From positions 8,961-72,960 of the forward strand of contig JAQUMH010000003.1 in assembly GCA_028718185.1 (NCBI GenBank): a stretch of DNA of 64,000 nucleotides, given 5' to 3'. Below the pieces are notes generated by a model. The model had not been told where the DNA came from. It did not search any database and worked only from the letters and a program-made list of their open reading frames with translations. Every line of letters begins with the position of its first letter. The first letter of the stretch is position 1. Of the stretch, positions 1 through 64,000 are shown piece by piece. Both the position numbers and the translations under genes were made by a program. The stretch is from Elusimicrobiota bacterium (lineage in GTDB: Bacteria; Elusimicrobiota; UBA8919).

Positions 1-2
1 AA

Positions 3-3000
3 TTTAATTTACACTCGTTACAGATAGCAGATTTCAACAAGGACGGACTTCCTGATATAGCGACGTCAAAAATGCATAATTCTATTCCCTCAGGGGTGTC
101 TGGAGTTGGAGATGTAATGGTATATTACCAGTATCCAAAAGGCACATTTAATCCGGCTAACAAACAAGTTATTTCAACAATGGGAACACACGAGATACAG
201 GCAGCTGATTTTGATAATGACGGTGATATAGATTTGTTCGGAGCCAATTGGAGGAACATCGGGACAATAGTAGTTGACTCCGAAGGAGCAGACATAAAGT
301 TATGGCGTAATACGATGACAACAAAACTAGCACTTAACGATTTCACATATAAGCAAGTAGATAATAACAGGGAAAGATATTTTTGCACAACGGCTGAAAG
401 CACAGGCGGTGGCAGCGGTACAAAATATTTTGGAACCGATGCTGCTGACTTCACAGGTGACGGCTATAAAGATATAGTTTCAGGAAAATATTTTTACAAG
501 AACCCGGGCACAGACATGATAGGCACATGGACGAGGACGACATTCCCTGTAAATGTAGACGGTTGCCTGGCGGTTGATGTTGATGCCGATGGTGTTCCGG
601 AAGTAATAGCGGAAGGATTATTTCAATCTGATGCAAGTCATGTCGGGGGAACAGCCGATCCCGGTGTATACTTATTAAAGAAAACAGGTAACACGGATAC
701 AACAGCAGACTGGACAGCTACAAAAATAATAGATGATACAGTTTTAGGTTCAACATTGCACGGTAACGGGCAGGGATATTTAGTAGCCGATATAGTGCGT
801 GGCGGAAAACCTGAAATACTGTTGGAAGGAAATGCGGCAATATATTGCGTAGAAATACCTAATTCAAATTATACTACACCGGCATCATGGATAACAAAAG
901 AGATAGCTGCTTGTAACGAGCAGGGGTTTGCGGTAGGCGATATAAATAAAGACGGGTTATTGGATGTAGTAGTCGGCGATTATACAAATCTTGCCAATGG
1001 TATATATTGGTGCAAGAATCCCGGAGCAGGAGCAGACGGGCATGTTCAACCGATTGCAAACTGGACAAGAAACGCAATAGGCAACACACAGCAGACAGGA
1101 ACAGGGGTATCAACAAGATACACTACTGACAGGATAAAAGTTGCAGATATAAATAATGACGGTCGGCTTGATGTAGTAGTGAGTAATGAATATTATCAAG
1201 GCGGAGTATGGCCGTCAGATGTAAAGACGTTCTGGTTTGAGCAGACTGCTGCCGGTGGTTGGACACAACATGTAATCTGCAGCGGACAATATTCTTCAAA
1301 CAGCATGGATGTGGCAGACATAGATTTAGACGGGCAGATAGAAGTGGTAACCGGCGAGATGGGTGACGGAGCTAATGCAAACAACGGAAAACACGTAAGG
1401 ATTTGGGATACAACTGATAATGGCGCTACTTGGACAGCGACAACGGCAGGAACAGCAGAAAGCCATTGCGGAGCAATGTTGTATGACATGGACAACGACG
1501 GCGATTTGGATATACTCAGTAATACTTGGGGACCGAACGGGACATATGTCGGTTATGAGAGTTATAAAAATTACCATTTATGGAGAAATAATGCGATAGG
1601 TATCGGTGGAGGTACACCATCCAATCTGCCGCCTACAGCAAGCATCACAGTTCCGACCTCAGGGCAAAATTACCCGGTAGCTCCGGCAAGTGTATCAATA
1701 ACAGCGACAGCAAGTGACCCGGATGATACAATAAGTAAAGTAATAATATCAGGAGATGCTACCCCGCTTACTACAATCAGCGGCGCACTGGCGTCATACA
1801 CATATACATGGACCGGTGTTCCGGCAGGGAACCATTCCATATCAGTAACAGCATATGACAGTTATAGTACACCGTCATCTCCGGTAACAAGGAGTATAAG
1901 TGTTGGTTCAGTATCAACATCAGCTGAGCCGAGATTCAAAGTAAAAGAGACAATAGGGTCTGGTAGCTTCAGCAGGGAAGACAAACCTGTAGAATTATCA
2001 ATTAATTTCACTTCATTGCTTGCTAATTCCAATATAGGAATTACAGGACTGGCGTTTAATGTTGATTCACTAAGAGTAAAAGAAGTAGATGGCAGTAATA
2101 ACGTAATAAACCCGAATGTGCCCTTCCAGTTTGACCAGGCGACAGGTTATAATGCCGTCACAAATGCATCCGGAAACTTAACATTGATAATGGCAGGTAA
2201 TACAGCAGCTAATACTGATAGATATTATGAAGTATATTTTGACACAAATCCGTTAGTATCGGCAGTAAGTGTCCCGGCACAGGTAGCAGTAACAGACGTA
2301 GCTAATTATGCGGGGCAGGATAGTTTAAAGATAGTAACAGTAAATGCAGATTATTACTATCATAAAACAGGTGGTGCTTTTGCCAGTATAATAGACAAGA
2401 ATAGTAATGACTGGGTAAGTTTTCATCATACCACAGGTTCCGGTGCAGGCGGAGAATATCGCGGATTACCTAACATTGGACCCTGTGCACATCCCGGATA
2501 TCCGGAAATGTCTACAACCGGACTTGGAGCAACTACAACAGTATTGGTCTCAGGTCCTATAAAAACAACGGTTAAATCAATAACAACTGATAACAATTGG
2601 GAATGGACATGGGATTTCTATCCAAAATATGCAACGATGACGCTATCTAAAAAGGATTCCACAAAGAATTATTGGTTCCTGTATGAAGGTACTCCGGGAG
2701 GCGGCGATTGTGTAAATTCAACTGACTACTTTTACAGGTCAAATGATACGACTCAGAAGAATTGTGGTTCATATACTAATTCAAGTAGTGCGACTAATTT
2801 AGCAGAAGATATACCTAATCCGGAATGGGTATATTTTGCAGATAGCACCTTAAATAGAAGTTTGTATCTTGTAAATCAGGAAGATGATAGTTATAATGAT
2901 AATTACTGGTCAATGACTGCTGTAGCAACTAACTATAAAATGACAGTATGGGGATTTGGCAGGGCAGCGAGTGGTAGTGGTAATAATACACTTATGACTA

Positions 3001-6000
3001 CAGTGCCGGCACATCTTACAATCGGACTCGCTGACAGCAGGGATAAAGCTACAACAGCAAATACAATAGAAAGTTCATGGAGACAGTTAGGTGCTATAAC
3101 TCAGTCAGCGCCGGAAGTAACAGTTCCGGGACCTTCAAATCAAGCGCCTACTGCAAGCATAACCGCACCATCAAACGCAGCATCATATAATTTAGGTGAT
3201 ACCGTAACAATAAATGCAACAGCAACCGACAGTGACGGAACGATAAGCAAAGTGGACTTTTATGCAGGTGTTACATTGGTCGGAACAGATACAACCTTAC
3301 CATACAGCTGTACATGGACACCGACAGTAGCAGGAAGTTATAATTTGACAGCAGTAGCGACAGATGACGGAAATGCAACCGGAACATCGTCTGTGATAGC
3401 AATAACAGTAAATTCGGCAGGTCCAATCCAGCAGGCATATCCTGCAGGAGTAGACTGGGCTATAGGCTCAGGGACAACAACGATACAGGTAGAAGATTAC
3501 GATATGATGACGAGTGGTAAAGGTGAGGGTACGGCATACCACGATACAACAGTCGGCAACAGTAGTACGGTGTATAGAACAAGCGAGAATGTAGATGTGC
3601 AAGCGTGCACCGATACAGGTGGTGGGTATAACGTAGGGTGGACAAAACCCGGGGAATGGCTGGAATACAGTGTGAATGTAAATGAAGGCGGAGAATACAA
3701 AATAATTCTGAGAGCAGCCATGTCAGGTTCAGCAAGTCCGTTACACCTTGAATTCGGTACGCATAATTTAACGCCATATTGTATAACACCCTCGGTGACC
3801 ATACCTAATACAGGTGGATGGCAGACATGGACTGATGTAACACTTTCAACCGGGGTAACACTTACCGCAGGCAACCAGATAATGAAGTTGGTCATGGATG
3901 CTAGTGCAATAACGGGTTGTGGTAATCTTAATTATATCAGTTTAATAAAAATGAGTGCAGATACGCCTAATGTAGTGGCAACACCGACAATCAGCCCGGC
4001 AGCAGGGTCATATGCAGATTCTGTTACAGTAACCTTAGGATGTGCAACCAATGCAGCAGAGATAAGATATACTACAAATGGAACAGACCCGACATCATCG
4101 TCAACATTATATAATTCACCATTTACATTAACAGCGAGTGCAACAGTCCGGGCACGTGCGTTCAAAGCTACTATGACCGATAGTTCTGTAAATAGTACGG
4201 TATATACAATAACAACCGTTTCAAACCAACAGTCATATGGAAATACTCCGGTAGGTACTCCTTGGCAGGTAGGAGCAGGGTCAACAACGGTACAAGCGGA
4301 GAATTACGATACAGTAATAACAGGTTCTGCGTCCGGTGAGACATACTTTGATACGACAGCCGGTAACACTGGCGGAGCATACAGGACAACCGAGAATGTA
4401 GATATACAGGCATGCACCGATACCGGTGGCGGGTATAGCTTAGGATATGTATACCCGACCGAATGGCTTGAATACAGCATAAATGTGAATCAGAGTGGTG
4501 ACTATAAAGTAATAATACGCGCAGCTAACGGCCAGGCAAGTGCCGGCAGCCCGATACACATTGAATTCGGTCCGCACAATGCAACAACTCTTTTAACACC
4601 GGCAGTAAGTGTTCCGGCAACAGGCGGGTGGCAGACCTGGACTGATGTAGTAGTTTCAACCGATATCGCACTTGCCGCAGGTGACCAGATAATGAAGTTA
4701 GTTATGAACTCTGGCGCGGGTTCTGCCGGCAATTTCAATTACATAACTCTAGTAAGACTAAGTGCCGATACAACACCGCCAACAATAAGCGCAGTAACAA
4801 CGCCAAGTATAACCGGTAGTGGAATAGTAATAACTTGGACAACTAACGAGCTCGCGACCAGTAAAGTGGAGTATGGCTTAACAACAAGTTATGGCAGTGA
4901 AACTCCGGTAACAGATACCGATGGAGTATACAACCACAGTGTTACGCTAAGCGGTCTTACTGAAAACACAGTCTATCATTACCGGATGGTGTCCGTAGAT
5001 ATGAATGGCAATCCAACAACAACAGGAGATTACAGTTTTACAACAATCTCTAATGATCCTAATCCGCCGGTAATAAGCAATGTAACAGCCGGCGTAACAC
5101 AAAATAGTGCAGTAATAACATGGACAACTGATGAGAACTCAGACTCACAGATAGCATATGGCCTCACAACAGATTTAGTGAACACAACTACATTAGATGC
5201 AACACCAACCAGGCTACACAGTGTTTTGCTTAGTGCATTAGATAAAGGCAAGACCTATTATTACAAGGTCTATAGCCGTGACTCGTCTAATAATCTTGCG
5301 ATATCAGCACAATACAGTTTCAAGACATATAACTTAAAACACAGAATATATACCTATTATTATGATGACGGGACAACTGCAACCAAGACAGGAGCATCTG
5401 CGACTGCAACTTTGAAGTTCAAGGTGCAGGTATATAATGTAGATGAAAATAGTATAGCAACTGATTATACAGGAACACTAACTCTTACAACGAAGAACAG
5501 CAATAGTAGTGTCCTGGATGCTGCAAATTCAACGTTAACTTTGGCAGATTCAGGTGAGAAGGAAGTCTCAATTCCGTTCCGCAGTGATATAAATACGGTA
5601 GAGTTAACGGGTGATACCACAGCTCCGGTAGTGATAAATTTCAATGATATGTATATCGCTAAGTTAGTAGGCTACCAGGGTGGTTCAATACGAGGCGCTA
5701 ACGGGCTAAAGATAATAATACCTACAGGCGTTTTGTCTGCGAACAAGTATCTTGCCTCAATAAAGACAAGTGCCGCACCTGCTGTCCAGAACACAATCAA
5801 ATATGTTAATACCAAAAATCCTATATGTTATGATTTTGGTGAGTTAACATTTAACAATAATGCGCCGGTATTGCAAAATCAGGTGTTTACAAGAGCAGTA
5901 AACATAACAATACCATATGCAGCAGCAGATATAGGGACACTAAATGAGGACGGACTTAGAATCTATTACTGGACCGGGACAGATTGGGATTTGGTTTCAG

Positions 6001-6377
6001 GAGTCCAGACAGTAGACAAAGTAAACAATACAATCACAGCGACAGTCAAACACTTCTCAACATACCGTATATTGGGTAGTTATGTATCTGTTGACATGAG
6101 TAATGTTAAAGTTTATCCTAACCCATTCAATCCTGACACAGCGGTACTGGGCAAATTGAAGATAATCAATTTACCGATGAACAGCAACATGAAGTTGTAT
6201 ACTGTAGCTGGACGGTTAGTCCGCGAGTTGAAAGAGGTTGACTTTGGCAATCTTGGCTGGCTCGAGTGGGATGGTAAGAATGACGATGGTGACAAAGTAG
6301 CCAGAGGAGTATATATTTATCAGTTAGAAGACGCTGCCGGTAACAAGAAAACCGGTAAAATTGGGCTAGTAAAATAG
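3..6377 (+). CDS. Giant secreted surface protein, 5'-truncated by the window edge. Contains FG-GAP/VCBS repeats, Ig-like domains, an unassigned ~400-aa module, 2 CBM6-like modules, a CHB_HEX_C-like domain, 2 Fn3, a conserved stalk and a FlgD-Ig/T9SS type-A-like C-terminal domain
   Basis: The frame is open from nt 3 to the listed Met at 72. The upstream codons read FNLHSLQIADFNKDGLPDIATSK, itself an FG-GAP-type DxNxDGxxD loop, so the true start lies outside the window. Repeated loops occur through aa ~45-500 (DFDNDGDIDL, DINKDGLLDV, DINNDGRLDV, DIDLDGQIEV, DMDNDGDLDI). CBM6-like 'IQVEDYD...GGYNVGWTKPGEWLEYSVNV' occurs twice. 'YTTNGTDPTSSSTLY' is CHB_HEX_C-like. The C-terminus 'VYPNPFNPDT...WDGKNDDGDKVARGVYIYQL...KIGLVK' is typical of FlgD-Ig/T9SS sorting domains. 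Confidence 0.9.
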   Translation, partial: FNLHSLQIADFNKDGLPDIATSKMHNSIPSGVSGVGDVMVYYQYPKGTFNPANKQVISTMGTHEIQAADFDNDGDIDLFGANWRNIGTIVVDSEGADIKLWRNTMTTKLALNDFTYKQVDNNRERYFCTTAESTGGGSGTKYFGTDAADFTGDGYKDIVSGKYFYKNPGTDMIGTWTRTTFPVNVDGCLAVDVDADGVPEVIAEGLFQSDASHVGGTADPGVYLLKKTGNTDTTADWTATKIIDDTVLGSTLHGNGQGYLVADIVRGGKPEILLEGNAAIYCVEIPNSNYTTPASWITKEIAACNEQGFAVGDINKDGLLDVVVGDYTNLANGIYWCKNPGAGADGHVQPIANWTRNAIGNTQQTGTGVSTRYTTDRIKVADINNDGRLDVVVSNEYYQGGVWPSDVKTFWFEQTAAGGWTQHVICSGQYSSNSMDVADIDLDGQIEVVTGEMGDGANANNGKHVRIWDTTDNGATWTATTAGTAESHCGAMLYDMDNDGDLDILSNTWGPNGTYVGYESYKNYHLWRNNAIGIGGGTPSNLPPTASITVPTSGQNYPVAPASVSITATASDPDDTISKVIISGDATPLTTISGALASYTYTWTGVPAGNHSISVTAYDSYSTPSSPVTRSISVGSVSTSAEPRFKVKETIGSGSFSREDKPVELSINFTSLLANSNIGITGLAFNVDSLRVKEVDGSNNVINPNVPFQFDQATGYNAVTNASGNLTLIMAGNTAANTDRYYEVYFDTNPLVSAVSVPAQVAVTDVANYAGQDSLKIVTVNADYYYHKTGGAFASIIDKNSNDWVSFHHTTGSGAGGEYRGLPNIGPCAHPGYPEMSTTGLGATTTVLVSGPIKTTVKSITTDNNWEWTWDFYPKYATMTLSKKDSTKNYWFLYEGTPGGGDCVNSTDYFYRSNDTTQKNCGSYTNSSSATNLAEDIPNPEWVYFADSTLNRSLYLVNQEDDSYNDNYWSMTAVATNYKMTVWGFGRAASGSGNNTLMTTVPAHLTIGLADSRDKATTANTIESSWRQLGAITQSAPEVTVPGPSNQAPTASITAPSNAASYNLGDTVTINATATDSDGTISKVDFYAGVTLVGTDTTLPYSCTWTPTVAGSYNLTAVATDDGNATGTSSVIAITVNSAGPIQQAYPAGVDWAIGSGTTTIQVEDYDMMTSGKGEGTAYHDTTVGNSSTVYRTSENVDVQACTDTGGGYNVGWTKPGEWLEYSVNVNEGGEYKIILRAAMSGSASPLHLEFGTHNLTPYCITPSVTIPNTGGWQTWTDVTLSTGVTLTAGNQIMKLVMDASAITGCGNLNYISLIKMSADTPNVVATPTISPAAGSYADSVTVTLGCATNAAEIRYTTNGTDPTSSSTLYNSPFTLTASATVRARAFKATMTDSSVNSTVYTITTVSNQQSYGNTPVGTPWQVGAGSTTVQAENYDTVITGSASGETYFDTTAGNTGGAYRTTENVDIQACTDTGGGYSLGYVYPTEWLEYSINVNQSGDYKVIIRAANGQASAGSPIHIEFGPHNATTLLTPAVSVPATGGWQTWTDVVVSTDIALAAGDQIMKLVMNSGAGSAGNFNYITLVRLSADTTPPTISAVTTPSITGSGIVITWTTNELATSKVEYGLTTSYGSETPVTDTDGVYNHSVTLSGLTENTVYHYRMVSVDMNGNPTTTGDYSFTTISNDPNPPVISNVTAGVTQNSAVITWTTDENSDSQIAYGLTTDLVNTTTLDATPTRLHSVLLSALDKGKTYYYKVYSRDSSNNLAISAQYSFKTYNLKHRIYTYYYDDGTTATKTGASATATLKFKVQVYNVDENSIATDYTGTLTLTTKNSNSSVLDAANSTLTLADSGEKEVSIPFRSDINTVELTGDTTAPVVINFNDMYIAKLVGYQGGSIRGANGLKIIIPTGVLSANKYLASIKTSAAPAVQNTIKYVNTKNPICYDFGELTFNNNAPVLQNQVFTRAVNITIPYAAADIGTLNEDGLRIYYWTGTDWDLVSGVQTVDKVNNTITATVKHFSTYRILGSYVSVDMSNVKVYPNPFNPDTAVLGKLKIINLPMNSNMKLYTVAGRLVRELKEVDFGNLGWLEWDGKNDDGDKVARGVYIYQLEDAAGNKKTGKIGLVK

Positions 6378-6637
6378 TGGATTAATGGATTAGAGAATTA
6401 GGGATTAGGTAGTTCAATGTCCAAATTCATAGTTGCAAAGCTCGCTTTACTGAATTAAAATATTGTGGGATTCTTGTCCGCCAAAGTATTAGCAAAAGAA
6501 CTATAGAAGGTGCAGAAATAAATTCTGCACCTTCTATTTTAAAGTAGATTATAACTATCGCACCATTGCGCTATCGCACCACCGCACCGTCTCATTATCG
6601 CACCGTCTCACAGTCGCACTGTTTCATTGGGGGGTAA

Positions 6638-9055
6638 ATGTCCATTCAAAAGTTGGTAAAAGTTGTATGCAATTTTGTCGTATGCATGTTTGTTGGCAGT
6701 TTTTTGTCAGGTGTAGCTGATACAACACCACCTGCAAAGATAGCGTATTTTGTAACTGCGTTTCCGACATCAAAGACCATAACACTCGTATGGCGGTCTG
6801 TCGGTGATGATGGTAATTCAGGCACAGCAACAAAATATGATATCAGGTACTCACTTTCACCTATAGCAACAGAATCAGCATGGAATTCTGCCACTAAGGT
6901 TAAATGTGATATTACCCCAAGTCCTGCAGGTTCTGCAGAATCGTTTATGATATCTGGTCTTTCACCTTTAAAAAAATACTACTTTGCAATCAAGTCCGGA
7001 GACGAAGTCCCGAACTGGTCACCATTATCTAAATCTCCGAGTGGGACAACACCTGCTATCACAGATACAATACCGCCCGGCAAGATAATTGACCTTACAA
7101 CAAGCGATCCGTCAGCTAACTCAATTACGCTTACCTGGACCGCCCCAGGTGATAACGGCAAAAAGACCATAGATGATATGTGGATACAACCTAAAGTAAA
7201 ATATTCCGCTACCGGTTTGGCTTCGAGATATATACCATATGATATAAGATATTCTTTGAAACCGATAACTGACGCTAACTGGGACTCTGCAACTAAAGTC
7301 CAGAGGACGCCAATAGCACAGGAACTGTCCAAACAGGAGAAATTTGCTGTTGCCGGTCTTTTGCCTTCTACAAAATATTATTTTGCAATAAAAACAGCAG
7401 ATGATGTTCCAAACTGGTCAGGTGTTTCAAATTGTCCCAGTGAAACCACAAGAGCCACCGGTATAAATACCCCGTATAAAGGAGTCCCGTCACAAATACC
7501 GGGTAAGATAGAAATAGAAGATTTTGATAATGGCGGACAAAGTGTAGCATATTATGATACAACACCAGGTAACTCGGGAAAGCAAAATCAATGTCGCACA
7601 AATGAAAGAGTAGATATCGGTATTTGCAATGATACAGCCGGAGGTTATTATATAGGCTGGGTAGATGCGGGTGAATGGTTAAAATATACAGTAAATGTTA
7701 AGACAGCAGGAACATATACAATAGAAATCCGGGTAGCTTGTCTTGGTTCAGGAGGAACTTTTCATATAGAGTTCGACGATATAGACAAGACAGGACCAAT
7801 GCTAGTCCCTGACACAGCCGGATGGGCAAGTTGGCAGACAATAACAAAGACAGGAGTAATTTTAACTGCAGGAAAACACGTAATGAAGTTGGCAATGGAC
7901 AGTATCGGTTCTAATTCCACCGGTAATTTTAATTATATAAATATTATACCGGAAGCTCAACAAAAACCAAATATTACAGCAAATGCTATGACAACAAATT
8001 CTACTAATCAGCCAAATGATAAGTTACTTTTTCACGAAGGAGTATTATTCCCGGATCCTAATCTGGCACCTATAAAAACACCATATTTAATTTCGTGGCG
8101 CGCTGGTCCCGGTGAACAGCCCCATGAAACAGAAAATACTTTTGGCTATACACCGTCTATTAGACCAAGGCACGATGAAATGGTAGCAAAAGGTAAACTC
8201 CCGATACCATGGTCAGGTGCAGCACATGATGACCCTTCAAAAAGTGCGAATCCAAATTATCTTGACACTGAAGAAAAGATGTACGATAGATACTTGAAGA
8301 TTGCGGAGGAAGGATATTTTGGTATAGAAATTGACGAATACTCTTCTTATGATACTGATAATCGGGTACAAGAGTCACTCAGTGCGCTAAGACGTGTTAA
8401 GAAACAATATCCAAGTATGATAATGGCCGCCGGTATTGCCGGTGCTGCGATTGATAAACCGATATCGGACGGGGCTGACGTGATAAATTTATATGAACCG
8501 GAAATATACATTTATCCGGGAACCAGGTACTACAAAACATTTATCAAGAGATGTACTGACAGTGTGAAATATTACGGGCTTGAAGCAAAAACCATAGGTA
8601 TCTTTTCTGGTGGAGATGCTTACAAAGGCAACCCGGCGGATGTTGATTTATGGATAAAATATTTGAGAGCTGAATCGCCTAAGATGGCTAGTATTGGAAT
8701 AGGAATATATAAACTCTATAATTCAAGTACTGAAGAAAGAGCAGTATTTGACAAAGTAATGGATGATGATTTTTTTAAATTGTCGCCGACTGTTTCTATA
8801 ACTGCACCTGCAAACAACACAAAATTAAGCGGGACAGTTAAAATAACTGTAATCGCTAAGAAAAATTTCGAGACAGATAATCCTGTTGTGTCTTATCGCT
8901 ATTTCATTGATAACAAACTAATAAAAATATCATCAAGCCCTGAATATCAATGGAATACTGCCGGTTATCCAAAAGGCAAACATATAATAACGGTTCATGC
9001 AGTAGCAGATGATTATCTCGCCGGTGTAAGTCAGGTAAATGTGACAACAAAGTAG
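6638..9055 (+). CDS. Secreted protein with 2 Fn3-like domains, a CBM6-like module, an unassigned hydrolase-like C-terminal region and an Ig-like domain. Paralog of 25241..27844
   Basis: A GGGGGG Shine-Dalgarno lies just upstream and the N-terminus is hydrophobic. 'WRSVGDDGNSGTATKYDIRYS' and 'WTAPGDNG...YDIRYS' are Fn3-like. 'IEIEDFDNGGQSVAYYD...GYYIGWVDAGEWLKYTVNV' is CBM6-like. The ~330-aa region containing 'GYFGIEIDEY' has no family I can name. Confidence 0.85.
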   Translation: MSIQKLVKVVCNFVVCMFVGSFLSGVADTTPPAKIAYFVTAFPTSKTITLVWRSVGDDGNSGTATKYDIRYSLSPIATESAWNSATKVKCDITPSPAGSAESFMISGLSPLKKYYFAIKSGDEVPNWSPLSKSPSGTTPAITDTIPPGKIIDLTTSDPSANSITLTWTAPGDNGKKTIDDMWIQPKVKYSATGLASRYIPYDIRYSLKPITDANWDSATKVQRTPIAQELSKQEKFAVAGLLPSTKYYFAIKTADDVPNWSGVSNCPSETTRATGINTPYKGVPSQIPGKIEIEDFDNGGQSVAYYDTTPGNSGKQNQCRTNERVDIGICNDTAGGYYIGWVDAGEWLKYTVNVKTAGTYTIEIRVACLGSGGTFHIEFDDIDKTGPMLVPDTAGWASWQTITKTGVILTAGKHVMKLAMDSIGSNSTGNFNYINIIPEAQQKPNITANAMTTNSTNQPNDKLLFHEGVLFPDPNLAPIKTPYLISWRAGPGEQPHETENTFGYTPSIRPRHDEMVAKGKLPIPWSGAAHDDPSKSANPNYLDTEEKMYDRYLKIAEEGYFGIEIDEYSSYDTDNRVQESLSALRRVKKQYPSMIMAAGIAGAAIDKPISDGADVINLYEPEIYIYPGTRYYKTFIKRCTDSVKYYGLEAKTIGIFSGGDAYKGNPADVDLWIKYLRAESPKMASIGIGIYKLYNSSTEERAVFDKVMDDDFFKLSPTVSITAPANNTKLSGTVKITVIAKKNFETDNPVVSYRYFIDNKLIKISSSPEYQWNTAGYPKGKHIITVHAVADDYLAGVSQVNVTTK

Positions 9056-9289
9056 TCAATAGTCAGACGACAGAAACAAGATGCAAGATGCAAGATAACA
9101 TCTTACTTCTGACTTCTGACTTCTGACCTCTGACTTCTTGCTTCTTGATTATTAGCCGTTCACAAAACTGAAGGTTAAGAATAGGGGTTGTTGTTGAAGT
9201 CAAGATCAGATTAGGTGAAGCAATCTCATAGTTTTTAAATAGAGATTGCCACGGGCTTGTCGCAAGGAGATTTATTTAAGGAGTTTGTC

Positions 9290-10375
9290 ATGGAATGTTT
9301 ATGGAAGCAGAATTGGCAGGAAACGAAAAAGCATTTTACGGATTGGTGGAACCGCAAAGGACTTATACTAGGGATGTGGGATGCATTTGATGCTGCAAAA
9401 CCGCATGAAATCGTATCAGACCCCGGTAAAACTGAATCAATAGAAGAATCTTATGTCAATCACGAGTTCAAGTCTAAAAAAAACCATTATTCTATATCAA
9501 AAAAATGTTTTGACGGGGATATTCTTCCAATTGCAAATGTTGATTTAGGTCCGGGTTCCCTTGCTCTTTTTCTTGGTTCGGAACCAGGTTTTTCTGAAAG
9601 AACTATATGGTTTAATCCCATTATGAAAGATGACGAGAATCCGGAAAACAGACCTGCGTTAAAGTTTAATCCCGAAAATAAGTGGTGGAAAATAACCGAA
9701 GCATTGCTAAGGGAATCTGTAAAACTTTCAAATCATAAATACATTGTAGGTTGTCATGACCTTATTGAGAATATCGATATTCTTGCTTCTTTACGCGGTA
9801 CTGAAACACTGCTTATGGATATGGTTGAACGACCGGACTGGGTAAAACGGAAATTGGATGAGATTAATCAGGTCTGGTTTGAAGCATACAGTCGTATATA
9901 TGACATTATAAAACTCGAAGACGATAGTAGTGCTTTTAGAGCATTTTATATTTGGGGACCTGGTAAAACAGCAAAAGTGCAGTGTGATGCCTCAGCCATG
10001 TTTTCACCAGCCATGTTTGAGCAGTTTGTTGTCCCTGCTTTAAGCAGGCAGTGTGAGTGGTTAGATTATTCCATGTTCCACCTTGATGGTCACCAATGTC
10101 TTGCGCATCTTGATAGTTTGCTTTCTATAAAAGGACTTGATGCGATTGAATGGACACCAGACCCCACCATACCTTCAGGGGGCAATAAAGAATGGTATAG
10201 TCTTTATAGAAAAATACTTGATGCTGGTAAATCGGTACAGGCGGTTGGTATTAGACATAAAGAAATAATTCCTTTGCTTGATGCAGTAGGCGGGAAAGGG
10301 ATGTATATTCATACTAGTTTTGATAATGAAAAAGAATTAGAAACACTTATTAAAAAAGTTGAACCATACAGGTAA
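9290..10375 (+). CDS. Cytoplasmic protein, possibly of the URO-D (uroporphyrinogen decarboxylase/MtaA-like) fold family
   Basis: The ORF track starts at TTG 9257. The in-frame ATG at 9290 follows AAGGAG (9278-9283) at 6-nt spacing and is preferred. 'FHLDGHQCLAHLDSLLSIKGLDAIEWTP' resembles the C-terminal barrel strands of URO-D-type enzymes. This is a by-eye assignment only. Confidence 0.6.
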   Translation: MECLWKQNWQETKKHFTDWWNRKGLILGMWDAFDAAKPHEIVSDPGKTESIEESYVNHEFKSKKNHYSISKKCFDGDILPIANVDLGPGSLALFLGSEPGFSERTIWFNPIMKDDENPENRPALKFNPENKWWKITEALLRESVKLSNHKYIVGCHDLIENIDILASLRGTETLLMDMVERPDWVKRKLDEINQVWFEAYSRIYDIIKLEDDSSAFRAFYIWGPGKTAKVQCDASAMFSPAMFEQFVVPALSRQCEWLDYSMFHLDGHQCLAHLDSLLSIKGLDAIEWTPDPTIPSGGNKEWYSLYRKILDAGKSVQAVGIRHKEIIPLLDAVGGKGMYIHTSFDNEKELETLIKKVEPYR

Positions 10376-10391
10376 GAGACGTAGTAAGGAA

Positions 10392-10470
10392 GAGTTATTG
10401 GGTTATAGCGTTATAGGGTTGTAGGGTTTAAACTCTATGAACTCTATAACTCTACAAACTCTAAAACTCT
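10392..10470 (+). repeat. Octamer-periodic palindrome of the TATAGRG family, followed by ATCCCACA direct octamers (10471-10530)
   Basis: GTTATAGCGTTATAGGGTTGTAGGGTTT pairs with AAACTCTATGAACTCTATAACTCTACAAACTC. It lies between convergent genes. Confidence 0.75.
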
Positions 10471-10537
10471 ACCATCCCACAATCCCACAATCCCGCTATC
10501 CCACGACCCCACCATTTCACTATCCTATATTTTATAG

Positions 10538-11320
10538 TTAAATTGTTTTTTTACGGAACTGGCCTGGTGGTGTGCCAAAATGGTTTTTGAATATCCTTGA
10601 AAACTGATACTCGTCAATAAATCCAACTTCTTTGGAAATAACTTTTAATGGTAAATCTGTTGTAAAAATCATATTTTTAGCAGTTTCAACACGAAGTATT
10701 CTTAAATCATCCATTGGCGTTAGTCCTGTAAGTTTCTTATATTTTCTTAAAAAATGATTTTTACTCATACCGGCATAACTAGCCAAATCTTCTAATGTCA
10801 AATGTTTTTTCAAATTGTCCGTTATAAAACTTCTTATATCACTAATAATAGGATGTTCTTCTTTAGATTTAGAAATTTCTATTAATTCAGCTAATATTAC
10901 TTCAAAAATTTTCTTTTGTAGTAGACTTCTGTGAAGGGAAAATGGTTGACTTTTTTGATGCACCCACTGGGCTAAAAACCGGATTTTTTGGTTTATGTCA
11001 TGAGTTAAAACAGGTATCTCCAACTTTCCCTTTTCTTTCCATATAAAATAAATAAATTCAGGTGGATTACTACTATCAGGATGTTCGTTGTGATTTACTC
11101 CTTCATGATAAAACAAAATATCACCGGTATTTGCACAAATATTTTTCTTCAATATTTTAACATACATTGAACCATTAAGAATAACTACCATTTCATGATA
11201 TGGATGGTAATGGTTATCTCCTCCCCAGTTAGGGTCTGGATCAGCATGTCCTATATAAAGTAATTTATTAGTTTTATTTATTTTTAAACCAAACTTTTTA
11301 CTATAATGTTCTATTTTCAT
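10538..11320 (-). CDS. AraC-family transcriptional regulator (cupin-like N-terminal domain plus AraC HTH)
   Basis: The C-terminus 'LTLEDLASYAGMSKNHFLRKYKKLTGLTPMDDLRILRVETAKNMI...GFIDEYQFSRIFKNHFGTPPGQFRK' is a canonical AraC/XylS double HTH. The gene is divergent from the giant gene at 11509. Close paralog of 17961..18734. Confidence 0.93.
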   Translation of the reverse strand: MKIEHYSKKFGLKINKTNKLLYIGHADPDPNWGGDNHYHPYHEMVVILNGSMYVKILKKNICANTGDILFYHEGVNHNEHPDSSNPPEFIYFIWKEKGKLEIPVLTHDINQKIRFLAQWVHQKSQPFSLHRSLLQKKIFEVILAELIEISKSKEEHPIISDIRSFITDNLKKHLTLEDLASYAGMSKNHFLRKYKKLTGLTPMDDLRILRVETAKNMIFTTDLPLKVISKEVGFIDEYQFSRIFKNHFGTPPGQFRKKTI

Positions 11321-11357
11321 AGTGCGATTTTTGACAAAAAAATAGCGATTTTAGCCA

Positions 11358-11386
11358 TTGACGGTTTTTACTTTATACATTATACT
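11358..11386 (+). promoter_or_regulatory. Candidate sigma70-type promoter for 11509..16005
   Basis: TTGACG (11358-11363), a 17-nt spacer, then TATACT (11381-11386), about 120 nt upstream of the start codon. Confidence 0.4.
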
Positions 11387-11508
11387 TTAGTTAGAAGGAA
11401 CAAGAAAGAACATAAATACTATACAGATAAAATTTAAATTTGTCAATATCAATTTTTTAGATGAATTTAAAATTCATTATACATAACACAGTAAGACAGG
11501 AGTAAAAT

Positions 11509-14500
11509 ATGATTAAAACTTTTAAGCAGGTATTATTAGTTGCAGGGCTAACATTAACATTTAGCACAGTAGTAACTTCAGAACCGATAAAGCTTCATCC
11601 TGACAACAATCGTTACTTCATTTATAAAGGCAAGCCCACAGTCCTTATTACCTCTAATGAACATTACGGTGCAGTATTGAATAAAGATTTTGACTATATC
11701 GCATATTTGGATGAGCTCAAGAACAAGGGGCTTAATTATACTCTTATATTTACCGGAACTTATATTGAGCCGGCTGAGAATATAGCTACGGACACATTTA
11801 GGTGGTGGAATATTGATAATAATACTCTTGGTCCAACTAACAACAACTTTCTCTGTCCTTGGGCAAGAAGTACTACTCAAAAAGGATTTGCTGGGGATCC
11901 GAACAGTTACAAGTTTGACCTATCCAAGTGGGATGATGCAGGCACACCGGCTAATTCATATTTTCCCCGTCTAAGAGATTTTATTAAGCAAGCTGATGAT
12001 AGAGGTATAGCGGTAGTAATTGTCTTTTTCCTTCCTTTTAATGAGGCAAGTTTTGGTAAAATGTGGGAACGCTCTCCTATGAATGGTGGTAGTGGAATTA
12101 AAAATGGTCTCCCTGGTGTAGGTAATGATATTGACGGTATAAGTAATAATGTTAACAATGCAGGAAACATTGCGTATTTAACTTCCACTGGCGACGATAG
12201 TATTTGGGATATTCGCGATAATGGTTTGCATAATGACGGTTTGACGGTCTATATGTCTTCTATGGTTACTAAAATAGTTCAGGAATTGAATGAATTTGAC
12301 AATGTCATTTATCAGTCGATTGGAGAGTCTTGGTTTGGTGGTGGTACTAGGGGAATTGAATTTGATAATTACATCATCTCTAAATTTGTCACGACAGAGG
12401 CAGCACTTCCGAAAAAACACCTTATTTGTCAAGCCAGAGATATAGGTTGGGCACCAAATTTTAACATCAATCCGAATGCGTCTCTTTTTTTCTACTCTGG
12501 TCCTCCACTTAATACTATAGTAAAAAATTACTTCCATAATATCCCTATAGGGGTTGATGAGATTACATATCTGGGCATAGCCGATGTTTCATATCGTTGT
12601 TTTGGATGGAAATGGATAATGGCTGGCGGTGCAGTATATGCCGTGCTTGACTTAACATTTACTCCGGGTCCGGGAGGTGGTTCAGGTTTAAAGGTTCTAC
12701 CTTACTATACCTCCCGCTACGATTACTTCACCAACAAATCGCTCTCGTTCACCATAGGAGGCGGAGGTCCGGCATTACGTACTCAAATGGGGGTTTTGAA
12801 GAGTTTTATGGATAGTTTTGATTTTGTAAACATGCACCCTGATAATTCAATTATAACAGGAGCTCTTCCATCTGGAACAACTGCGTGGGCGTTGGTTCAG
12901 GATGGCAAACAATATGCTATTTATATACAAGGGAACATACCATCTCTTAATGTTAATCTACAAGGAGTCACAGGCACCTATAAAGTAGAATGGATTAATA
13001 CTAAAACAGGGAACATAGATAAAACAGAGACATTTTCACACACCGGAGGTACAAAAGTACTGACTCCACCGAGTTATACTGAGGATATAGCATTACGGAT
13101 ACTGAGTAATGTTACACCAAATACTGCCCCAACAGTAAATTTGCAAAAACCTACAAATGGACAATCCTTCACTACTGGTTCAAATATATTAATAGAAGCA
13201 ACAGCATCTGATGATGGTGCTGTTACAAAAGTAGATTTTTATAATGGCTCTAATTTTTTAGGAACAGATAATAGTTCACCATATAATTATACATGGAATA
13301 GTGTTTCAAAAGGTAATTATACCATAAGTGTGGTAGCAACCGACAATGGTAGTCCAGCATTAACAGGGACTGCACAGGTTAGTATTGTAGTCACAGATTC
13401 TGGTAATGCATCGCCTACAGCAAGTATAACCGCACCATCAAATGGAGCAACATATAAGATAGGTGATTTAGTAACGATAAGTGGAACTGCGTATGACAGT
13501 GATGGAACAATAACCAATGTAAAAATTTATGCAGGTAGTTCCTTGATTGGGATAATTAACGTTTCACCATATACCATAACATGGTCAACGACAGCAGCGG
13601 CTAATTACAGTCTAACAGCAGTAGCAACGGATGACAAGGGAGCAACTGGAACATCACCAGCAGTAACAATAACCGTAACACCTGAGGGGAAAATAAATTT
13701 AGCATTAGGAAAGACAGCGACAGCATCATCAGTAGAAACAGGATGGGGCAATGATAATGCAAGTTACGCAGTAGACGGAGATATGGGAACTCGATGGGCA
13801 TCACAATATCCGTATAGTGATACAGAATGGATATATGTAGATTTAGGAGCAACCTATAACATAACAGAAGTAATATTAAAATGGGAAGCAGCATATGGAG
13901 CAAATTACCAGATACAAGTATCAGACAATCATACAGACTGGACAACAATAGCTACAAAGACAGGAGGAACGGGAGGAACAGATGATATTATACCATCAAT
14001 AAGTGGCAGTGGAAGATATGTCCGTATGAATGGTATAGCAAGAGGACCTTACGGATATTCGTTATATGAGTTTGAGATATATGGTACTTTGGTAGGAGGG
14101 AATAGACCGCCAACAACAAGCATAACCGCACCAACAAACGGAGCTACATATAACACAGGTACTTTAGTAACTATAAGTGGAACTGCAAATGACACTGATG
14201 GAACGATAAGCAATGTAAAGTTTTATGCCGGTACTACATTACTCGGAACAGACACCAGTTCACCATATTCCATAACATGGACACCGACAGTAGCATCAAG
14301 TTACAATTTAACAGCAGTAGCAACAGACAATGGTAATGCAACAGGAACATCATCTGTTGTAACTATAACAGTCACAAATCCTGCTAATGCATCACCTACA
14401 GCAAGTATAACTGCACCAACAAACGGAACAACGTATAACACGGGTGATTTAGTAACAATAAGTGGTAGTGCGAATGACAGTGATGGAACGATAGCCAATG

Positions 14501-16005
14501 TAAAGTTTTATGCAGGCAGTACTTTGATTGGTACAGACAACGTTTCTCCATATACCATAACATGGACACCGACAGTAGCAGCTAGTTACAATTTAACAAC
14601 AGTAGCAACAGACAATGGTAATGCAACAGGAACATCATCAGTTGTAACTATAACGGTAAGTGCCGATACAACATCACCCGTAATAAGTGGAGTAACACCA
14701 ACTACCATAACCGGTAATGAAGCAGTGATAATCTGGACAACAAATGAGCCATCAGATTCACAGGTAGCATATGGACTAACAACTGCAATGGGGAGCACAA
14801 CCACATTAAATGCGGCACTTTTAACCAACCACAACGTTACCCTTAGCAATTTGAAAAAAGGGAAGACCTATTATTACAGAATTTACAGCCGTGACTCATC
14901 TGGTAACCTCGCAACATCGTCACAGTATAGTTTTAAGACATCTAACAACATAAGGCAAAGCATATATACCTATTACTACGATGATGGAACAACCACAGTA
15001 GCGACCAAGGTAGGTGCATCACCATCTATGAGCTTGAAGTTCAAGTTACAGGTATATAATTTAGATTTAGGTGAGAACATCATAGCAACGGATTACACTG
15101 GCACCATAACACTTAAAACAAAGAACAGCAATGGCGAAGAATTGGATACAGTTGATACGACGTTAATTGAGACAGATGCAGGAGAGAAAGAGGTCAGTGT
15201 CCCGTTCAATAGTAATATAAATACAGTAGAGCTTACAGGTGACGTAACAGCGCCGATATTGATAAAGTTCAGTGATATGTATATAGCAAAGTTAGTGGGC
15301 TACCAGGGTGGTTCAATACGGGGAGCTAACGGATTAAAGATAATAATACCTACAGGTGTCCTGTCCGCGAACAAATATCTTGCCTCAATACGAACGAGTG
15401 CAGTGCCGTCAGCAAATAATACAATGAAATATGTTAACACAGTAAATCCCATATGTTATGATTTTGGCGAGTTAACATTTAATAATAATACTCCAATGCT
15501 GCTAAACCAGAATTTTACAAGAGCAGTTAACATAACAATACCTTATGCATCAGCGGATATAGGTACGTTAAAGGAAGATGGACTTAGAATCTACTATTGG
15601 ACTGGTTCAGATTGGGAGATAGTAACAGGAGTGCAGACAGTAGATAAAACAAACAAAACAGTAACAGCGAAAGTAAACCATTTTTCAACATACCGGATAT
15701 TAGGTAGTTATTTATCTGTTGATTTAAGTAATGTCCGGGTGTATCCGAATCCATATAATTTTACTACAGCAGTTCAAGGTAAATTAAAGGTGATAAATCT
15801 TCCAATAAATAGTATAATGAAACTGTATAGCGTAGATGGTGAATTAGTTAGAGAGCTCAAAGAGCTCGATTATGGTAACCTTGGTCGGATAGAGTGGGAT
15901 GGCAAAGATGGTAATGGTGACAAAGTAGGCAGAGGAGTGTATATCTACCAGGTAGAAGACGCTGCCGGAAAAAAGAAGACAGGGAAGATAGGATTAGTCA
16001 AATAG
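11509..16005 (+). CDS. Giant secreted protein with a glycoside-hydrolase-like N-terminal region (family unassigned), 5 Ig-like domains, a discoidin (F5/8 type C) domain, Fn3, a conserved stalk and a FlgD-Ig/T9SS type-A-like CTD
   Basis: AGGAG RBS and a signal peptide (LLVAGLTLTFSTVVTS). 'NLALGKTATASS...AVDGDMGTRWAS...WIYVDLG...YEFEIYG' is a discoidin/CBM32-type domain. Repeated 'ASITAPxNGxTYxxGxLVTISGxAxDxDGTIxNVKFYAG...SPYxITW' units are Ig-like modules. The last ~360 aa are near-identical to the ends of 3..6377 and 29730..39326. Confidence 0.92.
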   Translation: MIKTFKQVLLVAGLTLTFSTVVTSEPIKLHPDNNRYFIYKGKPTVLITSNEHYGAVLNKDFDYIAYLDELKNKGLNYTLIFTGTYIEPAENIATDTFRWWNIDNNTLGPTNNNFLCPWARSTTQKGFAGDPNSYKFDLSKWDDAGTPANSYFPRLRDFIKQADDRGIAVVIVFFLPFNEASFGKMWERSPMNGGSGIKNGLPGVGNDIDGISNNVNNAGNIAYLTSTGDDSIWDIRDNGLHNDGLTVYMSSMVTKIVQELNEFDNVIYQSIGESWFGGGTRGIEFDNYIISKFVTTEAALPKKHLICQARDIGWAPNFNINPNASLFFYSGPPLNTIVKNYFHNIPIGVDEITYLGIADVSYRCFGWKWIMAGGAVYAVLDLTFTPGPGGGSGLKVLPYYTSRYDYFTNKSLSFTIGGGGPALRTQMGVLKSFMDSFDFVNMHPDNSIITGALPSGTTAWALVQDGKQYAIYIQGNIPSLNVNLQGVTGTYKVEWINTKTGNIDKTETFSHTGGTKVLTPPSYTEDIALRILSNVTPNTAPTVNLQKPTNGQSFTTGSNILIEATASDDGAVTKVDFYNGSNFLGTDNSSPYNYTWNSVSKGNYTISVVATDNGSPALTGTAQVSIVVTDSGNASPTASITAPSNGATYKIGDLVTISGTAYDSDGTITNVKIYAGSSLIGIINVSPYTITWSTTAAANYSLTAVATDDKGATGTSPAVTITVTPEGKINLALGKTATASSVETGWGNDNASYAVDGDMGTRWASQYPYSDTEWIYVDLGATYNITEVILKWEAAYGANYQIQVSDNHTDWTTIATKTGGTGGTDDIIPSISGSGRYVRMNGIARGPYGYSLYEFEIYGTLVGGNRPPTTSITAPTNGATYNTGTLVTISGTANDTDGTISNVKFYAGTTLLGTDTSSPYSITWTPTVASSYNLTAVATDNGNATGTSSVVTITVTNPANASPTASITAPTNGTTYNTGDLVTISGSANDSDGTIANVKFYAGSTLIGTDNVSPYTITWTPTVAASYNLTTVATDNGNATGTSSVVTITVSADTTSPVISGVTPTTITGNEAVIIWTTNEPSDSQVAYGLTTAMGSTTTLNAALLTNHNVTLSNLKKGKTYYYRIYSRDSSGNLATSSQYSFKTSNNIRQSIYTYYYDDGTTTVATKVGASPSMSLKFKLQVYNLDLGENIIATDYTGTITLKTKNSNGEELDTVDTTLIETDAGEKEVSVPFNSNINTVELTGDVTAPILIKFSDMYIAKLVGYQGGSIRGANGLKIIIPTGVLSANKYLASIRTSAVPSANNTMKYVNTVNPICYDFGELTFNNNTPMLLNQNFTRAVNITIPYASADIGTLKEDGLRIYYWTGSDWEIVTGVQTVDKTNKTVTAKVNHFSTYRILGSYLSVDLSNVRVYPNPYNFTTAVQGKLKVINLPINSIMKLYSVDGELVRELKELDYGNLGRIEWDGKDGNGDKVGRGVYIYQVEDAAGKKKTGKIGLVK

Positions 16006-16119
16006 TCCTTGGTCAAAAGTTCAATGTCAGATAAAGATTAATATTGAGATTAAGATTAAGAACATAAGAGCATAAGAACATGGGGACGTAAGAACATTAT
16101 ATTAAATGGAGGATGGATT

Positions 16120-17889
16120 ATGAAATGGAAAGGTTTTTTGAGAGTAGCATTATTAATAACTGTGGCTATTGGTTTTTTGGTAAATGTTTCTACGGCAGCA
16201 GTAATGTATGATGCTTTTGTGGAAAACTCATTGGTAAGTATATACCGGGATAAAGTATTTACCGGTAAAACTAAATCCATGGAATTATATGCAGCGAAAG
16301 ACGAATATGAACCAGCACAAATAGTTATAATACCAAAAGGCAAAGAAGACCTGAAAGGTATAAAGATTGAATTTACAGACCTTAACGGTAAATTACCGGA
16401 TAATACACCAATTAAAATAAGTAAGGCTAATTTTGAATATCATCCTGCGGCATGGATAAATATAGATGAAGCAAAGTATGGTTTTCGTGACTGGAGTGAA
16501 GGACAAAAACAATCGTTCCTAAACGCACGGCGTCTTAAGGGGATAGATGAAGTTACCGGATTGCGTTCTGACCCGTTAAGATTAGACAAAGTATTTGATG
16601 CACATCCTGATAAAAATAATATAGTTTGGCTTACTTTATATGTGCCGAAAGATACGGTAGCAGGAACATATACAGGGACAGTTTCTATTATTCCCAAAAA
16701 TGGAAAACGGACAGAAGTAAAGGTTTCATTAAAAGTATGGGATTTTGTTTTAATGAAAGAATGTCCTGTAGGACTAATTCCTTGGGGCGGAGATTATGGA
16801 AATGGTGCCAAAGCCGTAGGGATATCTGATTATGAATATGCAAAGATAATAGCAAAACACATGGTTAAACTTCATCGCGGAAATTCATATTTGGCGTGGA
16901 GTCCGCCATACGAAGGTCCTTATGATACTTTTAACAAGCAGACAGAAGAACTTATGCAACTCGGGATGAATAAGTTTTGGATTTTTATAGATATGCGGTA
17001 TTTTTACCCTGCAGGACCGCTTCGTATTAAAAACAATGATGAACGCATGGGACCGGAACGCCAGGCAATACTTAAAAAATTATATAATTATTTAAAAGAG
17101 AAAAGCTGGTTGGATAATTTTATGTTAGTAACATGGGACGAACCCGACTTTCTAAAAACAGGCATTCTTGAGAAGTGGCAGCAATCACAACAAGAGATAA
17201 AAGATGCCGGATTTACTAATTTTCAATCAGATTTTACCGGTCGTGCTTTAGGATGTCTTGATAAAATGATAGGCTACGCCGGTATATGGACCGCTCATAT
17301 GGGACTTTGGGAAGGCGAGATAACAAATTTTTTACTAGCACGTAAAAAAGCAGGCGATAGAATAGGCTGGTATTGGGGTGCCACTTTAGTTGCTCCCGGT
17401 TATATGATGCATCATCTTTTAATAGAACAGAGAAACATTTATTGGCTTGCTTATAAATATAATATTGATTTATTTGCTATTTGGAATTATGACCAGGGAT
17501 TTAGAGGATATGACTATGGTGAGCGGGACGGTGTGAAGACTTTTTGGAAAACCAATGAAGAGTCATTCCCGATAACTACTCTGACAAGAAATTATGTTTA
17601 TCCCAACCCCACGCTGGATAAAAACAATCCTATTTTAAGTTCAATACGGGAAGAAGTCTTGCGTGACGGCAGAGAAGACAATTGTTATCTGTATATGTTA
17701 GGCCGGTTAATTGAGAAGCATAAAAAAGATGGAAATACACAACTTGCAAAAGAAGGAGAGGATGTTCTTACCGAAAGCATGAACATGGTTGCTAAAAGTG
17801 CAACTGATTACTCTACAAATCCTTCTGATATATATCAAGCGAAAAAAATGGTAGCAGAAGCTATTTTAAAACTTTCAAATAAAAAATAA
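16120..17889 (+). CDS. Secreted protein, possibly DUF4091/GH123-like glycoside hydrolase
   Basis: GGAGGA RBS and a signal peptide. 'YAAKDEYEPAQIVIIPKG' and 'LVTWDEPD' resemble motifs I associate with DUF4091-type enzymes. Family assignment is tentative. Confidence 0.8.
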   Translation: MKWKGFLRVALLITVAIGFLVNVSTAAVMYDAFVENSLVSIYRDKVFTGKTKSMELYAAKDEYEPAQIVIIPKGKEDLKGIKIEFTDLNGKLPDNTPIKISKANFEYHPAAWINIDEAKYGFRDWSEGQKQSFLNARRLKGIDEVTGLRSDPLRLDKVFDAHPDKNNIVWLTLYVPKDTVAGTYTGTVSIIPKNGKRTEVKVSLKVWDFVLMKECPVGLIPWGGDYGNGAKAVGISDYEYAKIIAKHMVKLHRGNSYLAWSPPYEGPYDTFNKQTEELMQLGMNKFWIFIDMRYFYPAGPLRIKNNDERMGPERQAILKKLYNYLKEKSWLDNFMLVTWDEPDFLKTGILEKWQQSQQEIKDAGFTNFQSDFTGRALGCLDKMIGYAGIWTAHMGLWEGEITNFLLARKKAGDRIGWYWGATLVAPGYMMHHLLIEQRNIYWLAYKYNIDLFAIWNYDQGFRGYDYGERDGVKTFWKTNEESFPITTLTRNYVYPNPTLDKNNPILSSIREEVLRDGREDNCYLYMLGRLIEKHKKDGNTQLAKEGEDVLTESMNMVAKSATDYSTNPSDIYQAKKMVAEAILKLSNKK

Positions 17890-17960
17890 TTTAATTTTAA
17901 CTATCTGATGTTCTCGGTTCGTAGTAATGCCCCTTGAAGTTAAGGGTCAGTTACATTTTG

Positions 17961-18734
17961 TTAAAGGTAAGATGCCTTTTTACGGAACTGGCCTGGAGGT
18001 GTTCCAAAATGATTTCTAAATATTCTTGAAAGGTGATGTTCGTTAGCAAAACCTACTCCCTTAGAAATTGTTTTTAATGACAAATCTGTTGAAAATATCA
18101 TATCTTTGGCAGTTTCAACACGAATTATTCTTAAATCATCCATCGGTGTTTGTCCCGTAAGTTTTTTATATTTTTTTAAAAAATGATATTTACTCATACC
18201 GGCATGCTTAGCTAAATTTTCTAATGTCAAGTGTTCCTTTAAGTGTTCTTTCATAAAACTTCTTACCTTATCAATAATAGTATGCGGTTCTTTGGATTTA
18301 GAATTTTTTATTAACTCAGCTAATATAACTTCAAATATTTTACCTTGCAATATGCTCTTGTAAGGAGAACTTGTTTTTCTTTCTTCATATGCCCATTTAG
18401 CTAAAAGACGTATTCTTTTACTTATATCGTGGGTTAAAATAGGAACCTCAAGCTTTCGTTTTTCTTTCCATGCAAAAACAATAATTTCAGCAGGAGTAGT
18501 GCTGGTAAGGCGTTCTCTGTGATTTAATCCTGCAGGATAAAGCAGGACATCACCGGGGCTTGCATGAATATCTTTTTTTGATATTTTAACACATATTGAG
18601 CCCTTAATAAGAACTACCATTTCATGGAATGGATGATAATGTTTTTGTATTTTACGGTCAGGGTATGGATCAATACACCCTACATAAATTAATTTATTGG
18701 TTTTTTTTTCTTTCAAACTGTAATCTAGTTTCAT
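17961..18734 (-). CDS. AraC-family transcriptional regulator, paralog of 10538..11320
   Basis: Collinear with 10538..11320 over the whole length, with the same cupin-like 'HYHPFHEMVV' core and AraC HTH tail 'GFANEHHLSRIFRNHFGTPPGQFRKK'. Confidence 0.93.
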   Translation of the reverse strand: MKLDYSLKEKKTNKLIYVGCIDPYPDRKIQKHYHPFHEMVVLIKGSICVKISKKDIHASPGDVLLYPAGLNHRERLTSTTPAEIIVFAWKEKRKLEVPILTHDISKRIRLLAKWAYEERKTSSPYKSILQGKIFEVILAELIKNSKSKEPHTIIDKVRSFMKEHLKEHLTLENLAKHAGMSKYHFLKKYKKLTGQTPMDDLRIIRVETAKDMIFSTDLSLKTISKGVGFANEHHLSRIFRNHFGTPPGQFRKKASYL

Positions 18735-18815
18735 ATAAAAGTTTTTGACAAAATAACAACGATTTCTAATATTATATAAAAAGATTAAAATATTGCAATA
18801 GCGATTTTTTTAATC

Positions 18816-18844
18816 TTGAAAATATCAAAAGTATGTTATATAAT
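18816..18844 (+). promoter_or_regulatory. Candidate promoter for the AraC gene 18880..19776
   Basis: TTGAAA (18816-18821), a 17-nt spacer, then TATAAT (18839-18844). It shares the CAAAAGTATGTTATA block with the candidate promoters at 19781 and 28036. Confidence 0.4.
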
Positions 18845-18879
18845 AACAGATAGTAAGAAGATAAGTAGAGGATATTTAT

Positions 18880-19776
18880 ATGAATAAAAATTCGCCTGTA
18901 AATGATAATGATTGGTATCCTGTTCCATTTTCAGTAAAAGATTTTCCTTTTGCAATAGCCACTACAGTTGATCTTGCTGTGCGTAGTAAGTATTATCATT
19001 TTCATCCCTTTGCTATGGAGTTTCAATATATCCGTTCCGGTAAAGGTTTTTACTTTATTAACGATAAATCAAATACTTTTAAAGATAAATCAATATTTAT
19101 TATTCATGGGCGGGATATTCATACCTATATAAAAGGAAAAAATCCTTCTCGGGTAAATAAGACCACTCTATATTTTAAAAAATCCTTTTTTAAGGATTCT
19201 CTTTCACATCAGCCTTTTATAAAAAGTATTTTCGATTGTAATAAAAACTTCCCGCATCAGATATGTTTTAGTGAAAAAGAAGCAGACGATATAGAGTTAA
19301 TTTTACATATGCTTGAGAAAGAGTGGGAAAGGAAGGGAGAGAATTTCCGTGAGGTAATAAAATCTTTACTTACAACGTTTTTAGTGCTAATAAAAAGAAG
19401 TATGTCTAACAAGGAAAAAAATATCAGTTCTCTTAAAGAACATAATCCGATAATTGACGAAGTATTAGATTATATAGACAAACACTTCAAAGAACACATA
19501 ACGCTTCCTGATTTATCAAAGCAAGTGGGATATTCTTCTTATCATATAAGCCGGTTGTTTAAAAAATTTACCGGATTAAGTTTTAGGGAATTAGTAGATA
19601 ATAAAAGAGTAATAGAGGCAAAGCGTATTTTGGAAACAGACAATAGTAAGAAAGTTATTTCTATTGCATATGAAGTAGGTTTTTCAGATTTGAGCGCTTT
19701 TAATCGCAATTTTAAGCGTCTTACCAGCACAATCCCCTCTCTATACCGCAAGATTTGCGCACCCATTAACAAATAA
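18880..19776 (+). CDS. AraC-family transcriptional regulator (third, more divergent copy)
   Basis: The C-terminal 'ITLPDLSKQVGYSSYHISRLFKKFTGLSFRELVDNKRVIEAKRIL...GFSDLSAFNRNFKRL' is an AraC HTH. Confidence 0.9.
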   Translation: MNKNSPVNDNDWYPVPFSVKDFPFAIATTVDLAVRSKYYHFHPFAMEFQYIRSGKGFYFINDKSNTFKDKSIFIIHGRDIHTYIKGKNPSRVNKTTLYFKKSFFKDSLSHQPFIKSIFDCNKNFPHQICFSEKEADDIELILHMLEKEWERKGENFREVIKSLLTTFLVLIKRSMSNKEKNISSLKEHNPIIDEVLDYIDKHFKEHITLPDLSKQVGYSSYHISRLFKKFTGLSFRELVDNKRVIEAKRILETDNSKKVISIAYEVGFSDLSAFNRNFKRLTSTIPSLYRKICAPINK

Positions 19777-20323
19777 ATCCAAGACAAAAAATCAAAAGTG
19801 TGTTATAAGTATAGTAACAAGATAGTCCGAAGTCCTTGCTTGCCAACGACTTCTTGCCCGCCAAAGATTCAGTGGAGGGCGAAGTTCAATGTCCTATATC
19901 GTAGTCGCACCGTCTTACGGTGCCAATGAATCAATTGATAATTTCATTACACAATAGACACAAGAGAAGCTAAAAGCAAAATATTCTATGTTGTTTACCC
20001 CGCATACTGCGGGGTCATGTGCTCATCCGGTGCAGTTGCTCCGGATTCCGCGCATAGAATCCGAAAAGGCTGCTCCCGCGAAAGCGGGATGAGTTCGCAA
20101 AACCAAGGGCTAAGATAGATAACGCCAACAGGTTGCCGATAAGAGACAAATAAAGACAACGAACCACAAGCGGGTTACGCTCTTGTGGCGAGACCCAAAC
20201 TATCAAGCCAGCAAGGTTATCGAAAACAGAAGAAGTAGATTAGTGAATTAGTAGATTAGCGAATTAGGTTGAAAAAACTTAATTAACTGATATCTAGTTA
20301 ACTATAAGCTTCTTTTTTTATTC
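19748..20323 (+). ncRNA. Conserved structured leader/unknown RNA element, copy A, upstream of 20389..23577
   Basis: About 575 nt collinear with 28003..28580. Candidate promoter: AAGACA 19781-19786, 17 nt, TATAAG 19804-19809. An 82-nt near-identical core lies at 20061-20142. The hairpin CCCGC-GAAA-GCGGG here corresponds to CCCGA-GAAA-TCGGG in copy B, a compensatory pair change. No convincing ORF is present. Confidence 0.6.
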
Positions 20324-20388
20324 ACGGGATAGTTCTGAATTCTGAATCCTGTTTGCTGAATACTGAATTCTGTTACCCGGACAATTTT

Positions 20389-23300
20389 ATGACTAAACCT
20401 ATTAAATTATTTTTATTATTAACATTGTTGGTATTAACAAGCATGATAACTGCAAAGACATTATCTGCGGTATTGAGTTTCAAAAGGGGAGTTATACATC
20501 TCTGGAATGATATGTCTCAACTAAGCTCCAGCCTTGATAATGCGGCATACTATGGTGCAGATGCCTTACAAACCGGAATAATTCCTACCTATATATCCGG
20601 TGTTAAAGGTGGGAAACATGATTATATAGGTGACGGCATCACTTATGCACATACAAAAGGTATAAAAATATTTCTTTTGATGGACATGAGCAATTATGCC
20701 GATGCCGATTGGGAAGCCTTTAAAAACAATACTTCTATACAGGGCCAATTTCTTTCAGACATGGATTGGATATTGCAAAGATATCCTACACTTGACGGTA
20801 TAGAATTAGAAGAGCCGCACGCTCATATTATACAGACTGATGGTGGTGCCTCATGGCGTATATTTACAAACGATTTTTTTACTAAGTGCAAAAATATTAT
20901 TTCCAAATATAGACCTACTGACCAGCCTGAAACCTTTTTATGGTCGTTTAATTGTGCCAGCAATTCTAAGGAAGGTGTTTGGGCGAATGGAATTGATACA
21001 GCCTATATCAATACGAACAAATTATTCAACGCATATGGAATTCAAAATGCCGCCACTACTCTTAACGATTACATGTACAATATTACAATATGGCAGTCAA
21101 GGTTTCCAAATCTTGAAATTTTTTCGGGTACACTTTTGACATGGTCAGGCCTTATTGACGGTTGTGCGTCCCAGTATCCAAGTTGGGACAGTCCAAAATG
21201 CTGGAGTCCGGCATTCTTTGACCAACTTAAATGGGCTAATTCTGTCGATCATTCTGTGCAGATATTTACATTACCTAGATTGGCTGAGTCCGCCTCAATG
21301 TGGCCGAACGACACTACACCGGGCACAACAGCCGGTGATAAAGTAATATATATATGGGGCGGCGTTCAGCAGGCATATCCTGCAGGAATTCCTTGGGTAA
21401 TATCATCCGACACAATTACCCCGACAACAATACAAGTGGAGGACTTTGATATGATGACCGCTGGCTTGGGTCAAGGAGAAGCATACAAAGATACAGAATC
21501 CGCTAATCAAGGTGGTGTATACAGGACAGCAGATGGAGTAGACATAGAAACTTTCCCGGGAGGATACGATATCGGCTGGACAAAACCCGGAGAATGGCTT
21601 GAATACAGCATAAACGTCCAGCAAAGTGGAGAATATAACATATCATTAAAAGTAGCAGGCGGTGCAGGTGTTCATGGACCCGTGCATCTTGAATTTGGAC
21701 CGCATCATGGCACACCATATGTCGTTACTAATTCAACCGCCATATATAATACTGGTGGATGGTATTCATGGACAACATTCACATTCACAGGTGTATCGCT
21801 TACTAGCGGCATACAGGTTATGAAATTAGTAATGGATAATGGAACGGCATCTGACTGTGGCAATTTTGACAACATAAGTATAGTAAAGATATTAGATGCG
21901 CTACCGCCGTCATCAGTAGGCAATTTGACAACCGGTAATCTGACAGGTGGAACAATAGTGTTAAATTGGACCTCAGTAGGAGACAACGGTAATAGTGGAA
22001 CAGCAAGTGTATACGATATCCGATATTCCAATGTAAGTATAAATGAAAATAATTGGGGAAGTGCGACACAATGTAATGATGAGCCAACCCCTTTAGTATC
22101 AGGAACTACACAGAGTTATACTGTGCAAGGATTAAGTCCAAATACAAATTATTATTTTGCTATGAAGGTAGGCGATGAAGTGCCTAACTGGTCAGGGATA
22201 TTAAATAGTCCTACTGGTAAAACGAATGCTAACACAGCACCGGTCTTAATTTGGACAGGTGAGTTAGGATATACCGGTGATGGATTAAATCCCGATACAG
22301 GAATAATAACTACAAGTTATGTATATAGAGTGAAATATTTCGATATAGATGATAACGCGCCGAAAGCGGGGTATCCTAAAATACACATCAAGAAAGGCGG
22401 AGTCGAGATAGCAGGCAGTCCGTTTGTAATGACTACAACAGACACAAGTTCATATAGTAGTGGTCGCATATATAGTTATACAAAACAACTGGCAGAGACA
22501 GATAAAGATTATAGTTATTATTTTGAAGCAAAAGATATAAATGATGGAATAGCGACAGGTTTACCTACAGCAACAATAGATGCACCGGATGTAAATGTAA
22601 TAACATACGGCATCAAAGGCAATGTGCAAGTATATAAGAGCAGTAGCGGGATAAGCGGAGTAACAATGAATTTAAGTGGTAAATCAAACAGCGATTTGAC
22701 TACCGGAGAAGAAGGCAGTTATGAGTTTGTTGGGTTGGAGAGTGGGAATTATATTATAAAACCTGTAAGTTCTAATTGGCGATTCTGGCCCAATGAGATG
22801 TCCTACACAAACTTAAGCAATGATATGGTGGAACAGAATTATGTTTGCAAGCCGTTAAGTGTGACAAAGATAGTGAGTCCGCAGATACAGATATCAAGCG
22901 GGATGGCAGTAACGCCAATAAGTGAGAATAGCAGTGTGGATAGCGAGATAAGTGTTACGGTACCGATAGGTGCGTTTTCTACTACGGCTAATTTAACGTT
23001 GAAAGCGATAGAAGTACCTGTGAGTGATAGGCGTACAATGAAGGTAGTTGGTTATGGAATAGAAATGGTAAATGACAAGAACCTGCAGCCAAAAGAAATG
23101 CTGATAACGATAAGTTATGATGACAGTTCAATAGCTGGTTATAATGAGAGTAAGTTAGTAGTAGGCTGGTATGATGAAAATAACAAGAGGTGGGAAGCAT
23201 TACCGTCAACAGTATACTCAAGTTATAATAAGGTGATAGCCAAAAGTAATCATTTAAGTAAGTTTGCGTTGCTGGAATCAATACCGATAACTGATTTTAG

Positions 23301-23577
23301 CAATATAAAAATCTATCCTAATCCATATAATCCGGATACAGCGGTAAGTGGTAAATTGAAGATAATCAATTTACCAATGAATAGTATAGCGAAATTATAT
23401 AGTGTGACAGGTGAGATAGTGAGAGAACTAAAAGAGATAGATTTTGGTAACCTTGGCTGGCTCGAGTGGGATGGTAAAAATGACGATGGTGACAAAGTCG
23501 GTAAAGCAGTTTATATTTATCAAATAGAAGACGGTACTGGTAAGAAAAAGACTGGAAAAATAGGATTAATTAAATAA
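20389..23577 (+). CDS. Secreted multidomain protein with a hydrolase-like N-terminal region, CBM6-like module, Fn3, carboxypeptidase-regulatory-like domain and FlgD-Ig/T9SS type-A-like CTD
   Basis: The ORF track starts at TTG 20353. The in-frame ATG at 20389 gives a typical signal peptide (MTKPIKLFLLLTLLVLTSMITA). 'IQVEDFDMMTAG...GYDIGWTKPGEWLEYSINV' is CBM6-like. 'GIKGNVQVY...GVTMNLSG...TTGEEGSYEFVGLESGNYII' is CarboxypepD_reg-like. The C-terminus is 'IYPNPYNPDT...WDGKNDDGDKVGKAVYIYQI'. Confidence 0.9.
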   Translation: MTKPIKLFLLLTLLVLTSMITAKTLSAVLSFKRGVIHLWNDMSQLSSSLDNAAYYGADALQTGIIPTYISGVKGGKHDYIGDGITYAHTKGIKIFLLMDMSNYADADWEAFKNNTSIQGQFLSDMDWILQRYPTLDGIELEEPHAHIIQTDGGASWRIFTNDFFTKCKNIISKYRPTDQPETFLWSFNCASNSKEGVWANGIDTAYINTNKLFNAYGIQNAATTLNDYMYNITIWQSRFPNLEIFSGTLLTWSGLIDGCASQYPSWDSPKCWSPAFFDQLKWANSVDHSVQIFTLPRLAESASMWPNDTTPGTTAGDKVIYIWGGVQQAYPAGIPWVISSDTITPTTIQVEDFDMMTAGLGQGEAYKDTESANQGGVYRTADGVDIETFPGGYDIGWTKPGEWLEYSINVQQSGEYNISLKVAGGAGVHGPVHLEFGPHHGTPYVVTNSTAIYNTGGWYSWTTFTFTGVSLTSGIQVMKLVMDNGTASDCGNFDNISIVKILDALPPSSVGNLTTGNLTGGTIVLNWTSVGDNGNSGTASVYDIRYSNVSINENNWGSATQCNDEPTPLVSGTTQSYTVQGLSPNTNYYFAMKVGDEVPNWSGILNSPTGKTNANTAPVLIWTGELGYTGDGLNPDTGIITTSYVYRVKYFDIDDNAPKAGYPKIHIKKGGVEIAGSPFVMTTTDTSSYSSGRIYSYTKQLAETDKDYSYYFEAKDINDGIATGLPTATIDAPDVNVITYGIKGNVQVYKSSSGISGVTMNLSGKSNSDLTTGEEGSYEFVGLESGNYIIKPVSSNWRFWPNEMSYTNLSNDMVEQNYVCKPLSVTKIVSPQIQISSGMAVTPISENSSVDSEISVTVPIGAFSTTANLTLKAIEVPVSDRRTMKVVGYGIEMVNDKNLQPKEMLITISYDDSSIAGYNESKLVVGWYDENNKRWEALPSTVYSSYNKVIAKSNHLSKFALLESIPITDFSNIKIYPNPYNPDTAVSGKLKIINLPMNSIAKLYSVTGEIVRELKEIDFGNLGWLEWDGKNDDGDKVGKAVYIYQIEDGTGKKKTGKIGLIK

Positions 23578-23665
23578 GTATGATTAATAAAATAAAAGAG
23601 TGTTATAGAGTTATTGGGTTATAGCGTTTGTAGAGTAAAAATTCTAAGAGAGGAGGAAATGGAAT

Positions 23666-25093
23666 ATGTACAGTGTTAATGTAAGACAGCCGGTGCTTAA
23701 TTTTTTAGATTCAAAAGAGCTTGACGGAATTCACTATGCCAGTTTGGAACTATTGGAGAGGACCGGATTAAAGATTCATAATAGAGAGTGTTGCGACCTT
23801 CTTTATAATGCCGGTGCCTATGTTGAAAATAACCAGCTTGTAAGAATTCCATCTGCATTAGTAAAAAGATGTTTGTCTACTGCTCCGGAAAAAGTAACCC
23901 TGGCTAGCCGGAAAGGCGATAGGGTTATGTTTCTTGAAGACAATAGGGTTTATTTCGGTACCGGTTCAGATTTGGAATTCACTCTTGACAATAAAACTAA
24001 AGAACACCGTATGACAAAATTAGAAGATGTTAAAGATGCTTCAATAGTAAGTGATTATCTGGAAAATATAGATTTTATAATGTCCTATGGTTTAGCTAAT
24101 GATGTTGATCCTAAAGAACAGGATATTCATCAATTTCTAACCATGGTTAAGAATACTACTAAGCCGTTAATCTTAACTTCACTTTCAGGGAAAGAGAATT
24201 TGGAAAAGATTTATAAGATATCATGTGCGATTACCGGTGGCGAAGATAAGTTCAAACACAATCCCTTTTGGATAATGTATGGACAATTTGTTTCACCGTT
24301 TCAACATAACGAAGACGCTCTTGAACGGTTAATTTTTTGCGCTGATAGGCATATTCCAATTATATATGTACCTACAGTTATGAGTGGGGCATCAGGACCG
24401 GTAACAATGGCTGGTTCTTTGGCTCTTGGAAATGCGGAAGTTTTAGGCGGTTTAGTTATTCACCAACTGCGGTCCCCGGGAGCACCTTTTATATACGGGG
24501 GTTGTATAACTCCTTTTGATATGCGGACAAGCAACATACCTTACGGAGCTCCTGAATGGCATATGGGTAGTGCAATAATGGCTCAGCTTTCCCGCCGTTA
24601 TAATCTGCCTATTTTCGGAACAGGAGGATGCTCAGATTCAAAATTGATAGATGAGCAAGCGGTGTCTGAGGCTACTTCTTCACTTCTTTTAGAGGCGCTT
24701 TCAGGTCTAAATTTAATACATGATGTAGGTTATCTTGAATCAGGTCTTTGCGGTTCTCTTGATTTTTTGGTTATTTGTAATGAGGTAATTGCTATGACTA
24801 AGAGAATCTTAAAAAACTTTCAAATAAATTCGGATACTTTAGCTATTGATTTAATAAATGAAGTGGGTCCGGGCGGACACTTTATGGATAAAGACCACAC
24901 GTTAAAACATTTTAAAGACGGGATATGGTATCCGGAATTATTTGACCGGAATAAGCGTCAACAGTGGTCAAATGAAGGGTCAACAACTATGTGTGATAGA
25001 GCACATCTTAAATTAAATAAAATACTAAGTGAACATAAAGTAGAATCGCTAGATTCAGCCGTAGAAAAAGAGATAAACAAAATAATCAAATAG
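23666..25093 (+). CDS. Trimethylamine methyltransferase (MttB) superfamily protein, non-pyrrolysine type
   Basis: GAGGAGG RBS. The N-terminus 'LDGIHYASLELLERTGLKIHNRECCDLLYNAGAYVENNQLVRIPSALVKRCLSTAPEKV' and overall length match MttB-family proteins. The frame is uninterrupted with no in-frame TAG. Confidence 0.85.
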   Translation: MYSVNVRQPVLNFLDSKELDGIHYASLELLERTGLKIHNRECCDLLYNAGAYVENNQLVRIPSALVKRCLSTAPEKVTLASRKGDRVMFLEDNRVYFGTGSDLEFTLDNKTKEHRMTKLEDVKDASIVSDYLENIDFIMSYGLANDVDPKEQDIHQFLTMVKNTTKPLILTSLSGKENLEKIYKISCAITGGEDKFKHNPFWIMYGQFVSPFQHNEDALERLIFCADRHIPIIYVPTVMSGASGPVTMAGSLALGNAEVLGGLVIHQLRSPGAPFIYGGCITPFDMRTSNIPYGAPEWHMGSAIMAQLSRRYNLPIFGTGGCSDSKLIDEQAVSEATSSLLLEALSGLNLIHDVGYLESGLCGSLDFLVICNEVIAMTKRILKNFQINSDTLAIDLINEVGPGGHFMDKDHTLKHFKDGIWYPELFDRNKRQQWSNEGSTTMCDRAHLKLNKILSEHKVESLDSAVEKEINKIIK

Positions 25094-25240
25094 ATGGTAT
25101 AATATTAAAGATTGAGATTTATAGAGGCGTCCGAGGTCCTTAGTCCAAAGTCCGATGTCAAGAACATAATGAAAAAACAGTTAACTATCGCACTATCGCA
25201 CCATCGCACTATCACACTGTTCCATTGGGGGGGTATTTAA

Positions 25241-27844
25241 ATGTTCAGAAAAAAGCTAGTAAAAATATTTAGTATTTTTGTAGTATGCATTTTTGTGAGT
25301 ATCAGTATTTTGTCAGGTGTAACTGACACAACACCACCTGGTAAAATAATGTATTTCGTGACTGCGTTTCCGACTTCCAAGACAGTCACGCTTGTATGGC
25401 GTGCTACTGGTGATGATGGTAATTCAGGCAAAGCAACAAAATATGATATCAGGTATTCGCCTGCTCCAATAACGACAGAAACATCATGGAACTCAGCTAC
25501 TAAAGTTAAATTTGATATGATTCCAAATTCTGCGGGTTCTGCGGAATCGTTGATGGTTTTTGGACTTTCACCTTCGACCAAATACTACTTTGCAATCAGG
25601 GCAGGAGACGAAGTCACTAACTGGTCACCATTATCTAAATCACCAAGCGCTACAACACCTGCTCTTACAGATACAACACCACCTGCCAAAATAACAGATC
25701 TTGCAATAACCAACATAGCAGCAAAATCAGTTACGCTTACTTGGACTTCTCCCGGCGACGATGGTAACACAGGTCTGGCTTCAAGATATATACCATATGA
25801 TATAAGATACTCATTGTCACCGATAACGGATGCCAACTGGGATTCTGCAACTAAAGCTGAAGGTGCACCAACAGCACAAGAAACATTTAGACAAGAGACA
25901 TTCACTGTTCCCGAGCTTTCACCTTCAACCAAATATTATTTTGCAATAAAAACACCGGATGAAGTTCCAAACTGGTCAAAAGTATCTAATAATCCTACTG
26001 GTACTACTAAAATCGTAGGTGTATCTGTCCCATATAAGGGAGTACCATTTCAGGTACCTGGTAAGATAGAATTAGAAGATTATGATAAAGGCGGGGCTGA
26101 AACATCATATTACGATACATCAACAGGTAACGCAGGAAATGCATACCGTACAACAGAAGATGTAGATGTTGAAACTTGCAGTGATGCAAACGGAGGATAT
26201 AGTGTAGGCTGGGCTATGACCGGAGAATGGTTGAAATATACAATAAATGTAAAGACAGCGGGAACATACACAATAGAGGTGCGAGTAGCATGTGGTGGTC
26301 CCGGAGGAACTTTTCATATAGAATTTGACGATATAAATAAGACAGGTTCAATGACAGTCCCTGACACAGGTGGCTGGCAGACTTGGCAAACAATAAAGAA
26401 GACAGGAGTCCGTTTAAGTGCCGGAAAACATATAATGAAGTTAACAATGGATACTATCGGTGCTATTGCAACAGGCAATTTTAATTACATAAACATAATA
26501 AATGAAGGACAATTAAAACCGGGTATAACAGTAACAGTTCCAAATGGCGGTGAGAATTGGATAGCAAATAGTCAACAGATAATAGCTTGGTCTAGTCAGG
26601 GAATAGTGGGCAATGTTAATATAGATTTATCGACAGATGGAGGAACTAACTGGATAAAATTAGTGTCAAATATACCGAATGATGGCAGCGAGACGATAAC
26701 AATCCCGAATAAAGCGAGTAATACTTGCAAGATACGGGTACGAGATATAAATGGCATTCCAGGTGATTCATCAGATACTAACTTCAAGATTTCTTTTATC
26801 CAGCCAAACGACAAGTTGTTTTTCCATGAAGGAGCAGTATTCCCGAATCCTAATCTTGCACCTATTAGTACGCCATATATAATCGCGTGGTTTGCCGGTG
26901 ATGGTGAGCAACCTCACGAAACCACAAACGTTCATGGTTATTTATGGGCTAGTAAGGCATGGCACGATGAAATGATAGCGAAAGGAAAACTGCCTATACC
27001 ATATAGTTATGCTGAAAGGGATAATGACCAAAGTCCAAGTCCATGGAAGCTTAATAACGAAGAGAGTATGTATGAAAACTACTTAAAGGCTGCACAAGAA
27101 GGATATTATGGTATAGAAATTGACGAATATGCTGCCTGGGATTATGATTCACGGGCACAAGAATCTATTAATGCACTCAGGCGGGTTAAAAAACAATACC
27201 CAAATTTTTTCATAACTGCTGCTTTTTATGGAGATGGTATTGATGAAACAATATCAAATGGAGCGGATGTATTAAGTCTTTATGAGCCTGAGATATACAT
27301 TTATCGTGGAATCATGGACTACAGAACATATATTAAAAAATGGACTGATTGGGTAAAGTACTACGGACTTGAAGGAAAAACAAATGCTATTTTTAGCGGT
27401 CAAAATGACTTTGTCGGTCTTCCGGAGGATGTTGATTTGTGGATAAAATACTTGAGGGCAGAATCACCTCAAATGGCTGGTCTTGGTATAAGAATATTTA
27501 AACTCTATTCATTAAACACAGAAGAAAGGGCAAAATTTGATAAGGTAATGGATGATAACTTCTTCAAACTATCGCCGTCTGTTTCCATAACTGCACCGGT
27601 AAAAAATACATCAGTAAACGGGACAGTAAAGATTGCGGTTAGTTCTGCTAAAAATCCCGAGACAGACAGACTTGTTGTTTCTTATCGTTATTTCATAGAT
27701 ACCAAACTTGTCAAGATATCATCAAGCCCTGAGTACTTGTGGAACACTGCCGGCTATTCAAAAGGCAAACATATAATAACAGTTCATGCAGTAGCAGATG
27801 ATTATCTTGCCGGTGTAAGCCAATTAAATTTAACGGTAAAATAA
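25241..27844 (+). CDS. Secreted protein with 2 Fn3-like domains, a CBM6-like module, an extra small beta-sandwich insert, an unassigned hydrolase-like region and an Ig-like domain. Paralog of 6638..9055
   Basis: Collinear with 6638..9055, including the 5' UTR and the GGGGGGG RBS. It carries an additional 'GITVTVPNGGENWIANSQQIIAWSS...DLSTDGGTNWIKL' insert. The shared motif is 'GYYGIEIDEY'. Confidence 0.88.
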   Translation: MFRKKLVKIFSIFVVCIFVSISILSGVTDTTPPGKIMYFVTAFPTSKTVTLVWRATGDDGNSGKATKYDIRYSPAPITTETSWNSATKVKFDMIPNSAGSAESLMVFGLSPSTKYYFAIRAGDEVTNWSPLSKSPSATTPALTDTTPPAKITDLAITNIAAKSVTLTWTSPGDDGNTGLASRYIPYDIRYSLSPITDANWDSATKAEGAPTAQETFRQETFTVPELSPSTKYYFAIKTPDEVPNWSKVSNNPTGTTKIVGVSVPYKGVPFQVPGKIELEDYDKGGAETSYYDTSTGNAGNAYRTTEDVDVETCSDANGGYSVGWAMTGEWLKYTINVKTAGTYTIEVRVACGGPGGTFHIEFDDINKTGSMTVPDTGGWQTWQTIKKTGVRLSAGKHIMKLTMDTIGAIATGNFNYINIINEGQLKPGITVTVPNGGENWIANSQQIIAWSSQGIVGNVNIDLSTDGGTNWIKLVSNIPNDGSETITIPNKASNTCKIRVRDINGIPGDSSDTNFKISFIQPNDKLFFHEGAVFPNPNLAPISTPYIIAWFAGDGEQPHETTNVHGYLWASKAWHDEMIAKGKLPIPYSYAERDNDQSPSPWKLNNEESMYENYLKAAQEGYYGIEIDEYAAWDYDSRAQESINALRRVKKQYPNFFITAAFYGDGIDETISNGADVLSLYEPEIYIYRGIMDYRTYIKKWTDWVKYYGLEGKTNAIFSGQNDFVGLPEDVDLWIKYLRAESPQMAGLGIRIFKLYSLNTEERAKFDKVMDDNFFKLSPSVSITAPVKNTSVNGTVKIAVSSAKNPETDRLVVSYRYFIDTKLVKISSSPEYLWNTAGYSKGKHIITVHAVADDYLAGVSQLNLTVK

Positions 27845-28002
27845 TCCGTAGTCCGGTGTAGTCGCGGTGCTGATGTTGTGTGGTGATGAGTTTTTTGTCC
27901 GCTAAAGTAATAGTACTTAGTTAAACACTAAGCCCCGACAGCATTAAATAAAAGTTAAAGAAGTGTTCTTGCGGAAATGCCACGGTGGAGTATTATTGAA
28001 CA

Positions 28003-28580
28003 GCAAAATTTGCCTACCTATTGACAAGTAAATCCAAGACAAAAACCCAAAAGTATGTTATATATATAGTAAAGAGCAAGTAATGATTACCCATTAGCAA
28101 GTCATGAGTATTCAATAATAAAACATTATACATTTGAATAAGGAGCTAAAAGAAATACATGTTGTTTTACCCCGCTTAATGCGGGATTGTGTTCCCACGA
28201 TTAACATCGGGGTTATGTTCTCGTTCGGTCCAGTAGGTCCGAACTCCGAGCATTAACTCGCTCGGTCCAGTGGGTCCGAGCTCCGAGCACTAACCCGAAA
28301 AGGCTGCTCCCGAGAAATCGGGATGAGTTCGCAAAACCAAGGGCTAAGATAGTGAAAGCCAACAGGTTGCCGATAAACGACAATTAAGTAAAAATAGGTT
28401 CTTCGTAAAGTAAAGGTAAAGGTAGAGAGATAAGACAATTACGAAGACCAAACTATCAAGCTAGCTAGGTTACCGAAAATAAAGAAGTTAATTAGAGAAT
28501 TAGTTGATTAGTAAATTAGGTTGAATAAACTTAATTCGCTAAATTAACCAACTAAATATCTATTGAACTTCTTTTTATTT
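28003..28580 (+). ncRNA. Conserved structured leader/unknown RNA element, copy B, upstream of the PorV-like gene
   Basis: Collinear with 19748..20323. Candidate promoter: AAGACA 28036-28041, 17 nt, TATATA 28059-28064. The core lies at 28295-28376. A variable hairpin (TTCTTCGTAA...TTACGAAGA) sits where copy A has CCACAAG...CTTGTGG. A long AATTAG-octamer hairpin lies at ~28480-28575. Confidence 0.6.
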
Positions 28581-28682
28581 TGGTAGTTTCATGACACATC
28601 ACACATCACACATTACACAATTTTAAGGAAAGTTTTTATGAAAAACGTAATAGACGAAATTAAGAAGAACAAGGGGGTTAAT

Positions 28683-29630
28683 ATGCGCAAGATGTTAAGT
28701 GCAGTAACGTTAGCAGTAATGGTTGTATGTACTATATGTACAAGTAATGTACAAGCCGGTGTCGGCAGTTCAGCAATGCAGTTTTTAAAGGTAGGAGTAG
28801 GCGCCAAGCAGGAAGGTATGGGTGGCGCACAGGTAGCAGTAGCAGAAGATGTAAATAGCGTATACTGGAATCCTGCGGGATTAGGTTCAGTAAGTGCAAC
28901 GGAATTATCATTTATGCATTTATCATATTTTGAAGGAATAAGTTACGAATATTTAGCGATAGGCCATCCAGTAAATGAGAGTTCCACAATAGGCCTGCAA
29001 GTAATGTACCTTAATTATGGCAATATAGACAAAACATTAGAAGATGTCAATGGCGCATATGATACGGTAGGCAGCGTAGGTACTTTTGGTGCAAAAGATA
29101 TAGGTGGCGCGATAAGTTATGGCAAACAGGTAGATGAAACAATAAATGTAGGTGGCAGTTTAAAGATGGCGAGCCAGAAGATAGACACAGACAACACATC
29201 CGGATTTGGGATAGATTTAGGAGTAGAGTATGTTCCTGTAAAAGGCGGATTACAATTAGGCTTAGCAGTCCAGAACATAGGCAGTAAAGTAGGCAGTGAT
29301 AATTTACCCGGGAATATAAAAGCTGGATTAGGCAAGAAGCTCTCAGCATTTGAAGGTGAGAACAATTTGACGGTAGCAGCAGATGTCAATTATGGATTAG
29401 ACAGTGCGACAACAAGAGAGAACATAGGTTTAGAGTTAGTGATAGCCGAGATGATAGGAATCCGAGCAGGTTACAAGATAGGTTATGATGAAGAGACATA
29501 CACATTAGGCGGCGGTTTTAAGATAGCCGGCGAAAGTTCAACATTTAATATAGATTATGCATTTGTCCCGACAAAAGATTTAGGCGACACACACAGGATA
29601 TCGTTAGGAATAAGGTTTGGAAATAAATAA
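28683..29630 (+). CDS. PorV/PorQ-family-like outer-membrane beta-barrel protein
   Basis: The ORF track starts at 28638. The ATG at 28683 follows AAGGGGG and gives signal peptide MRKMLSAVTLAVMVVCTICTSNVQA. 'SSAMQFLKVGVGAKQEGMGGAQVAVAEDVNSVYWNPAGLG' is the N-terminal signature I associate with PorV-type barrels. The remainder has alternating beta-strand character. Confidence 0.8.
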   Translation: MRKMLSAVTLAVMVVCTICTSNVQAGVGSSAMQFLKVGVGAKQEGMGGAQVAVAEDVNSVYWNPAGLGSVSATELSFMHLSYFEGISYEYLAIGHPVNESSTIGLQVMYLNYGNIDKTLEDVNGAYDTVGSVGTFGAKDIGGAISYGKQVDETINVGGSLKMASQKIDTDNTSGFGIDLGVEYVPVKGGLQLGLAVQNIGSKVGSDNLPGNIKAGLGKKLSAFEGENNLTVAADVNYGLDSATTRENIGLELVIAEMIGIRAGYKIGYDEETYTLGGGFKIAGESSTFNIDYAFVPTKDLGDTHRISLGIRFGNK

Positions 29631-29710
29631 TAGAAATTAGAAATATATAGAAATTAATAGAAATAAAACAACAAATTTCAACAAATTTCAATAAGTTTCA
29701 ATAAATTTCA
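29631..29710 (+). repeat. Octamer-periodic palindrome (AGAAATTA and TAATTTCA-type units) between the PorV-like gene and the 3198-aa gene
   Basis: TAGAAATTAGAAATATATAGAAATTAATAGAAAT ... ATTTCAACAAATTTCAATAAGTTTCAATAAATTTCA. Confidence 0.7.
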
Positions 29711-29729
29711 GGAAATTGGAGGTAAAGTT

Positions 29730-32700
29730 ATGGGTAGGATTATCAGATGCTGTATGATGTTTGCAGTTGTAATGATAGGGTTAAGTGTGGTATCGCAGTC
29801 GGCAATTGGTCCGGGCGATATATTTAAAGAAACATATGTTTGGGTATCACCTCCGGGATCTAATTGTAGTAATCTATGGTACAGGGTAACAGATCCTAAT
29901 GCAACATATACACCTATAGCAGGTTTATGTAATGACCCCACAGATTTCCCAAACAATGCACAGTATTTTAGCGGTGTTGATTTAGTTGGAGCAACGAGGG
30001 CAGAGTTAGTAGTAGAGATGTGGGGTGGACATATAGGAACCAGCGGCAAACAAATAAAGGTAAATAATAATACATGGATACCGATACCGGAAAACACAGA
30101 TATATCAAGTCCTGAGTGTTATCTTAATTTTAGATATCCTGCAGTTGCTATACCGCTTAATCAGTTAGTAAGTGGAACTAATAGAATAGATGTTACTGCC
30201 GGTCCGCAGATATGTGGTAGCTTTGGCTGGGGACAATTTGCACACTATGGATTAAAGTTAAGAATATATTATGATGCTAGTAAAACCCATCCGACAGGCA
30301 GTATAACCTCTCCGACTGCCAGTTCAACAATAAATGATAATCCAACAATATCAGCCACGGTAAATACATATTCCGGAGGGATAAACCGGGTAGATTTTAT
30401 AGGATATTATGATGATTTTGACGAGGATGGTAATGGTATATATTCACAATGGCATTATAGGTATGTATTACGTAATGGAGCGTTTTTAGGTCACATAGGG
30501 ACAGCTATATCATCACCATATTCAAAGACATGGGACACATCATGGGTTCCAGACCAGGCGGCATCATCAGTAAAGTTTATGGCAGTTATCGTAGGTAATG
30601 ATGGAATGTGTTATGCGACACCCGAAGTGGCAGGTATAACTCTTGCACGCACTACCACTTCTGTTAAGATGTATAAACCGTCCAATGTACCTCAAGGTTT
30701 TTCTGTAACATCTGGTGCTAGTCCTAGTTCGAAATTTTGCGATGTTGTAATCCCATCAAACGCATCTACGGTTACCGGTGCCAGAATGTCAGTTGTTACA
30801 TGGAATGGTGCTGAAGGTGGTTTAACTCAGTCAGTAACATTAGCAGGCACTGAGATAGCAACTTCTTTTCCTAATGCAGTGGATCACGAATATGGTTATA
30901 GTAACATAACAGTATCAAATAGTTTGATAACAGCTGGAACCAAAGAATTTAGAGTAACCGCTTATCATCCGAGTAATACTTCTTGGACTCACGGACCGGA
31001 AATAATCTGGCCGGGACCTGTTTTGTTTGTACAATATAATACCGGTGGAATACAATCGGTGGCAGACCCTGCAATAAATCCTAACGGTGGAACATATAGC
31101 AGCGCCCAGACAGTAAGTATAACTTGCGCAACGGGTGGAGCAATAATAAAGTATACAACCAACGGCAGCGACCCATCCTCAACAAACGGTAATGTATATT
31201 CCGGTCCAATAACATTATCCAGTGACACTACATTAAAAGCAATAGCAACAAAATCAGGTAGTTTGGACAGCAACGTAGTAACCGCAAACTTTACAATAAC
31301 AGCAGCTACAACAGGTGACCCTATATATTATGTGCCGGTAAATGTGGCGGTTGGCAGTTATGCAAGGTATGATAAACCGGTAGAAGTAGCAGTTAATTTT
31401 ACACAGTATCTTACAGCCCTTGGAGTTGGCGGCAGTTTAAATGACCAATCATTAAGAGTAAGAGAGACAGACAGCACAGGCACAACAGTAATAAATGACA
31501 ATGTAGTATTCCAGTTTGACGAAGATTCTGCATATAATGCTTCAAACAATGCAATAGGCACAGTAACATTTATAATGAGTGGCACAACAAATGCGAGTGC
31601 AACGAGATATTTCAGGATATTTTTTGATGTAGATCCAACAATAACAAAAGTTAATTTTACAAAGCAGGTAACCTTAACAGATAATGTAGATGATGAGGGA
31701 CAGTCAAGTTACAAAATAGAGACAGTAAATGCGACCTATTATTATCACAAGCAAGGCGGTGGTTTTTCCAGTATGGTCGACACTCAAAACAACGACTGGT
31801 TAGGTTATCATGCTACGGGCGGTTCAGCGGGTAATTATCGCGGAATACCTAACATGGTATATCCCGCTTCTTATTTTCATCCTGGATTTGTAAATAGCAG
31901 CAGCAGTATATTAAATCAGGGACCAATAAAGATTAAATATAAGACAGATAGTATTGATGGTTTATGGTCATGCACCTGGGAAATATTTCCTAAATATGCA
32001 AGGATGACAGTAACAAAAAAGAACAGTGCATACTGGTTTTTATATGAAGGCACCCCTGGCGGAAATTTAGATGTAACCGGCACCCAGGATTATTTCTACA
32101 GGTCAAACGATACAAGCCCGCAACTTTGCGGGTCATATCCTTCAAGCAATATATTAAACGGCGATATCCCGGCACCTGAATGGGTATATTTTGCAGATGG
32201 GACAATAAACAGGAGTATATATTTAATTAACCATCAGGATGATTCATCAAACGATTCATATTACCAGATGGAAAACAATATGACAGTATTCGGATTTGGC
32301 AGAACTGGTGTAAATTCATCTTTAAATCCTGTTGTTCCTGCATACTATACAATAGGATTTGCCGACAGCCGTGATTTGACAACAACCAAAAACACGATAG
32401 AATCATCATGGCGGGATTTGACAGAAACCATAGGAACACCCGGTAGTTCTTCAGGTCCAGTTAAAGTGGCGACACCGCAATTTAGTTTGCCGGCAGGTTC
32501 TTATTCAGGTACACAGTTAGTAATAATAACCTGTGGGACAAGTGGAGCAACTATAAAATATACAACCAATGGAAGTGACCCATCAACAAGCGGAACTTCA
32601 GGCACCTCTCCACAGGTAGCAACAATATCTGTTTCAGGCACATTAAGAGTAATCGCAGTTAAGTCAGGTAGTGAAGACAGTTATGAAAATACAGCAGTAT

Positions 32701-35700
32701 ATACAATAACACCGTCAGCCTCACCGGTTGGCTTTACGAAATATTCAAGTAAAGACGGGTATTTATCTTTACCCGGCACGTCAGGTTCTGAATATGTAGA
32801 TAGTTTAATCTGTGATATAGATAATGATGGCTTAAATGATTTTGTAATAATGAAAAGAGGGGTAGCTCCCGGATTAGTGTGGTACAAGAAAAATGGTAAT
32901 AACTGGGACCAAAAATCTATAGACCCTGATCTTTTAAAACTCGGGTGTTTTAGTCAACCTATAGACATGGACAATGATGGCGATATGGATATAGTAAATA
33001 TGGGAGATTATAATGAGCCCCGTGGATATTGGTGGGAGAACCCGGGTCCTCAAGCAGTAGTCACAACGACCAGATGGACTAAGCACATAATAAAAGACGA
33101 CAGCACAGGATTGTCAGTAACCTGGCATGATGCTTGTTTAGGTGATTTTGACGGTGATGGTGCTTTAGAGTTGGCAGCGTGGGGACGAGTGTATGCGTCT
33201 GGTGTAACAAGATTATATTTATGGGACGTACCCGCAGATGTAAAAACCCGTACTACAATATGGCCAAATCCTGCTACAATATATACAAAATCAAGTGCAC
33301 CCGAATGTGAAGGAATGGCAATTACCGATATAGATTTAGACGGCAAAGTGGATATAGTCGGCGGCGGCGGTTGGTTCAAACATGTAAGCGGAACGACATA
33401 TCAATTTAATTCAATAGAACCACTTGAAAGCGCCGTAAGAGGTAAATGCGCGGTTGGACAAATAATAAAAGGCGGCAGACCCGAAGTAGCTTTTTCAGCC
33501 GGTGATTTCACCGGTTTTGCAGCATGGTATGAATCTACAAATGCTGCCGCAACCACATGGACAAAGCATATAATAGATAGCAATGTAGTGCAGGCACATA
33601 GTCTTAAAATAGGTGATTTAGATACAGATGGCGATAATGATATATTTATAGCAGAAATGAGCCGCGTGGGGACTAATAGCTATCCCGCTGCAAGAATGAC
33701 GGTATACAAGAATGACGGTGCAGCAAGCCCAACATTTACAGCAACCATACTTACAACAGGACAAAACAACCACGAAGATGCGATAGGTGATTTAAATGGT
33801 GATGGCCGTCTTGACATATTACAGAAGAGTTATTCCGACCCTGGTAATGAAGATAATGAAATAGCGGTATGGATACAGACCGGTGGTGGGAAAAGAGGTC
33901 TAACGGATTGGACATATAAAGAGTTAGATGTAACCCGGGCACTTTATGGTGGTTGGTTTGAATGGTTTGGTTTAGCAGCAGTTGATTTAAATAATGACGG
34001 CTACAAAGATTTATTATCAGGAAAGTACAGCTACAAAAACCCTGGTGGTGATATGACCGGGACATGGACAAGAACAACGTTTCCTGTAAATGTAGATGCC
34101 AGTTTGGTTACTGATGTAGATGGCGATGCATATCCTGATGTAATAGGTTTTGGACTTACTGCAGCTTACACTCCTAATCCCGGTGTATACTGGTTAGAAA
34201 AAACAGGTGCAGGAGACACGACAGGCGACTGGACAGCTACAAAGGTAGCAGTCATACCGCCGACTCTACATTCACAATCACAGGGAATGAGGATGGCACA
34301 AATAGTTCCCGGTGGCAGGGAAGAGATAGTATGTACCGGTGATTTGCCTTATTCAGGCGATGGAGCCAGTAGCGGAAAATTGTATTACATCCAGATACCG
34401 TTAGTAAGTCCTCAAAACGGCAATTGGCCTGTTACACAGATAAGCAATAGTGTAAGCAATAGTTCAAACAATCAAGGAATCGCAGTAGGCGATATAGACA
34501 AAGATGGCGATTTAGATATAGCAGGAGTGCTGGGTAATAATAGTACAGTAGTATGGTATGAAAACCCCGGTGTTGCCGGACAAGGGAATTGGACAGTGCA
34601 TACCGTAGGCAACGCGACCCCGATAAATAACGTTACAAGTGCTGATGGACCTGACCGTGTCCAGTTGGCAGATTTGAACGACGATGGACGGCTTGACATA
34701 ATACTGACAGATGAGATATGGGATGGAACAAATCCACTTCGTGCGGAAAGCCGTACATATTGGTTTAATTGTCCTGCTACTCCAAAGACAGTAGCCAACT
34801 GGGGTACCTCAACAACGATAGTAAAGCAACAGTCAACTAACTCACTGGATGTAGCCGATATGGATTTTGATGGCGACATAGATGTAGTAACCGGCGAGCA
34901 TAAAGGTGCAAAAGAGACAGCTATCTGGGAAAACGACGGTAGTGCTACACCAAGTTTTACACAACATATAATATCATCAGGAAAAGAAAGTCATAACTCA
35001 GCATATTTATCTGATTTAGATGGCGATGGCGATTTAGACTTAGTAAGTATTACATGGGACGATTTCTTTTCTACGACCGGCGGTTTGATGTATATCTTGC
35101 GTAATAACAATACCTTTGGCGGTGGCGGTGGCAATCCTGTAGTAGCAATTACAAAACCAACCAATGGTCAGCAATTTGATCAAGGTTCTAATATATTAAT
35201 AGAAGCAACGGCAGTTGATGATGTTTCCGTTGCAAAAGTAGAATTTTATAATGGCACCACAAAACTTGGAGAAGACACCAGTTCGCCGTATAGTTACACA
35301 TGGAATAGTGTTCCATCAGGCGATTTTAACATAAGAGCGGTAGTAACAGACAATATCGGTTTAACAGGCAGTGCCCAGGTTACTATTAGTGTCAAAAACA
35401 CAGGCCAGCCTACTCTTCCTGTCGGTAAATGGGACATGGAAGGCACATCAGGCAGTTCAACAGTGAGTGATACATCCGGTAATAATAATAATGGAACATT
35501 GACCGGTATGGATACCAGTACTTGCTGGATTTCCGGTGAGGTAGGCACCGGTTTAAAATTTGACGGAGTAAACGATTATGTCAGCGTCCCTAATTCAACA
35601 TCGTTAGATATAAATGGTAGTCAGCTAACATTAATAGCCTGGGTTAGGGTGGACGCCATAGACCCCACGGATGTTAACGCACATCAAATATTTATAGCGA

Positions 35701-38700
35701 AACCGGCAGCAGACGGTAATCATACTGCACCGTATTTTGCATATTCCTTGCATGGTGTACGTGCCAGTGCAACGGAATTAACACCAAGGTTATGGTTGGA
35801 TATAGGCGGAACAGGAGTAAGTGTAGCAGCCACCCAGAACATAGGTATTGGTACCTGGTATCATTTGGCTGCTGTATATAATGGCGCTACAATGAAGATA
35901 TATGTAGATGGCGTAGAAAGTAACAGTTCTGCACAAACCGGTAATATAGCGGCACTTGGTACCGCGTTAAGGTTAGGTGCTAATGGCGGAGGAACAGAAA
36001 CTTTCAATGGAGCTATGGATGGAGTTAAGATATATAATATAGCGCTAACCGGCAGTGAGATATTAGCTGATAAGAATTTAACATCACAACCGCCGACAAT
36101 AAGCATAAGCACAATAGCGATAACAAATGGTAGTAATCCGCCTGCGACGGTCCGGATAGACGCGACAGCATCCGACAGTGACGGAACAGTAAGCAAAGTA
36201 GAATTTTTCAATGGTACCACTTTAATTGGAACAGACACCAGTTCTCCATATAGTTATACATGGAACCCTGTGCCTGCCGGGACTTACAGTATAACCGCGA
36301 CAGCGACTGATAATAGCGGAGCGACAGCGATAACAGCAGCGCAAATAGTAATAATAACCAACGGTTCCGCTTCACCGCAGCAGGCATATCCTACAGGTGT
36401 TGCTTGGTTGATAGATTCAGGAACGACAACAATACAGGCAGAAGATTACGATATGGTAACAAGCGGTTCTGCCTCCGGTGAGACATATTTTGATACAACA
36501 GTCGGCAATAGTGGTAATGAATACAGAACAGATGATGTAGATGTCCGGGCATGTATTGATACAGGTGCCGGATATCAGGTAGGCTGGACAAAACCTGGCG
36601 AATGGTTGGAATACAGTGTAAATGTTAATCAAGGTGGTGAATACAAAATAATACTAAGGGGTGCCAATGGGGATAAAAACGATGGCGGTCTTATGCATCT
36701 TGAATTTGGTACACATAATTCAGCACCATATAGGACAACACCATCAGTAAGCATACCGCCAACAGGCAGTTACGATACATGGGCTGATGTAGAAATTACA
36801 TCCAATGTTGTGCTTACCGCAGGTAACCAGATAATGAAGTTAGTTATGGAGAATAGTACAGCAATTGGCAATGGTGATTTTAATTATATTTCCTTAATAA
36901 AAATAGGTGCAGATACACCTAATGTAGTTTCAATACCGACAATAACCCCTGGAGCAGGGACATATTCAGGTTCTGTTACTGTAACAATTGATTGTGCAAC
37001 CAATGGAGCAACAAAAAGATATACAACGGATGGAACAGACCCGACATCATCGTCAACACTATATTCCGCACCTTTTACATTAACTGCAAGTGCAACAGTA
37101 AAAGCCCGTGCGTTCAAAGATACTATGACCGATAGTTCAGTAAATAGCGTGGCATATATAGTAACAAGCGTTTCACCGCAGCAGTCATATGGAAACATTC
37201 CGTCAGGTACTCCATGGCATATAGGAATAGGAACAACAACAATAGAAGTAGAAAATTATGATGAGGCAACTACTGGTCTGTCTGATGGTGAGACATATTA
37301 TGATACAACCCCCGGTAATCAAGGTGGAGCATACAGAACAAGTGAAGCAGTGGATATAGAGGCAGTCGTTGGAGCCAGTAATGGTTACGATATCGGATAT
37401 GTAGAACCTGGTGAGTGGTTAGAATACAGTATAAACGTAAATGAGAGTGGCAACTACAAAATAATAGTAAGCGCAGGCATATTAGGCACAGCAAATCCAT
37501 TCCACCTTGAATTTGGTCCACACGGTGCAACAAGTCTTGTAACACCATCAGTAACCGTACCTAATACCGGTGGATGGACGACTTTTACAGATGTAACAGT
37601 TGCAGATTCTGTAACGCTTGCTGCAGGCAACCAGATAATGAAGTTAGTTATGGAAAGCGGTAGTGTATCTAATAATGGTAATTTTGATTGCATCAAAATA
37701 GTAAGACTAACTGCGGATACAACCCCGCCGGTAGTAAGTGCTGTAACACCGGCAAACATATCCGGCAGTGGAACAGTGATAACATGGACGACAAATGAGC
37801 TTGCGAACAGTAAGGTAGAGTATGGTTTAACAACAAGTTATGGCAGTGCAACTCCGGTAACTGATGCTAATGGAGTATACTCACACAGTGTTACTCTAAC
37901 TGGTCTTACTGAGAGCACAGGCTATCATTACAGGATGGTGTCCGTAGATATGAACGGCAATACAACAACAAGCAGTGATTACAGTTTTACAACAATTCTT
38001 AATGACCCTAATCCGCCGGTGATAAGCAATGTATCAGCCGGAGTATCAATCAACACGGCAGTAATAACCTGGAATACCGATGAAAATTCCGACACACAGG
38101 TAGCGTATGGAACTACAACGGCGTTGGGCACCACAACTACGTTAGATGCGACACCAACCAGATTACACAGTGTCTCCATTAACGGGTTACAGAAAGGAAA
38201 GATTTATTATTACAGGGTCTATAGCCGAGACTCATCTAATAATCTTGCAACATCATCGCAGTATAGTTTTAAGACATATAACCTTAAGCACAAGATATAT
38301 ACCTATTACTACGATGACGGAACAACAACAACAAAGGTAGGAGCATCAGCAGCTGCGAGTTTGAAATTCAAGGTTCAGGTATATAATGTAGATGAGAACA
38401 GTATAGCAACTGACTATACCGGAACTTTAACTCTTACAACGAAAAACAGCAAGGGTACAGAACTGGATACAACAGATTCGACATTAGTCACAACAGATGC
38501 AGGTGAGAAGGAAGTCGCTATCCCGTTCCGTAGTGATATAAACACAGTAGAATTAAGTGGTGACACGACAGCGCCGGTAGTAATAAGCTTCAATGATATG
38601 TATATAGCAAAGTTAGTAGGATATCAAGGTGGAACAATACGTGGCGCCAACGGGTTAAAGATATTAATACCTACTGGAGTCTTGTCAGCAAACAAGTATC

Positions 38701-39326
38701 TTGCTTCAATAAAGACAAGTGCATCACCGGAAGTAAAGAACACAATGAAATATGTTAACACAGTTAATCCGATATGTTATGATTTTGGCGAATTAACATT
38801 TAACAATAATGCTCCGGTATTGGAGAACCAGATATTCACAAGAGCAGTAAACATAACAATACCATACACAACGGCAGATATAGGGATATTAAACGAAGAT
38901 GGACTTAGAATCTACTACTGGACAGGGACAGAGTGGGAATTGGTAACAGGAGTTCAGGCAGTAGACAAATCAAACAACACAATAACCGCAACCGTCAAAC
39001 ATTTCTCAACATATCGCGTATTGGGTAGCTATGTATCTTCAGATATGAGTAATGTTAAAGTTTACCCTAACCCATATAATCCCGCAACAGCGGTATTGGG
39101 TAAATTAAAGTTGATAAATCTGCCGATAAATAGTATAATAAAATTGTATAGCGTAACAGGTGAGCTCGTCCGTGAACTCAAAGAGACAGATTTTGGTAAC
39201 CTTGGTTGGCTCGAGTGGGATGGCAAGAATGATAATGGTGACAAAGTAGGTAAAGGAGTGTATATATACCAGATACAAGACGCTGCCGGTAACAAGAAGA
39301 CAGGGAAAATAGGACTGATAAAGTAA
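29730..39326 (+). CDS. Giant (3198 aa) secreted surface protein. Contains an N-terminal unassigned domain, Ig-like domains, 4 CHB_HEX_C-like domains, an unassigned ~380-aa module, a long FG-GAP/VCBS region, LamG/concanavalin-like domain, 2 CBM6-like modules, 2 Fn3, a stalk and a FlgD-Ig/T9SS type-A-like CTD
   Basis: GGAGG RBS and a signal peptide. There are many DxDxDGxxD loops (DIDNDGLNDF, DMDNDGDMDI, DLDTDGDNDI, DLNGDGRLDI and others). 'LKFDGVNDYVSVPNS...WYHLAAVYNGATMKIYVDG' is Laminin_G_3-like. The CBM6/CHB_HEX/Fn3 block and the last ~355 aa are collinear with 3..6377. Confidence 0.93.
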   Translation: MGRIIRCCMMFAVVMIGLSVVSQSAIGPGDIFKETYVWVSPPGSNCSNLWYRVTDPNATYTPIAGLCNDPTDFPNNAQYFSGVDLVGATRAELVVEMWGGHIGTSGKQIKVNNNTWIPIPENTDISSPECYLNFRYPAVAIPLNQLVSGTNRIDVTAGPQICGSFGWGQFAHYGLKLRIYYDASKTHPTGSITSPTASSTINDNPTISATVNTYSGGINRVDFIGYYDDFDEDGNGIYSQWHYRYVLRNGAFLGHIGTAISSPYSKTWDTSWVPDQAASSVKFMAVIVGNDGMCYATPEVAGITLARTTTSVKMYKPSNVPQGFSVTSGASPSSKFCDVVIPSNASTVTGARMSVVTWNGAEGGLTQSVTLAGTEIATSFPNAVDHEYGYSNITVSNSLITAGTKEFRVTAYHPSNTSWTHGPEIIWPGPVLFVQYNTGGIQSVADPAINPNGGTYSSAQTVSITCATGGAIIKYTTNGSDPSSTNGNVYSGPITLSSDTTLKAIATKSGSLDSNVVTANFTITAATTGDPIYYVPVNVAVGSYARYDKPVEVAVNFTQYLTALGVGGSLNDQSLRVRETDSTGTTVINDNVVFQFDEDSAYNASNNAIGTVTFIMSGTTNASATRYFRIFFDVDPTITKVNFTKQVTLTDNVDDEGQSSYKIETVNATYYYHKQGGGFSSMVDTQNNDWLGYHATGGSAGNYRGIPNMVYPASYFHPGFVNSSSSILNQGPIKIKYKTDSIDGLWSCTWEIFPKYARMTVTKKNSAYWFLYEGTPGGNLDVTGTQDYFYRSNDTSPQLCGSYPSSNILNGDIPAPEWVYFADGTINRSIYLINHQDDSSNDSYYQMENNMTVFGFGRTGVNSSLNPVVPAYYTIGFADSRDLTTTKNTIESSWRDLTETIGTPGSSSGPVKVATPQFSLPAGSYSGTQLVIITCGTSGATIKYTTNGSDPSTSGTSGTSPQVATISVSGTLRVIAVKSGSEDSYENTAVYTITPSASPVGFTKYSSKDGYLSLPGTSGSEYVDSLICDIDNDGLNDFVIMKRGVAPGLVWYKKNGNNWDQKSIDPDLLKLGCFSQPIDMDNDGDMDIVNMGDYNEPRGYWWENPGPQAVVTTTRWTKHIIKDDSTGLSVTWHDACLGDFDGDGALELAAWGRVYASGVTRLYLWDVPADVKTRTTIWPNPATIYTKSSAPECEGMAITDIDLDGKVDIVGGGGWFKHVSGTTYQFNSIEPLESAVRGKCAVGQIIKGGRPEVAFSAGDFTGFAAWYESTNAAATTWTKHIIDSNVVQAHSLKIGDLDTDGDNDIFIAEMSRVGTNSYPAARMTVYKNDGAASPTFTATILTTGQNNHEDAIGDLNGDGRLDILQKSYSDPGNEDNEIAVWIQTGGGKRGLTDWTYKELDVTRALYGGWFEWFGLAAVDLNNDGYKDLLSGKYSYKNPGGDMTGTWTRTTFPVNVDASLVTDVDGDAYPDVIGFGLTAAYTPNPGVYWLEKTGAGDTTGDWTATKVAVIPPTLHSQSQGMRMAQIVPGGREEIVCTGDLPYSGDGASSGKLYYIQIPLVSPQNGNWPVTQISNSVSNSSNNQGIAVGDIDKDGDLDIAGVLGNNSTVVWYENPGVAGQGNWTVHTVGNATPINNVTSADGPDRVQLADLNDDGRLDIILTDEIWDGTNPLRAESRTYWFNCPATPKTVANWGTSTTIVKQQSTNSLDVADMDFDGDIDVVTGEHKGAKETAIWENDGSATPSFTQHIISSGKESHNSAYLSDLDGDGDLDLVSITWDDFFSTTGGLMYILRNNNTFGGGGGNPVVAITKPTNGQQFDQGSNILIEATAVDDVSVAKVEFYNGTTKLGEDTSSPYSYTWNSVPSGDFNIRAVVTDNIGLTGSAQVTISVKNTGQPTLPVGKWDMEGTSGSSTVSDTSGNNNNGTLTGMDTSTCWISGEVGTGLKFDGVNDYVSVPNSTSLDINGSQLTLIAWVRVDAIDPTDVNAHQIFIAKPAADGNHTAPYFAYSLHGVRASATELTPRLWLDIGGTGVSVAATQNIGIGTWYHLAAVYNGATMKIYVDGVESNSSAQTGNIAALGTALRLGANGGGTETFNGAMDGVKIYNIALTGSEILADKNLTSQPPTISISTIAITNGSNPPATVRIDATASDSDGTVSKVEFFNGTTLIGTDTSSPYSYTWNPVPAGTYSITATATDNSGATAITAAQIVIITNGSASPQQAYPTGVAWLIDSGTTTIQAEDYDMVTSGSASGETYFDTTVGNSGNEYRTDDVDVRACIDTGAGYQVGWTKPGEWLEYSVNVNQGGEYKIILRGANGDKNDGGLMHLEFGTHNSAPYRTTPSVSIPPTGSYDTWADVEITSNVVLTAGNQIMKLVMENSTAIGNGDFNYISLIKIGADTPNVVSIPTITPGAGTYSGSVTVTIDCATNGATKRYTTDGTDPTSSSTLYSAPFTLTASATVKARAFKDTMTDSSVNSVAYIVTSVSPQQSYGNIPSGTPWHIGIGTTTIEVENYDEATTGLSDGETYYDTTPGNQGGAYRTSEAVDIEAVVGASNGYDIGYVEPGEWLEYSINVNESGNYKIIVSAGILGTANPFHLEFGPHGATSLVTPSVTVPNTGGWTTFTDVTVADSVTLAAGNQIMKLVMESGSVSNNGNFDCIKIVRLTADTTPPVVSAVTPANISGSGTVITWTTNELANSKVEYGLTTSYGSATPVTDANGVYSHSVTLTGLTESTGYHYRMVSVDMNGNTTTSSDYSFTTILNDPNPPVISNVSAGVSINTAVITWNTDENSDTQVAYGTTTALGTTTTLDATPTRLHSVSINGLQKGKIYYYRVYSRDSSNNLATSSQYSFKTYNLKHKIYTYYYDDGTTTTKVGASAAASLKFKVQVYNVDENSIATDYTGTLTLTTKNSKGTELDTTDSTLVTTDAGEKEVAIPFRSDINTVELSGDTTAPVVISFNDMYIAKLVGYQGGTIRGANGLKILIPTGVLSANKYLASIKTSASPEVKNTMKYVNTVNPICYDFGELTFNNNAPVLENQIFTRAVNITIPYTTADIGILNEDGLRIYYWTGTEWELVTGVQAVDKSNNTITATVKHFSTYRVLGSYVSSDMSNVKVYPNPYNPATAVLGKLKLINLPINSIIKLYSVTGELVRELKETDFGNLGWLEWDGKNDNGDKVGKGVYIYQIQDAAGNKKTGKIGLIK

Positions 39327-39333
39327 GAGAATT

Positions 39334-39420
39334 GTTATAGAGTTAATAAGGTTATGGGGTTATAGAGTTATAGGGTTTTAGGGTTTAAACTCTAAAACTC
39401 TATAAACGCTATAACTCTAC
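39334..39420 (+). repeat. Octamer-periodic palindrome (TTATAGAG/TTATAGGG/TTTTAGGG units and their complement) just after the stop of the 3198-aa gene
   Basis: The left arm GGTTATAGAGTTATAGGGTTTTAGGGTTT pairs with the right arm AAACTCTAAAACTCTATAAACGCTATAACTC. Mismatches are G-T, which is wobble-compatible in + strand RNA. Confidence 0.8.
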
Positions 39421-39439
39421 GACGAGGAGGTAGTTTAAG

Positions 39440-40516
39440 ATGAGGAACTGGATAGTTTTGGGATTAGTGTTTGGGATTTGTTTGACTTGCACAGGGCAAG
39501 TTGAGGCGAAGAAGAAAGTTATCAGTAAAAAAGTTACTACTACTAAGAAAAGTGACGATAAGGCAGGTAAAACTGCTGCTAAAAATAAATCTTCTGTCCA
39601 GGATATAAAGATTGAAGCAGAAGATTTTGATAAGGGCGGGGAAGGCGTGGGATATCACGATAAAGAAGCAAGAAATCTTGGAGATCAATATCGTACTGAT
39701 GAAGGAGTAGATGTTGAAGCTAATACTACTGCCGGCGGTTATGATGTCGGCTGGGCTTTTGCAGGTGAATGGTTAAAATATACAGTAGATATAAAGACAG
39801 CGGGAACATATACAATGCAAGTGCAAGCAGGAGCAGGCGGTAAGGGTGGGGTTTTTCACATAGAGTTAGATGATGTAGATAAAACAGGACCAATAACGGT
39901 GCCTGATACAGGTGGTTGGCAAACTTGGCAAACCATAACAAAGACAGGGGTAAGTTTAAGTGCCGGAAAACATATAATGAAGTTAGTTATGGATACTAAT
40001 GGTACTATGGTTGAAGCGGCTGTAGGTAATTTTGATTATATAATTTTAAAATACGAAGGTGCACAAAGCGATGCTGGTGCAGAAGAAAAACCGGTTAAAA
40101 CTGCTACTAAAAAACAAGCTAGTATTACCGGTAATATTGCTAAAGGGAAACCGGTTACAGTATACTCAACAGAAGACGGAACTGGCAATGTGGCGAGTAA
40201 CGCAGTAGATGGTGATACATCAACGCGATGGTCATCAGCATATAGTGACCCGCAATGGATACGAGTAGACCTTGGTGGTATTTATGATATTAAAAAAGTA
40301 GTTTTGAGCTGGGATCCTGCCTATGCTAAGTACTACGAAATACAAGTATCAAATAATGATACTGACTGGAAAACAATATATACAAAGACAGACGGTATGG
40401 GTGGTACAGAAGAAATACCATTAAGCGGAAGTGGCAGATATGTGCGTATGTATGGGACTGAGAGAGCTACAGAATGGGGATATTCATTATGGGAGTTTGA
40501 GGTATATTGTAAATAG
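39440..40516 (+). CDS. Secreted protein with a CBM6-like module plus a discoidin (F5/8 type C) domain
   Basis: GAGGAGG RBS, a signal peptide and a Lys-rich linker. 'IKIEAEDFDKGGEGVGYHD...GYDVGWAFAGEWLKYTVDI' is CBM6-like. 'AVDGDTSTRWSS...WIRVDLG...LWEFEVY' is discoidin. Confidence 0.88.
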   Translation: MRNWIVLGLVFGICLTCTGQVEAKKKVISKKVTTTKKSDDKAGKTAAKNKSSVQDIKIEAEDFDKGGEGVGYHDKEARNLGDQYRTDEGVDVEANTTAGGYDVGWAFAGEWLKYTVDIKTAGTYTMQVQAGAGGKGGVFHIELDDVDKTGPITVPDTGGWQTWQTITKTGVSLSAGKHIMKLVMDTNGTMVEAAVGNFDYIILKYEGAQSDAGAEEKPVKTATKKQASITGNIAKGKPVTVYSTEDGTGNVASNAVDGDTSTRWSSAYSDPQWIRVDLGGIYDIKKVVLSWDPAYAKYYEIQVSNNDTDWKTIYTKTDGMGGTEEIPLSGSGRYVRMYGTERATEWGYSLWEFEVYCK

Positions 40517-40858
40517 AGAAGTAAAGATAGATGTAAGAAGCGTCCGATGTCCGAAGTCCAAAGTTAAAGTAGCCGCAGAGTCCCGCACAACAAATATGCG
40601 TGATAAACTCCGCTCTGCTTTTGTAAAGAATTAATAAAGAGTTGTCGAGTTTGTAGAGTCATTGAGTTAATATAGTTTTAGAATTGTAACGTCATAGGCA
40701 ATAAAACGTTAAGAATTATGATTCCGACAGCACATTACAAGTCCCGTAGAAGCATAAAAAACGCTATTTGAAGCAAGTGCTTAATTTATAACTTAGGGGT
40801 TTTAATGGCATAAAATAGATGCATTTTTGAAAAAACTTGAAAATATTGAAAAAAGTAC

Positions 40859-40887
40859 TTGACAAAACGTGAAAAATACTTTATAAA
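40859..40887 (+). promoter_or_regulatory. Sigma70-type promoter driving the riboswitch-led operon
   Basis: TTGACA (40859-40864), an exactly 17-nt spacer, then TATAAA (40882-40887). The aptamer begins ~10 nt downstream. Confidence 0.6.
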
Positions 40888-40896
40888 TATAGTGTA

Positions 40897-40977
40897 AGCG
40901 ATAAAGGCAAATGCCGATTAAAATCGGCAGACGCAAAGCCATAATCCCGCGTCGGGCGGGATGCCGGGTTACCGAAA
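40897..40977 (+). promoter_or_regulatory. c-di-GMP-I (GEMM-I) riboswitch aptamer
   Basis: The sequence is AAGGCAAA-[TGCCGAT TAAA ATCGGCA]-GACGCAAAGCC-ATAA-[TCCCGC GTCG GCGGGA]-TGCCGGGTTACCGAAA. The GGCAAA, GACGCAAAGCC and GGGUUACCGA blocks and the two hairpins match the GEMM-I consensus as in Vc2. Confidence 0.85.
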
Positions 40978-41056
40978 TTAGATACAATTTTTAAACAGAT
41001 ATTACTGCCGTGCATTAGATGGCAGTGATAAGTTGTCTGTTTAGGTTATAACTAAT

Positions 41057-41090
41057 CCGAGTTTCGGTATCCCCGTTAGCTCGGTTTTTT
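41057..41090 (+). terminator. Candidate intrinsic terminator/expression platform of the riboswitch
   Basis: CCGAG (41057-41061) ... CTCGG (41080-41084) is followed by TTTTTT (41085-41090). The loop segment CGGTATCCCCG can alternatively pair with the aptamer 3' strand CGGGTTACCG. The stem is short, so this is moderate at best. Confidence 0.45.
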
Positions 41091-41122
41091 GTTGTAAAGG
41101 TAATTAAGCAATAGAGGCAGCT

Positions 41123-42787
41123 ATGAAAAAAATCAATTACCAGATATTAAATACAGTCCAATGTCCGAGGTCCAATGTCCTGGGTCAACGGCTTATATTT
41201 ATATTTTTTGTTTTAGTATTGACCTTGGACCTCGGACTTCGGACCTCGGACAGTCTCTACGCTGCCTCTTCCGGCGGTCAGGTAGGTCAGTTCCTTTCCT
41301 GGGGTGCCGGTGCAAGGGCGCTTGCTATGGGTAAAGCGTTTTTAGCGATTTCAGATGATGCAACTGCTACATATTGGAACCCTGCAGGGTTAACTCAAAT
41401 TGAGCGTAAGGAATTTACCGGACTTTACGCTAAGTTGTGGTATGACACGACTTATAGTTTTATTTCGTATGTTCATCCGACAACAAAATCAGGAGTCTTC
41501 GGTGTTTCACTCGTATCCCTTACATCTTCTAAGTTTGAAAAAGTTTCAATTGAAAGAAATGCTCAAAATGATGTTGTTGATTTTAAAGTTTTAGGAACAT
41601 TTGATGACACGCAGACGGCAATAACCGGTTCATTTGCCAAAGACCTCTCCAAAAAACTTGCGTTTGGTGCTAATGCAAAGTATGTTTCTCATGTAATTGA
41701 TGTTTACACGGTTGCGTTTATAACATCTGACGTAGCTATTATGATGAAAGATGTTTATCCGAAACTAAAACTTGCAATAAATATACAGAATATGATATCG
41801 CTAAAGTTAGGTGATACTGATGATGATTTCCCGATTGTTTTGAAATTAGGTGCTGCTTACAGGGCGTTAAAAGATAAATTAATAGTTGCGCTTGATGTTG
41901 AAAAGGGTATGAAATCTAACATAAATTATCATATTGGAACCGAATATTGGGCAATGGATTATATCGCTGCAAGATTCGGATTTGATGTCGGTGATACCGG
42001 AATAAGAGAAACAACAGCAGGTATGGGCGGAAGATATAAAGATTATTCTCTTGATTTAGCAATGGCGTTTCATGAATTAGGGGCTTCTACAAGAGTCTCT
42101 GCAAGCTGGAAATTTGGTAAATCTTCCAGGACCGGCAAATTTGAAGAAATGGCAAAATATTTCAAAGAAGGAATGGAAGCATATAAAGTCGGAGAATATC
42201 TTGTTTCTATGGATCGTCTTTCAAAAGCGTATAGTATTGACCCGACAAATGAAGACCTTTCAAGAGCGATTCCGAGAATCCAGGTTGTTTCAACTTGGAT
42301 AAATGCTGAAAAAGGAACTTCCGTAGAAGCAGAAGCAACCAGGACAGGTATTGCTTATTATATTGAAAATGATATAAATAACGCGATTATGGCAATGAGA
42401 CATGCATATTCTTTACAGCCACAGAATGAAAATTTAAGACGTTTATTAAACGAAGTTGAAAAAGAAGCAGGGCAGACACTTACGCCGATTTCAGGTATTA
42501 AATCCACATCAGCTCCGGCACTCAGTTTAATTGAACAAAAACAGGAAAAAGCAAGAGAATATTTCTCAAAGAAACAATATGATGCTGCTATCAATGAATG
42601 TCAGGAAATCCTTATTATTGACTCAAAGAATTTATTAGCATTAAAGAGAATGGGTTCCTGTTATTACCAGATGGGTCTTAAAGATAAAGCGATTGCAACC
42701 TGGAAAAAAGTACTTGAAATTGATCCTACTGATAAAGATGTTCTGGATATTTTAAGAATGTTCGGAGGAGAAGGAGAACAAAAATGA
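41123..42787 (+). CDS. PorV-like outer-membrane barrel fused to C-terminal TPR repeats
   Basis: 'GQFLSWGAGARALAMGKAFLAISDDATATYWNPAGLT' matches the PorV-type N-terminal signature, as in 28683 and 51044. The C-terminal ~200 aa hold TPR-like repeats (e.g. 'YDAAINECQEILIIDSKNLLALKRMGSCYYQMGLKDKAIATWKKVLEIDP'). The stop overlaps the next start in ATGA. Confidence 0.8.
   Translation: MKKINYQILNTVQCPRSNVLGQRLIFIFFVLVLTLDLGLRTSDSLYAASSGGQVGQFLSWGAGARALAMGKAFLAISDDATATYWNPAGLTQIERKEFTGLYAKLWYDTTYSFISYVHPTTKSGVFGVSLVSLTSSKFEKVSIERNAQNDVVDFKVLGTFDDTQTAITGSFAKDLSKKLAFGANAKYVSHVIDVYTVAFITSDVAIMMKDVYPKLKLAINIQNMISLKLGDTDDDFPIVLKLGAAYRALKDKLIVALDVEKGMKSNINYHIGTEYWAMDYIAARFGFDVGDTGIRETTAGMGGRYKDYSLDLAMAFHELGASTRVSASWKFGKSSRTGKFEEMAKYFKEGMEAYKVGEYLVSMDRLSKAYSIDPTNEDLSRAIPRIQVVSTWINAEKGTSVEAEATRTGIAYYIENDINNAIMAMRHAYSLQPQNENLRRLLNEVEKEAGQTLTPISGIKSTSAPALSLIEQKQEKAREYFSKKQYDAAINECQEILIIDSKNLLALKRMGSCYYQMGLKDKAIATWKKVLEIDPTDKDVLDILRMFGGEGEQK
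41154..41253 (+). repeat. Heptamer-periodic palindrome (GTCCAAT/GTCCGAG units) embedded in the 5' end of CDS 41123..42787
   Basis: The left arm CAGTCCAATGTCCGAGGTCCAATGTCCTGGGTCAA (41154-41188) pairs with the right arm TTGACCTTGGACCTCGGACTTCGGACCTCGGACAG (41219-41253). A T-rich 30-nt loop encodes the hydrophobic core of the predicted signal peptide. Confidence 0.75.
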
Positions 42788-44742
42788 GAAAAGTAGTTAA
42801 GCTATTAAGTAATCAGGCGGTAGAGTGGGTTTTATTTGTTGTTTTACTACTATACCATTTTACCGCTATAATTTATGCTGAAACCGAATATTCCTCACTT
42901 CTGCAGGAAAAAATGAAGATTGAAAAAGAATATGAGAAAAGGATTATAGATATTGTAGAAAAAATTGTCGGTTCCGGAAAATCAGTTGTTTTTGTTTCAG
43001 CAGAATTACAGATTGTTAAAGCAACATCTCAGAAAAATCAGAGAGAGGGAAATGCCAGTCAAACGAATCCTTTTTCCGGGTTAAAATCCAAGCCGCAGGT
43101 TCTTCCGGGATTTGATGAAGACAGCGCAGCACCTGTTCAGCAAGCTTCTCCCGGTTCAGAAAAATCAGCAGGGTTAAGTCAGAGTATTGAACAAACTGTT
43201 ATTCCGACCATACTTAAGTTATTAAAAGTTACAATTCTTATTGACAAAGGTGTTCAGGAAGCCAAAAAGACTATTATTAAGGAAGCAATTAAGCAATCGA
43301 TTAGTTCTGACATAGGTGCGGATAAGCTTGTACTTGAAATAAAAGAAGCACCATTTTCGTCAGAAGCTTTTTGGGCACCTTTTATTAAACCAACTGTTTT
43401 AGTCCCGCTTATTTTAGGAGTAATATTTCTTATTGTTTTAATGGGACCGCTTCAGAGTGTACTTTTATCGTTTGCCTCAGCAATTAGAGAAGGTAAAAGT
43501 GGCGGTGATTTCACCGTTTTTTCAAAGACTGAATCAAAAGGTGAAACAAGTGGAACTGCGGGTGGCGGTGCAGGCGGTGGTGTTGCAGGCGGCGCGGGTG
43601 GAGTTGCAGATGCAGGTGGTGTTGGCGGTGAATCAATAACAGAATTAATGGAAAAGGAGGATAAGAAAGTGAAAAAGAAAGAAAAACCATTTGCATTTAT
43701 TACGAAAGATAACCTAAAAAATCTTATTTATCTTATACAGGAAGAGCCTCCGGAAGTGATTGCGTTGATTGTTACCTATCTTGAACCTGAACTGTCTGCG
43801 GATGTAGTTGCATCGCTTTCTTCTGATTTACAGCTTCAGACGGCAATATGTATTGCAAATGTGAAACTCAGTTCTGAGGAAGATGTATATAAAATCCATG
43901 AAAAGATTAAGGGCAAAATTGATTTTCTTGTCGGTGGTATAGATGTCTTCATAAAGATTATTGAACAAGTTGATAACAAGGTCAGGAAAGAAATGTCGGA
44001 TACCCTTGAAAAACAGTCACCAAGACTTGCAAGAAAAGTTCGTGAAAGTATTTTCATGTTTGAAGATTTGGCAAAACTGCCCGACCAGACAGTTCAGTTT
44101 ATTTTAAGGGAAATAAAAACTGATCAGATAGCAATTGCCTTAAAAGGTACCGGTGTTGAAGCGGTTATGCAAAAAGTTCTGGCAAATATGTCCGAAGGTG
44201 GTAGAGTTTTACTGAAAGAAGAAATGGATTTTGGTAAACCATACAGCCAGCAGCAAATCGGTGAGGTCCAGCGTGAAATAGAAAAAACAGTTAAAAAAAT
44301 GGAAAAAGATAAGAAAATTGTTTTAAGACAAGATGATGAATCAGAGAAACAAGGAGTTGAGGTTGAAGGTCGTCTTCAGAAACTGAATATTGGTGAAGAA
44401 TATAGAACAGTACAGCCACAGCAATCACAACAATCACAGCAGTCCCAACAATCTCAAAAAACTACCGAGTCGCCTCAAAGAGCAATTGAATACTACAATG
44501 CCGGTATTACTTCATATTCTTCCGGTAAAATCGACGATGCAATACATTATTTCCAGCGTTCGGTTGAATATAATCAGAATTTTTGGCAGGCTTGGCAATA
44601 TCTCGGGAGCTGTCTCTACTCAAAGGGAAGAATTGACGACGCTATAAAAGCATACGAGAAATCATTATCAGCAAACCCGTCAAACACGCAACTCCGTGAC
44701 TGGCTCCAGGGAGAAAAACAGAAAAGAGCAGCAGCAAAATAG
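42784..44742 (+). CDS. Two-TM membrane protein with a FliF/SctJ-like periplasmic segment, Gly-rich linker, FliG-like middle and C-terminal domains, Q/S linker and TPR repeats
   Basis: TM1 is at aa ~14-32 and TM2 at aa ~200-222. Aa ~300-510 read 'PPEVIALIVTYLEPELSADVVASLSSDLQ...VGGIDVFIKIIEQVDNKVRKEMSDTLEKQSPRLARKVRESIFMFEDLAKLPDQTVQFILREIKTDQIAIALKGTGVEAVMQKVLANMSEGGRVLLKEEMD'. This tracks FliG (cf. MFVFEDI/L, LALALKGA, NMSKRAA..L+DEL in characterised FliGs). The periplasmic 'IVGSGKSVVFVSAEL' and 'VTILIDKG' recall FliF/SctJ ring-building motifs. Confidence 0.75.
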   Translation: MRKVVKLLSNQAVEWVLFVVLLLYHFTAIIYAETEYSSLLQEKMKIEKEYEKRIIDIVEKIVGSGKSVVFVSAELQIVKATSQKNQREGNASQTNPFSGLKSKPQVLPGFDEDSAAPVQQASPGSEKSAGLSQSIEQTVIPTILKLLKVTILIDKGVQEAKKTIIKEAIKQSISSDIGADKLVLEIKEAPFSSEAFWAPFIKPTVLVPLILGVIFLIVLMGPLQSVLLSFASAIREGKSGGDFTVFSKTESKGETSGTAGGGAGGGVAGGAGGVADAGGVGGESITELMEKEDKKVKKKEKPFAFITKDNLKNLIYLIQEEPPEVIALIVTYLEPELSADVVASLSSDLQLQTAICIANVKLSSEEDVYKIHEKIKGKIDFLVGGIDVFIKIIEQVDNKVRKEMSDTLEKQSPRLARKVRESIFMFEDLAKLPDQTVQFILREIKTDQIAIALKGTGVEAVMQKVLANMSEGGRVLLKEEMDFGKPYSQQQIGEVQREIEKTVKKMEKDKKIVLRQDDESEKQGVEVEGRLQKLNIGEEYRTVQPQQSQQSQQSQQSQKTTESPQRAIEYYNAGITSYSSGKIDDAIHYFQRSVEYNQNFWQAWQYLGSCLYSKGRIDDAIKAYEKSLSANPSNTQLRDWLQGEKQKRAAAK

Positions 44743-44754
44743 GAGAGTAGAGCT

Positions 44755-44857
44755 CTTAGCGTTATAGAGTTTTAGAGTTCGTAGGGTTTTAGAGTTTATT
44801 GATTCAAATTCTTAACCCTAAAACCCTAAAACCCTATAACTCTATAACCCTATAACA
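44755..44857 (+). repeat. Octamer-periodic palindrome of the TATAGRG family, after the FliG-like gene
   Basis: The left arm is GTTATAGAGTTTTAGAGTTCGTAGGGTTTTAGAGTTTA and the right arm is TTAACCCTAAAACCCTAAAACCCTATAACTCTATAACCCTATAAC. Confidence 0.75.
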
Positions 44858-44875
44858 CGTACGGGAGGTTTTAAA

Positions 44876-47800
44876 ATGAGCGAAGAAAAAAAAGATGTTT
44901 TCGGAGGAGGGTTCCCGCCATTTCCACAGGAAAACAATTCAATGCCGTCTGCACTGGATTTACCACCATCATCTCAGGGTATGCCGCCTATGATTCCCAA
45001 TGCACCTTTCTCATCTCAGAATGTTTCTCCTTCGTCTAGCTCGTCGTCCGTTGATTATTCGAAAAAATTTCAGGAGATGGAACAGACATATATGAATATG
45101 GCGAAAATGCTTGAAGAAGTGAAAGAAAAACATGAAAAAGAAAAACATCTCTGGGAAGAAAAAATAAATTCCCTTCAAAAGGATTCACAGGAAGCATTAG
45201 ATGAATTTGCCGTTCGCCAGTTAAAAGAAGAAGAAGAAAGAACAAAAAAAGAGTCAGAAATCCGTGAAGAGAAATTGAAACTTGAAATGTCATTAAAAGA
45301 ACTTGGAAATAAATTAGAGGAGGCACGGGAAAAAACATTTCTTCAGGCACTTAAGTCAAAAGAAGATGAAGCAACTTCAGTGCGACTCGAAGCTGCTATG
45401 AAAGACGTGCAGTTAAAAAGCGTTCAGGAAAATGCATCACGCGAAATAGAAGCAGTTAAAATAAATTTAGGGGCAGCTTTATCGGAAAGGCTTGTAGCCT
45501 TACAAAAACAATATGAAAATAAACTTACCGATATTTATATAAAATCGTCCCAGAAGGAAAAGGAACTAATAGGCAAACTTGATGCTTTACAAACAGAAAA
45601 AGAGGCACTTTTAAAAAAAGCAGAACACGAGAAAAATCATCTTAATAGCGACTTTAATGATAAGATTTTAAAGAAACAAAATGAAATAAATCTAATCACA
45701 TCAAAATTAGATAATGTAAAAGATAATTACAATAAAATTCTTGGTTCACTCGAGAATGACCTGTCTTCTGCTAAAGCCAATATACTTATGGAAGTTGCAA
45801 AAACTAAATCAGAATACGAAGAAAAACTAAACCAGCTGAAAACAGAATATTCTGTGGTAGAGGGTCAAAAAATAACACTCAATGCACAATTAGAAGCAGA
45901 AAGGAAGATTTCAGCTGAAAAATTAAAAAATAAGGAAGACGAAATCGGCTCGCTGTATAAACAATTTACTGAAAGAGAAAACTTGTTAAAGGCTGATTTT
46001 GAAAAGCAAATTTCACAAAATATTGAAGATAAGAAACGGCTTGAAGGGGAATTCCGCCAGACAGTAGAAAAAACAAGTGAACGGGATGACGAATGGCGTT
46101 CAAAAATGGATGGCTTAAAAGTCGAATATGAAAATAAACTTAAAGATAAAGATTTACAATTACAAAAAGTTGAAATGGGTTTCAATAATAAACTTGCAGA
46201 ACTGAATAATATCCACCAGCAAAACGTTGACCAGTTAAAAGAAAATATTAACCAGCAAAACCAGCTGTTATTACAGGAAAGGACGAGATTAGAAAAACTA
46301 ATTTCAGAAAAAGACAAGGAAATGCTGGAAGTCAAAACCTCCCTTCAGGAGGAACTAAGAAAACAAAAAGATTTTTACGAAGAAGTGCTTTTAGAAAGGG
46401 AAGAAAAGATTTCCAGTATTAATGCAGATTTTGAAAAAAAAGAGGCAGCCATTCGTGCTGATTCTGACAAACGACTTGCTGATGCGTTGAATGAAAATCT
46501 GAAACTGGAAATGAAATTTAGAAATGAAATAGAAGTTTTAACCAACGAATATACTAAAAGACTTTCGGTATCACTTGATGAGAAAAAAAATATTGAGCAG
46601 GAATACCAATCTCGGCTAAGTTTTATTGAAAAAGAGCACTTGAGGGAAATGGATTTATTGAAGGAAAGGCAAATAACCGAAATTGAAAAACAGAAACAGG
46701 AATTCCAGAAAAAATTAGAAGCCGAAGGTGCTTCTAAAAATGAACTTGAGAAAAACCACCAGATTACTATAGAAAAAAAGGTGTCAGAATTTGAAAAAAG
46801 TTTAAGAGTCAGAGATGATGAGTGGCGATTAAAATATGAAGGGACAAAAAATGAATATGACGGCAAAATCAGGCAAATTGAATCAGAAAAAGCGTTACTG
46901 CAGCAGGGGATGTCGAAACAACTTGAAGAAATGAATAACAACTGGCTCAAAAAAATTCATTCTGAAAAATCATATATGGAAGAAAAAGTTGCAGCTCTTT
47001 CTTCCGAACTTAGTTCAAAGGAAAAGCGGTGGTCTGAAGAGAATGAAAAATACAAATTGCTAATGTCAGCTAAGGAAAACGATATTTTGTCGGTTAAAAG
47101 TCAGTACGAAAACCGTATTTCTGAAATGACAAAGACGGAGAATAATCTTAAGACGATGATTGAGAAAGTATCGGCAGATTTGGTTAATGAACGTGCAAGA
47201 TTTTCAAAAGAGATTTCTACCAAAACAAAAGAATATGAAGAAAAAATGCAAGACTATATCAAAAGTAAAGAAAACGAAATTTCAACCATTAAGATGGAAA
47301 CAGAAAATATCCGCAATAAATGGTTTGAAGAAAAACAACAATGGGTAGATGAACTGACAAAAAAGACAACATTTCCAGCTGAAGAATTAAAAACAATTAA
47401 TCTTAAAAAAGCAGAACTGGAAGCGATGGAACTTAAATTAAAACTCAGTCAAAGCGTATTAGATGAGCGTATTAATATGGAAAAACTTAAATATGATAAT
47501 ATGATTGTGATAAAAGATGACCAGTTGGAATCTCTTAAGAAGCAGTTGCAAAATGCAGAAATAGATATGGAAGGGAAAATAAAATCAGCATACCAGAAGA
47601 ATATGTTAGATAAAAAAATATTAGAAGAAAAAGAAATAAGCAGTTTGAACGACCAGTTGGAATCTACAAAGAGGCGGTTACAAAATGCAGAAGACAATGT
47701 AGATGAGAAAGTAAAATCTGCATATCAGAAGGACTCGTTAGATAAAAAAATGTTGGAAGAAAAAGAAAGAGAAATACGCAATTTAAATGGCCAGTTGGAA

Positions 47801-48367
47801 TCTCTTAAAACTCAATTAAAAAATACAGAAAAGGAGATAGAAGAAAAAACAGAAATGATGTTTCAAAATGCTTCAATAGATAAGTCAATGCTAAAAGAAA
47901 AAGATACGGAACTGAATAAACTAAAAGATAGCATTCAAAATATCAAACTGGTTAAACAACAATTTGAAAAAGAACTTGCCGGAATACAGGCAGAAAATAA
48001 GAGAAAAGAGGAAGAAATTTTAATGCTTCAAAAAAATGTGGAAAACAAACTGATTTCACAGAAAGAAAAAATGGAATCGGAATTTTCTGAGAAAATGACC
48101 GTTATCGTTGAAAAATACGAGCAGGAAAAGAAAGTAATTGAGGAATCATTCCTGAATGCAAATGCACAAAATTTATCAGAAATAGAAATATTGAAAAGTG
48201 AAATTGAAACTTTTAAGAATGCACAGGCATTCCAAAAAGCAATTCTTGATTCCAGAGATACTATCATGCATCCCGAATCACCTGTTGATGTTGAAACCGG
48301 GCAATCTGATAAAAAGAAAGATTCTGTATTGGGGAAAATACTGAATTGGCTTAATTCCCCTATATAA
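44876..48367 (+). CDS. 1163-aa coiled-coil protein with a Pro/Ser-rich N-terminus and no signal peptide or TM segment
   Basis: GGGAGG RBS. The composition is K/E/L/Q-rich with heptad character almost throughout. Three ~43-aa tandem repeats (QLESLKKQLQNAE...KSAYQK..LDKK.LEEKE) are encoded at ~47520-47900. Confidence 0.85.
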   Translation: MSEEKKDVFGGGFPPFPQENNSMPSALDLPPSSQGMPPMIPNAPFSSQNVSPSSSSSSVDYSKKFQEMEQTYMNMAKMLEEVKEKHEKEKHLWEEKINSLQKDSQEALDEFAVRQLKEEEERTKKESEIREEKLKLEMSLKELGNKLEEAREKTFLQALKSKEDEATSVRLEAAMKDVQLKSVQENASREIEAVKINLGAALSERLVALQKQYENKLTDIYIKSSQKEKELIGKLDALQTEKEALLKKAEHEKNHLNSDFNDKILKKQNEINLITSKLDNVKDNYNKILGSLENDLSSAKANILMEVAKTKSEYEEKLNQLKTEYSVVEGQKITLNAQLEAERKISAEKLKNKEDEIGSLYKQFTERENLLKADFEKQISQNIEDKKRLEGEFRQTVEKTSERDDEWRSKMDGLKVEYENKLKDKDLQLQKVEMGFNNKLAELNNIHQQNVDQLKENINQQNQLLLQERTRLEKLISEKDKEMLEVKTSLQEELRKQKDFYEEVLLEREEKISSINADFEKKEAAIRADSDKRLADALNENLKLEMKFRNEIEVLTNEYTKRLSVSLDEKKNIEQEYQSRLSFIEKEHLREMDLLKERQITEIEKQKQEFQKKLEAEGASKNELEKNHQITIEKKVSEFEKSLRVRDDEWRLKYEGTKNEYDGKIRQIESEKALLQQGMSKQLEEMNNNWLKKIHSEKSYMEEKVAALSSELSSKEKRWSEENEKYKLLMSAKENDILSVKSQYENRISEMTKTENNLKTMIEKVSADLVNERARFSKEISTKTKEYEEKMQDYIKSKENEISTIKMETENIRNKWFEEKQQWVDELTKKTTFPAEELKTINLKKAELEAMELKLKLSQSVLDERINMEKLKYDNMIVIKDDQLESLKKQLQNAEIDMEGKIKSAYQKNMLDKKILEEKEISSLNDQLESTKRRLQNAEDNVDEKVKSAYQKDSLDKKMLEEKEREIRNLNGQLESLKTQLKNTEKEIEEKTEMMFQNASIDKSMLKEKDTELNKLKDSIQNIKLVKQQFEKELAGIQAENKRKEEEILMLQKNVENKLISQKEKMESEFSEKMTVIVEKYEQEKKVIEESFLNANAQNLSEIEILKSEIETFKNAQAFQKAILDSRDTIMHPESPVDVETGQSDKKKDSVLGKILNWLNSPI

Positions 48368-48485
48368 GATTATGTAATAATTGTAGTAGCACGCCCTTGG
48401 CGTGCGTCGTTATGGTAAGGCAATGCATTTTCAGCATGTTATATAAAACCTCAGAAATTACCAGATTGCGACCCTGACAGCATAT

Positions 48486-50849
48486 ATGATAGAACTAAAT
48501 TTTTTAAAAAATTATAAATTTAAGTGGTTAAGACTAAGTTTGCTATTAACTTGTCTGCTTACCTGCTTATCTTCTGTTCTTCGTTCTATTGATTTAGCTC
48601 TACCCGCCGGCATATCAGATCTTATTGCTTTAGGTGGCGATAATGAAGGGGAAGTCAGACTTATATGGACAGCTCCGGGTGATGATGAACTTGCCGGGAA
48701 AATTACCGGATATCTTATTAAATATGATGAGGTTCCGATAAGAACAGATCCCTGGTTTCTTGAAGAAGGACATAAAGAATATATTTATAATTGGGAAGGT
48801 GTAGATATTGTAGGTCCTGGTGAGAAACAGACAATAACATTAACAGCACTTACTTCATATGTTGGCAAAAGACTTTATTTTGCGGTTAAAGGTTATGATG
48901 AAAATTCTAATTTCGGTGTTTGGAATTCAACACTGGATGTAGCGGGTATTAACTCCAATAGTTCCTGTTATGTAAGACTTATACCACCTGCTCCGGTAGG
49001 TAATCTATCAGCTACAGCAAGTTATAAGAAGATATCTCTTGCATGGACAGCACCTGGTGATGATGGAAATATAAATGATATATCAGGCGGTATTTTTGAA
49101 ATAAGATGTTCAAAAACAGCACCAATTACAACTGAAACCGATTGGGATAATGTTTCGGCAGGATATCCGTATAGAATTATGATTCCAACTTCTACATCAC
49201 CCGGTGTCATGCAGCAATACCTGATAACCGGACTGGAAAACGATGTCAGTTATTATTTTGCAATAAAAACAAGAGATGAAAATATCTTGGGATGGTCAGA
49301 ATTAGACACGACATCGCCTGAACCATCAGGAACACCTTTTAATGCCTTGCCAGCTGCTTTTAATCTTATATCTCCTGCAGATAAAGCATTTGTACCAAAT
49401 ACAAAACCGTTTTTTGACTGGGAGGACACAATTGACCCTGATGGACAGGGAATTAACTCGTATGGGCTTCAAATTTCAGAGTTCAGTGATTTTCATTTTA
49501 TGGTTCAGGCGCCATCCAATCTTGTTTACTCGTCATACACATTCATTGAAGCGCTTGCTGATGATACAACATATTACTGGCGTGCAAAAGCGATAGATTC
49601 CGATGGTGGAATAACGTATACCGCAGCAAGAATGTTTTACATAAATACATCTAATCTACCTCCGACAAGTTTTGATTTACTATCACCGAACAGCGAAATT
49701 GTATTAAAAAAACCCTCTTTTTTATGGCAAGCATCAAGTGATCCTGATCCCCCCGGAAGAATAAAATATAAAATTTACTATTCGTCTTATTCTGATTTCT
49801 CCACATATTTAACTGTTTCCGGGTTGACAGATACCAGTTATACGCTTACTTCAAATCTTACTGAAAGCACGACATATTATTGGAAAGTTGAAGCATCAGA
49901 CGAATATCTTGTGCCGGCAAGTGTTTTTTCAAACCAGACATTTTCTTTTTATGTAAAACCTGTTTTGCCGTCATCCCCCGCAAATATAAAAATTACGAAT
50001 AATATAATTACATGGAGCCCTGTTTTGCTGGATGAAGACGGTACCGTAAGTACTGATTTTTCAAAATATAAAATATATCGTTCTACTGATATAAAAAACG
50101 CAGGAACAGCAGGGACATTTGCCGGTTATACAACACAGACATCAACACCGGCAGTTACCGGTTACTGGACAATTATCCGCGCTATTGATGTTTTTGGCAA
50201 TGAAAGCGCGAATTCTATTGCCGTGAACCCCGATGAATCAAAACAGATTTTTATTTCAAACGGCAGGGATTTAATTATAGAAATTCCGCAAACTGTACAA
50301 AGTTCGCTTGAAAATACAATTATATCAATTTCAAAATCAGGCAAAATCTATGACATAAAACCGTTGAAATCTGCGGATTTGACCGAAGTTACCAGTTTTA
50401 TATTTTCTGCACCTGTAAAAATTACATTTGAAACAGATGACGACTGTGTTTACTGGTACAACGGGATTGAATATGTTGCTCTTGGCGGTCAAAGGGGCAA
50501 CAGTATAACGGTTAAAACTACAAAACTCGGAAAATTTTATACCAGCAGTATCCAATCCTCTACTTTAAAGTTAGCATATTCATTCCCAACGAAAATATTT
50601 ACTCCGAATAATGACGGCATAAATGATGAAATAAATCTTACATTTACAGGAATGTCAGAAGAAGACGTTATTGCTGAGGTTTATGATTTTACGGGCAGGA
50701 AGATTTCAGAGATGACACGAAAAGATTTTTCATGGTTTGTGTGGGATGGTAAGGATTTTAATGGTAAAGTTGTACTGCCCGGTATCTATATCTATCAGGT
50801 AAGAAATGGCAAAAACATCTGTAACGGCACAGTAGTAGTCGCAAGATAA
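48486..50849 (+). CDS. Fn3-rich secreted protein ending in a T9SS type-B (CHU_C/gliding-motility-associated) C-terminal domain
   Basis: The N-terminus is hydrophobic. 'WTAPGDDG' Fn3-like modules and three 'LISP...FxWExxxDPD...YYWRAKA'-type modules are present. The C-terminus 'KIFTPNNDGINDEINLTF...VYDFTGRKI...WDGKDFNGKVVLPGIYIYQV...GTVVVAR' matches the type-B CTD pattern. Confidence 0.85.
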   Translation: MIELNFLKNYKFKWLRLSLLLTCLLTCLSSVLRSIDLALPAGISDLIALGGDNEGEVRLIWTAPGDDELAGKITGYLIKYDEVPIRTDPWFLEEGHKEYIYNWEGVDIVGPGEKQTITLTALTSYVGKRLYFAVKGYDENSNFGVWNSTLDVAGINSNSSCYVRLIPPAPVGNLSATASYKKISLAWTAPGDDGNINDISGGIFEIRCSKTAPITTETDWDNVSAGYPYRIMIPTSTSPGVMQQYLITGLENDVSYYFAIKTRDENILGWSELDTTSPEPSGTPFNALPAAFNLISPADKAFVPNTKPFFDWEDTIDPDGQGINSYGLQISEFSDFHFMVQAPSNLVYSSYTFIEALADDTTYYWRAKAIDSDGGITYTAARMFYINTSNLPPTSFDLLSPNSEIVLKKPSFLWQASSDPDPPGRIKYKIYYSSYSDFSTYLTVSGLTDTSYTLTSNLTESTTYYWKVEASDEYLVPASVFSNQTFSFYVKPVLPSSPANIKITNNIITWSPVLLDEDGTVSTDFSKYKIYRSTDIKNAGTAGTFAGYTTQTSTPAVTGYWTIIRAIDVFGNESANSIAVNPDESKQIFISNGRDLIIEIPQTVQSSLENTIISISKSGKIYDIKPLKSADLTEVTSFIFSAPVKITFETDDDCVYWYNGIEYVALGGQRGNSITVKTTKLGKFYTSSIQSSTLKLAYSFPTKIFTPNNDGINDEINLTFTGMSEEDVIAEVYDFTGRKISEMTRKDFSWFVWDGKDFNGKVVLPGIYIYQVRNGKNICNGTVVVAR

Positions 50850-51043
50850 GGAGAAATAGGTTGTATCATAACTTAAATTGTAGTTGCAGAGCGTTATCTC
50901 TGCTGAAACTTGACTTCCGTGAGAATGGCATATTCATCCCCTCAACTCTTTCTTCTCCCCATAGGGGAGAAGATGAAACCTGCCTACCGGCAGGCAGGGA
51001 TGAGGGGGATCATAAGATTCTTAGCTGATAGGTCTGAAAATTT

Positions 51044-52315
51044 ATGAATAAAAATTATTTTTACAAATTATTATTTATCTTTATCTTTTTTACCGGCTCG
51101 TTTGTATACCCGGCATTTGAAAATATATCTTCGGGTGCCCGTCCTTATGGTATGGGTAATGCATTTACCGGACTTGCTGATGATATCCAGGCAGTTTTTT
51201 ATAATCCGGCCGGGCTTACACAGATAAGATATAAAGAACTTATTACCTCATTTGGCAGACCTTTTTTAGGATTGGATGACAAAAGCAACATCTCGGACGG
51301 TTTTATCGGTTATTTGTATCCTATAAGAGGGCGCGAATCAATAGCAGTTTCAGTTACTGATTTAAGGCTTTCATCAATTTACAGCGAAAACGTTGCTACA
51401 TTAAGTTACGCTAAAGATATTAAAAAAAATGTTTCTTTCGGATTTAATTTAAAAGCATTAAGAATAAAATATGGTAGTGATTCTTACACTGAAATTGACC
51501 CTGTTTTTAATAGAGATTCACGGACATCTTTTTCGGGTGATGTGGGTTTGTTTATGAAATTTACAAAAAAGTTTTCAGCCGGATTTTCTGCATTTAATCT
51601 TAATGAACCGAATATTGGTATTGCTGAAGTTTTACCTCTGCCGTTAAAAATGCGGTTAGGCATAAGTTACCGGCCTGCTTTTGCAACAATATGTTTTGAT
51701 GTAGAAAAACAAAAAGACAATTATACATATTTCCTTGGGAGCGAAAAATTAATTTTCACCAATGATTTTTTTATAAGAGAAGGAGCTAGTTACAGCAAGA
51801 ATTTAATAAATATTTCTTTGGGTTTTTCATATTTACCCGACCCATTAAAAATCGATTATGCTTTTCAAATGCCCATTGTGGGGATAAAAAGTATTTTAGG
51901 CAGCCACCGCATTTCTATAACTTTTGAATTTGGTAAAGAGATCCACGATCCCTATACTAGTGATTTGGAAACTGAAATTGATAAATTAACCAAAGAAAAT
52001 GAGAAATTACAGAAGAATTTAAATACAACAACAGAGCAGCTTTCAAATACATCGTCAGATATGGAAAAGACAAAGGCACAGTTAGAGGAGATTCAAAAAC
52101 AAAAAGAGCAGCTTGAGGTTGAAAAACGCAGGTCCGAATACCGTCCTCCTGTAAAAAAAGTCACGTATCATACTGTTGAAAAAGGTGATACATTATCGTC
52201 TATTTCTCAGAAATATTACGGTACCTCTGACAAATGGCAGGATATTTATAATGCCAATAAAAATAAAATAGAAAGAGGAACACCCATAGTAGGAAGCCAA
52301 TTGATAATACCATAA
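51044..52315 (+). CDS. PorV-like outer-membrane barrel fused to a coiled-coil segment and a C-terminal LysM domain
   Basis: 'SSGARPYGMGNAFTGLADDIQAVFYNPAGLTQ' is the PorV-type signature. A coiled coil follows ('ETEIDKLTKENEKLQKNL...QLEEIQKQKEQLEVEK'). 'YHTVEKGDTLSSISQKYYGTSDKWQDIYNANKNKI...GSQLIIP' is a LysM motif. Confidence 0.8.
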   Translation: MNKNYFYKLLFIFIFFTGSFVYPAFENISSGARPYGMGNAFTGLADDIQAVFYNPAGLTQIRYKELITSFGRPFLGLDDKSNISDGFIGYLYPIRGRESIAVSVTDLRLSSIYSENVATLSYAKDIKKNVSFGFNLKALRIKYGSDSYTEIDPVFNRDSRTSFSGDVGLFMKFTKKFSAGFSAFNLNEPNIGIAEVLPLPLKMRLGISYRPAFATICFDVEKQKDNYTYFLGSEKLIFTNDFFIREGASYSKNLINISLGFSYLPDPLKIDYAFQMPIVGIKSILGSHRISITFEFGKEIHDPYTSDLETEIDKLTKENEKLQKNLNTTTEQLSNTSSDMEKTKAQLEEIQKQKEQLEVEKRRSEYRPPVKKVTYHTVEKGDTLSSISQKYYGTSDKWQDIYNANKNKIERGTPIVGSQLIIP

Positions 52316-52493
52316 CGATACGGAACTAGTCGTAGTTGTAGTCGCAGAGCTTGCTCTGCTGCTGTTGTCTCTTCGGCGGGCGATTAAAAGATTCAAAGAT
52401 TAAGGTTTAGGATTCATAGAACCGTAGAGTCGTAAATCCCTAAGACGCAAAGACCCTACGACTCTATGACCCTATGACGTCATTGGAGTTATT

Positions 52494-53453
52494 ATGAAAT
52501 CATTAACTGATTACTGGAGAACAAAATTTACTGAATTGCAGAAGCAATTTAGTGACGAAAAGAAAAACAATAATGTTGAAAAAAAGGAACAAAAAGATAA
52601 AATATTTGAACATCAGGTTACTATAAAAGAACTTCAGACAAAAATTACTGAACTTGAAAAAAACATTTCAGGAAAAGTCGCAGATATTGAACAACTTAAA
52701 AAAGAGAAAAAATCTTCAGCAGAAAAACAGGACCTTGAAAAACAAAATTTGGCAAACGAAATTATTGAAAACATTCATCTTACCGAAAAAAAGAAGAATA
52801 TTGAAATACAGGTTCTTATTTCCGAATTTGTTAGATTTTTGAGAAAAGATGTCGGTCATGTTAGCGGTCACGTAAGGGTTTTGACTGAAATCTGTAAAGA
52901 AAAAGAAGCCCAAGCGGTTATTAATGACCTTATTGAGTATACCGAATGGATGACGCTAATGGCAGAGGAACTTTCATGGTTTTCACAACCTTTTAAAAAA
53001 GAAAGCGGTACATCTAAAATAGATACTGCAATTGATGAGTTGCTACCGGATTTTAAGCGACCTATATCAAAAAATAATATTGAAATATCAAAAGATATAT
53101 CAGAAGGGATTCCCGATATACCGGTTTTTCAGGAACATTTGAAAACTGTATTTAGTGAAATAATGAAAAATTCTATTGACGCAATGCCTTCCGGTGGCTC
53201 AATCACTATAAAAGCATACGTGTCAGATAAAAATGTTGTTATAGAATTTAAAGATACCGGTCGCGGTATTCCTCTGCATCTAATAGAAAAAGTTACAAGA
53301 CCGTTTTTTTCGACCAAGAAAAAGATTGGTTTTGGATTTGGTACAACAAAAGCCCGTATAATTTTAGATACTTATGACAGTCATTTAGATATTAACAGTA
53401 TAGAAGGCGAAGGAACTGTTGTAAAAGTTGTAATACCCGTAACAATATCGTAA
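52494..53453 (+). CDS. Soluble histidine-kinase-like ATPase (coiled-coil N-terminus, atypical H-box region, HATPase_c)
   Basis: GGAG RBS. It has an N box 'EIMKNSIDA', G1 'KDTGRGIP' and G2 'GFGFGTT'. Candidate phospho-His lies in 'LRKDVGHVSGHVRVL'. No TM segment is present. Confidence 0.75.
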   Translation: MKSLTDYWRTKFTELQKQFSDEKKNNNVEKKEQKDKIFEHQVTIKELQTKITELEKNISGKVADIEQLKKEKKSSAEKQDLEKQNLANEIIENIHLTEKKKNIEIQVLISEFVRFLRKDVGHVSGHVRVLTEICKEKEAQAVINDLIEYTEWMTLMAEELSWFSQPFKKESGTSKIDTAIDELLPDFKRPISKNNIEISKDISEGIPDIPVFQEHLKTVFSEIMKNSIDAMPSGGSITIKAYVSDKNVVIEFKDTGRGIPLHLIEKVTRPFFSTKKKIGFGFGTTKARIILDTYDSHLDINSIEGEGTVVKVVIPVTIS

Positions 53454-53464
53454 CCAAGACATCT

Positions 53465-53625
53465 AGTTTAATGTCTATGAATTTCAATATTTATGCGGCT
53501 ACAATATCAATTGGTTTGTAGCTGCCCGCCAACGGTTCAGTGGCGGGCCTAACTTAATGTACAGGAATTTCAATGTTTGTAGTAGTCGTAGATTCTTGGC
53601 GTGTTTATCATCGTAGTGAAGGGTC
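53465..53625 (+). repeat. Short version of the composite linker and hairpin array seen at 57395-57810
   Basis: TGAATTTCAATA, TTTGTAGCTGCCCGCCAACGGTTCAGTGGCGGGCCTAACTTAATGTACAGGAATTTCAATGTTTGTAGTAGTCG. It has the same CCGCCAACGGTTCAGTGGCGG hairpin as at 57622. Confidence 0.7.
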
Positions 53626-53871
53626 TCGGTTGTTGGTGTACATAAATTACAGTTTTTTTGCGAACGGGCATGGATATCCTCTTCATTTTGAGGAAAATTC
53701 TTCGGGGGAAGAATATTGTTTATGTCTTAAGCTGCAAAGAACTTGAAAAACAGTACATGTCATCATAGGTATCTTATTCTCAAATAAGTGCCAGTTTTAC
53801 GAGACCCTTCACAGATCCAAAGTTTTTTTCCGAACGAACCTGCCTGACGGTAGGTAGGAGTGAGGTAAGTT

Positions 53872-54927
53872 GTGGATAAAATAAGAAATACTAATGCACA
53901 TTATTATCTTGCAAAAGCATATCATACTGCAGGTATGTTCTCCATGGCTATCGATGAATTTGATAAAGCATTAAAATTCTCACCTGAATATGCTAATATC
54001 CATTATGATTTAGCAAAAACATATGAAAAAATGGGGTTTTTTGGTAATGCTGCAAAAGAATATAAGATTGCCTTGGATATAAACTCACATTATGTTGATG
54101 CAAAAGAATCGCTTGCAAAACTTTTATCTAATAACCGCGACGAAAAACTGAAAATAAAGAAACAATTCAATATAAAAAAAATAATGAAATATTTACCTGC
54201 AGGGATAGCTACAGTTATAATTGTTTCAGTATGGTTTTTCCTTTATAAACCGGTACCGCCGACTATTGCATATTATTCCATTCCTTCTCTTCATCCTTCG
54301 GGAATTACGATTTCAGATAATGAAATATGGGTTTGTGACTGGTTTTCCCAGACACTTTATAAGCATAATCTTGATAATGTGCTGTCACTTGTTAAGTCGT
54401 ATAAACTTCAGGATATTCACCCTTCCAGTATTGCTTCCGGCAAGGATACTTTATGGGTTAGTGACGCATTTTCAAAGAAAATATTTCAGTTTGACAGGTA
54501 CACGCTGAAACTTATGGGAAGTTTTCCGGCTCCGGCAACAAGCCCGTCCGCCATATTCGATTCTAAAAATTTTTTGTGGACTTGTGATTCAGAAGATGAT
54601 AAGATATATAAGCATAAAAAGGACAAGGATTTAACGGTAATATTTTCAGCCCCGTTATCCAACCCTAACCCGGTCGGTCTTTACGTTAAAGGTAAAAATA
54701 TTTTTGTCGCTGATGCTGATACAGGTAAAGTTTATAGATATTTTTTAGATGAAAAACAGAAAAAAATAAGTCAGATTTCCATATATGACATCCCCGCTTT
54801 TGGTTCAAATGTAGCTTCAGGCAGAAAAATTTCAGGATTGAGTATGACCGCCGACACCTTATTTCTTACATCAGAGGGAACCGGTGAAGTATACAAAATC
54901 CCTTTTAAAATGTTAAAAGGAAAATAA
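53872..54927 (+). CDS. TPR, single TM and beta-propeller-like (NHL/YncE-like) protein
   Basis: GTG start preceded by GGAGTGAGG. The N-terminal TPRs read 'AHYYLAKAYHTAGMFSMAIDEFDKALKFSPEYANIHYDLAKTYEKMG'. The TM is 'LPAGIATVIIVSVWFFLY'. Repeated blade-like strings follow (IWVCDWFSQTLYKH, LWVSDAFSKKIFQF, LWTCDSEDDKIYKH, IFVADADTGKVYRY, LFLTSEGTGEVYKI). Confidence 0.75.
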   Translation: MDKIRNTNAHYYLAKAYHTAGMFSMAIDEFDKALKFSPEYANIHYDLAKTYEKMGFFGNAAKEYKIALDINSHYVDAKESLAKLLSNNRDEKLKIKKQFNIKKIMKYLPAGIATVIIVSVWFFLYKPVPPTIAYYSIPSLHPSGITISDNEIWVCDWFSQTLYKHNLDNVLSLVKSYKLQDIHPSSIASGKDTLWVSDAFSKKIFQFDRYTLKLMGSFPAPATSPSAIFDSKNFLWTCDSEDDKIYKHKKDKDLTVIFSAPLSNPNPVGLYVKGKNIFVADADTGKVYRYFLDEKQKKISQISIYDIPAFGSNVASGRKISGLSMTADTLFLTSEGTGEVYKIPFKMLKGK

Positions 54928-54933
54928 AATAAA

Positions 54934-55035
54934 AGAGTTATAGAGTTTGTAGAGTTTGTAGAGTTATAGAGTTTGTAGAGTTTAAACCCTAAAACCCTAA
55001 AACCCTATAACCCTATAACTCTATAACCCTATAAC
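54934..55035 (+). repeat. Octamer-periodic palindrome of the TATAGRG family, between the propeller gene and the REC-GGDEF gene
   Basis: (GTTATAGA/GTTTGTAGA) x6, then TTTAAACCC, then (TAAAACCC/TATAACCC/TATAACTC) x6. Confidence 0.8.
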
Positions 55036-55065
55036 GTTATTTCACATTTAGGAGCTTTTTCATTT

Positions 55066-55998
55066 ATGAAAAAAAGGATACTTGTTGTTGATGATGATGT
55101 GCCGACACTCGAATATCTTGATTTTCTGTTTACTACTTATGGATATACTGTAAAAGTAGCTTCTTCCGGGGAATTAGCATTAAAAAGCTTAGAGCTTGAA
55201 TTGCCGGACCTTGTTTTTCTTGATTTAATGATGCCGAAACTATCAGGTTATGAAGTATGTTGCCAGATAAGAGCAAATCCCAGAACGGCAAATGTCCCGA
55301 TAGTTTTATATACAGCTACTACTATTGTTCCTGATGATATAACGAAAGGTATAGAAATCGGTGCCGATGAGTTTTTAACAAAACCTTTCAATTTAAGCGA
55401 ATTAGAAGCATTATTATTGAAACTTTTTGCAAGGCAGAGCAATGAAATGGGATATAACCCGTTAACAAAACTACCCGGGAACATTTTTATAGAGAAAGAA
55501 TTAAAAAATCGTTCAAATAATAACATAAATTTTGCATTTTGTTATTTAAATATAGATAATTTTAAAGCATATAATAATTTTTATGGTTTTAAAGACGGCG
55601 ACAAAGTAATTTTGTTTGCAGCAAATATTTTAAAGGAAGCAATAAATGAATTAGGCAGCCGAAGTGATTTTATCGGACATATCGGAGGAGATAATTTTAT
55701 TTTTATAACTACTACCGATAAAGTAGATATTATTTGTGAACGAGTAACAAAGAAATTCGACGAGTTAATCCTTAAACATTACGATGAAGAAGATATTAAA
55801 AGGGGTTATATGATTGCCCGGGATAAGGACAGTAATTTAAAAGAATTCTCATTTATGGCAGCCTCAATAAGCGTTCTTACTAATGAGAAGCAGCCTTTTC
55901 CAAGTCTTCCTCTTATAATAGAGACTTTGATATCACTAAAATTAAAGGCAAAGAAAAACCCAAATAAACCCAAAGGCAGTTACATATCCAAATTTTAA
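55066..55998 (+). CDS. Response regulator: REC domain plus a GGDEF-family domain with the degenerate signature GGDNF
   Basis: The REC domain has 'ILVVDDD', the phospho-acceptor context 'VFLDLMMP' and 'LTKPF'. The GGDEF domain reads 'NPLTKLPGN...YLNIDNFKAYNNFYGFKDGDKVI...IGHIGGDNFIFI'. Confidence 0.85.
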   Translation: MKKRILVVDDDVPTLEYLDFLFTTYGYTVKVASSGELALKSLELELPDLVFLDLMMPKLSGYEVCCQIRANPRTANVPIVLYTATTIVPDDITKGIEIGADEFLTKPFNLSELEALLLKLFARQSNEMGYNPLTKLPGNIFIEKELKNRSNNNINFAFCYLNIDNFKAYNNFYGFKDGDKVILFAANILKEAINELGSRSDFIGHIGGDNFIFITTTDKVDIICERVTKKFDELILKHYDEEDIKRGYMIARDKDSNLKEFSFMAASISVLTNEKQPFPSLPLIIETLISLKLKAKKNPNKPKGSYISKF

Positions 55999-56266
55999 AG
56001 TAATCCACTCCCTTGAAGACTTTTATGTTTTAATCCAACCCAAAAATAAAAAAGGTAGCCGCAGGGTCTTACCCTGCTTCCATAGTTGTAGTCGCAGACC
56101 CTTCTTAGTCTGCTGATGTTGTGTCTTTGTTTCAGCAGATGTGCTGCACAATGGGGATTTTTTTATTGTGTTTTTAGGGAAATTATGTAAAATAAAATAT
56201 AGATTATAACTCCACCTTCGAATTTAGAAACATTTTATAAAATCAAAAACAAGAGGATTTTTGAAA

Positions 56267-57286
56267 ATGAATAATATAACTAAAACTGAATATGTATCAT
56301 TTCTTACTAAACTAAAGCAAGAAATTATATCTGCAAGGCAAAAAGCCTACCAGGCAGTAAACAGACAACTTGTGGAATTATATCTTAGTATGGGTAAAAA
56401 TATTTATGAAAAAGTTGAATTGGCAAAGTGGGGCGAAAGGATTATAGAAACCGTTGCTTCTGACTTGCAAAAAGAATTTCCTGATACAAGAGGTTTCTCA
56501 TCAAAGAATCTTTGGAGAATGAAACAGATTTACGAAACATATAAAGATAACGAAAAACTCTCAACACTGTTGAGAGAATTGCCTTGGTCCCATAATGTTC
56601 TAATACTTCATCAGACAAAAACTATAGAAGAAAAAGAATTTTATATAAAAACCTACATAAACGAGAAATGGAGTTTCAGAGAACTTGAAAGGCAAATAGA
56701 TTCATCTTTATATGAAAGATATATGCTTTCCCGTAAAACAGATAAACTTGTTCCCCACACAAAAGAGAAAGACAAAACACTACTGTTTAAAGATGAGTAT
56801 ATGCTTGATTTTCTTGGGTTGAAAGATAATTTTCCTGAGAAAAATTTACAAAAAGCAATAGTTTCAAATTTGAAGCAATTTTTTCTTGAATTTGGCAAAT
56901 ATTTTACCTTTGTTGGCGAAGAATATAAAATTACCGTTGGTGACCAGGATTTTAAAATAGATTTATTGTTTTATCACAGGGTGTTAAAATGTTTAGTTGC
57001 AGTAGAGTTGAAAATTGGCGACTTTAAGCCGGAATATGTCGGTAAGATGCAGTTCTATTTAACAGCACTTGATGAAAAGACTAAACTGAAAGATGAAAAT
57101 CCGTCCGTAGGATTGGTACTTTGTAAATCAAAAAATGATGAAGTTGTCCGGATAGCAATAAGTAAAGCAATCTCTCCGGTGAAAGTCGCAACTTACAAAA
57201 CGAAAATTATTGATAAAAACCTGCTTAAAAGGAAATTACATTCGCTTCCTATGCCTGAAAAATCAGAAAAAGAAAATAATGTTTGA
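56267..57286 (+). CDS. DUF1016/YhcG-family PD-(D/E)XK nuclease-like protein
   Basis: The ORF track starts at TTG 56261. The ATG at 56267 has better spacing to AAGAGG (56251-56256). 'ARQKAYQAVNRQLVELYLSMGKNI', 'LPWSHNVLIL', 'EKEFYIKTYINEKWSFRELERQI' and the nuclease core 'FKIDLLFYHRVLKCLVAVELKIGDFKPEYVGKMQFYL' are typical of this family. Confidence 0.85.
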   Translation: MNNITKTEYVSFLTKLKQEIISARQKAYQAVNRQLVELYLSMGKNIYEKVELAKWGERIIETVASDLQKEFPDTRGFSSKNLWRMKQIYETYKDNEKLSTLLRELPWSHNVLILHQTKTIEEKEFYIKTYINEKWSFRELERQIDSSLYERYMLSRKTDKLVPHTKEKDKTLLFKDEYMLDFLGLKDNFPEKNLQKAIVSNLKQFFLEFGKYFTFVGEEYKITVGDQDFKIDLLFYHRVLKCLVAVELKIGDFKPEYVGKMQFYLTALDEKTKLKDENPSVGLVLCKSKNDEVVRIAISKAISPVKVATYKTKIIDKNLLKRKLHSLPMPEKSEKENNV

Positions 57287-57394
57287 ACAACAACTTGTGT
57301 TTTAAACTTGTTTAACAGTCTGGTGTATTTTACAATTCCCAAAAATGAACTTGACAGTAGCTTAAAAAGTTATATAATAATTTAAAAGTAGGAT

Positions 57395-57810
57395 GCTTAA
57401 TTTGTTGTACCGGAATTTGAAAGATTTAGGCAGAGCAAGCCTGCCTAACGGTAGTCAGGCTCTGCCACTACAATGTTGATGTAGTTGCCGACTTGCTTGC
57501 CGATAGGGCCAAAGTATTAGTGGTGGAGTCGGCATTAACATGTTGTATAGGAATTTCAATGATATCACGCCAAAGGGCGTGAAACTACAACTGTTTTTGT
57601 TTAAAACCTACTTGGTAGTTGCCCGCCAACGGTTCAGTGGCGGGCTTAACTTAATGTATAAGAATTTCAATGTTATAGATTCCCGATTAAGACGCTCGGG
57701 AATGACAATCTTTCCGTGTGTGTCATTCCCGCGAAAGCGGGAATCTAACTCGGTGTATAGGAATTTCAATGTTTGTAGTTGCACGTCTTGGCGTGCCTAA
57801 CTTGTTTATA
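57395..57810 (+). repeat. Composite tandem array: a conserved ~27-nt linker (TTAAC..TGTATAGGAATTTCAATG) alternating with GTAGT-type hairpin modules
   Basis: Linker copies lie at 57395-57423, 57535-57561, 57646-57672 and 57745-57771, spaced 140/111/99 nt. The intervening segments are self-complementary hairpins, e.g. GCCCGCCAACGGTTCAGTGGCGGGC, TTCCCGCGAAAGCGGGAA and GCACGTCTTGGCGTGC. Confidence 0.8.
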
Positions 57811-57815
57811 TTATT

Positions 57816-59702
57816 ATGGCTAATGCATCGGAAAGACGTAAATTTAAAAGATTTTCTTTGATTGAAGGAATGGCTGAACCGGTTGAAGTGTTTTTTCCGC
57901 CACCATTCTATCAGGGACCGATTGTAGGTAAAATTGTTGATATTTCTTCGGGTGGCATAGGAATGATTACAAGTGAGCCTGTGCCGAAGTTCTTTATATT
58001 TTCACTGCATATCGGATTGTCCGGAATTCCGTCGTTTGATGTAAAAGGTAAAGTAGTTCGTCTTGAAAATAAAAATAGCCAGTATTATACAGGTATTTCA
58101 TTTACTGAAATTGACGGTAATACTGCCGAGGTGCTGAAAAATATTGCTGAAGATAACGATAAATGCGATAAAAAAAGAGCGGAAGGACAAAAAGATTTCT
58201 GTTTTGAAGAATGCAAGTTTGCTTCTTTATGCGGTAAAAAAGAGAAATTAACAAAACTGCAAAATGCAAAGCAAACAACATCTAAAATTGATTTAAAAGA
58301 TGTTAAGGAGCAGAAAATGGCTGAAAAAAATGAAGAGAAAAAGGTATCTTCAACTGAGGATACCGAGAAAACAGTATTGTTGCCTCCGGTTCCGGATGCT
58401 AAAGTAGAAAAGACACAAATATTATCACCTGAAGAAAAACCCAAAGCAACCCCGAAAGAATCTGTAGAAAAAACAGTTTTGCTGACTCCTGCTGAGTTGT
58501 TATCTGCAAGAGGTGCGAAATCAAAAGCCGATATTGTGCCTGAAAAAAAATCGTCATCAGATAACACTGAAAAAACCGTTCTATTAACTCCCAAAGAACT
58601 GTCATCTGCAAGAGGTGTACAATCAAAAGTCGGAATTGCGTCTGAAAAAACTGCATCAACTGAAGATGAAAGACCCGTTATATTGCCTCCAATGACAACT
58701 AAAAGCGTTAAAAGAAAAATTAATCCTGTTTTCTATGTTTTACTGGTTTTAATTTTTGTTGCGATAGCCGGATTTATATATAAGGGTAAGATAGCCGGAT
58801 TTATCGCTGCCGGTGCAGATAAAAAACTAAGTGCAGGTAATTACCAGGAAGCAATAAAAAACTATAAGATTGCACTTATGATTGAGCCTGAAAATATGAA
58901 TGTACGTGTAAAATTGGCAGAATCATACGCTATGATGAAAATGTATAACGAGTCAGAGACAGAGTATATCAAGATATTGAAAATTAATCCGGCTATGTTT
59001 GATGCTCTTCTTGGTTTTGGTAAATTATATGCCAATCTTAACCGTAATAGAGAAGCGATTGTATATCTTGAAAAAGCCAAATCCGCATCGCCCCAGGATT
59101 GGGACACAAAAATTAATTTAGGTATGTGTTATGAAAAAGAAAAAAAATATGATAAAGCGCTCATGGAATTTTCCGGTATTGTTGCAGGTTCAAAATTACC
59201 GGATGAAGCATATTTGTCTATCGCCAGGTGTTTGGGAATAACAGGGTTACCTAAACAAGCAATTCCATTTATGGGTAAAACGCTTTTGCCAAAAACTGCA
59301 ACTGAATATTTTGAAATGGGTATTGGTAAAAGTGAAAAAGAACCTGAAGAAGCAATTGTGCACTTTATAGAAGCGCTTGTAAAAAAGAATAATTTTGCAG
59401 AAGCATATGAATGGCTTGGGCTACTATACAAAAAGAAAAATTTAAACGATAGTTCGGTTAAGGCATATATTATTGCATCGGAAATAAATCCCAATTCAGC
59501 AAGAGTATGTTTTAAGCTTGCACAAATATATGCAACTAATAAAGATTCAGCAAACGCGATTGCACAACTTGGTAAAGCCATTTCTTTGGACACAACATAT
59601 GTTGAAACGGCAAAGAAAACAGCCGAATTCAGCGAATTGCAAAAGACCGCAGAATTTAAAAAACTATTGAAAGTTAAAAAAAGTAATGTCAAGAAAAAAT
59701 AA
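57816..59702 (+). CDS. PilZ-domain protein with a repeat-rich K/E/S linker, one TM segment and C-terminal TPR repeats
   Basis: 'RRKFKR' (RxxxR) plus 'DISSGGIG' (D/NxSxxG) is the canonical PilZ c-di-GMP binding pair. Tandem 'EKTVLLTP.EL.SARG..SK' repeats follow. The TM is 'VFYVLLVLIFVAIAGFIY'. At least 6 TPR-like repeats follow that. Confidence 0.85.
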   Translation: MANASERRKFKRFSLIEGMAEPVEVFFPPPFYQGPIVGKIVDISSGGIGMITSEPVPKFFIFSLHIGLSGIPSFDVKGKVVRLENKNSQYYTGISFTEIDGNTAEVLKNIAEDNDKCDKKRAEGQKDFCFEECKFASLCGKKEKLTKLQNAKQTTSKIDLKDVKEQKMAEKNEEKKVSSTEDTEKTVLLPPVPDAKVEKTQILSPEEKPKATPKESVEKTVLLTPAELLSARGAKSKADIVPEKKSSSDNTEKTVLLTPKELSSARGVQSKVGIASEKTASTEDERPVILPPMTTKSVKRKINPVFYVLLVLIFVAIAGFIYKGKIAGFIAAGADKKLSAGNYQEAIKNYKIALMIEPENMNVRVKLAESYAMMKMYNESETEYIKILKINPAMFDALLGFGKLYANLNRNREAIVYLEKAKSASPQDWDTKINLGMCYEKEKKYDKALMEFSGIVAGSKLPDEAYLSIARCLGITGLPKQAIPFMGKTLLPKTATEYFEMGIGKSEKEPEEAIVHFIEALVKKNNFAEAYEWLGLLYKKKNLNDSSVKAYIIASEINPNSARVCFKLAQIYATNKDSANAIAQLGKAISLDTTYVETAKKTAEFSELQKTAEFKKLLKVKKSNVKKK

Positions 59703-59746
59703 AAACTTTCGGTTTCCTAAAAAAATATCATCCATTAATAATTTAC

Positions 59747-59775
59747 TTGACAAACATTATGTTTTTTAGTTAAAT
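59747..59775 (+). promoter_or_regulatory. Candidate promoter for the antiporter-like gene cluster
   Basis: TTGACA (59747-59752), a 17-nt spacer, then TTAAAT (59770-59775). The -10 element is weak. Confidence 0.3.
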
Positions 59776-59866
59776 GTAAAACTTCTTTAACAGAATATTT
59801 GTTTTTACAAATTTTTTTAAATTCCCACAAAGCAAACTAACTGGTTAGATACTCTCTAAAGTAATT

Positions 59867-61312
59867 ATGAAAAACGAGTTTTTACTTTTTTGTATTGTTT
59901 TTGTTCCGGTGTTGGGTTCATTTATCTTACCGCTTGCCGGTAACTTCTCTCAAAAGATAAGAAACATACTTGCCTTAGTTTTTGTTTTAGTTTCCTTAAT
60001 ATTTTCAGCGATACTTTTACCGAAAGTTGCGTCCGGTGAAATCATTACAATAAATTATCCTTTATTATTAGGTATGAGTTTTATACTTCATGCCGATATG
60101 CTTGCTGTTTTCATGGCGATTGCATCATCGTTAATCGGTGCAGTAATAGTTCTTTACTCATTCGGTTATATAAGCCATTATAAAAATCAGAATGAATATT
60201 ATCTGATGGTTGTTCTGTTTCTCGGCTCAATGATGGGGCTTGTTTTTTCAGGTAATTTGATTTTCTTGTTCTTGTTCTGGGAGATTACTACAATAGCATG
60301 CTGGCGGTTAATAGGATTTTTCAGGGAGAGAATTCACGTCCTACGGGCTGACAAAGCTTTTTTAATAACAGTTTTCGGTGCTTTAATAATGCTTATCGGG
60401 TTTGTTATGTTATATAATGAAACAGGCTCATTTGATTTATTAGTTATTAAAGATGTCTTAAAAGGTAATCCGGTATCAAACATTGCTGTAATGTTGATTT
60501 TATTCGGCATACTTTCAAAATCGGCTACATTGCCGTTCCATACCTGGTTACCCGATGCCGGTGTAGCGCCTTCCCCTGTTACCGCATTACTCCATGCCGC
60601 AGTGTTGGTTAAAATCGGGGTATATGTTTTTGCCAGGTTATTCATTGCTACCTTTACATTAGATGTAATGTGGCATACGGTTGTTCCGGTAATAGCCGGG
60701 TTAAGCATGCTTATTTCAGCCGGTGCGGCATTTATTGAAACAGATTTAAAACGGATAATAGCATATTCAACAATCAGCCAGATTGGTTTTATTTTTCTCG
60801 GACTTTCAACAGGTAATGAAATAGGTATTGCAGGCGGTCTTCTATATATTCTCATGCATGGTTTGGCAAAAGGCGGCTTGTTTCTTTGTGCCGGTATAGT
60901 TGAACAGAATACCGGAACTAAAGATATCACAAAATTAGGCGGCTTAATGAAAGTTATGCCGATAACAGCGGTATCATTTCTGTTTTGTGCATTTTCTGTT
61001 ATGGGTATCCCGCCATTTGGCGGGTTTTTCAGTAAATATATGGTTATTACAGGCGCAGTCGTCAATAACCAGTTAGCGATTGCCCTGACTTTTTTTGCAG
61101 GAGCTATTCTAACAATATTATATCTTTTAAGAGTTTTTATGACGGTCTTTCTTGGTGATTTAAAAACTGATTTAGTAAAAGAAAAATCAGCTACTATGGT
61201 TTTCAGCGTAGCGTTTCTTGCATTCCTGTCGCTTGCAGGCGGTATTTTTATAAAATATCCGGCTGATTTTGTAGCATTAACAGTCCAGCAGATGTTAGGG
61301 ATTATTAAATGA
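59867..61312 (+). CDS. Proton-conducting membrane transporter subunit (complex I NuoM/N, Mrp MnhD, Hyf-type antiporter-like)
   Basis: Polytopic membrane protein. 'SKSATLPFHTWLPDAGVAPSPVTALLHAAVLVKIGVY' is the hallmark of the Proton_antipo_M family. The stop overlaps the next start in ATGA. Confidence 0.88.
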   Translation: MKNEFLLFCIVFVPVLGSFILPLAGNFSQKIRNILALVFVLVSLIFSAILLPKVASGEIITINYPLLLGMSFILHADMLAVFMAIASSLIGAVIVLYSFGYISHYKNQNEYYLMVVLFLGSMMGLVFSGNLIFLFLFWEITTIACWRLIGFFRERIHVLRADKAFLITVFGALIMLIGFVMLYNETGSFDLLVIKDVLKGNPVSNIAVMLILFGILSKSATLPFHTWLPDAGVAPSPVTALLHAAVLVKIGVYVFARLFIATFTLDVMWHTVVPVIAGLSMLISAGAAFIETDLKRIIAYSTISQIGFIFLGLSTGNEIGIAGGLLYILMHGLAKGGLFLCAGIVEQNTGTKDITKLGGLMKVMPITAVSFLFCAFSVMGIPPFGGFFSKYMVITGAVVNNQLAIALTFFAGAILTILYLLRVFMTVFLGDLKTDLVKEKSATMVFSVAFLAFLSLAGGIFIKYPADFVALTVQQMLGIIK

Positions 61313-63129
61313 TTAATATATTAATATTATTGCCTTTTATAGCAGGTTTACTGGTTTTTGCGATACCGAAGTCAATTCGCAAGACGTCCGGTTTCCTTGC
61401 ATTATTAGTAACATTAGTAGATCTTTATTTTACCATTATACTTTTTAAAACAAATATAATGTCCTCGGTTCCCTGGGCGGGTTTTGGTATAGAGTTCTCG
61501 TTAAGATTAGACCATTTCAGCAGTTTCATAATTCTTGCTGTTGCTTCATTCTGTGTTTTAGTTACTTTATATTCTATAACTTTCATGAAGGACAAGGACA
61601 ATTCAAGCCAGTTTTTTGCATACATGCTGATTTCGCTTGCTATGACAAACGGTGCTGTTCTTGCAAATAACCTTGTAGTAATGTTGTTCTTCTGGGAAGG
61701 TTTACTGGTTACATTATTTGCAATGATACTTATCGGAAGTAAAGCAGCATTCAAAACAGCAGTTAAAGCGCTTGTGCTGGTAGGTATTTCTGACTTATGT
61801 TTGATGATTGGTATAGGGCTTACCGGACACCTGTCGGGTACTTTAACAATGTCAAGCATTAAACTTAATTTAGATTCGCTTGGCGGGTTAGCGTTCATAT
61901 TTTTGATGATAGGAGCGATTTCCAAAGCGGGTTCCATGCCGTTCCATAGCTGGATTCCGGATGCCGCAGTAGATGCCCATCTTCCTTTCATGGCACTTCT
62001 GCCGGCAGCCCTTGAAAAATTGCTCGGCATATATTTTCTTGCCAGAATTTCGCTTGAAATGTTCAATCTTACGCCTTCTTCATGGATATCTGTGTTACTT
62101 ATGGTAATCGGCGGTATAACAATCCTATTTGCTGTTATGATGGCACTGATACAAAAAGATTATAAAAGATTATTGTCGTATCATGCAATAAGCCAGGTTG
62201 GTTATATGATTTTGGGTATTGGAACTGCCGTGCCTGTTGGTATTGTCGGCGGGTTGTTCCATATGATAAACCATGCAATGTATAAAAGCTGCTTGTTTCT
62301 TACAGGTGGTTCTGTAGAAAGACAGGCAGGTACAACAGATTTAAAGAAGCTTGGCGGATTAGGCTCGAAAATGCCTATTACTTTTGCTTGTTTTATTGTT
62401 GCAGCAGCAGCTATATCCGGTGTCCCGCCGTTTAACGGTTTCTTTTCCAAAGAACTGATTTACGACGGTGCGCTTGAAAGAGGACTTATATTCTATATTA
62501 TGGCTGTTGCCGGCTCGTTTTTCACTGCAGCATCGTTTTTAAAGTTAGGACATTCTGTTTATGCCGGTAAGATAAAAGATGAAAATAAAAATGTGAAAGA
62601 AGCGCCGTTAACAATGCTGATACCTATGATTGTTATCGCTTGTGTATGTATCCTGTTCGGTGTATATAATTCATTACCATTAAAGCATTTAATCCAGCCC
62701 ATTCTTGGCGAACGTTTGGAAGGCCATAGTTTTTCAGGTTGGCCGGCTAATATGACAATCGTGGTAGTTACAGTGATAGTGTTAATCGCTGCATTGTTAA
62801 ACCATCTTTTTGGTGTTAAAAAATCCGGCAGCGGCTTGGGTTCGGTTGACCATATACACTATGCTCCCGGGTTATCTTATATATATGCTCAAGCGGAAAA
62901 ACGATATTTTGACCCTTACGATATAGGACTAAAAATAGTAGGTTTTCTTTCTATAATATTATTCGGTTTGGATAGGATAATTAACTGGTTTTACGATGTG
63001 TTTGTTGTAAAGCTGACTTATTTCTTCACCGGAGTTATAAAAGCACTTCATAACGGAGATTATGCAATGTATCTTTCCTGGTCACTTATAGGAACGATAA
63101 TCATAATAATCTACATAGTTATGAGGTAA
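61309..63129 (+). CDS. Proton-conducting membrane transporter subunit (NuoL/MnhA-like, longer form)
   Basis: 'SKAGSMPFHSWIPDAAVDAHLPFMALLPAALEKLLGIY' and 'YHAISQVGYMILGIG' are present. At 606 aa it has a C-terminal extension, as in L-type subunits. Confidence 0.88.
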   Translation: MINILILLPFIAGLLVFAIPKSIRKTSGFLALLVTLVDLYFTIILFKTNIMSSVPWAGFGIEFSLRLDHFSSFIILAVASFCVLVTLYSITFMKDKDNSSQFFAYMLISLAMTNGAVLANNLVVMLFFWEGLLVTLFAMILIGSKAAFKTAVKALVLVGISDLCLMIGIGLTGHLSGTLTMSSIKLNLDSLGGLAFIFLMIGAISKAGSMPFHSWIPDAAVDAHLPFMALLPAALEKLLGIYFLARISLEMFNLTPSSWISVLLMVIGGITILFAVMMALIQKDYKRLLSYHAISQVGYMILGIGTAVPVGIVGGLFHMINHAMYKSCLFLTGGSVERQAGTTDLKKLGGLGSKMPITFACFIVAAAAISGVPPFNGFFSKELIYDGALERGLIFYIMAVAGSFFTAASFLKLGHSVYAGKIKDENKNVKEAPLTMLIPMIVIACVCILFGVYNSLPLKHLIQPILGERLEGHSFSGWPANMTIVVVTVIVLIAALLNHLFGVKKSGSGLGSVDHIHYAPGLSYIYAQAEKRYFDPYDIGLKIVGFLSIILFGLDRIINWFYDVFVVKLTYFFTGVIKALHNGDYAMYLSWSLIGTIIIIIYIVMR

Positions 63130-63132
63130 TTG

Positions 63133-63302
63133 TGTAGTAGCACCGCCTTGCGGTGCTGATATTTTTGTTTTGTATGTAGTGGCTTGCCCTTGGCAAGCCA
63201 GCCGTAGATTTTGACAAATAGTTGTAGTCGCAGAGCTTGCTCTGCTGCTGTTAGCCGCCTTGTAGTGCCATAATTAAGCACGCCAAGGGCGTGCACTACA
63301 AT
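63133..63302 (+). repeat. Cluster of four GTAGT-type REP-like hairpins between antiporter-like genes
   Basis: The four units are TGTAGTAGCACCGCCTTGCGGTGC, TGTAGTGGCTTGCCCTTGGCAAGCC, TTGTAGTCGCAGAGCTTGCTCTGCTGCTGTT (the 33-nt stretch at 63220-63252, which adds one upstream A, is identical to 52334-52366), and one inverted unit, GCACGCCAAGGGCGTGCACTACAA. Confidence 0.8.
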
Positions 63303-63326
63303 TACAAAGGAAAAAAGCAACCATTT

Positions 63327-64000
63327 ATGATAGCATTATTTATTTTAATACCATTAGTCAGTGTCCTGATACTAAATTTATGTCATTGCGATTTTGTTAA
63401 AAAAATAGCGTGCTGGTTTGGTATGTTATTGACATTGGTACAGATTTATTTTGTGTTGTTTGTTCCGATAGATATATTGAACAACCAGTCAGCGTTATTC
63501 GGGACAAATTTTGCTTTCAATCTTACCATTGATAGTTTATCTAAATTGATGCTGCTGGCAATAGGCATAGTTGTTTTTTCTGCTATTATGATCGGACAAT
63601 TTACTTATCATGATGAAGACCAGAAATTTAATTTTGCAAATTTAATTATGCTCACATTGGCAGGTATGAACGGTGTTGTAATGGTAACAGATATATTTTC
63701 ACTATATGTATTCATTGAAATTGTCGCAGTTTCTTCCTTCATATTAATATCAATATACAAAGATAAAGCGGCTTTGGAAAGCGCTTTTAAATATATAGTC
63801 CTTTCAGTTACAGCTACATTGTTTATACTTTTGTCAATTTCAATCTTTATGTTGATTTCCGGTGACACATCTTTTATAGCTATTAATAATGCAACCAAAA
63901 ATTCAGCAGGTAGTTTAAAGATTACAATTGCGATTTGTCTTTTTATCTGCGGTGCTTTTACCAAAGGCGGGCTTGTCCCGTTCCATAGCTGGCTGCCCGA
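63327..64000 (+). CDS. Third proton-conducting membrane transporter subunit, 3'-truncated by the window edge
   Basis: Not in the ORF track because no stop is reached. My own translation from ATG 63327 is open to the window end: MIALFILIPLVSVLILNL...LTLAGMNGVVMVTDIFSLYVFIEIVAVSSF...TKGGLVPFHSWLPD. The final PFHSWLPD is the family hallmark. The antisense ORF 63608..63964 is therefore spurious. Confidence 0.85.
   Translation, partial: MIALFILIPLVSVLILNLCHCDFVKKIACWFGMLLTLVQIYFVLFVPIDILNNQSALFGTNFAFNLTIDSLSKLMLLAIGIVVFSAIMIGQFTYHDEDQKFNFANLIMLTLAGMNGVVMVTDIFSLYVFIEIVAVSSFILISIYKDKAALESAFKYIVLSVTATLFILLSISIFMLISGDTSFIAINNATKNSAGSLKITIAICLFICGAFTKGGLVPFHSWLP

Follow-up and report, generated by a model that had tools for sequence, protein, structure and literature searches.

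The locus described here raises the question of what flagellar rotor parts might do where no flagellum is apparent. A 2022 preprint on magnetotactic Elusimicrobiota (10.1101/2022.07.08.499144) reported that most free-living members of the phylum are without flagellar structural genes, and that aflagellate members keep motAB, flbD and fliG, which was left unexplained. In the 64-kb stretch of Elusimicrobiota DNA that we analyzed (hereafter the window), one gene had been predicted to be a natural fusion of FliF-like and FliG-like parts with a TPR tail, in a non-flagellar setting. We found this gene exactly as described (42784..44742; like all features below, on the + strand), with an ATG start and 652 aa, and the domain matches bear the description out. 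Flagellar genes are seen neither in the window nor around the cassette and stator genes in the annotated loci, none of which shows a full flagellar set. As argued below, the protein probably serves as a rotor subunit: it would build a ring that works independently of any flagellum and on which a MotA/MotB stator of flagellar type acts.

A FliF-type domain and FliG torque domains share one chain

Pfam and NCBIfam matches give the architecture FliF(RBM3)-TM-FliG_MC-TPR. The chain runs from a signal peptide/TM1 through an RBM3-like domain, a TM segment, a Gly-rich linker, FliG_M and FliG_C, and a QQS linker to the TPRs, and the strings quoted in the original prediction are all present (IVGSGKSVVFVSAEL at aa 61-75, VTILIDKG at 149-156, IFMFEDL at 423-429, IAIALKG at 449-455, and ANMSEGGRVLLKEEMD at 467-482). 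The N-terminal hydrophobic segment (aa 1-32; 42784..42879), by hydropathy either Sec signal-peptide-like (…AIIYA/ETEY) or TM1, looks like a cleavable signal peptide, AxA-type sites being common in the N-termini of the 35 family members compared. Since this segment is signal-peptide-like, the mature fusion may hold a single TM. Of the two TM segments originally proposed, the other is strong (aa 195-234; 43366..43485), with a Kyte-Doolittle maximum of 2.83, the same position in all members, and a single helix (203-237) in the AF2 model.

The periplasmic domain (aa 36-192; 42889..43359) is, as judged from profiles and models, of the ring-building FliF RBM3 type (PF08345) rather than the SctJ-type RBM1/2 (PF01514). 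Of the FliF/SctJ likeness ascribed to this loop, the FliF half holds, in an RBM3/SpoIIIAG-type form, and the SctJ half does not. The PF08345 gathering score is passed, over the whole profile, by three family members (P0013, P0015, and P0018), the window fusion itself falling below this cutoff. When the N-terminal family profile is compared with PDB sequences, FliF (5) and SpoIIIAG (1) are found at E<10, and nothing else. In AF2 models of moderate confidence (mean pLDDT 68-71; the collar-like insertion lies outside the modeled part), the predicted topology is α-β-β-[insertion aa 86-133]-β-β-α-β, with an invariant LPG in the insertion. The RBM fold, whose presence had been singled out for checking, is also recovered by Foldseek, which, queried with the N-terminal model, places FliF entries, nearly all of them S-ring/RBM3 structures, in all of the top 18 places (E ~1e-4; TM on target ~0.5).

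On the cytoplasmic side, a linker predicted to be disordered (aa 240-298; 43501..43677; pLDDT <50), Gly-rich (aa 257-282) and then Lys/Glu-rich, stands in place of the FliF C-tail and FliG_N, and differs in length and composition between family members (alignment A1). It leads into the FliG middle (ARM_M) domain with helix_MC (aa 302-395; 43687..43968) and the FliG C-terminal domain (aa 407-514; 44002..44325), both supported by motif tables and by matches to Thermotoga maritima FliG_MC (1LKV) and, for the latter, 1QC7. The FliG likeness, as originally claimed for both domains, is far beyond chance: FliG_M (PF14841) scores 43.6 bits against a cutoff of 25 (aa 313-379; 3.5e-11), FliG_C (PF01706) scores 90.8 bits against 23.3 (E=8e-26), the family profile matches 1LKV with E=4.6e-60, and 1LKV is the top-ranked Foldseek match (3e-11). 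MgtE_N was also considered as the identity of the helical part and rejected, its match being negligible (E=0.09; 13.7 bits). A second low-complexity linker (aa 517-561; 44332..44466; pLDDT <50), which contains the QQS repeat (aa 546-558), precedes the cytoplasmic TPR module (aa 564-651; 44473..44736; pLDDT ~90), which matches TPR_1, TPR_2, and TPR_16 and is missing from about half of the family's clusters.

What is kept of FliG is selective. The GG hinge (aa 384-385) is invariant in the family, and the IFMFED hinge motif (MFxF; aa 423-428) and the LLKEE core of the torque helix are retained. Within the torque-helix equivalent (aa 467-482; 44182..44229), identified by alignment to T. maritima FliG and in the family table, the D288/D289 equivalents are E479/E480 in the window. 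However, the retention of torque-helix charges proposed originally stands for this acidic pair and not for the Arg, because the Arg of NMSEGGR lies two residues past the R281-equivalent, which is Gly in every family member. The R297-equivalent is Ser/Thr, so that only the acidic pair and the K264-equivalent are charges kept in position, and in the bulk clade a single acidic residue is left of the canonical set. The absence of FliG_N, also predicted, is evident from the TIGR00207 alignment, which begins only at model position 91, the fusion scoring 120 bits against the FliG-equivalog cutoff of 226.7. The FliM-binding EHPQR motif is gone (EHPQ..R to EEPPE..C), and FliF RBM1/2 are missing. The match to NF004606, which may be the chlamydial FliF-FliG fusion model, is weak (17 bits vs. 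a cutoff of 297). Together, matches and models show that an RBM3-type domain of FliF, one membrane span, the FliG torque domains, and TPRs are covalently combined in this chimera, which has none of the FliF/FliG ties to the rest of the flagellum, i.e., RBM1/2, FliG_N, and the FliM-binding motif.

The fusion is a conserved family under purifying selection

The fusion is a conserved family rather than an oddity. We collected 25 full-length-type homologues, and clustering at 50% identity gives 68 or more clusters with this architecture. Scores set the fusions (317 bits or higher) apart from canonical FliG (132 bits or lower). Intact full-length ORFs and a kept operon are found in at least 64 species-level loci, and dN/dS values of 0.07-0.15 (at dS 0.36-0.73) show that the gene is under strong purifying selection.

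The fusion travels with a flagellar-type stator

The original prediction hinted at a stator of MotA, ExbB, or GldL type encoded elsewhere. In 64 of the 70 informative Elusimicrobiota MotA loci, the fusion lies upstream, with FlbD-MotA-MotB in the same operon, and stop/start overlaps of genes link it to the stator cassette. The gene list of locus L007 also shows this linkage. In the window's lineage, FlbD-MotA-MotB is on another contig, among housekeeping genes. The evidence comes from relatives' MAGs (JBBAAR01 and DMMW01, which hold the closest homologues, 62-66% identical to the window's fusion), where the stator genes are present on other contigs; these show that the stator operon is split from the cassette, yet in the same genomes. 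With 262 bits to MotP and E=1e-52 to Clostridium sporogenes MotA, the stator is a genuine flagellar-type MotAB (MotA/PomA/MotP) with FlbD, not ExbB/TolQ or GldL; the prediction of a distant stator holds for its MotA version only.

In the closest relative of the window, the MotB Asp and the residues at the MotA R90 and E98 positions are present. Rotor and stator co-vary: the R281-equivalent of FliG is Gly in all fusions, and the E98-equivalent of MotA is Gln in 45 of the 52 linked loci but Glu/Asp in flagellated outgroups. A basic rotor helix together with Gln at this position is found in no locus, although this is a raw locus count that ignores phylogeny and may stem from few independent events. 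Positions are numbered by an E. coli MotA sequence that we presume to be correct, since its residues 90 and 98 read R and E, in agreement with the literature.

Outer-membrane barrels and giant surface proteins surround the fusion

The gene immediately upstream (41123..42787) encodes a PorV/PorQ-family outer-membrane β-barrel with a C-terminal TPR region (Pfam UPF0164 and TPR; NF033709, 122 bits vs. a cutoff of 90), whose stop overlaps the fusion ATG (ATGA) in the window. A PorV-family TPR barrel holds this position in nearly all loci and is missing from the Firestonebacteria locus. The latter adjoins a CheW-CheY-CheA-MCP-CheC operon and an AAA/T2SSE-like ATPase.

Downstream, 44876..48367 encodes a cytoplasmic protein of 1163 aa, which we call X, with no significant Pfam or NCBIfam family. 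A conserved N-terminal Pro-rich motif (EEKK…PPxP) is followed by an E/K/Q/L-rich part that is, from its composition, presumably a coiled coil (no TM; EKQRDL fraction 0.56). X comes after the fusion in most loci examined, is absent from L015 and six variant loci, and is joined in-frame to FlbD in a complete genome (L027), a further link between the cassette and the stator genes. Next come a protein with a weak type-B C-terminal sorting domain (CTD; CHU_C; 48486-50849) and a PorP/SprF-like barrel with LysM (51044-52315), both Pfam assignments with all NCBIfam matches below cutoff; the pair (48486..52315) is syntenic in the closest relative (L010).

On the other side lie a second PorV/PorQ-family barrel (28638..29630; NF033709, 173 bits vs. 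90) and a giant surface protein of 3198 aa (29730..39326) with Ig, CBM, and FG-GAP domains (Pfam) and a T9SS type-A CTD (TIGR04183, 26.8 bits vs. 23). In L010, L007, and L013, proteins of 9,318 to 18,879 aa that are encoded upstream of the cassette end in a homologous CTD, giant genes being found beside the cassette in the window's wider clade only and not in the bulk clade. No T9SS core genes (SprA/Sov, PorU, GldKLMN) were seen in the window.

A proposed rotary motor without a flagellum

That the fusion is co-operonic with MotAB and a PorV-like barrel, in a largely flagellum-less phylum, suggests that a rotary motor serves some purpose other than driving flagella. By homology, the RBM3 domains would oligomerize into an S-ring-like ring, which would tether an equal number of FliG_MC units below the membrane, so that the 1:1 match of MS-ring and FliG ring would be built into the protein. 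The MotA5B2 units, whose channel Asp and peptidoglycan-binding domain are intact, would press against the conserved helix, LLKE(E), via the retained MotA-R90/FliG-D288-type charge pair. There would be no FliM/FliN switch, X and perhaps the TPR tail serving as a C-ring/scaffold substitute. Most speculatively, the periplasmic face of the ring might cooperate with the TPRs of the PorV-like barrel, the barrel might bind the T9SS-type CTDs of giant surface proteins, and ion-motive force might then drive export, anchoring, or gliding-like surface movement of giant adhesins. Gene neighborhood weakly suggests this coupling of the ring to PorV-bound surface proteins.

The constancy of the PorV-TPR gene, which is the most constant partner of the fusion, would also suit a trans-envelope force transducer, in which a MotAB-engaged ring energizes or gates the barrel in a TonB/TolA-like manner, or anchors an X scaffold. 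The barrel would then serve uptake, secretion, or outer-membrane tethering, with no sustained rotation or motility output. Indeed, 5:2 motors drive non-rotary processes at the outer membrane (PMC12204202), axial or rod parts to carry rotation outward were not found in the window and annotated loci, and the decay, in most lineages, of the E98-equivalent in MotA and of the charges on the torque helix may mean an altered interface. However, we consider this unlikely, because the stator is of flagellar and not ExbB/TolQ type, and the rotor still has RBM3, which forms rings, and those hinge elements of FliG that serve in a rotating C-ring.

That MotAB/FliG-like parts might modulate pilus function was tentatively proposed in the same preprint, which notes that these genomes also carry che genes and genes for type IV pili, and cites an effect of motAB mutations on twitching (10.1101/2022.07.08.499144). 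The chemotaxis operon and ATPase beside the Firestonebacteria locus fit such an accessory role in twitching or another chemotaxis-controlled surface behavior. Nevertheless, this role is very improbable: neither the window nor any of the approximately nine loci annotated gene by gene has pil genes next to the cassette, whose constant neighbors are PorV-TPR, X, FlbD, and MotAB.

It is harder still to see the gene as ordinary flagellar fliF and fliG fused by chance in a flagellated organism, even though a few Elusimicrobiota genomes are reported to have complete flagellar sets (10.1101/2022.07.08.499144) and engineered FliF-FliG works in Salmonella and Vibrio (PMC4768692, PMC11481574). The parts and motif listed above as missing, the sub-cutoff equivalog score, and the lack of flagellar genes in the window and annotated loci all speak against it; most cassette-bearing lineages are reported to be aflagellate (10.1101/2022.07.08.499144), and clostridial loci from the same scan keep the usual arrangement, in which canonical FliG is a gene of its own, ~7 kb upstream of MotA. 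Finally, although 11% of non-motile species have rotor genes without filament genes, which could be remnants (PMC12199754), and the torque-helix charge set is partly degraded, selection and synteny, together with the invariant hinge motifs, effectively refute a functionless relic, and a generic helical-repeat or MgtE_N-like domain without rotor role is, given the negligible MgtE_N match, scarcely credible.

Comparison with known systems

The preferred reading, a flagellum-independent rotor, is closest to the flagellar core itself, with which the fusion shares homologous RBM3, FliG_M, and FliG_C, the GG hinge, MFxF, and the acidic torque-helix core, and whose flagellar-clade MotA/MotB and FlbD (FlbD/SwrD) family proteins are its operon partners. 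The order of genes (fusion…flbD-motA-motB) echoes the fliF-fliG…flbD-motA-motB order of Firmicutes and spirochaetes. In contrast, the rotor is one polypeptide and not two, lacks RBM1/2, FliG_N, the FliM-binding motif, and the R281/R297 equivalents, adds a TPR tail, lies away from any genes for an export gate, rod, hook, filament, or C-ring, and has new partners in the PorV-TPR barrel and X.

The rarity claimed for FliG-like modules outside flagella must be tempered by a precedent in Chlamydiaceae, a natural FliF-FliG chimera of ~330 aa with RBM2-like and FliG_M domains only, without a SpoIIIAG-like RBM3, for which an injectisome link was proposed and no MotAB partner reported (Bergeron 2016, PMC4768692). 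Both are covalent chimeras with a shortened FliF, a signal sequence, and a TM in non-flagellated hosts. However, the domains retained in the Elusimicrobiota fusion are the reverse, namely RBM3 plus FliG_M+C including the torque helix, and this fusion is coupled to MotAB. Engineered FliF-FliG fusions in Salmonella and Vibrio, the latter used for S-ring cryo-EM (PMC11481574, PMC10941966), show that rings can still assemble and rotate when FliG is covalently tethered to FliF at 1:1, although these are full-length proteins joined artificially inside complete flagella. The sporulation protein SpoIIIAG has a similarly split RBM3-type fold with an insertion and forms a large periplasm-like ring without a flagellum, but it matches weakly by profile (E=0.04), has no FliG/stator coupling, and works in another cellular context. 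The MgtE N-terminal domain has a distant FliG-like helical fold, but the fusion has no MgtE transporter domain, and MgtE_N is not its top match.

Bacteroidota T9SS/gliding systems (the motor GldLM, the ring GldKN, the shuttle PorV, and the adhesin SprB with SprF) likewise combine an ion-driven inner-membrane 5:2 motor (PMC8986121) with PorV-family barrels and giant surface proteins bearing type-A and type-B CTDs, a type-B CTD protein adjoining a PorP/SprF-like barrel. The Elusimicrobiota motor, in contrast, would be MotAB with a FliF/FliG-derived ring rather than GldLM/GldKN, its functional coupling being suggested by gene neighborhood. If this is true, it would be a functional analogue of Bacteroidota GldLM/SprB made of flagellar rotor and stator parts.

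The fusion combines both FliG core domains in one chain

The fusion gene occupies 42784..44742 on the + strand of the window (G+C 31-44%), begins with ATG and encodes a protein of 652 aa, in which all the sequence strings cited in the original prediction are found (aa 61-75, 149-156, 257-282, 423-429, 449-455, 467-482, and 546-558). The proposed FliG middle and C-terminal domains are recovered by Pfam, PF14841 scoring 43.6 bits (cutoff 25) over aa 313-379 and PF01706 scoring 90.8 bits (cutoff 23.3) over aa 407-514. MgtE_N (PF03448) or a generic helical repeat is ruled out by the scores (13.7 bits vs. a cutoff of 25.9, E=0.09). FliG_N is absent, as had been proposed, with no PF14842 match and with model positions 91-333 of the NCBIfam FliG equivalog TIGR00207 aligning to aa 281-519. 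Since this match starts at model position 91 and its score of 120 bits falls under the cutoff of 226.7, the fusion lacks FliG_N and is not an orthodox FliG. A profile built from 22 family members matches 1LKV, the FliG_MC structure of Thermotoga maritima, at E=4.6e-60. When the AlphaFold2 model of the fusion (mean pLDDT 68, structured domains 75-94) was searched with Foldseek, 1LKV was also the top match (E=3e-11), followed by other FliG structures.

At the residue level, the FliG comparison covered 35 family members. The Gly-Gly hinge is invariant, and the MFxF hinge motif is retained as IFMFED in the window protein and ILTFED in the larger Elusimicrobiota clade (hereafter the bulk clade). 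The FliM-binding EHPQ…R motif is missing in all 35, the window protein having EEPPE…C and the bulk clade DEPW…E at this site, and the R160 equivalent is never Arg. As for the charged residues of FliG that contact the stator, we take these to be K264, R281, D288, D289, and R297 of Escherichia coli. In the window protein, the equivalents are by alignment K, G, E, E, and S; three of five are kept. R281 and D288/D289 are described as stator-contacting residues (PMC12505986). All members retain the torque-helix core LLKE, the Glu equivalent to D288 being the only one of the five charges to be constant. The R281 equivalent is Gly in 35/35 members, the R297 equivalent is Ser, Thr, or Leu, and outside the window's subfamily the acidic residue equivalent to D289 is lost. 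The torque helix had been proposed to retain an Arg and an acidic pair. The acidic pair is indeed present (E, E at D288/D289); the Arg lies two residues past the R281 position and is restricted to the window's subfamily.

The FliF-like half resembles RBM3, the third ring-building domain

By itself, the window protein has no FliF match in Pfam. Three homologous proteins (P0013, P0015, and P0018), however, pass the cutoff of PF08345 (YscJ_FliF_C) over the full model, with 26-27 bits vs. 23.8. A profile of aa 1-232 retrieves six matches at E<10 among PDB sequences, five FliF and one SpoIIIAG, which align at both RBM3 halves including the RGD.L.V..PF string before the transmembrane (TM) segment. 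In the AlphaFold2 model, the periplasmic region (~160 aa) has the topology alpha-beta-beta-[disordered insertion, aa 86-133]-beta-beta-alpha-beta, and this predicted fold is the split one of RBM3/SpoIIIAG, as reported for FliF (PMC4768692). Foldseek matches of the N-terminal model are all FliF at ranks 1-18, nearly all S-ring/RBM3 (E ~1e-4, TM-score on target ~0.5). The periplasmic segment had been likened to FliF/SctJ. The FliF part of this likeness stands, for RBM3 and at the level of family and fold, and the part concerning SctJ-type RBM1/2 does not, as no PF01514 match was found in the window protein and seven homologues. EscJ and PrgK are weaker fold matches (E 3e-3 to 6e-3) that rank behind FliF RBM3.

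Of the two TM helices expected to flank this segment, only the second is a strong TM (aa 195-234). The first hydrophobic segment resembles a cleavable Sec signal peptide, as it does in most family members. The C-terminal cytoplasmic helices of FliF, which bind FliG_N, are absent, and a Gly-rich disordered linker runs directly into FliG_M. Based on sequence and model, the order of the chain reads as a putative signal peptide or TM1, an RBM3-like ring domain, a TM, a Gly-rich linker, FliG_MC, a QQS linker, and TPR. The fusion is a single-chain RBM3-FliG_MC without RBM1/2 (the export gate/rod side) and without FliM interfaces.

Neighborhood of the fusion in the window

Directly upstream of the fusion, at 41123-42787, lies a gene for a PorV/PorQ-family barrel with C-terminal TPRs (PorV-TPR; NF033709 122 bits, cutoff 90), the stop codon of which overlaps the fusion ATG (ATGA) and is preceded by a GGAGGAGAAGGAG stretch. 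Downstream, at 44876-48367, is the gene for protein X (1163 aa), which is cytoplasmic with a Pro-rich N-terminus, has no TM and no Pfam or NCBIfam match, and whose E/K/Q/L-rich composition suggests a coiled coil. We refer to these three genes as the cassette. No terminator-like site was found on the + strand between fusion and X, and scans for sigma-70 promoters and terminators over 40400-48600 returned sites no more commonly than in shuffled sequence. The spacer between fusion and X carries one copy of REP-like palindromic repeats (units ~TAGGGTTTTAGAG / CTCTAAAACCCTA), with a folding energy of -41.8 kcal/mol (z = -5.2). These repeats sit in intergenic spacers just past stop codons (10414-10471, 39355-39402, 44757-44852, and 54959-55031, with single units at 17494, 52462, and 55582), and their 13-mer has 20 matches in the window vs. 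~2 expected.

[quoted passage not shown] On the other side, a protein with a weak, below-cutoff match to a type-B (CHU_C) CTD (48486-50849) is directly followed by a PorP/SprF-like barrel with LysM (51044-52315); Bacteroidota pair type-B cargo with cognate PorP/SprF likewise. To our knowledge, a T9SS is not generally credited to Elusimicrobiota, and none of its core components (SprA/Sov, GldK/L/M/N, and PorU/Z) was found among the window ORFs. Over the first part of the window (1-27844), very large surface-protein genes follow one another (2101, 805, 1498, 1074, and 867 aa); their products have Ig, CBM6/35, FG-GAP, and F5/8-C domains, and between them are encoded three regulators of the AraC type, a GH123-like enzyme, and a methyltransferase of the MttB family.

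Further downstream are encoded a histidine-kinase-like protein and, 10-13 kb from the cassette, a response regulator with GGDEF (55066-55998) and a PilZ-TPR protein (57816-59702). As PilZ proteins have FliG/MotA as their targets in flagellar motors, control of the fusion module by c-di-GMP is conceivable by analogy. No flagellar gene is present within the 64-kb window, in agreement with the non-flagellar setting originally proposed, and neither MotA nor MotB was found anywhere in it.

In relatives, the fusion is co-operonic with a flagellar-type stator

In the homologous locus L007 (Elusimicrobia UBA5214), the gene for a giant 14,454-aa protein is followed by those for PorV-TPR, the fusion, X, FlbD, MotA, MotB-like, MotB, and PPDK, in this order. 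Judged by its matches to MotP (262 bits), PomA (220 bits), and Clostridium sporogenes MotA (E=1e-52), this MotA is a genuine flagellar-type stator. Of the two MotB-like genes after MotA (L007 15680-16306 and 16401-17051), the first is without the channel Asp (YTGM) and the second has it (SD). In L007 and in L095, a further stator locus, the MotAB partner consists of a flagellar-type MotA with rotor-contact residues of the R90/E98 type and a MotB with the channel Asp and an OmpA-like peptidoglycan-binding domain, with FlbD adjacent.

We scanned species-representative genomes with the L007 MotA and an Elusimicrobiota MotA alignment, which yielded 86 distinct Elusimicrobiota-type MotA loci. The fusion is upstream in the same operon at 64 of these; six are unlinked to it over an upstream stretch of no less than 7 kb, and in the other 16 the upstream sequence is too short to judge linkage. 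PorV-TPR lies directly 5' of the fusion at nearly all loci. X follows the fusion at most loci, L015 and six variant loci being without it, and in stator-linked loci its stop codon usually abuts or overlaps the FlbD start. Clostridial loci returned by the same scan have an ordinary layout, with a separate canonical FliG ~7 kb upstream of MotA.

Several variations were seen around this core. In the complete genome CP096137.1 (L027 7646-9985), X and FlbD form a single reading frame, with the FlbD domain at aa 705-761 of 779, which may be a real fusion or result from a frameshift in sequencing. Three genes upstream of PorV-TPR in the same locus were considered as cassette members and rejected, being poorly conserved. 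In variant cassettes (L100, L102-L105, and L135), FlbD directly follows the fusion, X is absent, and PorV-TPR is not detectable. In the bulk clade, a gene for a 235-aa lipoprotein-like protein (…FAAC|G) directly follows MotB (L027 11585-12292 and 61 other loci). This protein has no Pfam family, is unusually conserved, with ~85-93% identity among top matches, and is not found after MotB in L007 or L095.

In the window's own lineage, cassette and stator are separate

The closest relatives of the window (L001/L010, L002, and L003) have fusions 62-66% identical to it and share its synteny, and no stator was found within 10 kb of their cassettes. The original prediction placed the stator elsewhere in the genome, and this is borne out by metagenome-assembled genomes (MAGs) holding the closest homologues, in which FlbD-MotA-MotB is on other contigs. 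Thus, MAG JBBAAR01 has cassette L001 and stator L095, DMMW01 has cassette L003 and MotA L096 (a locus that ends at MotA), and the CG06 MAG PEVQ01 has a cassette fragment, L155, and stator L097. The L095 stator lies amid housekeeping genes, with RadA, IspD/F, CysS, and SpoU upstream and PPDK downstream. Since the same PPDK follows the stator in both L095 and L007, an ancestral cassette-stator-PPDK layout can be proposed, and gene order suggests that the cassette moved away from it in the window's lineage. L095 MotB retains the channel Asp (YADLMT), and neither the R90 nor the E98 residue has been lost from L095 MotA.

Rotor and stator show signs of co-evolution

MotA R90 pairs with FliG D288/D289, and MotA E98 with FliG R281 (PMC12505986). 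In Elusimicrobiota, Arg or Lys occupies the MotA R90 position without exception, the rotor retains LLKE, and the rotor R281 equivalent is Gly throughout. At the MotA E98 position, 45 of the 52 linked loci have Gln, a raw count that ignores kinship, vs. Glu or Asp in flagellated outgroups. Two linked loci have a basic residue in the rotor helix (NMSxGx[K/R]), both with MotA Glu; the rotor-stator pairs of the window's lineage likewise keep Glu at the E98 position, and a basic rotor helix combined with MotA Gln occurs at zero loci. Positions were read off an E. coli MotA sequence, in which residues 90 and 98 are R and E. This pattern fits an interface that would be retained and functional, minus one of two salt bridges, and we see in it signs of rotor-stator co-evolution.

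The family is under purifying selection in dozens of species

The closest homologues of the fusion are proteins from Elusimicrobiota MAGs, named by NCBI only as "FliG C-terminal domain-containing protein." The architecture is shared by 25 full-length-type homologues at 31-70% identity. An exhaustive search of 1.84 billion representatives found, among the best 150 matches, the full architecture in ~36 clusters (50% identity) and RBM3-TM-FliG_MC with no TPR tail in a further ~32. A TPR-less family profile separates fusions (at least 317 bits) from canonical FliG (at most 132 bits). A genome scan with the fusion protein alone returned just close relatives and TPR noise (L004-L006). For 14 chosen pairs, dN/dS was computed, and fusion pairs with dS of 0.36-0.73 gave 0.07-0.15. 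The family is therefore under purifying selection, in dozens of species.

The family extends to a Firestonebacteria MAG and one MAG labeled Ignavibacteria. In the Firestonebacteria MAG (L009/L160 4260-8862), the fusion is flanked by a divergent CheW-CheY-CheA-MCP-CheC operon and an AAA/T2SSE-like ATPase, and PorV-TPR is missing. There is also a divergent paralogous set, composed of a PorV-like protein, a TPR-less fusion, and its own MotA'B' (L165-L167), which sometimes shares a MAG with the main cassette type (JBDRON01).

Hosts are mostly aflagellate, and some encode giant surface proteins

No flagellar structural or export genes were found in the window and the approximately nine loci annotated gene by gene. 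According to a preprint survey of motility genes in the phylum, complete flagellar sets occur in only a few Elusimicrobiota genomes, and most free-living members, including Ca. Obscuribacterium DUR003, retain motAB, flbD, and fliG, the role of MotAB in aflagellate Elusimicrobiota being unclear according to the authors (10.1101/2022.07.08.499144). In our scan, DUR003 has FlbD-MotA-MotB and a weak X-like match (L133). More widely, rotor proteins occur without filament genes in 11% of non-motile species, for which alternative functions are possible (PMC12199754).

In the window's wider clade, genes directly upstream of the cassette encode giant proteins of 3,198 aa (window 29730-39326), 9,318 aa (L013 1-7658), 14,454 aa (L007 1-7823), and 18,879 aa (L010 1-7838). 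These end in a homologous CTD (YPNP…KGGY…IGIIH/K) that corresponds to the T9SS type-A CTD match. No giant gene was found flanking the operon in the bulk clade.

Discussion

The fusion is a conserved protein whose gene shares an operon with FlbD, a stator of flagellar type, a PorV-like barrel, and X, in hosts that are mostly aflagellate. Its domain content leads us to propose that it may form an S-ring-like ring bearing an equal number of FliG_MC units, which MotA5B2 would turn or at least push on. More speculatively, the output of this ring might pass to the PorV-like barrel and the giant CTD proteins. Taken as a whole, and as a tentative reading that we consider possible rather than probable, the fusion would be the rotor of an unrecognized ion-driven rotary machine: a free-standing MS-ring/FliG/MotAB motor without type III export apparatus, rod, hook, filament, or FliM/N switch, wired to a PorV-like shuttle, that secretes or moves giant CTD adhesins throughout a phylum with few flagellates. 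The chance that the cassette represents a new type of machine is substantial.

Four other readings are less well supported than a ring acted on by MotAB, namely a non-rotary force transducer or scaffold, a type IV pilus accessory, an ordinary fused flagellar gene, and a relic. The fused flagellar gene sits poorly with the lack of flagellar genes in the loci annotated and with the missing FliM-binding motif, and a relic is at odds with purifying selection.

What was known before is the co-occurrence of motAB/flbD/fliG in aflagellate Elusimicrobiota, from one preprint. We found no description in the literature of the fusion architecture, of its operon with PorV-TPR/X/FlbD/MotAB, or of the co-variation, and searches on FliG with PorV, on an Elusimicrobia stator, and on a natural fusion gave no account of the cassette; in PMC12204202, Elusimicrobia are mentioned only for TolA and CpoB. 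A loose co-occurrence is here turned into a defined, testable module composed of an RBM3-FliG_MC rotor, PorV-TPR, a Pro-rich, presumably coiled-coil X, and FlbD-MotAB. If it rotates, this would be the simplest FliG/MotAB motor known to us, and its simplicity, built-in 1:1 MS-ring:FliG ratio, and lack of a switch complex would lend it appeal as a minimal system in which to study torque. A further use would be as a direct handle on the evolution of the flagellar motor module and its separability from the type III export apparatus; depending on the rooting of the FliG and MotA trees, it could be a radical flagellum reduction or a surviving relative of a pre-flagellar rotor-stator module. If giant adhesins are moved or secreted as its output, the cassette would be a new entry in the short list of ion-driven envelope machines and might explain motility-like behavior in Elusimicrobiota, such as flagellum-free magnetotaxis.

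More speculatively, the proposed output would have a functional analog in gliding and secretion by GldLM/SprB. Compared with FliF, the fusion has RBM3 and a TM and is without RBM1/RBM2 and the FliG_N-binding cytoplasmic C-tail; compared with FliG, it has FliG_M and FliG_C with the GG hinge and MFxF, and is without FliG_N and EHPQR. Engineered FliF-FliG fusions are functional, as known from the literature. The window protein scores 17.4 bits against NF004606 (cutoff 297). A natural FliF-FliG fusion has been described in the non-flagellate Chlamydiaceae, with ~330 aa, RBM2 and FliG_M only, and no known stator (PMC4768692). In contrast to that protein, the Elusimicrobiota fusion keeps another set of domains, namely RBM3, both FliG_M and FliG_C, and TPR.
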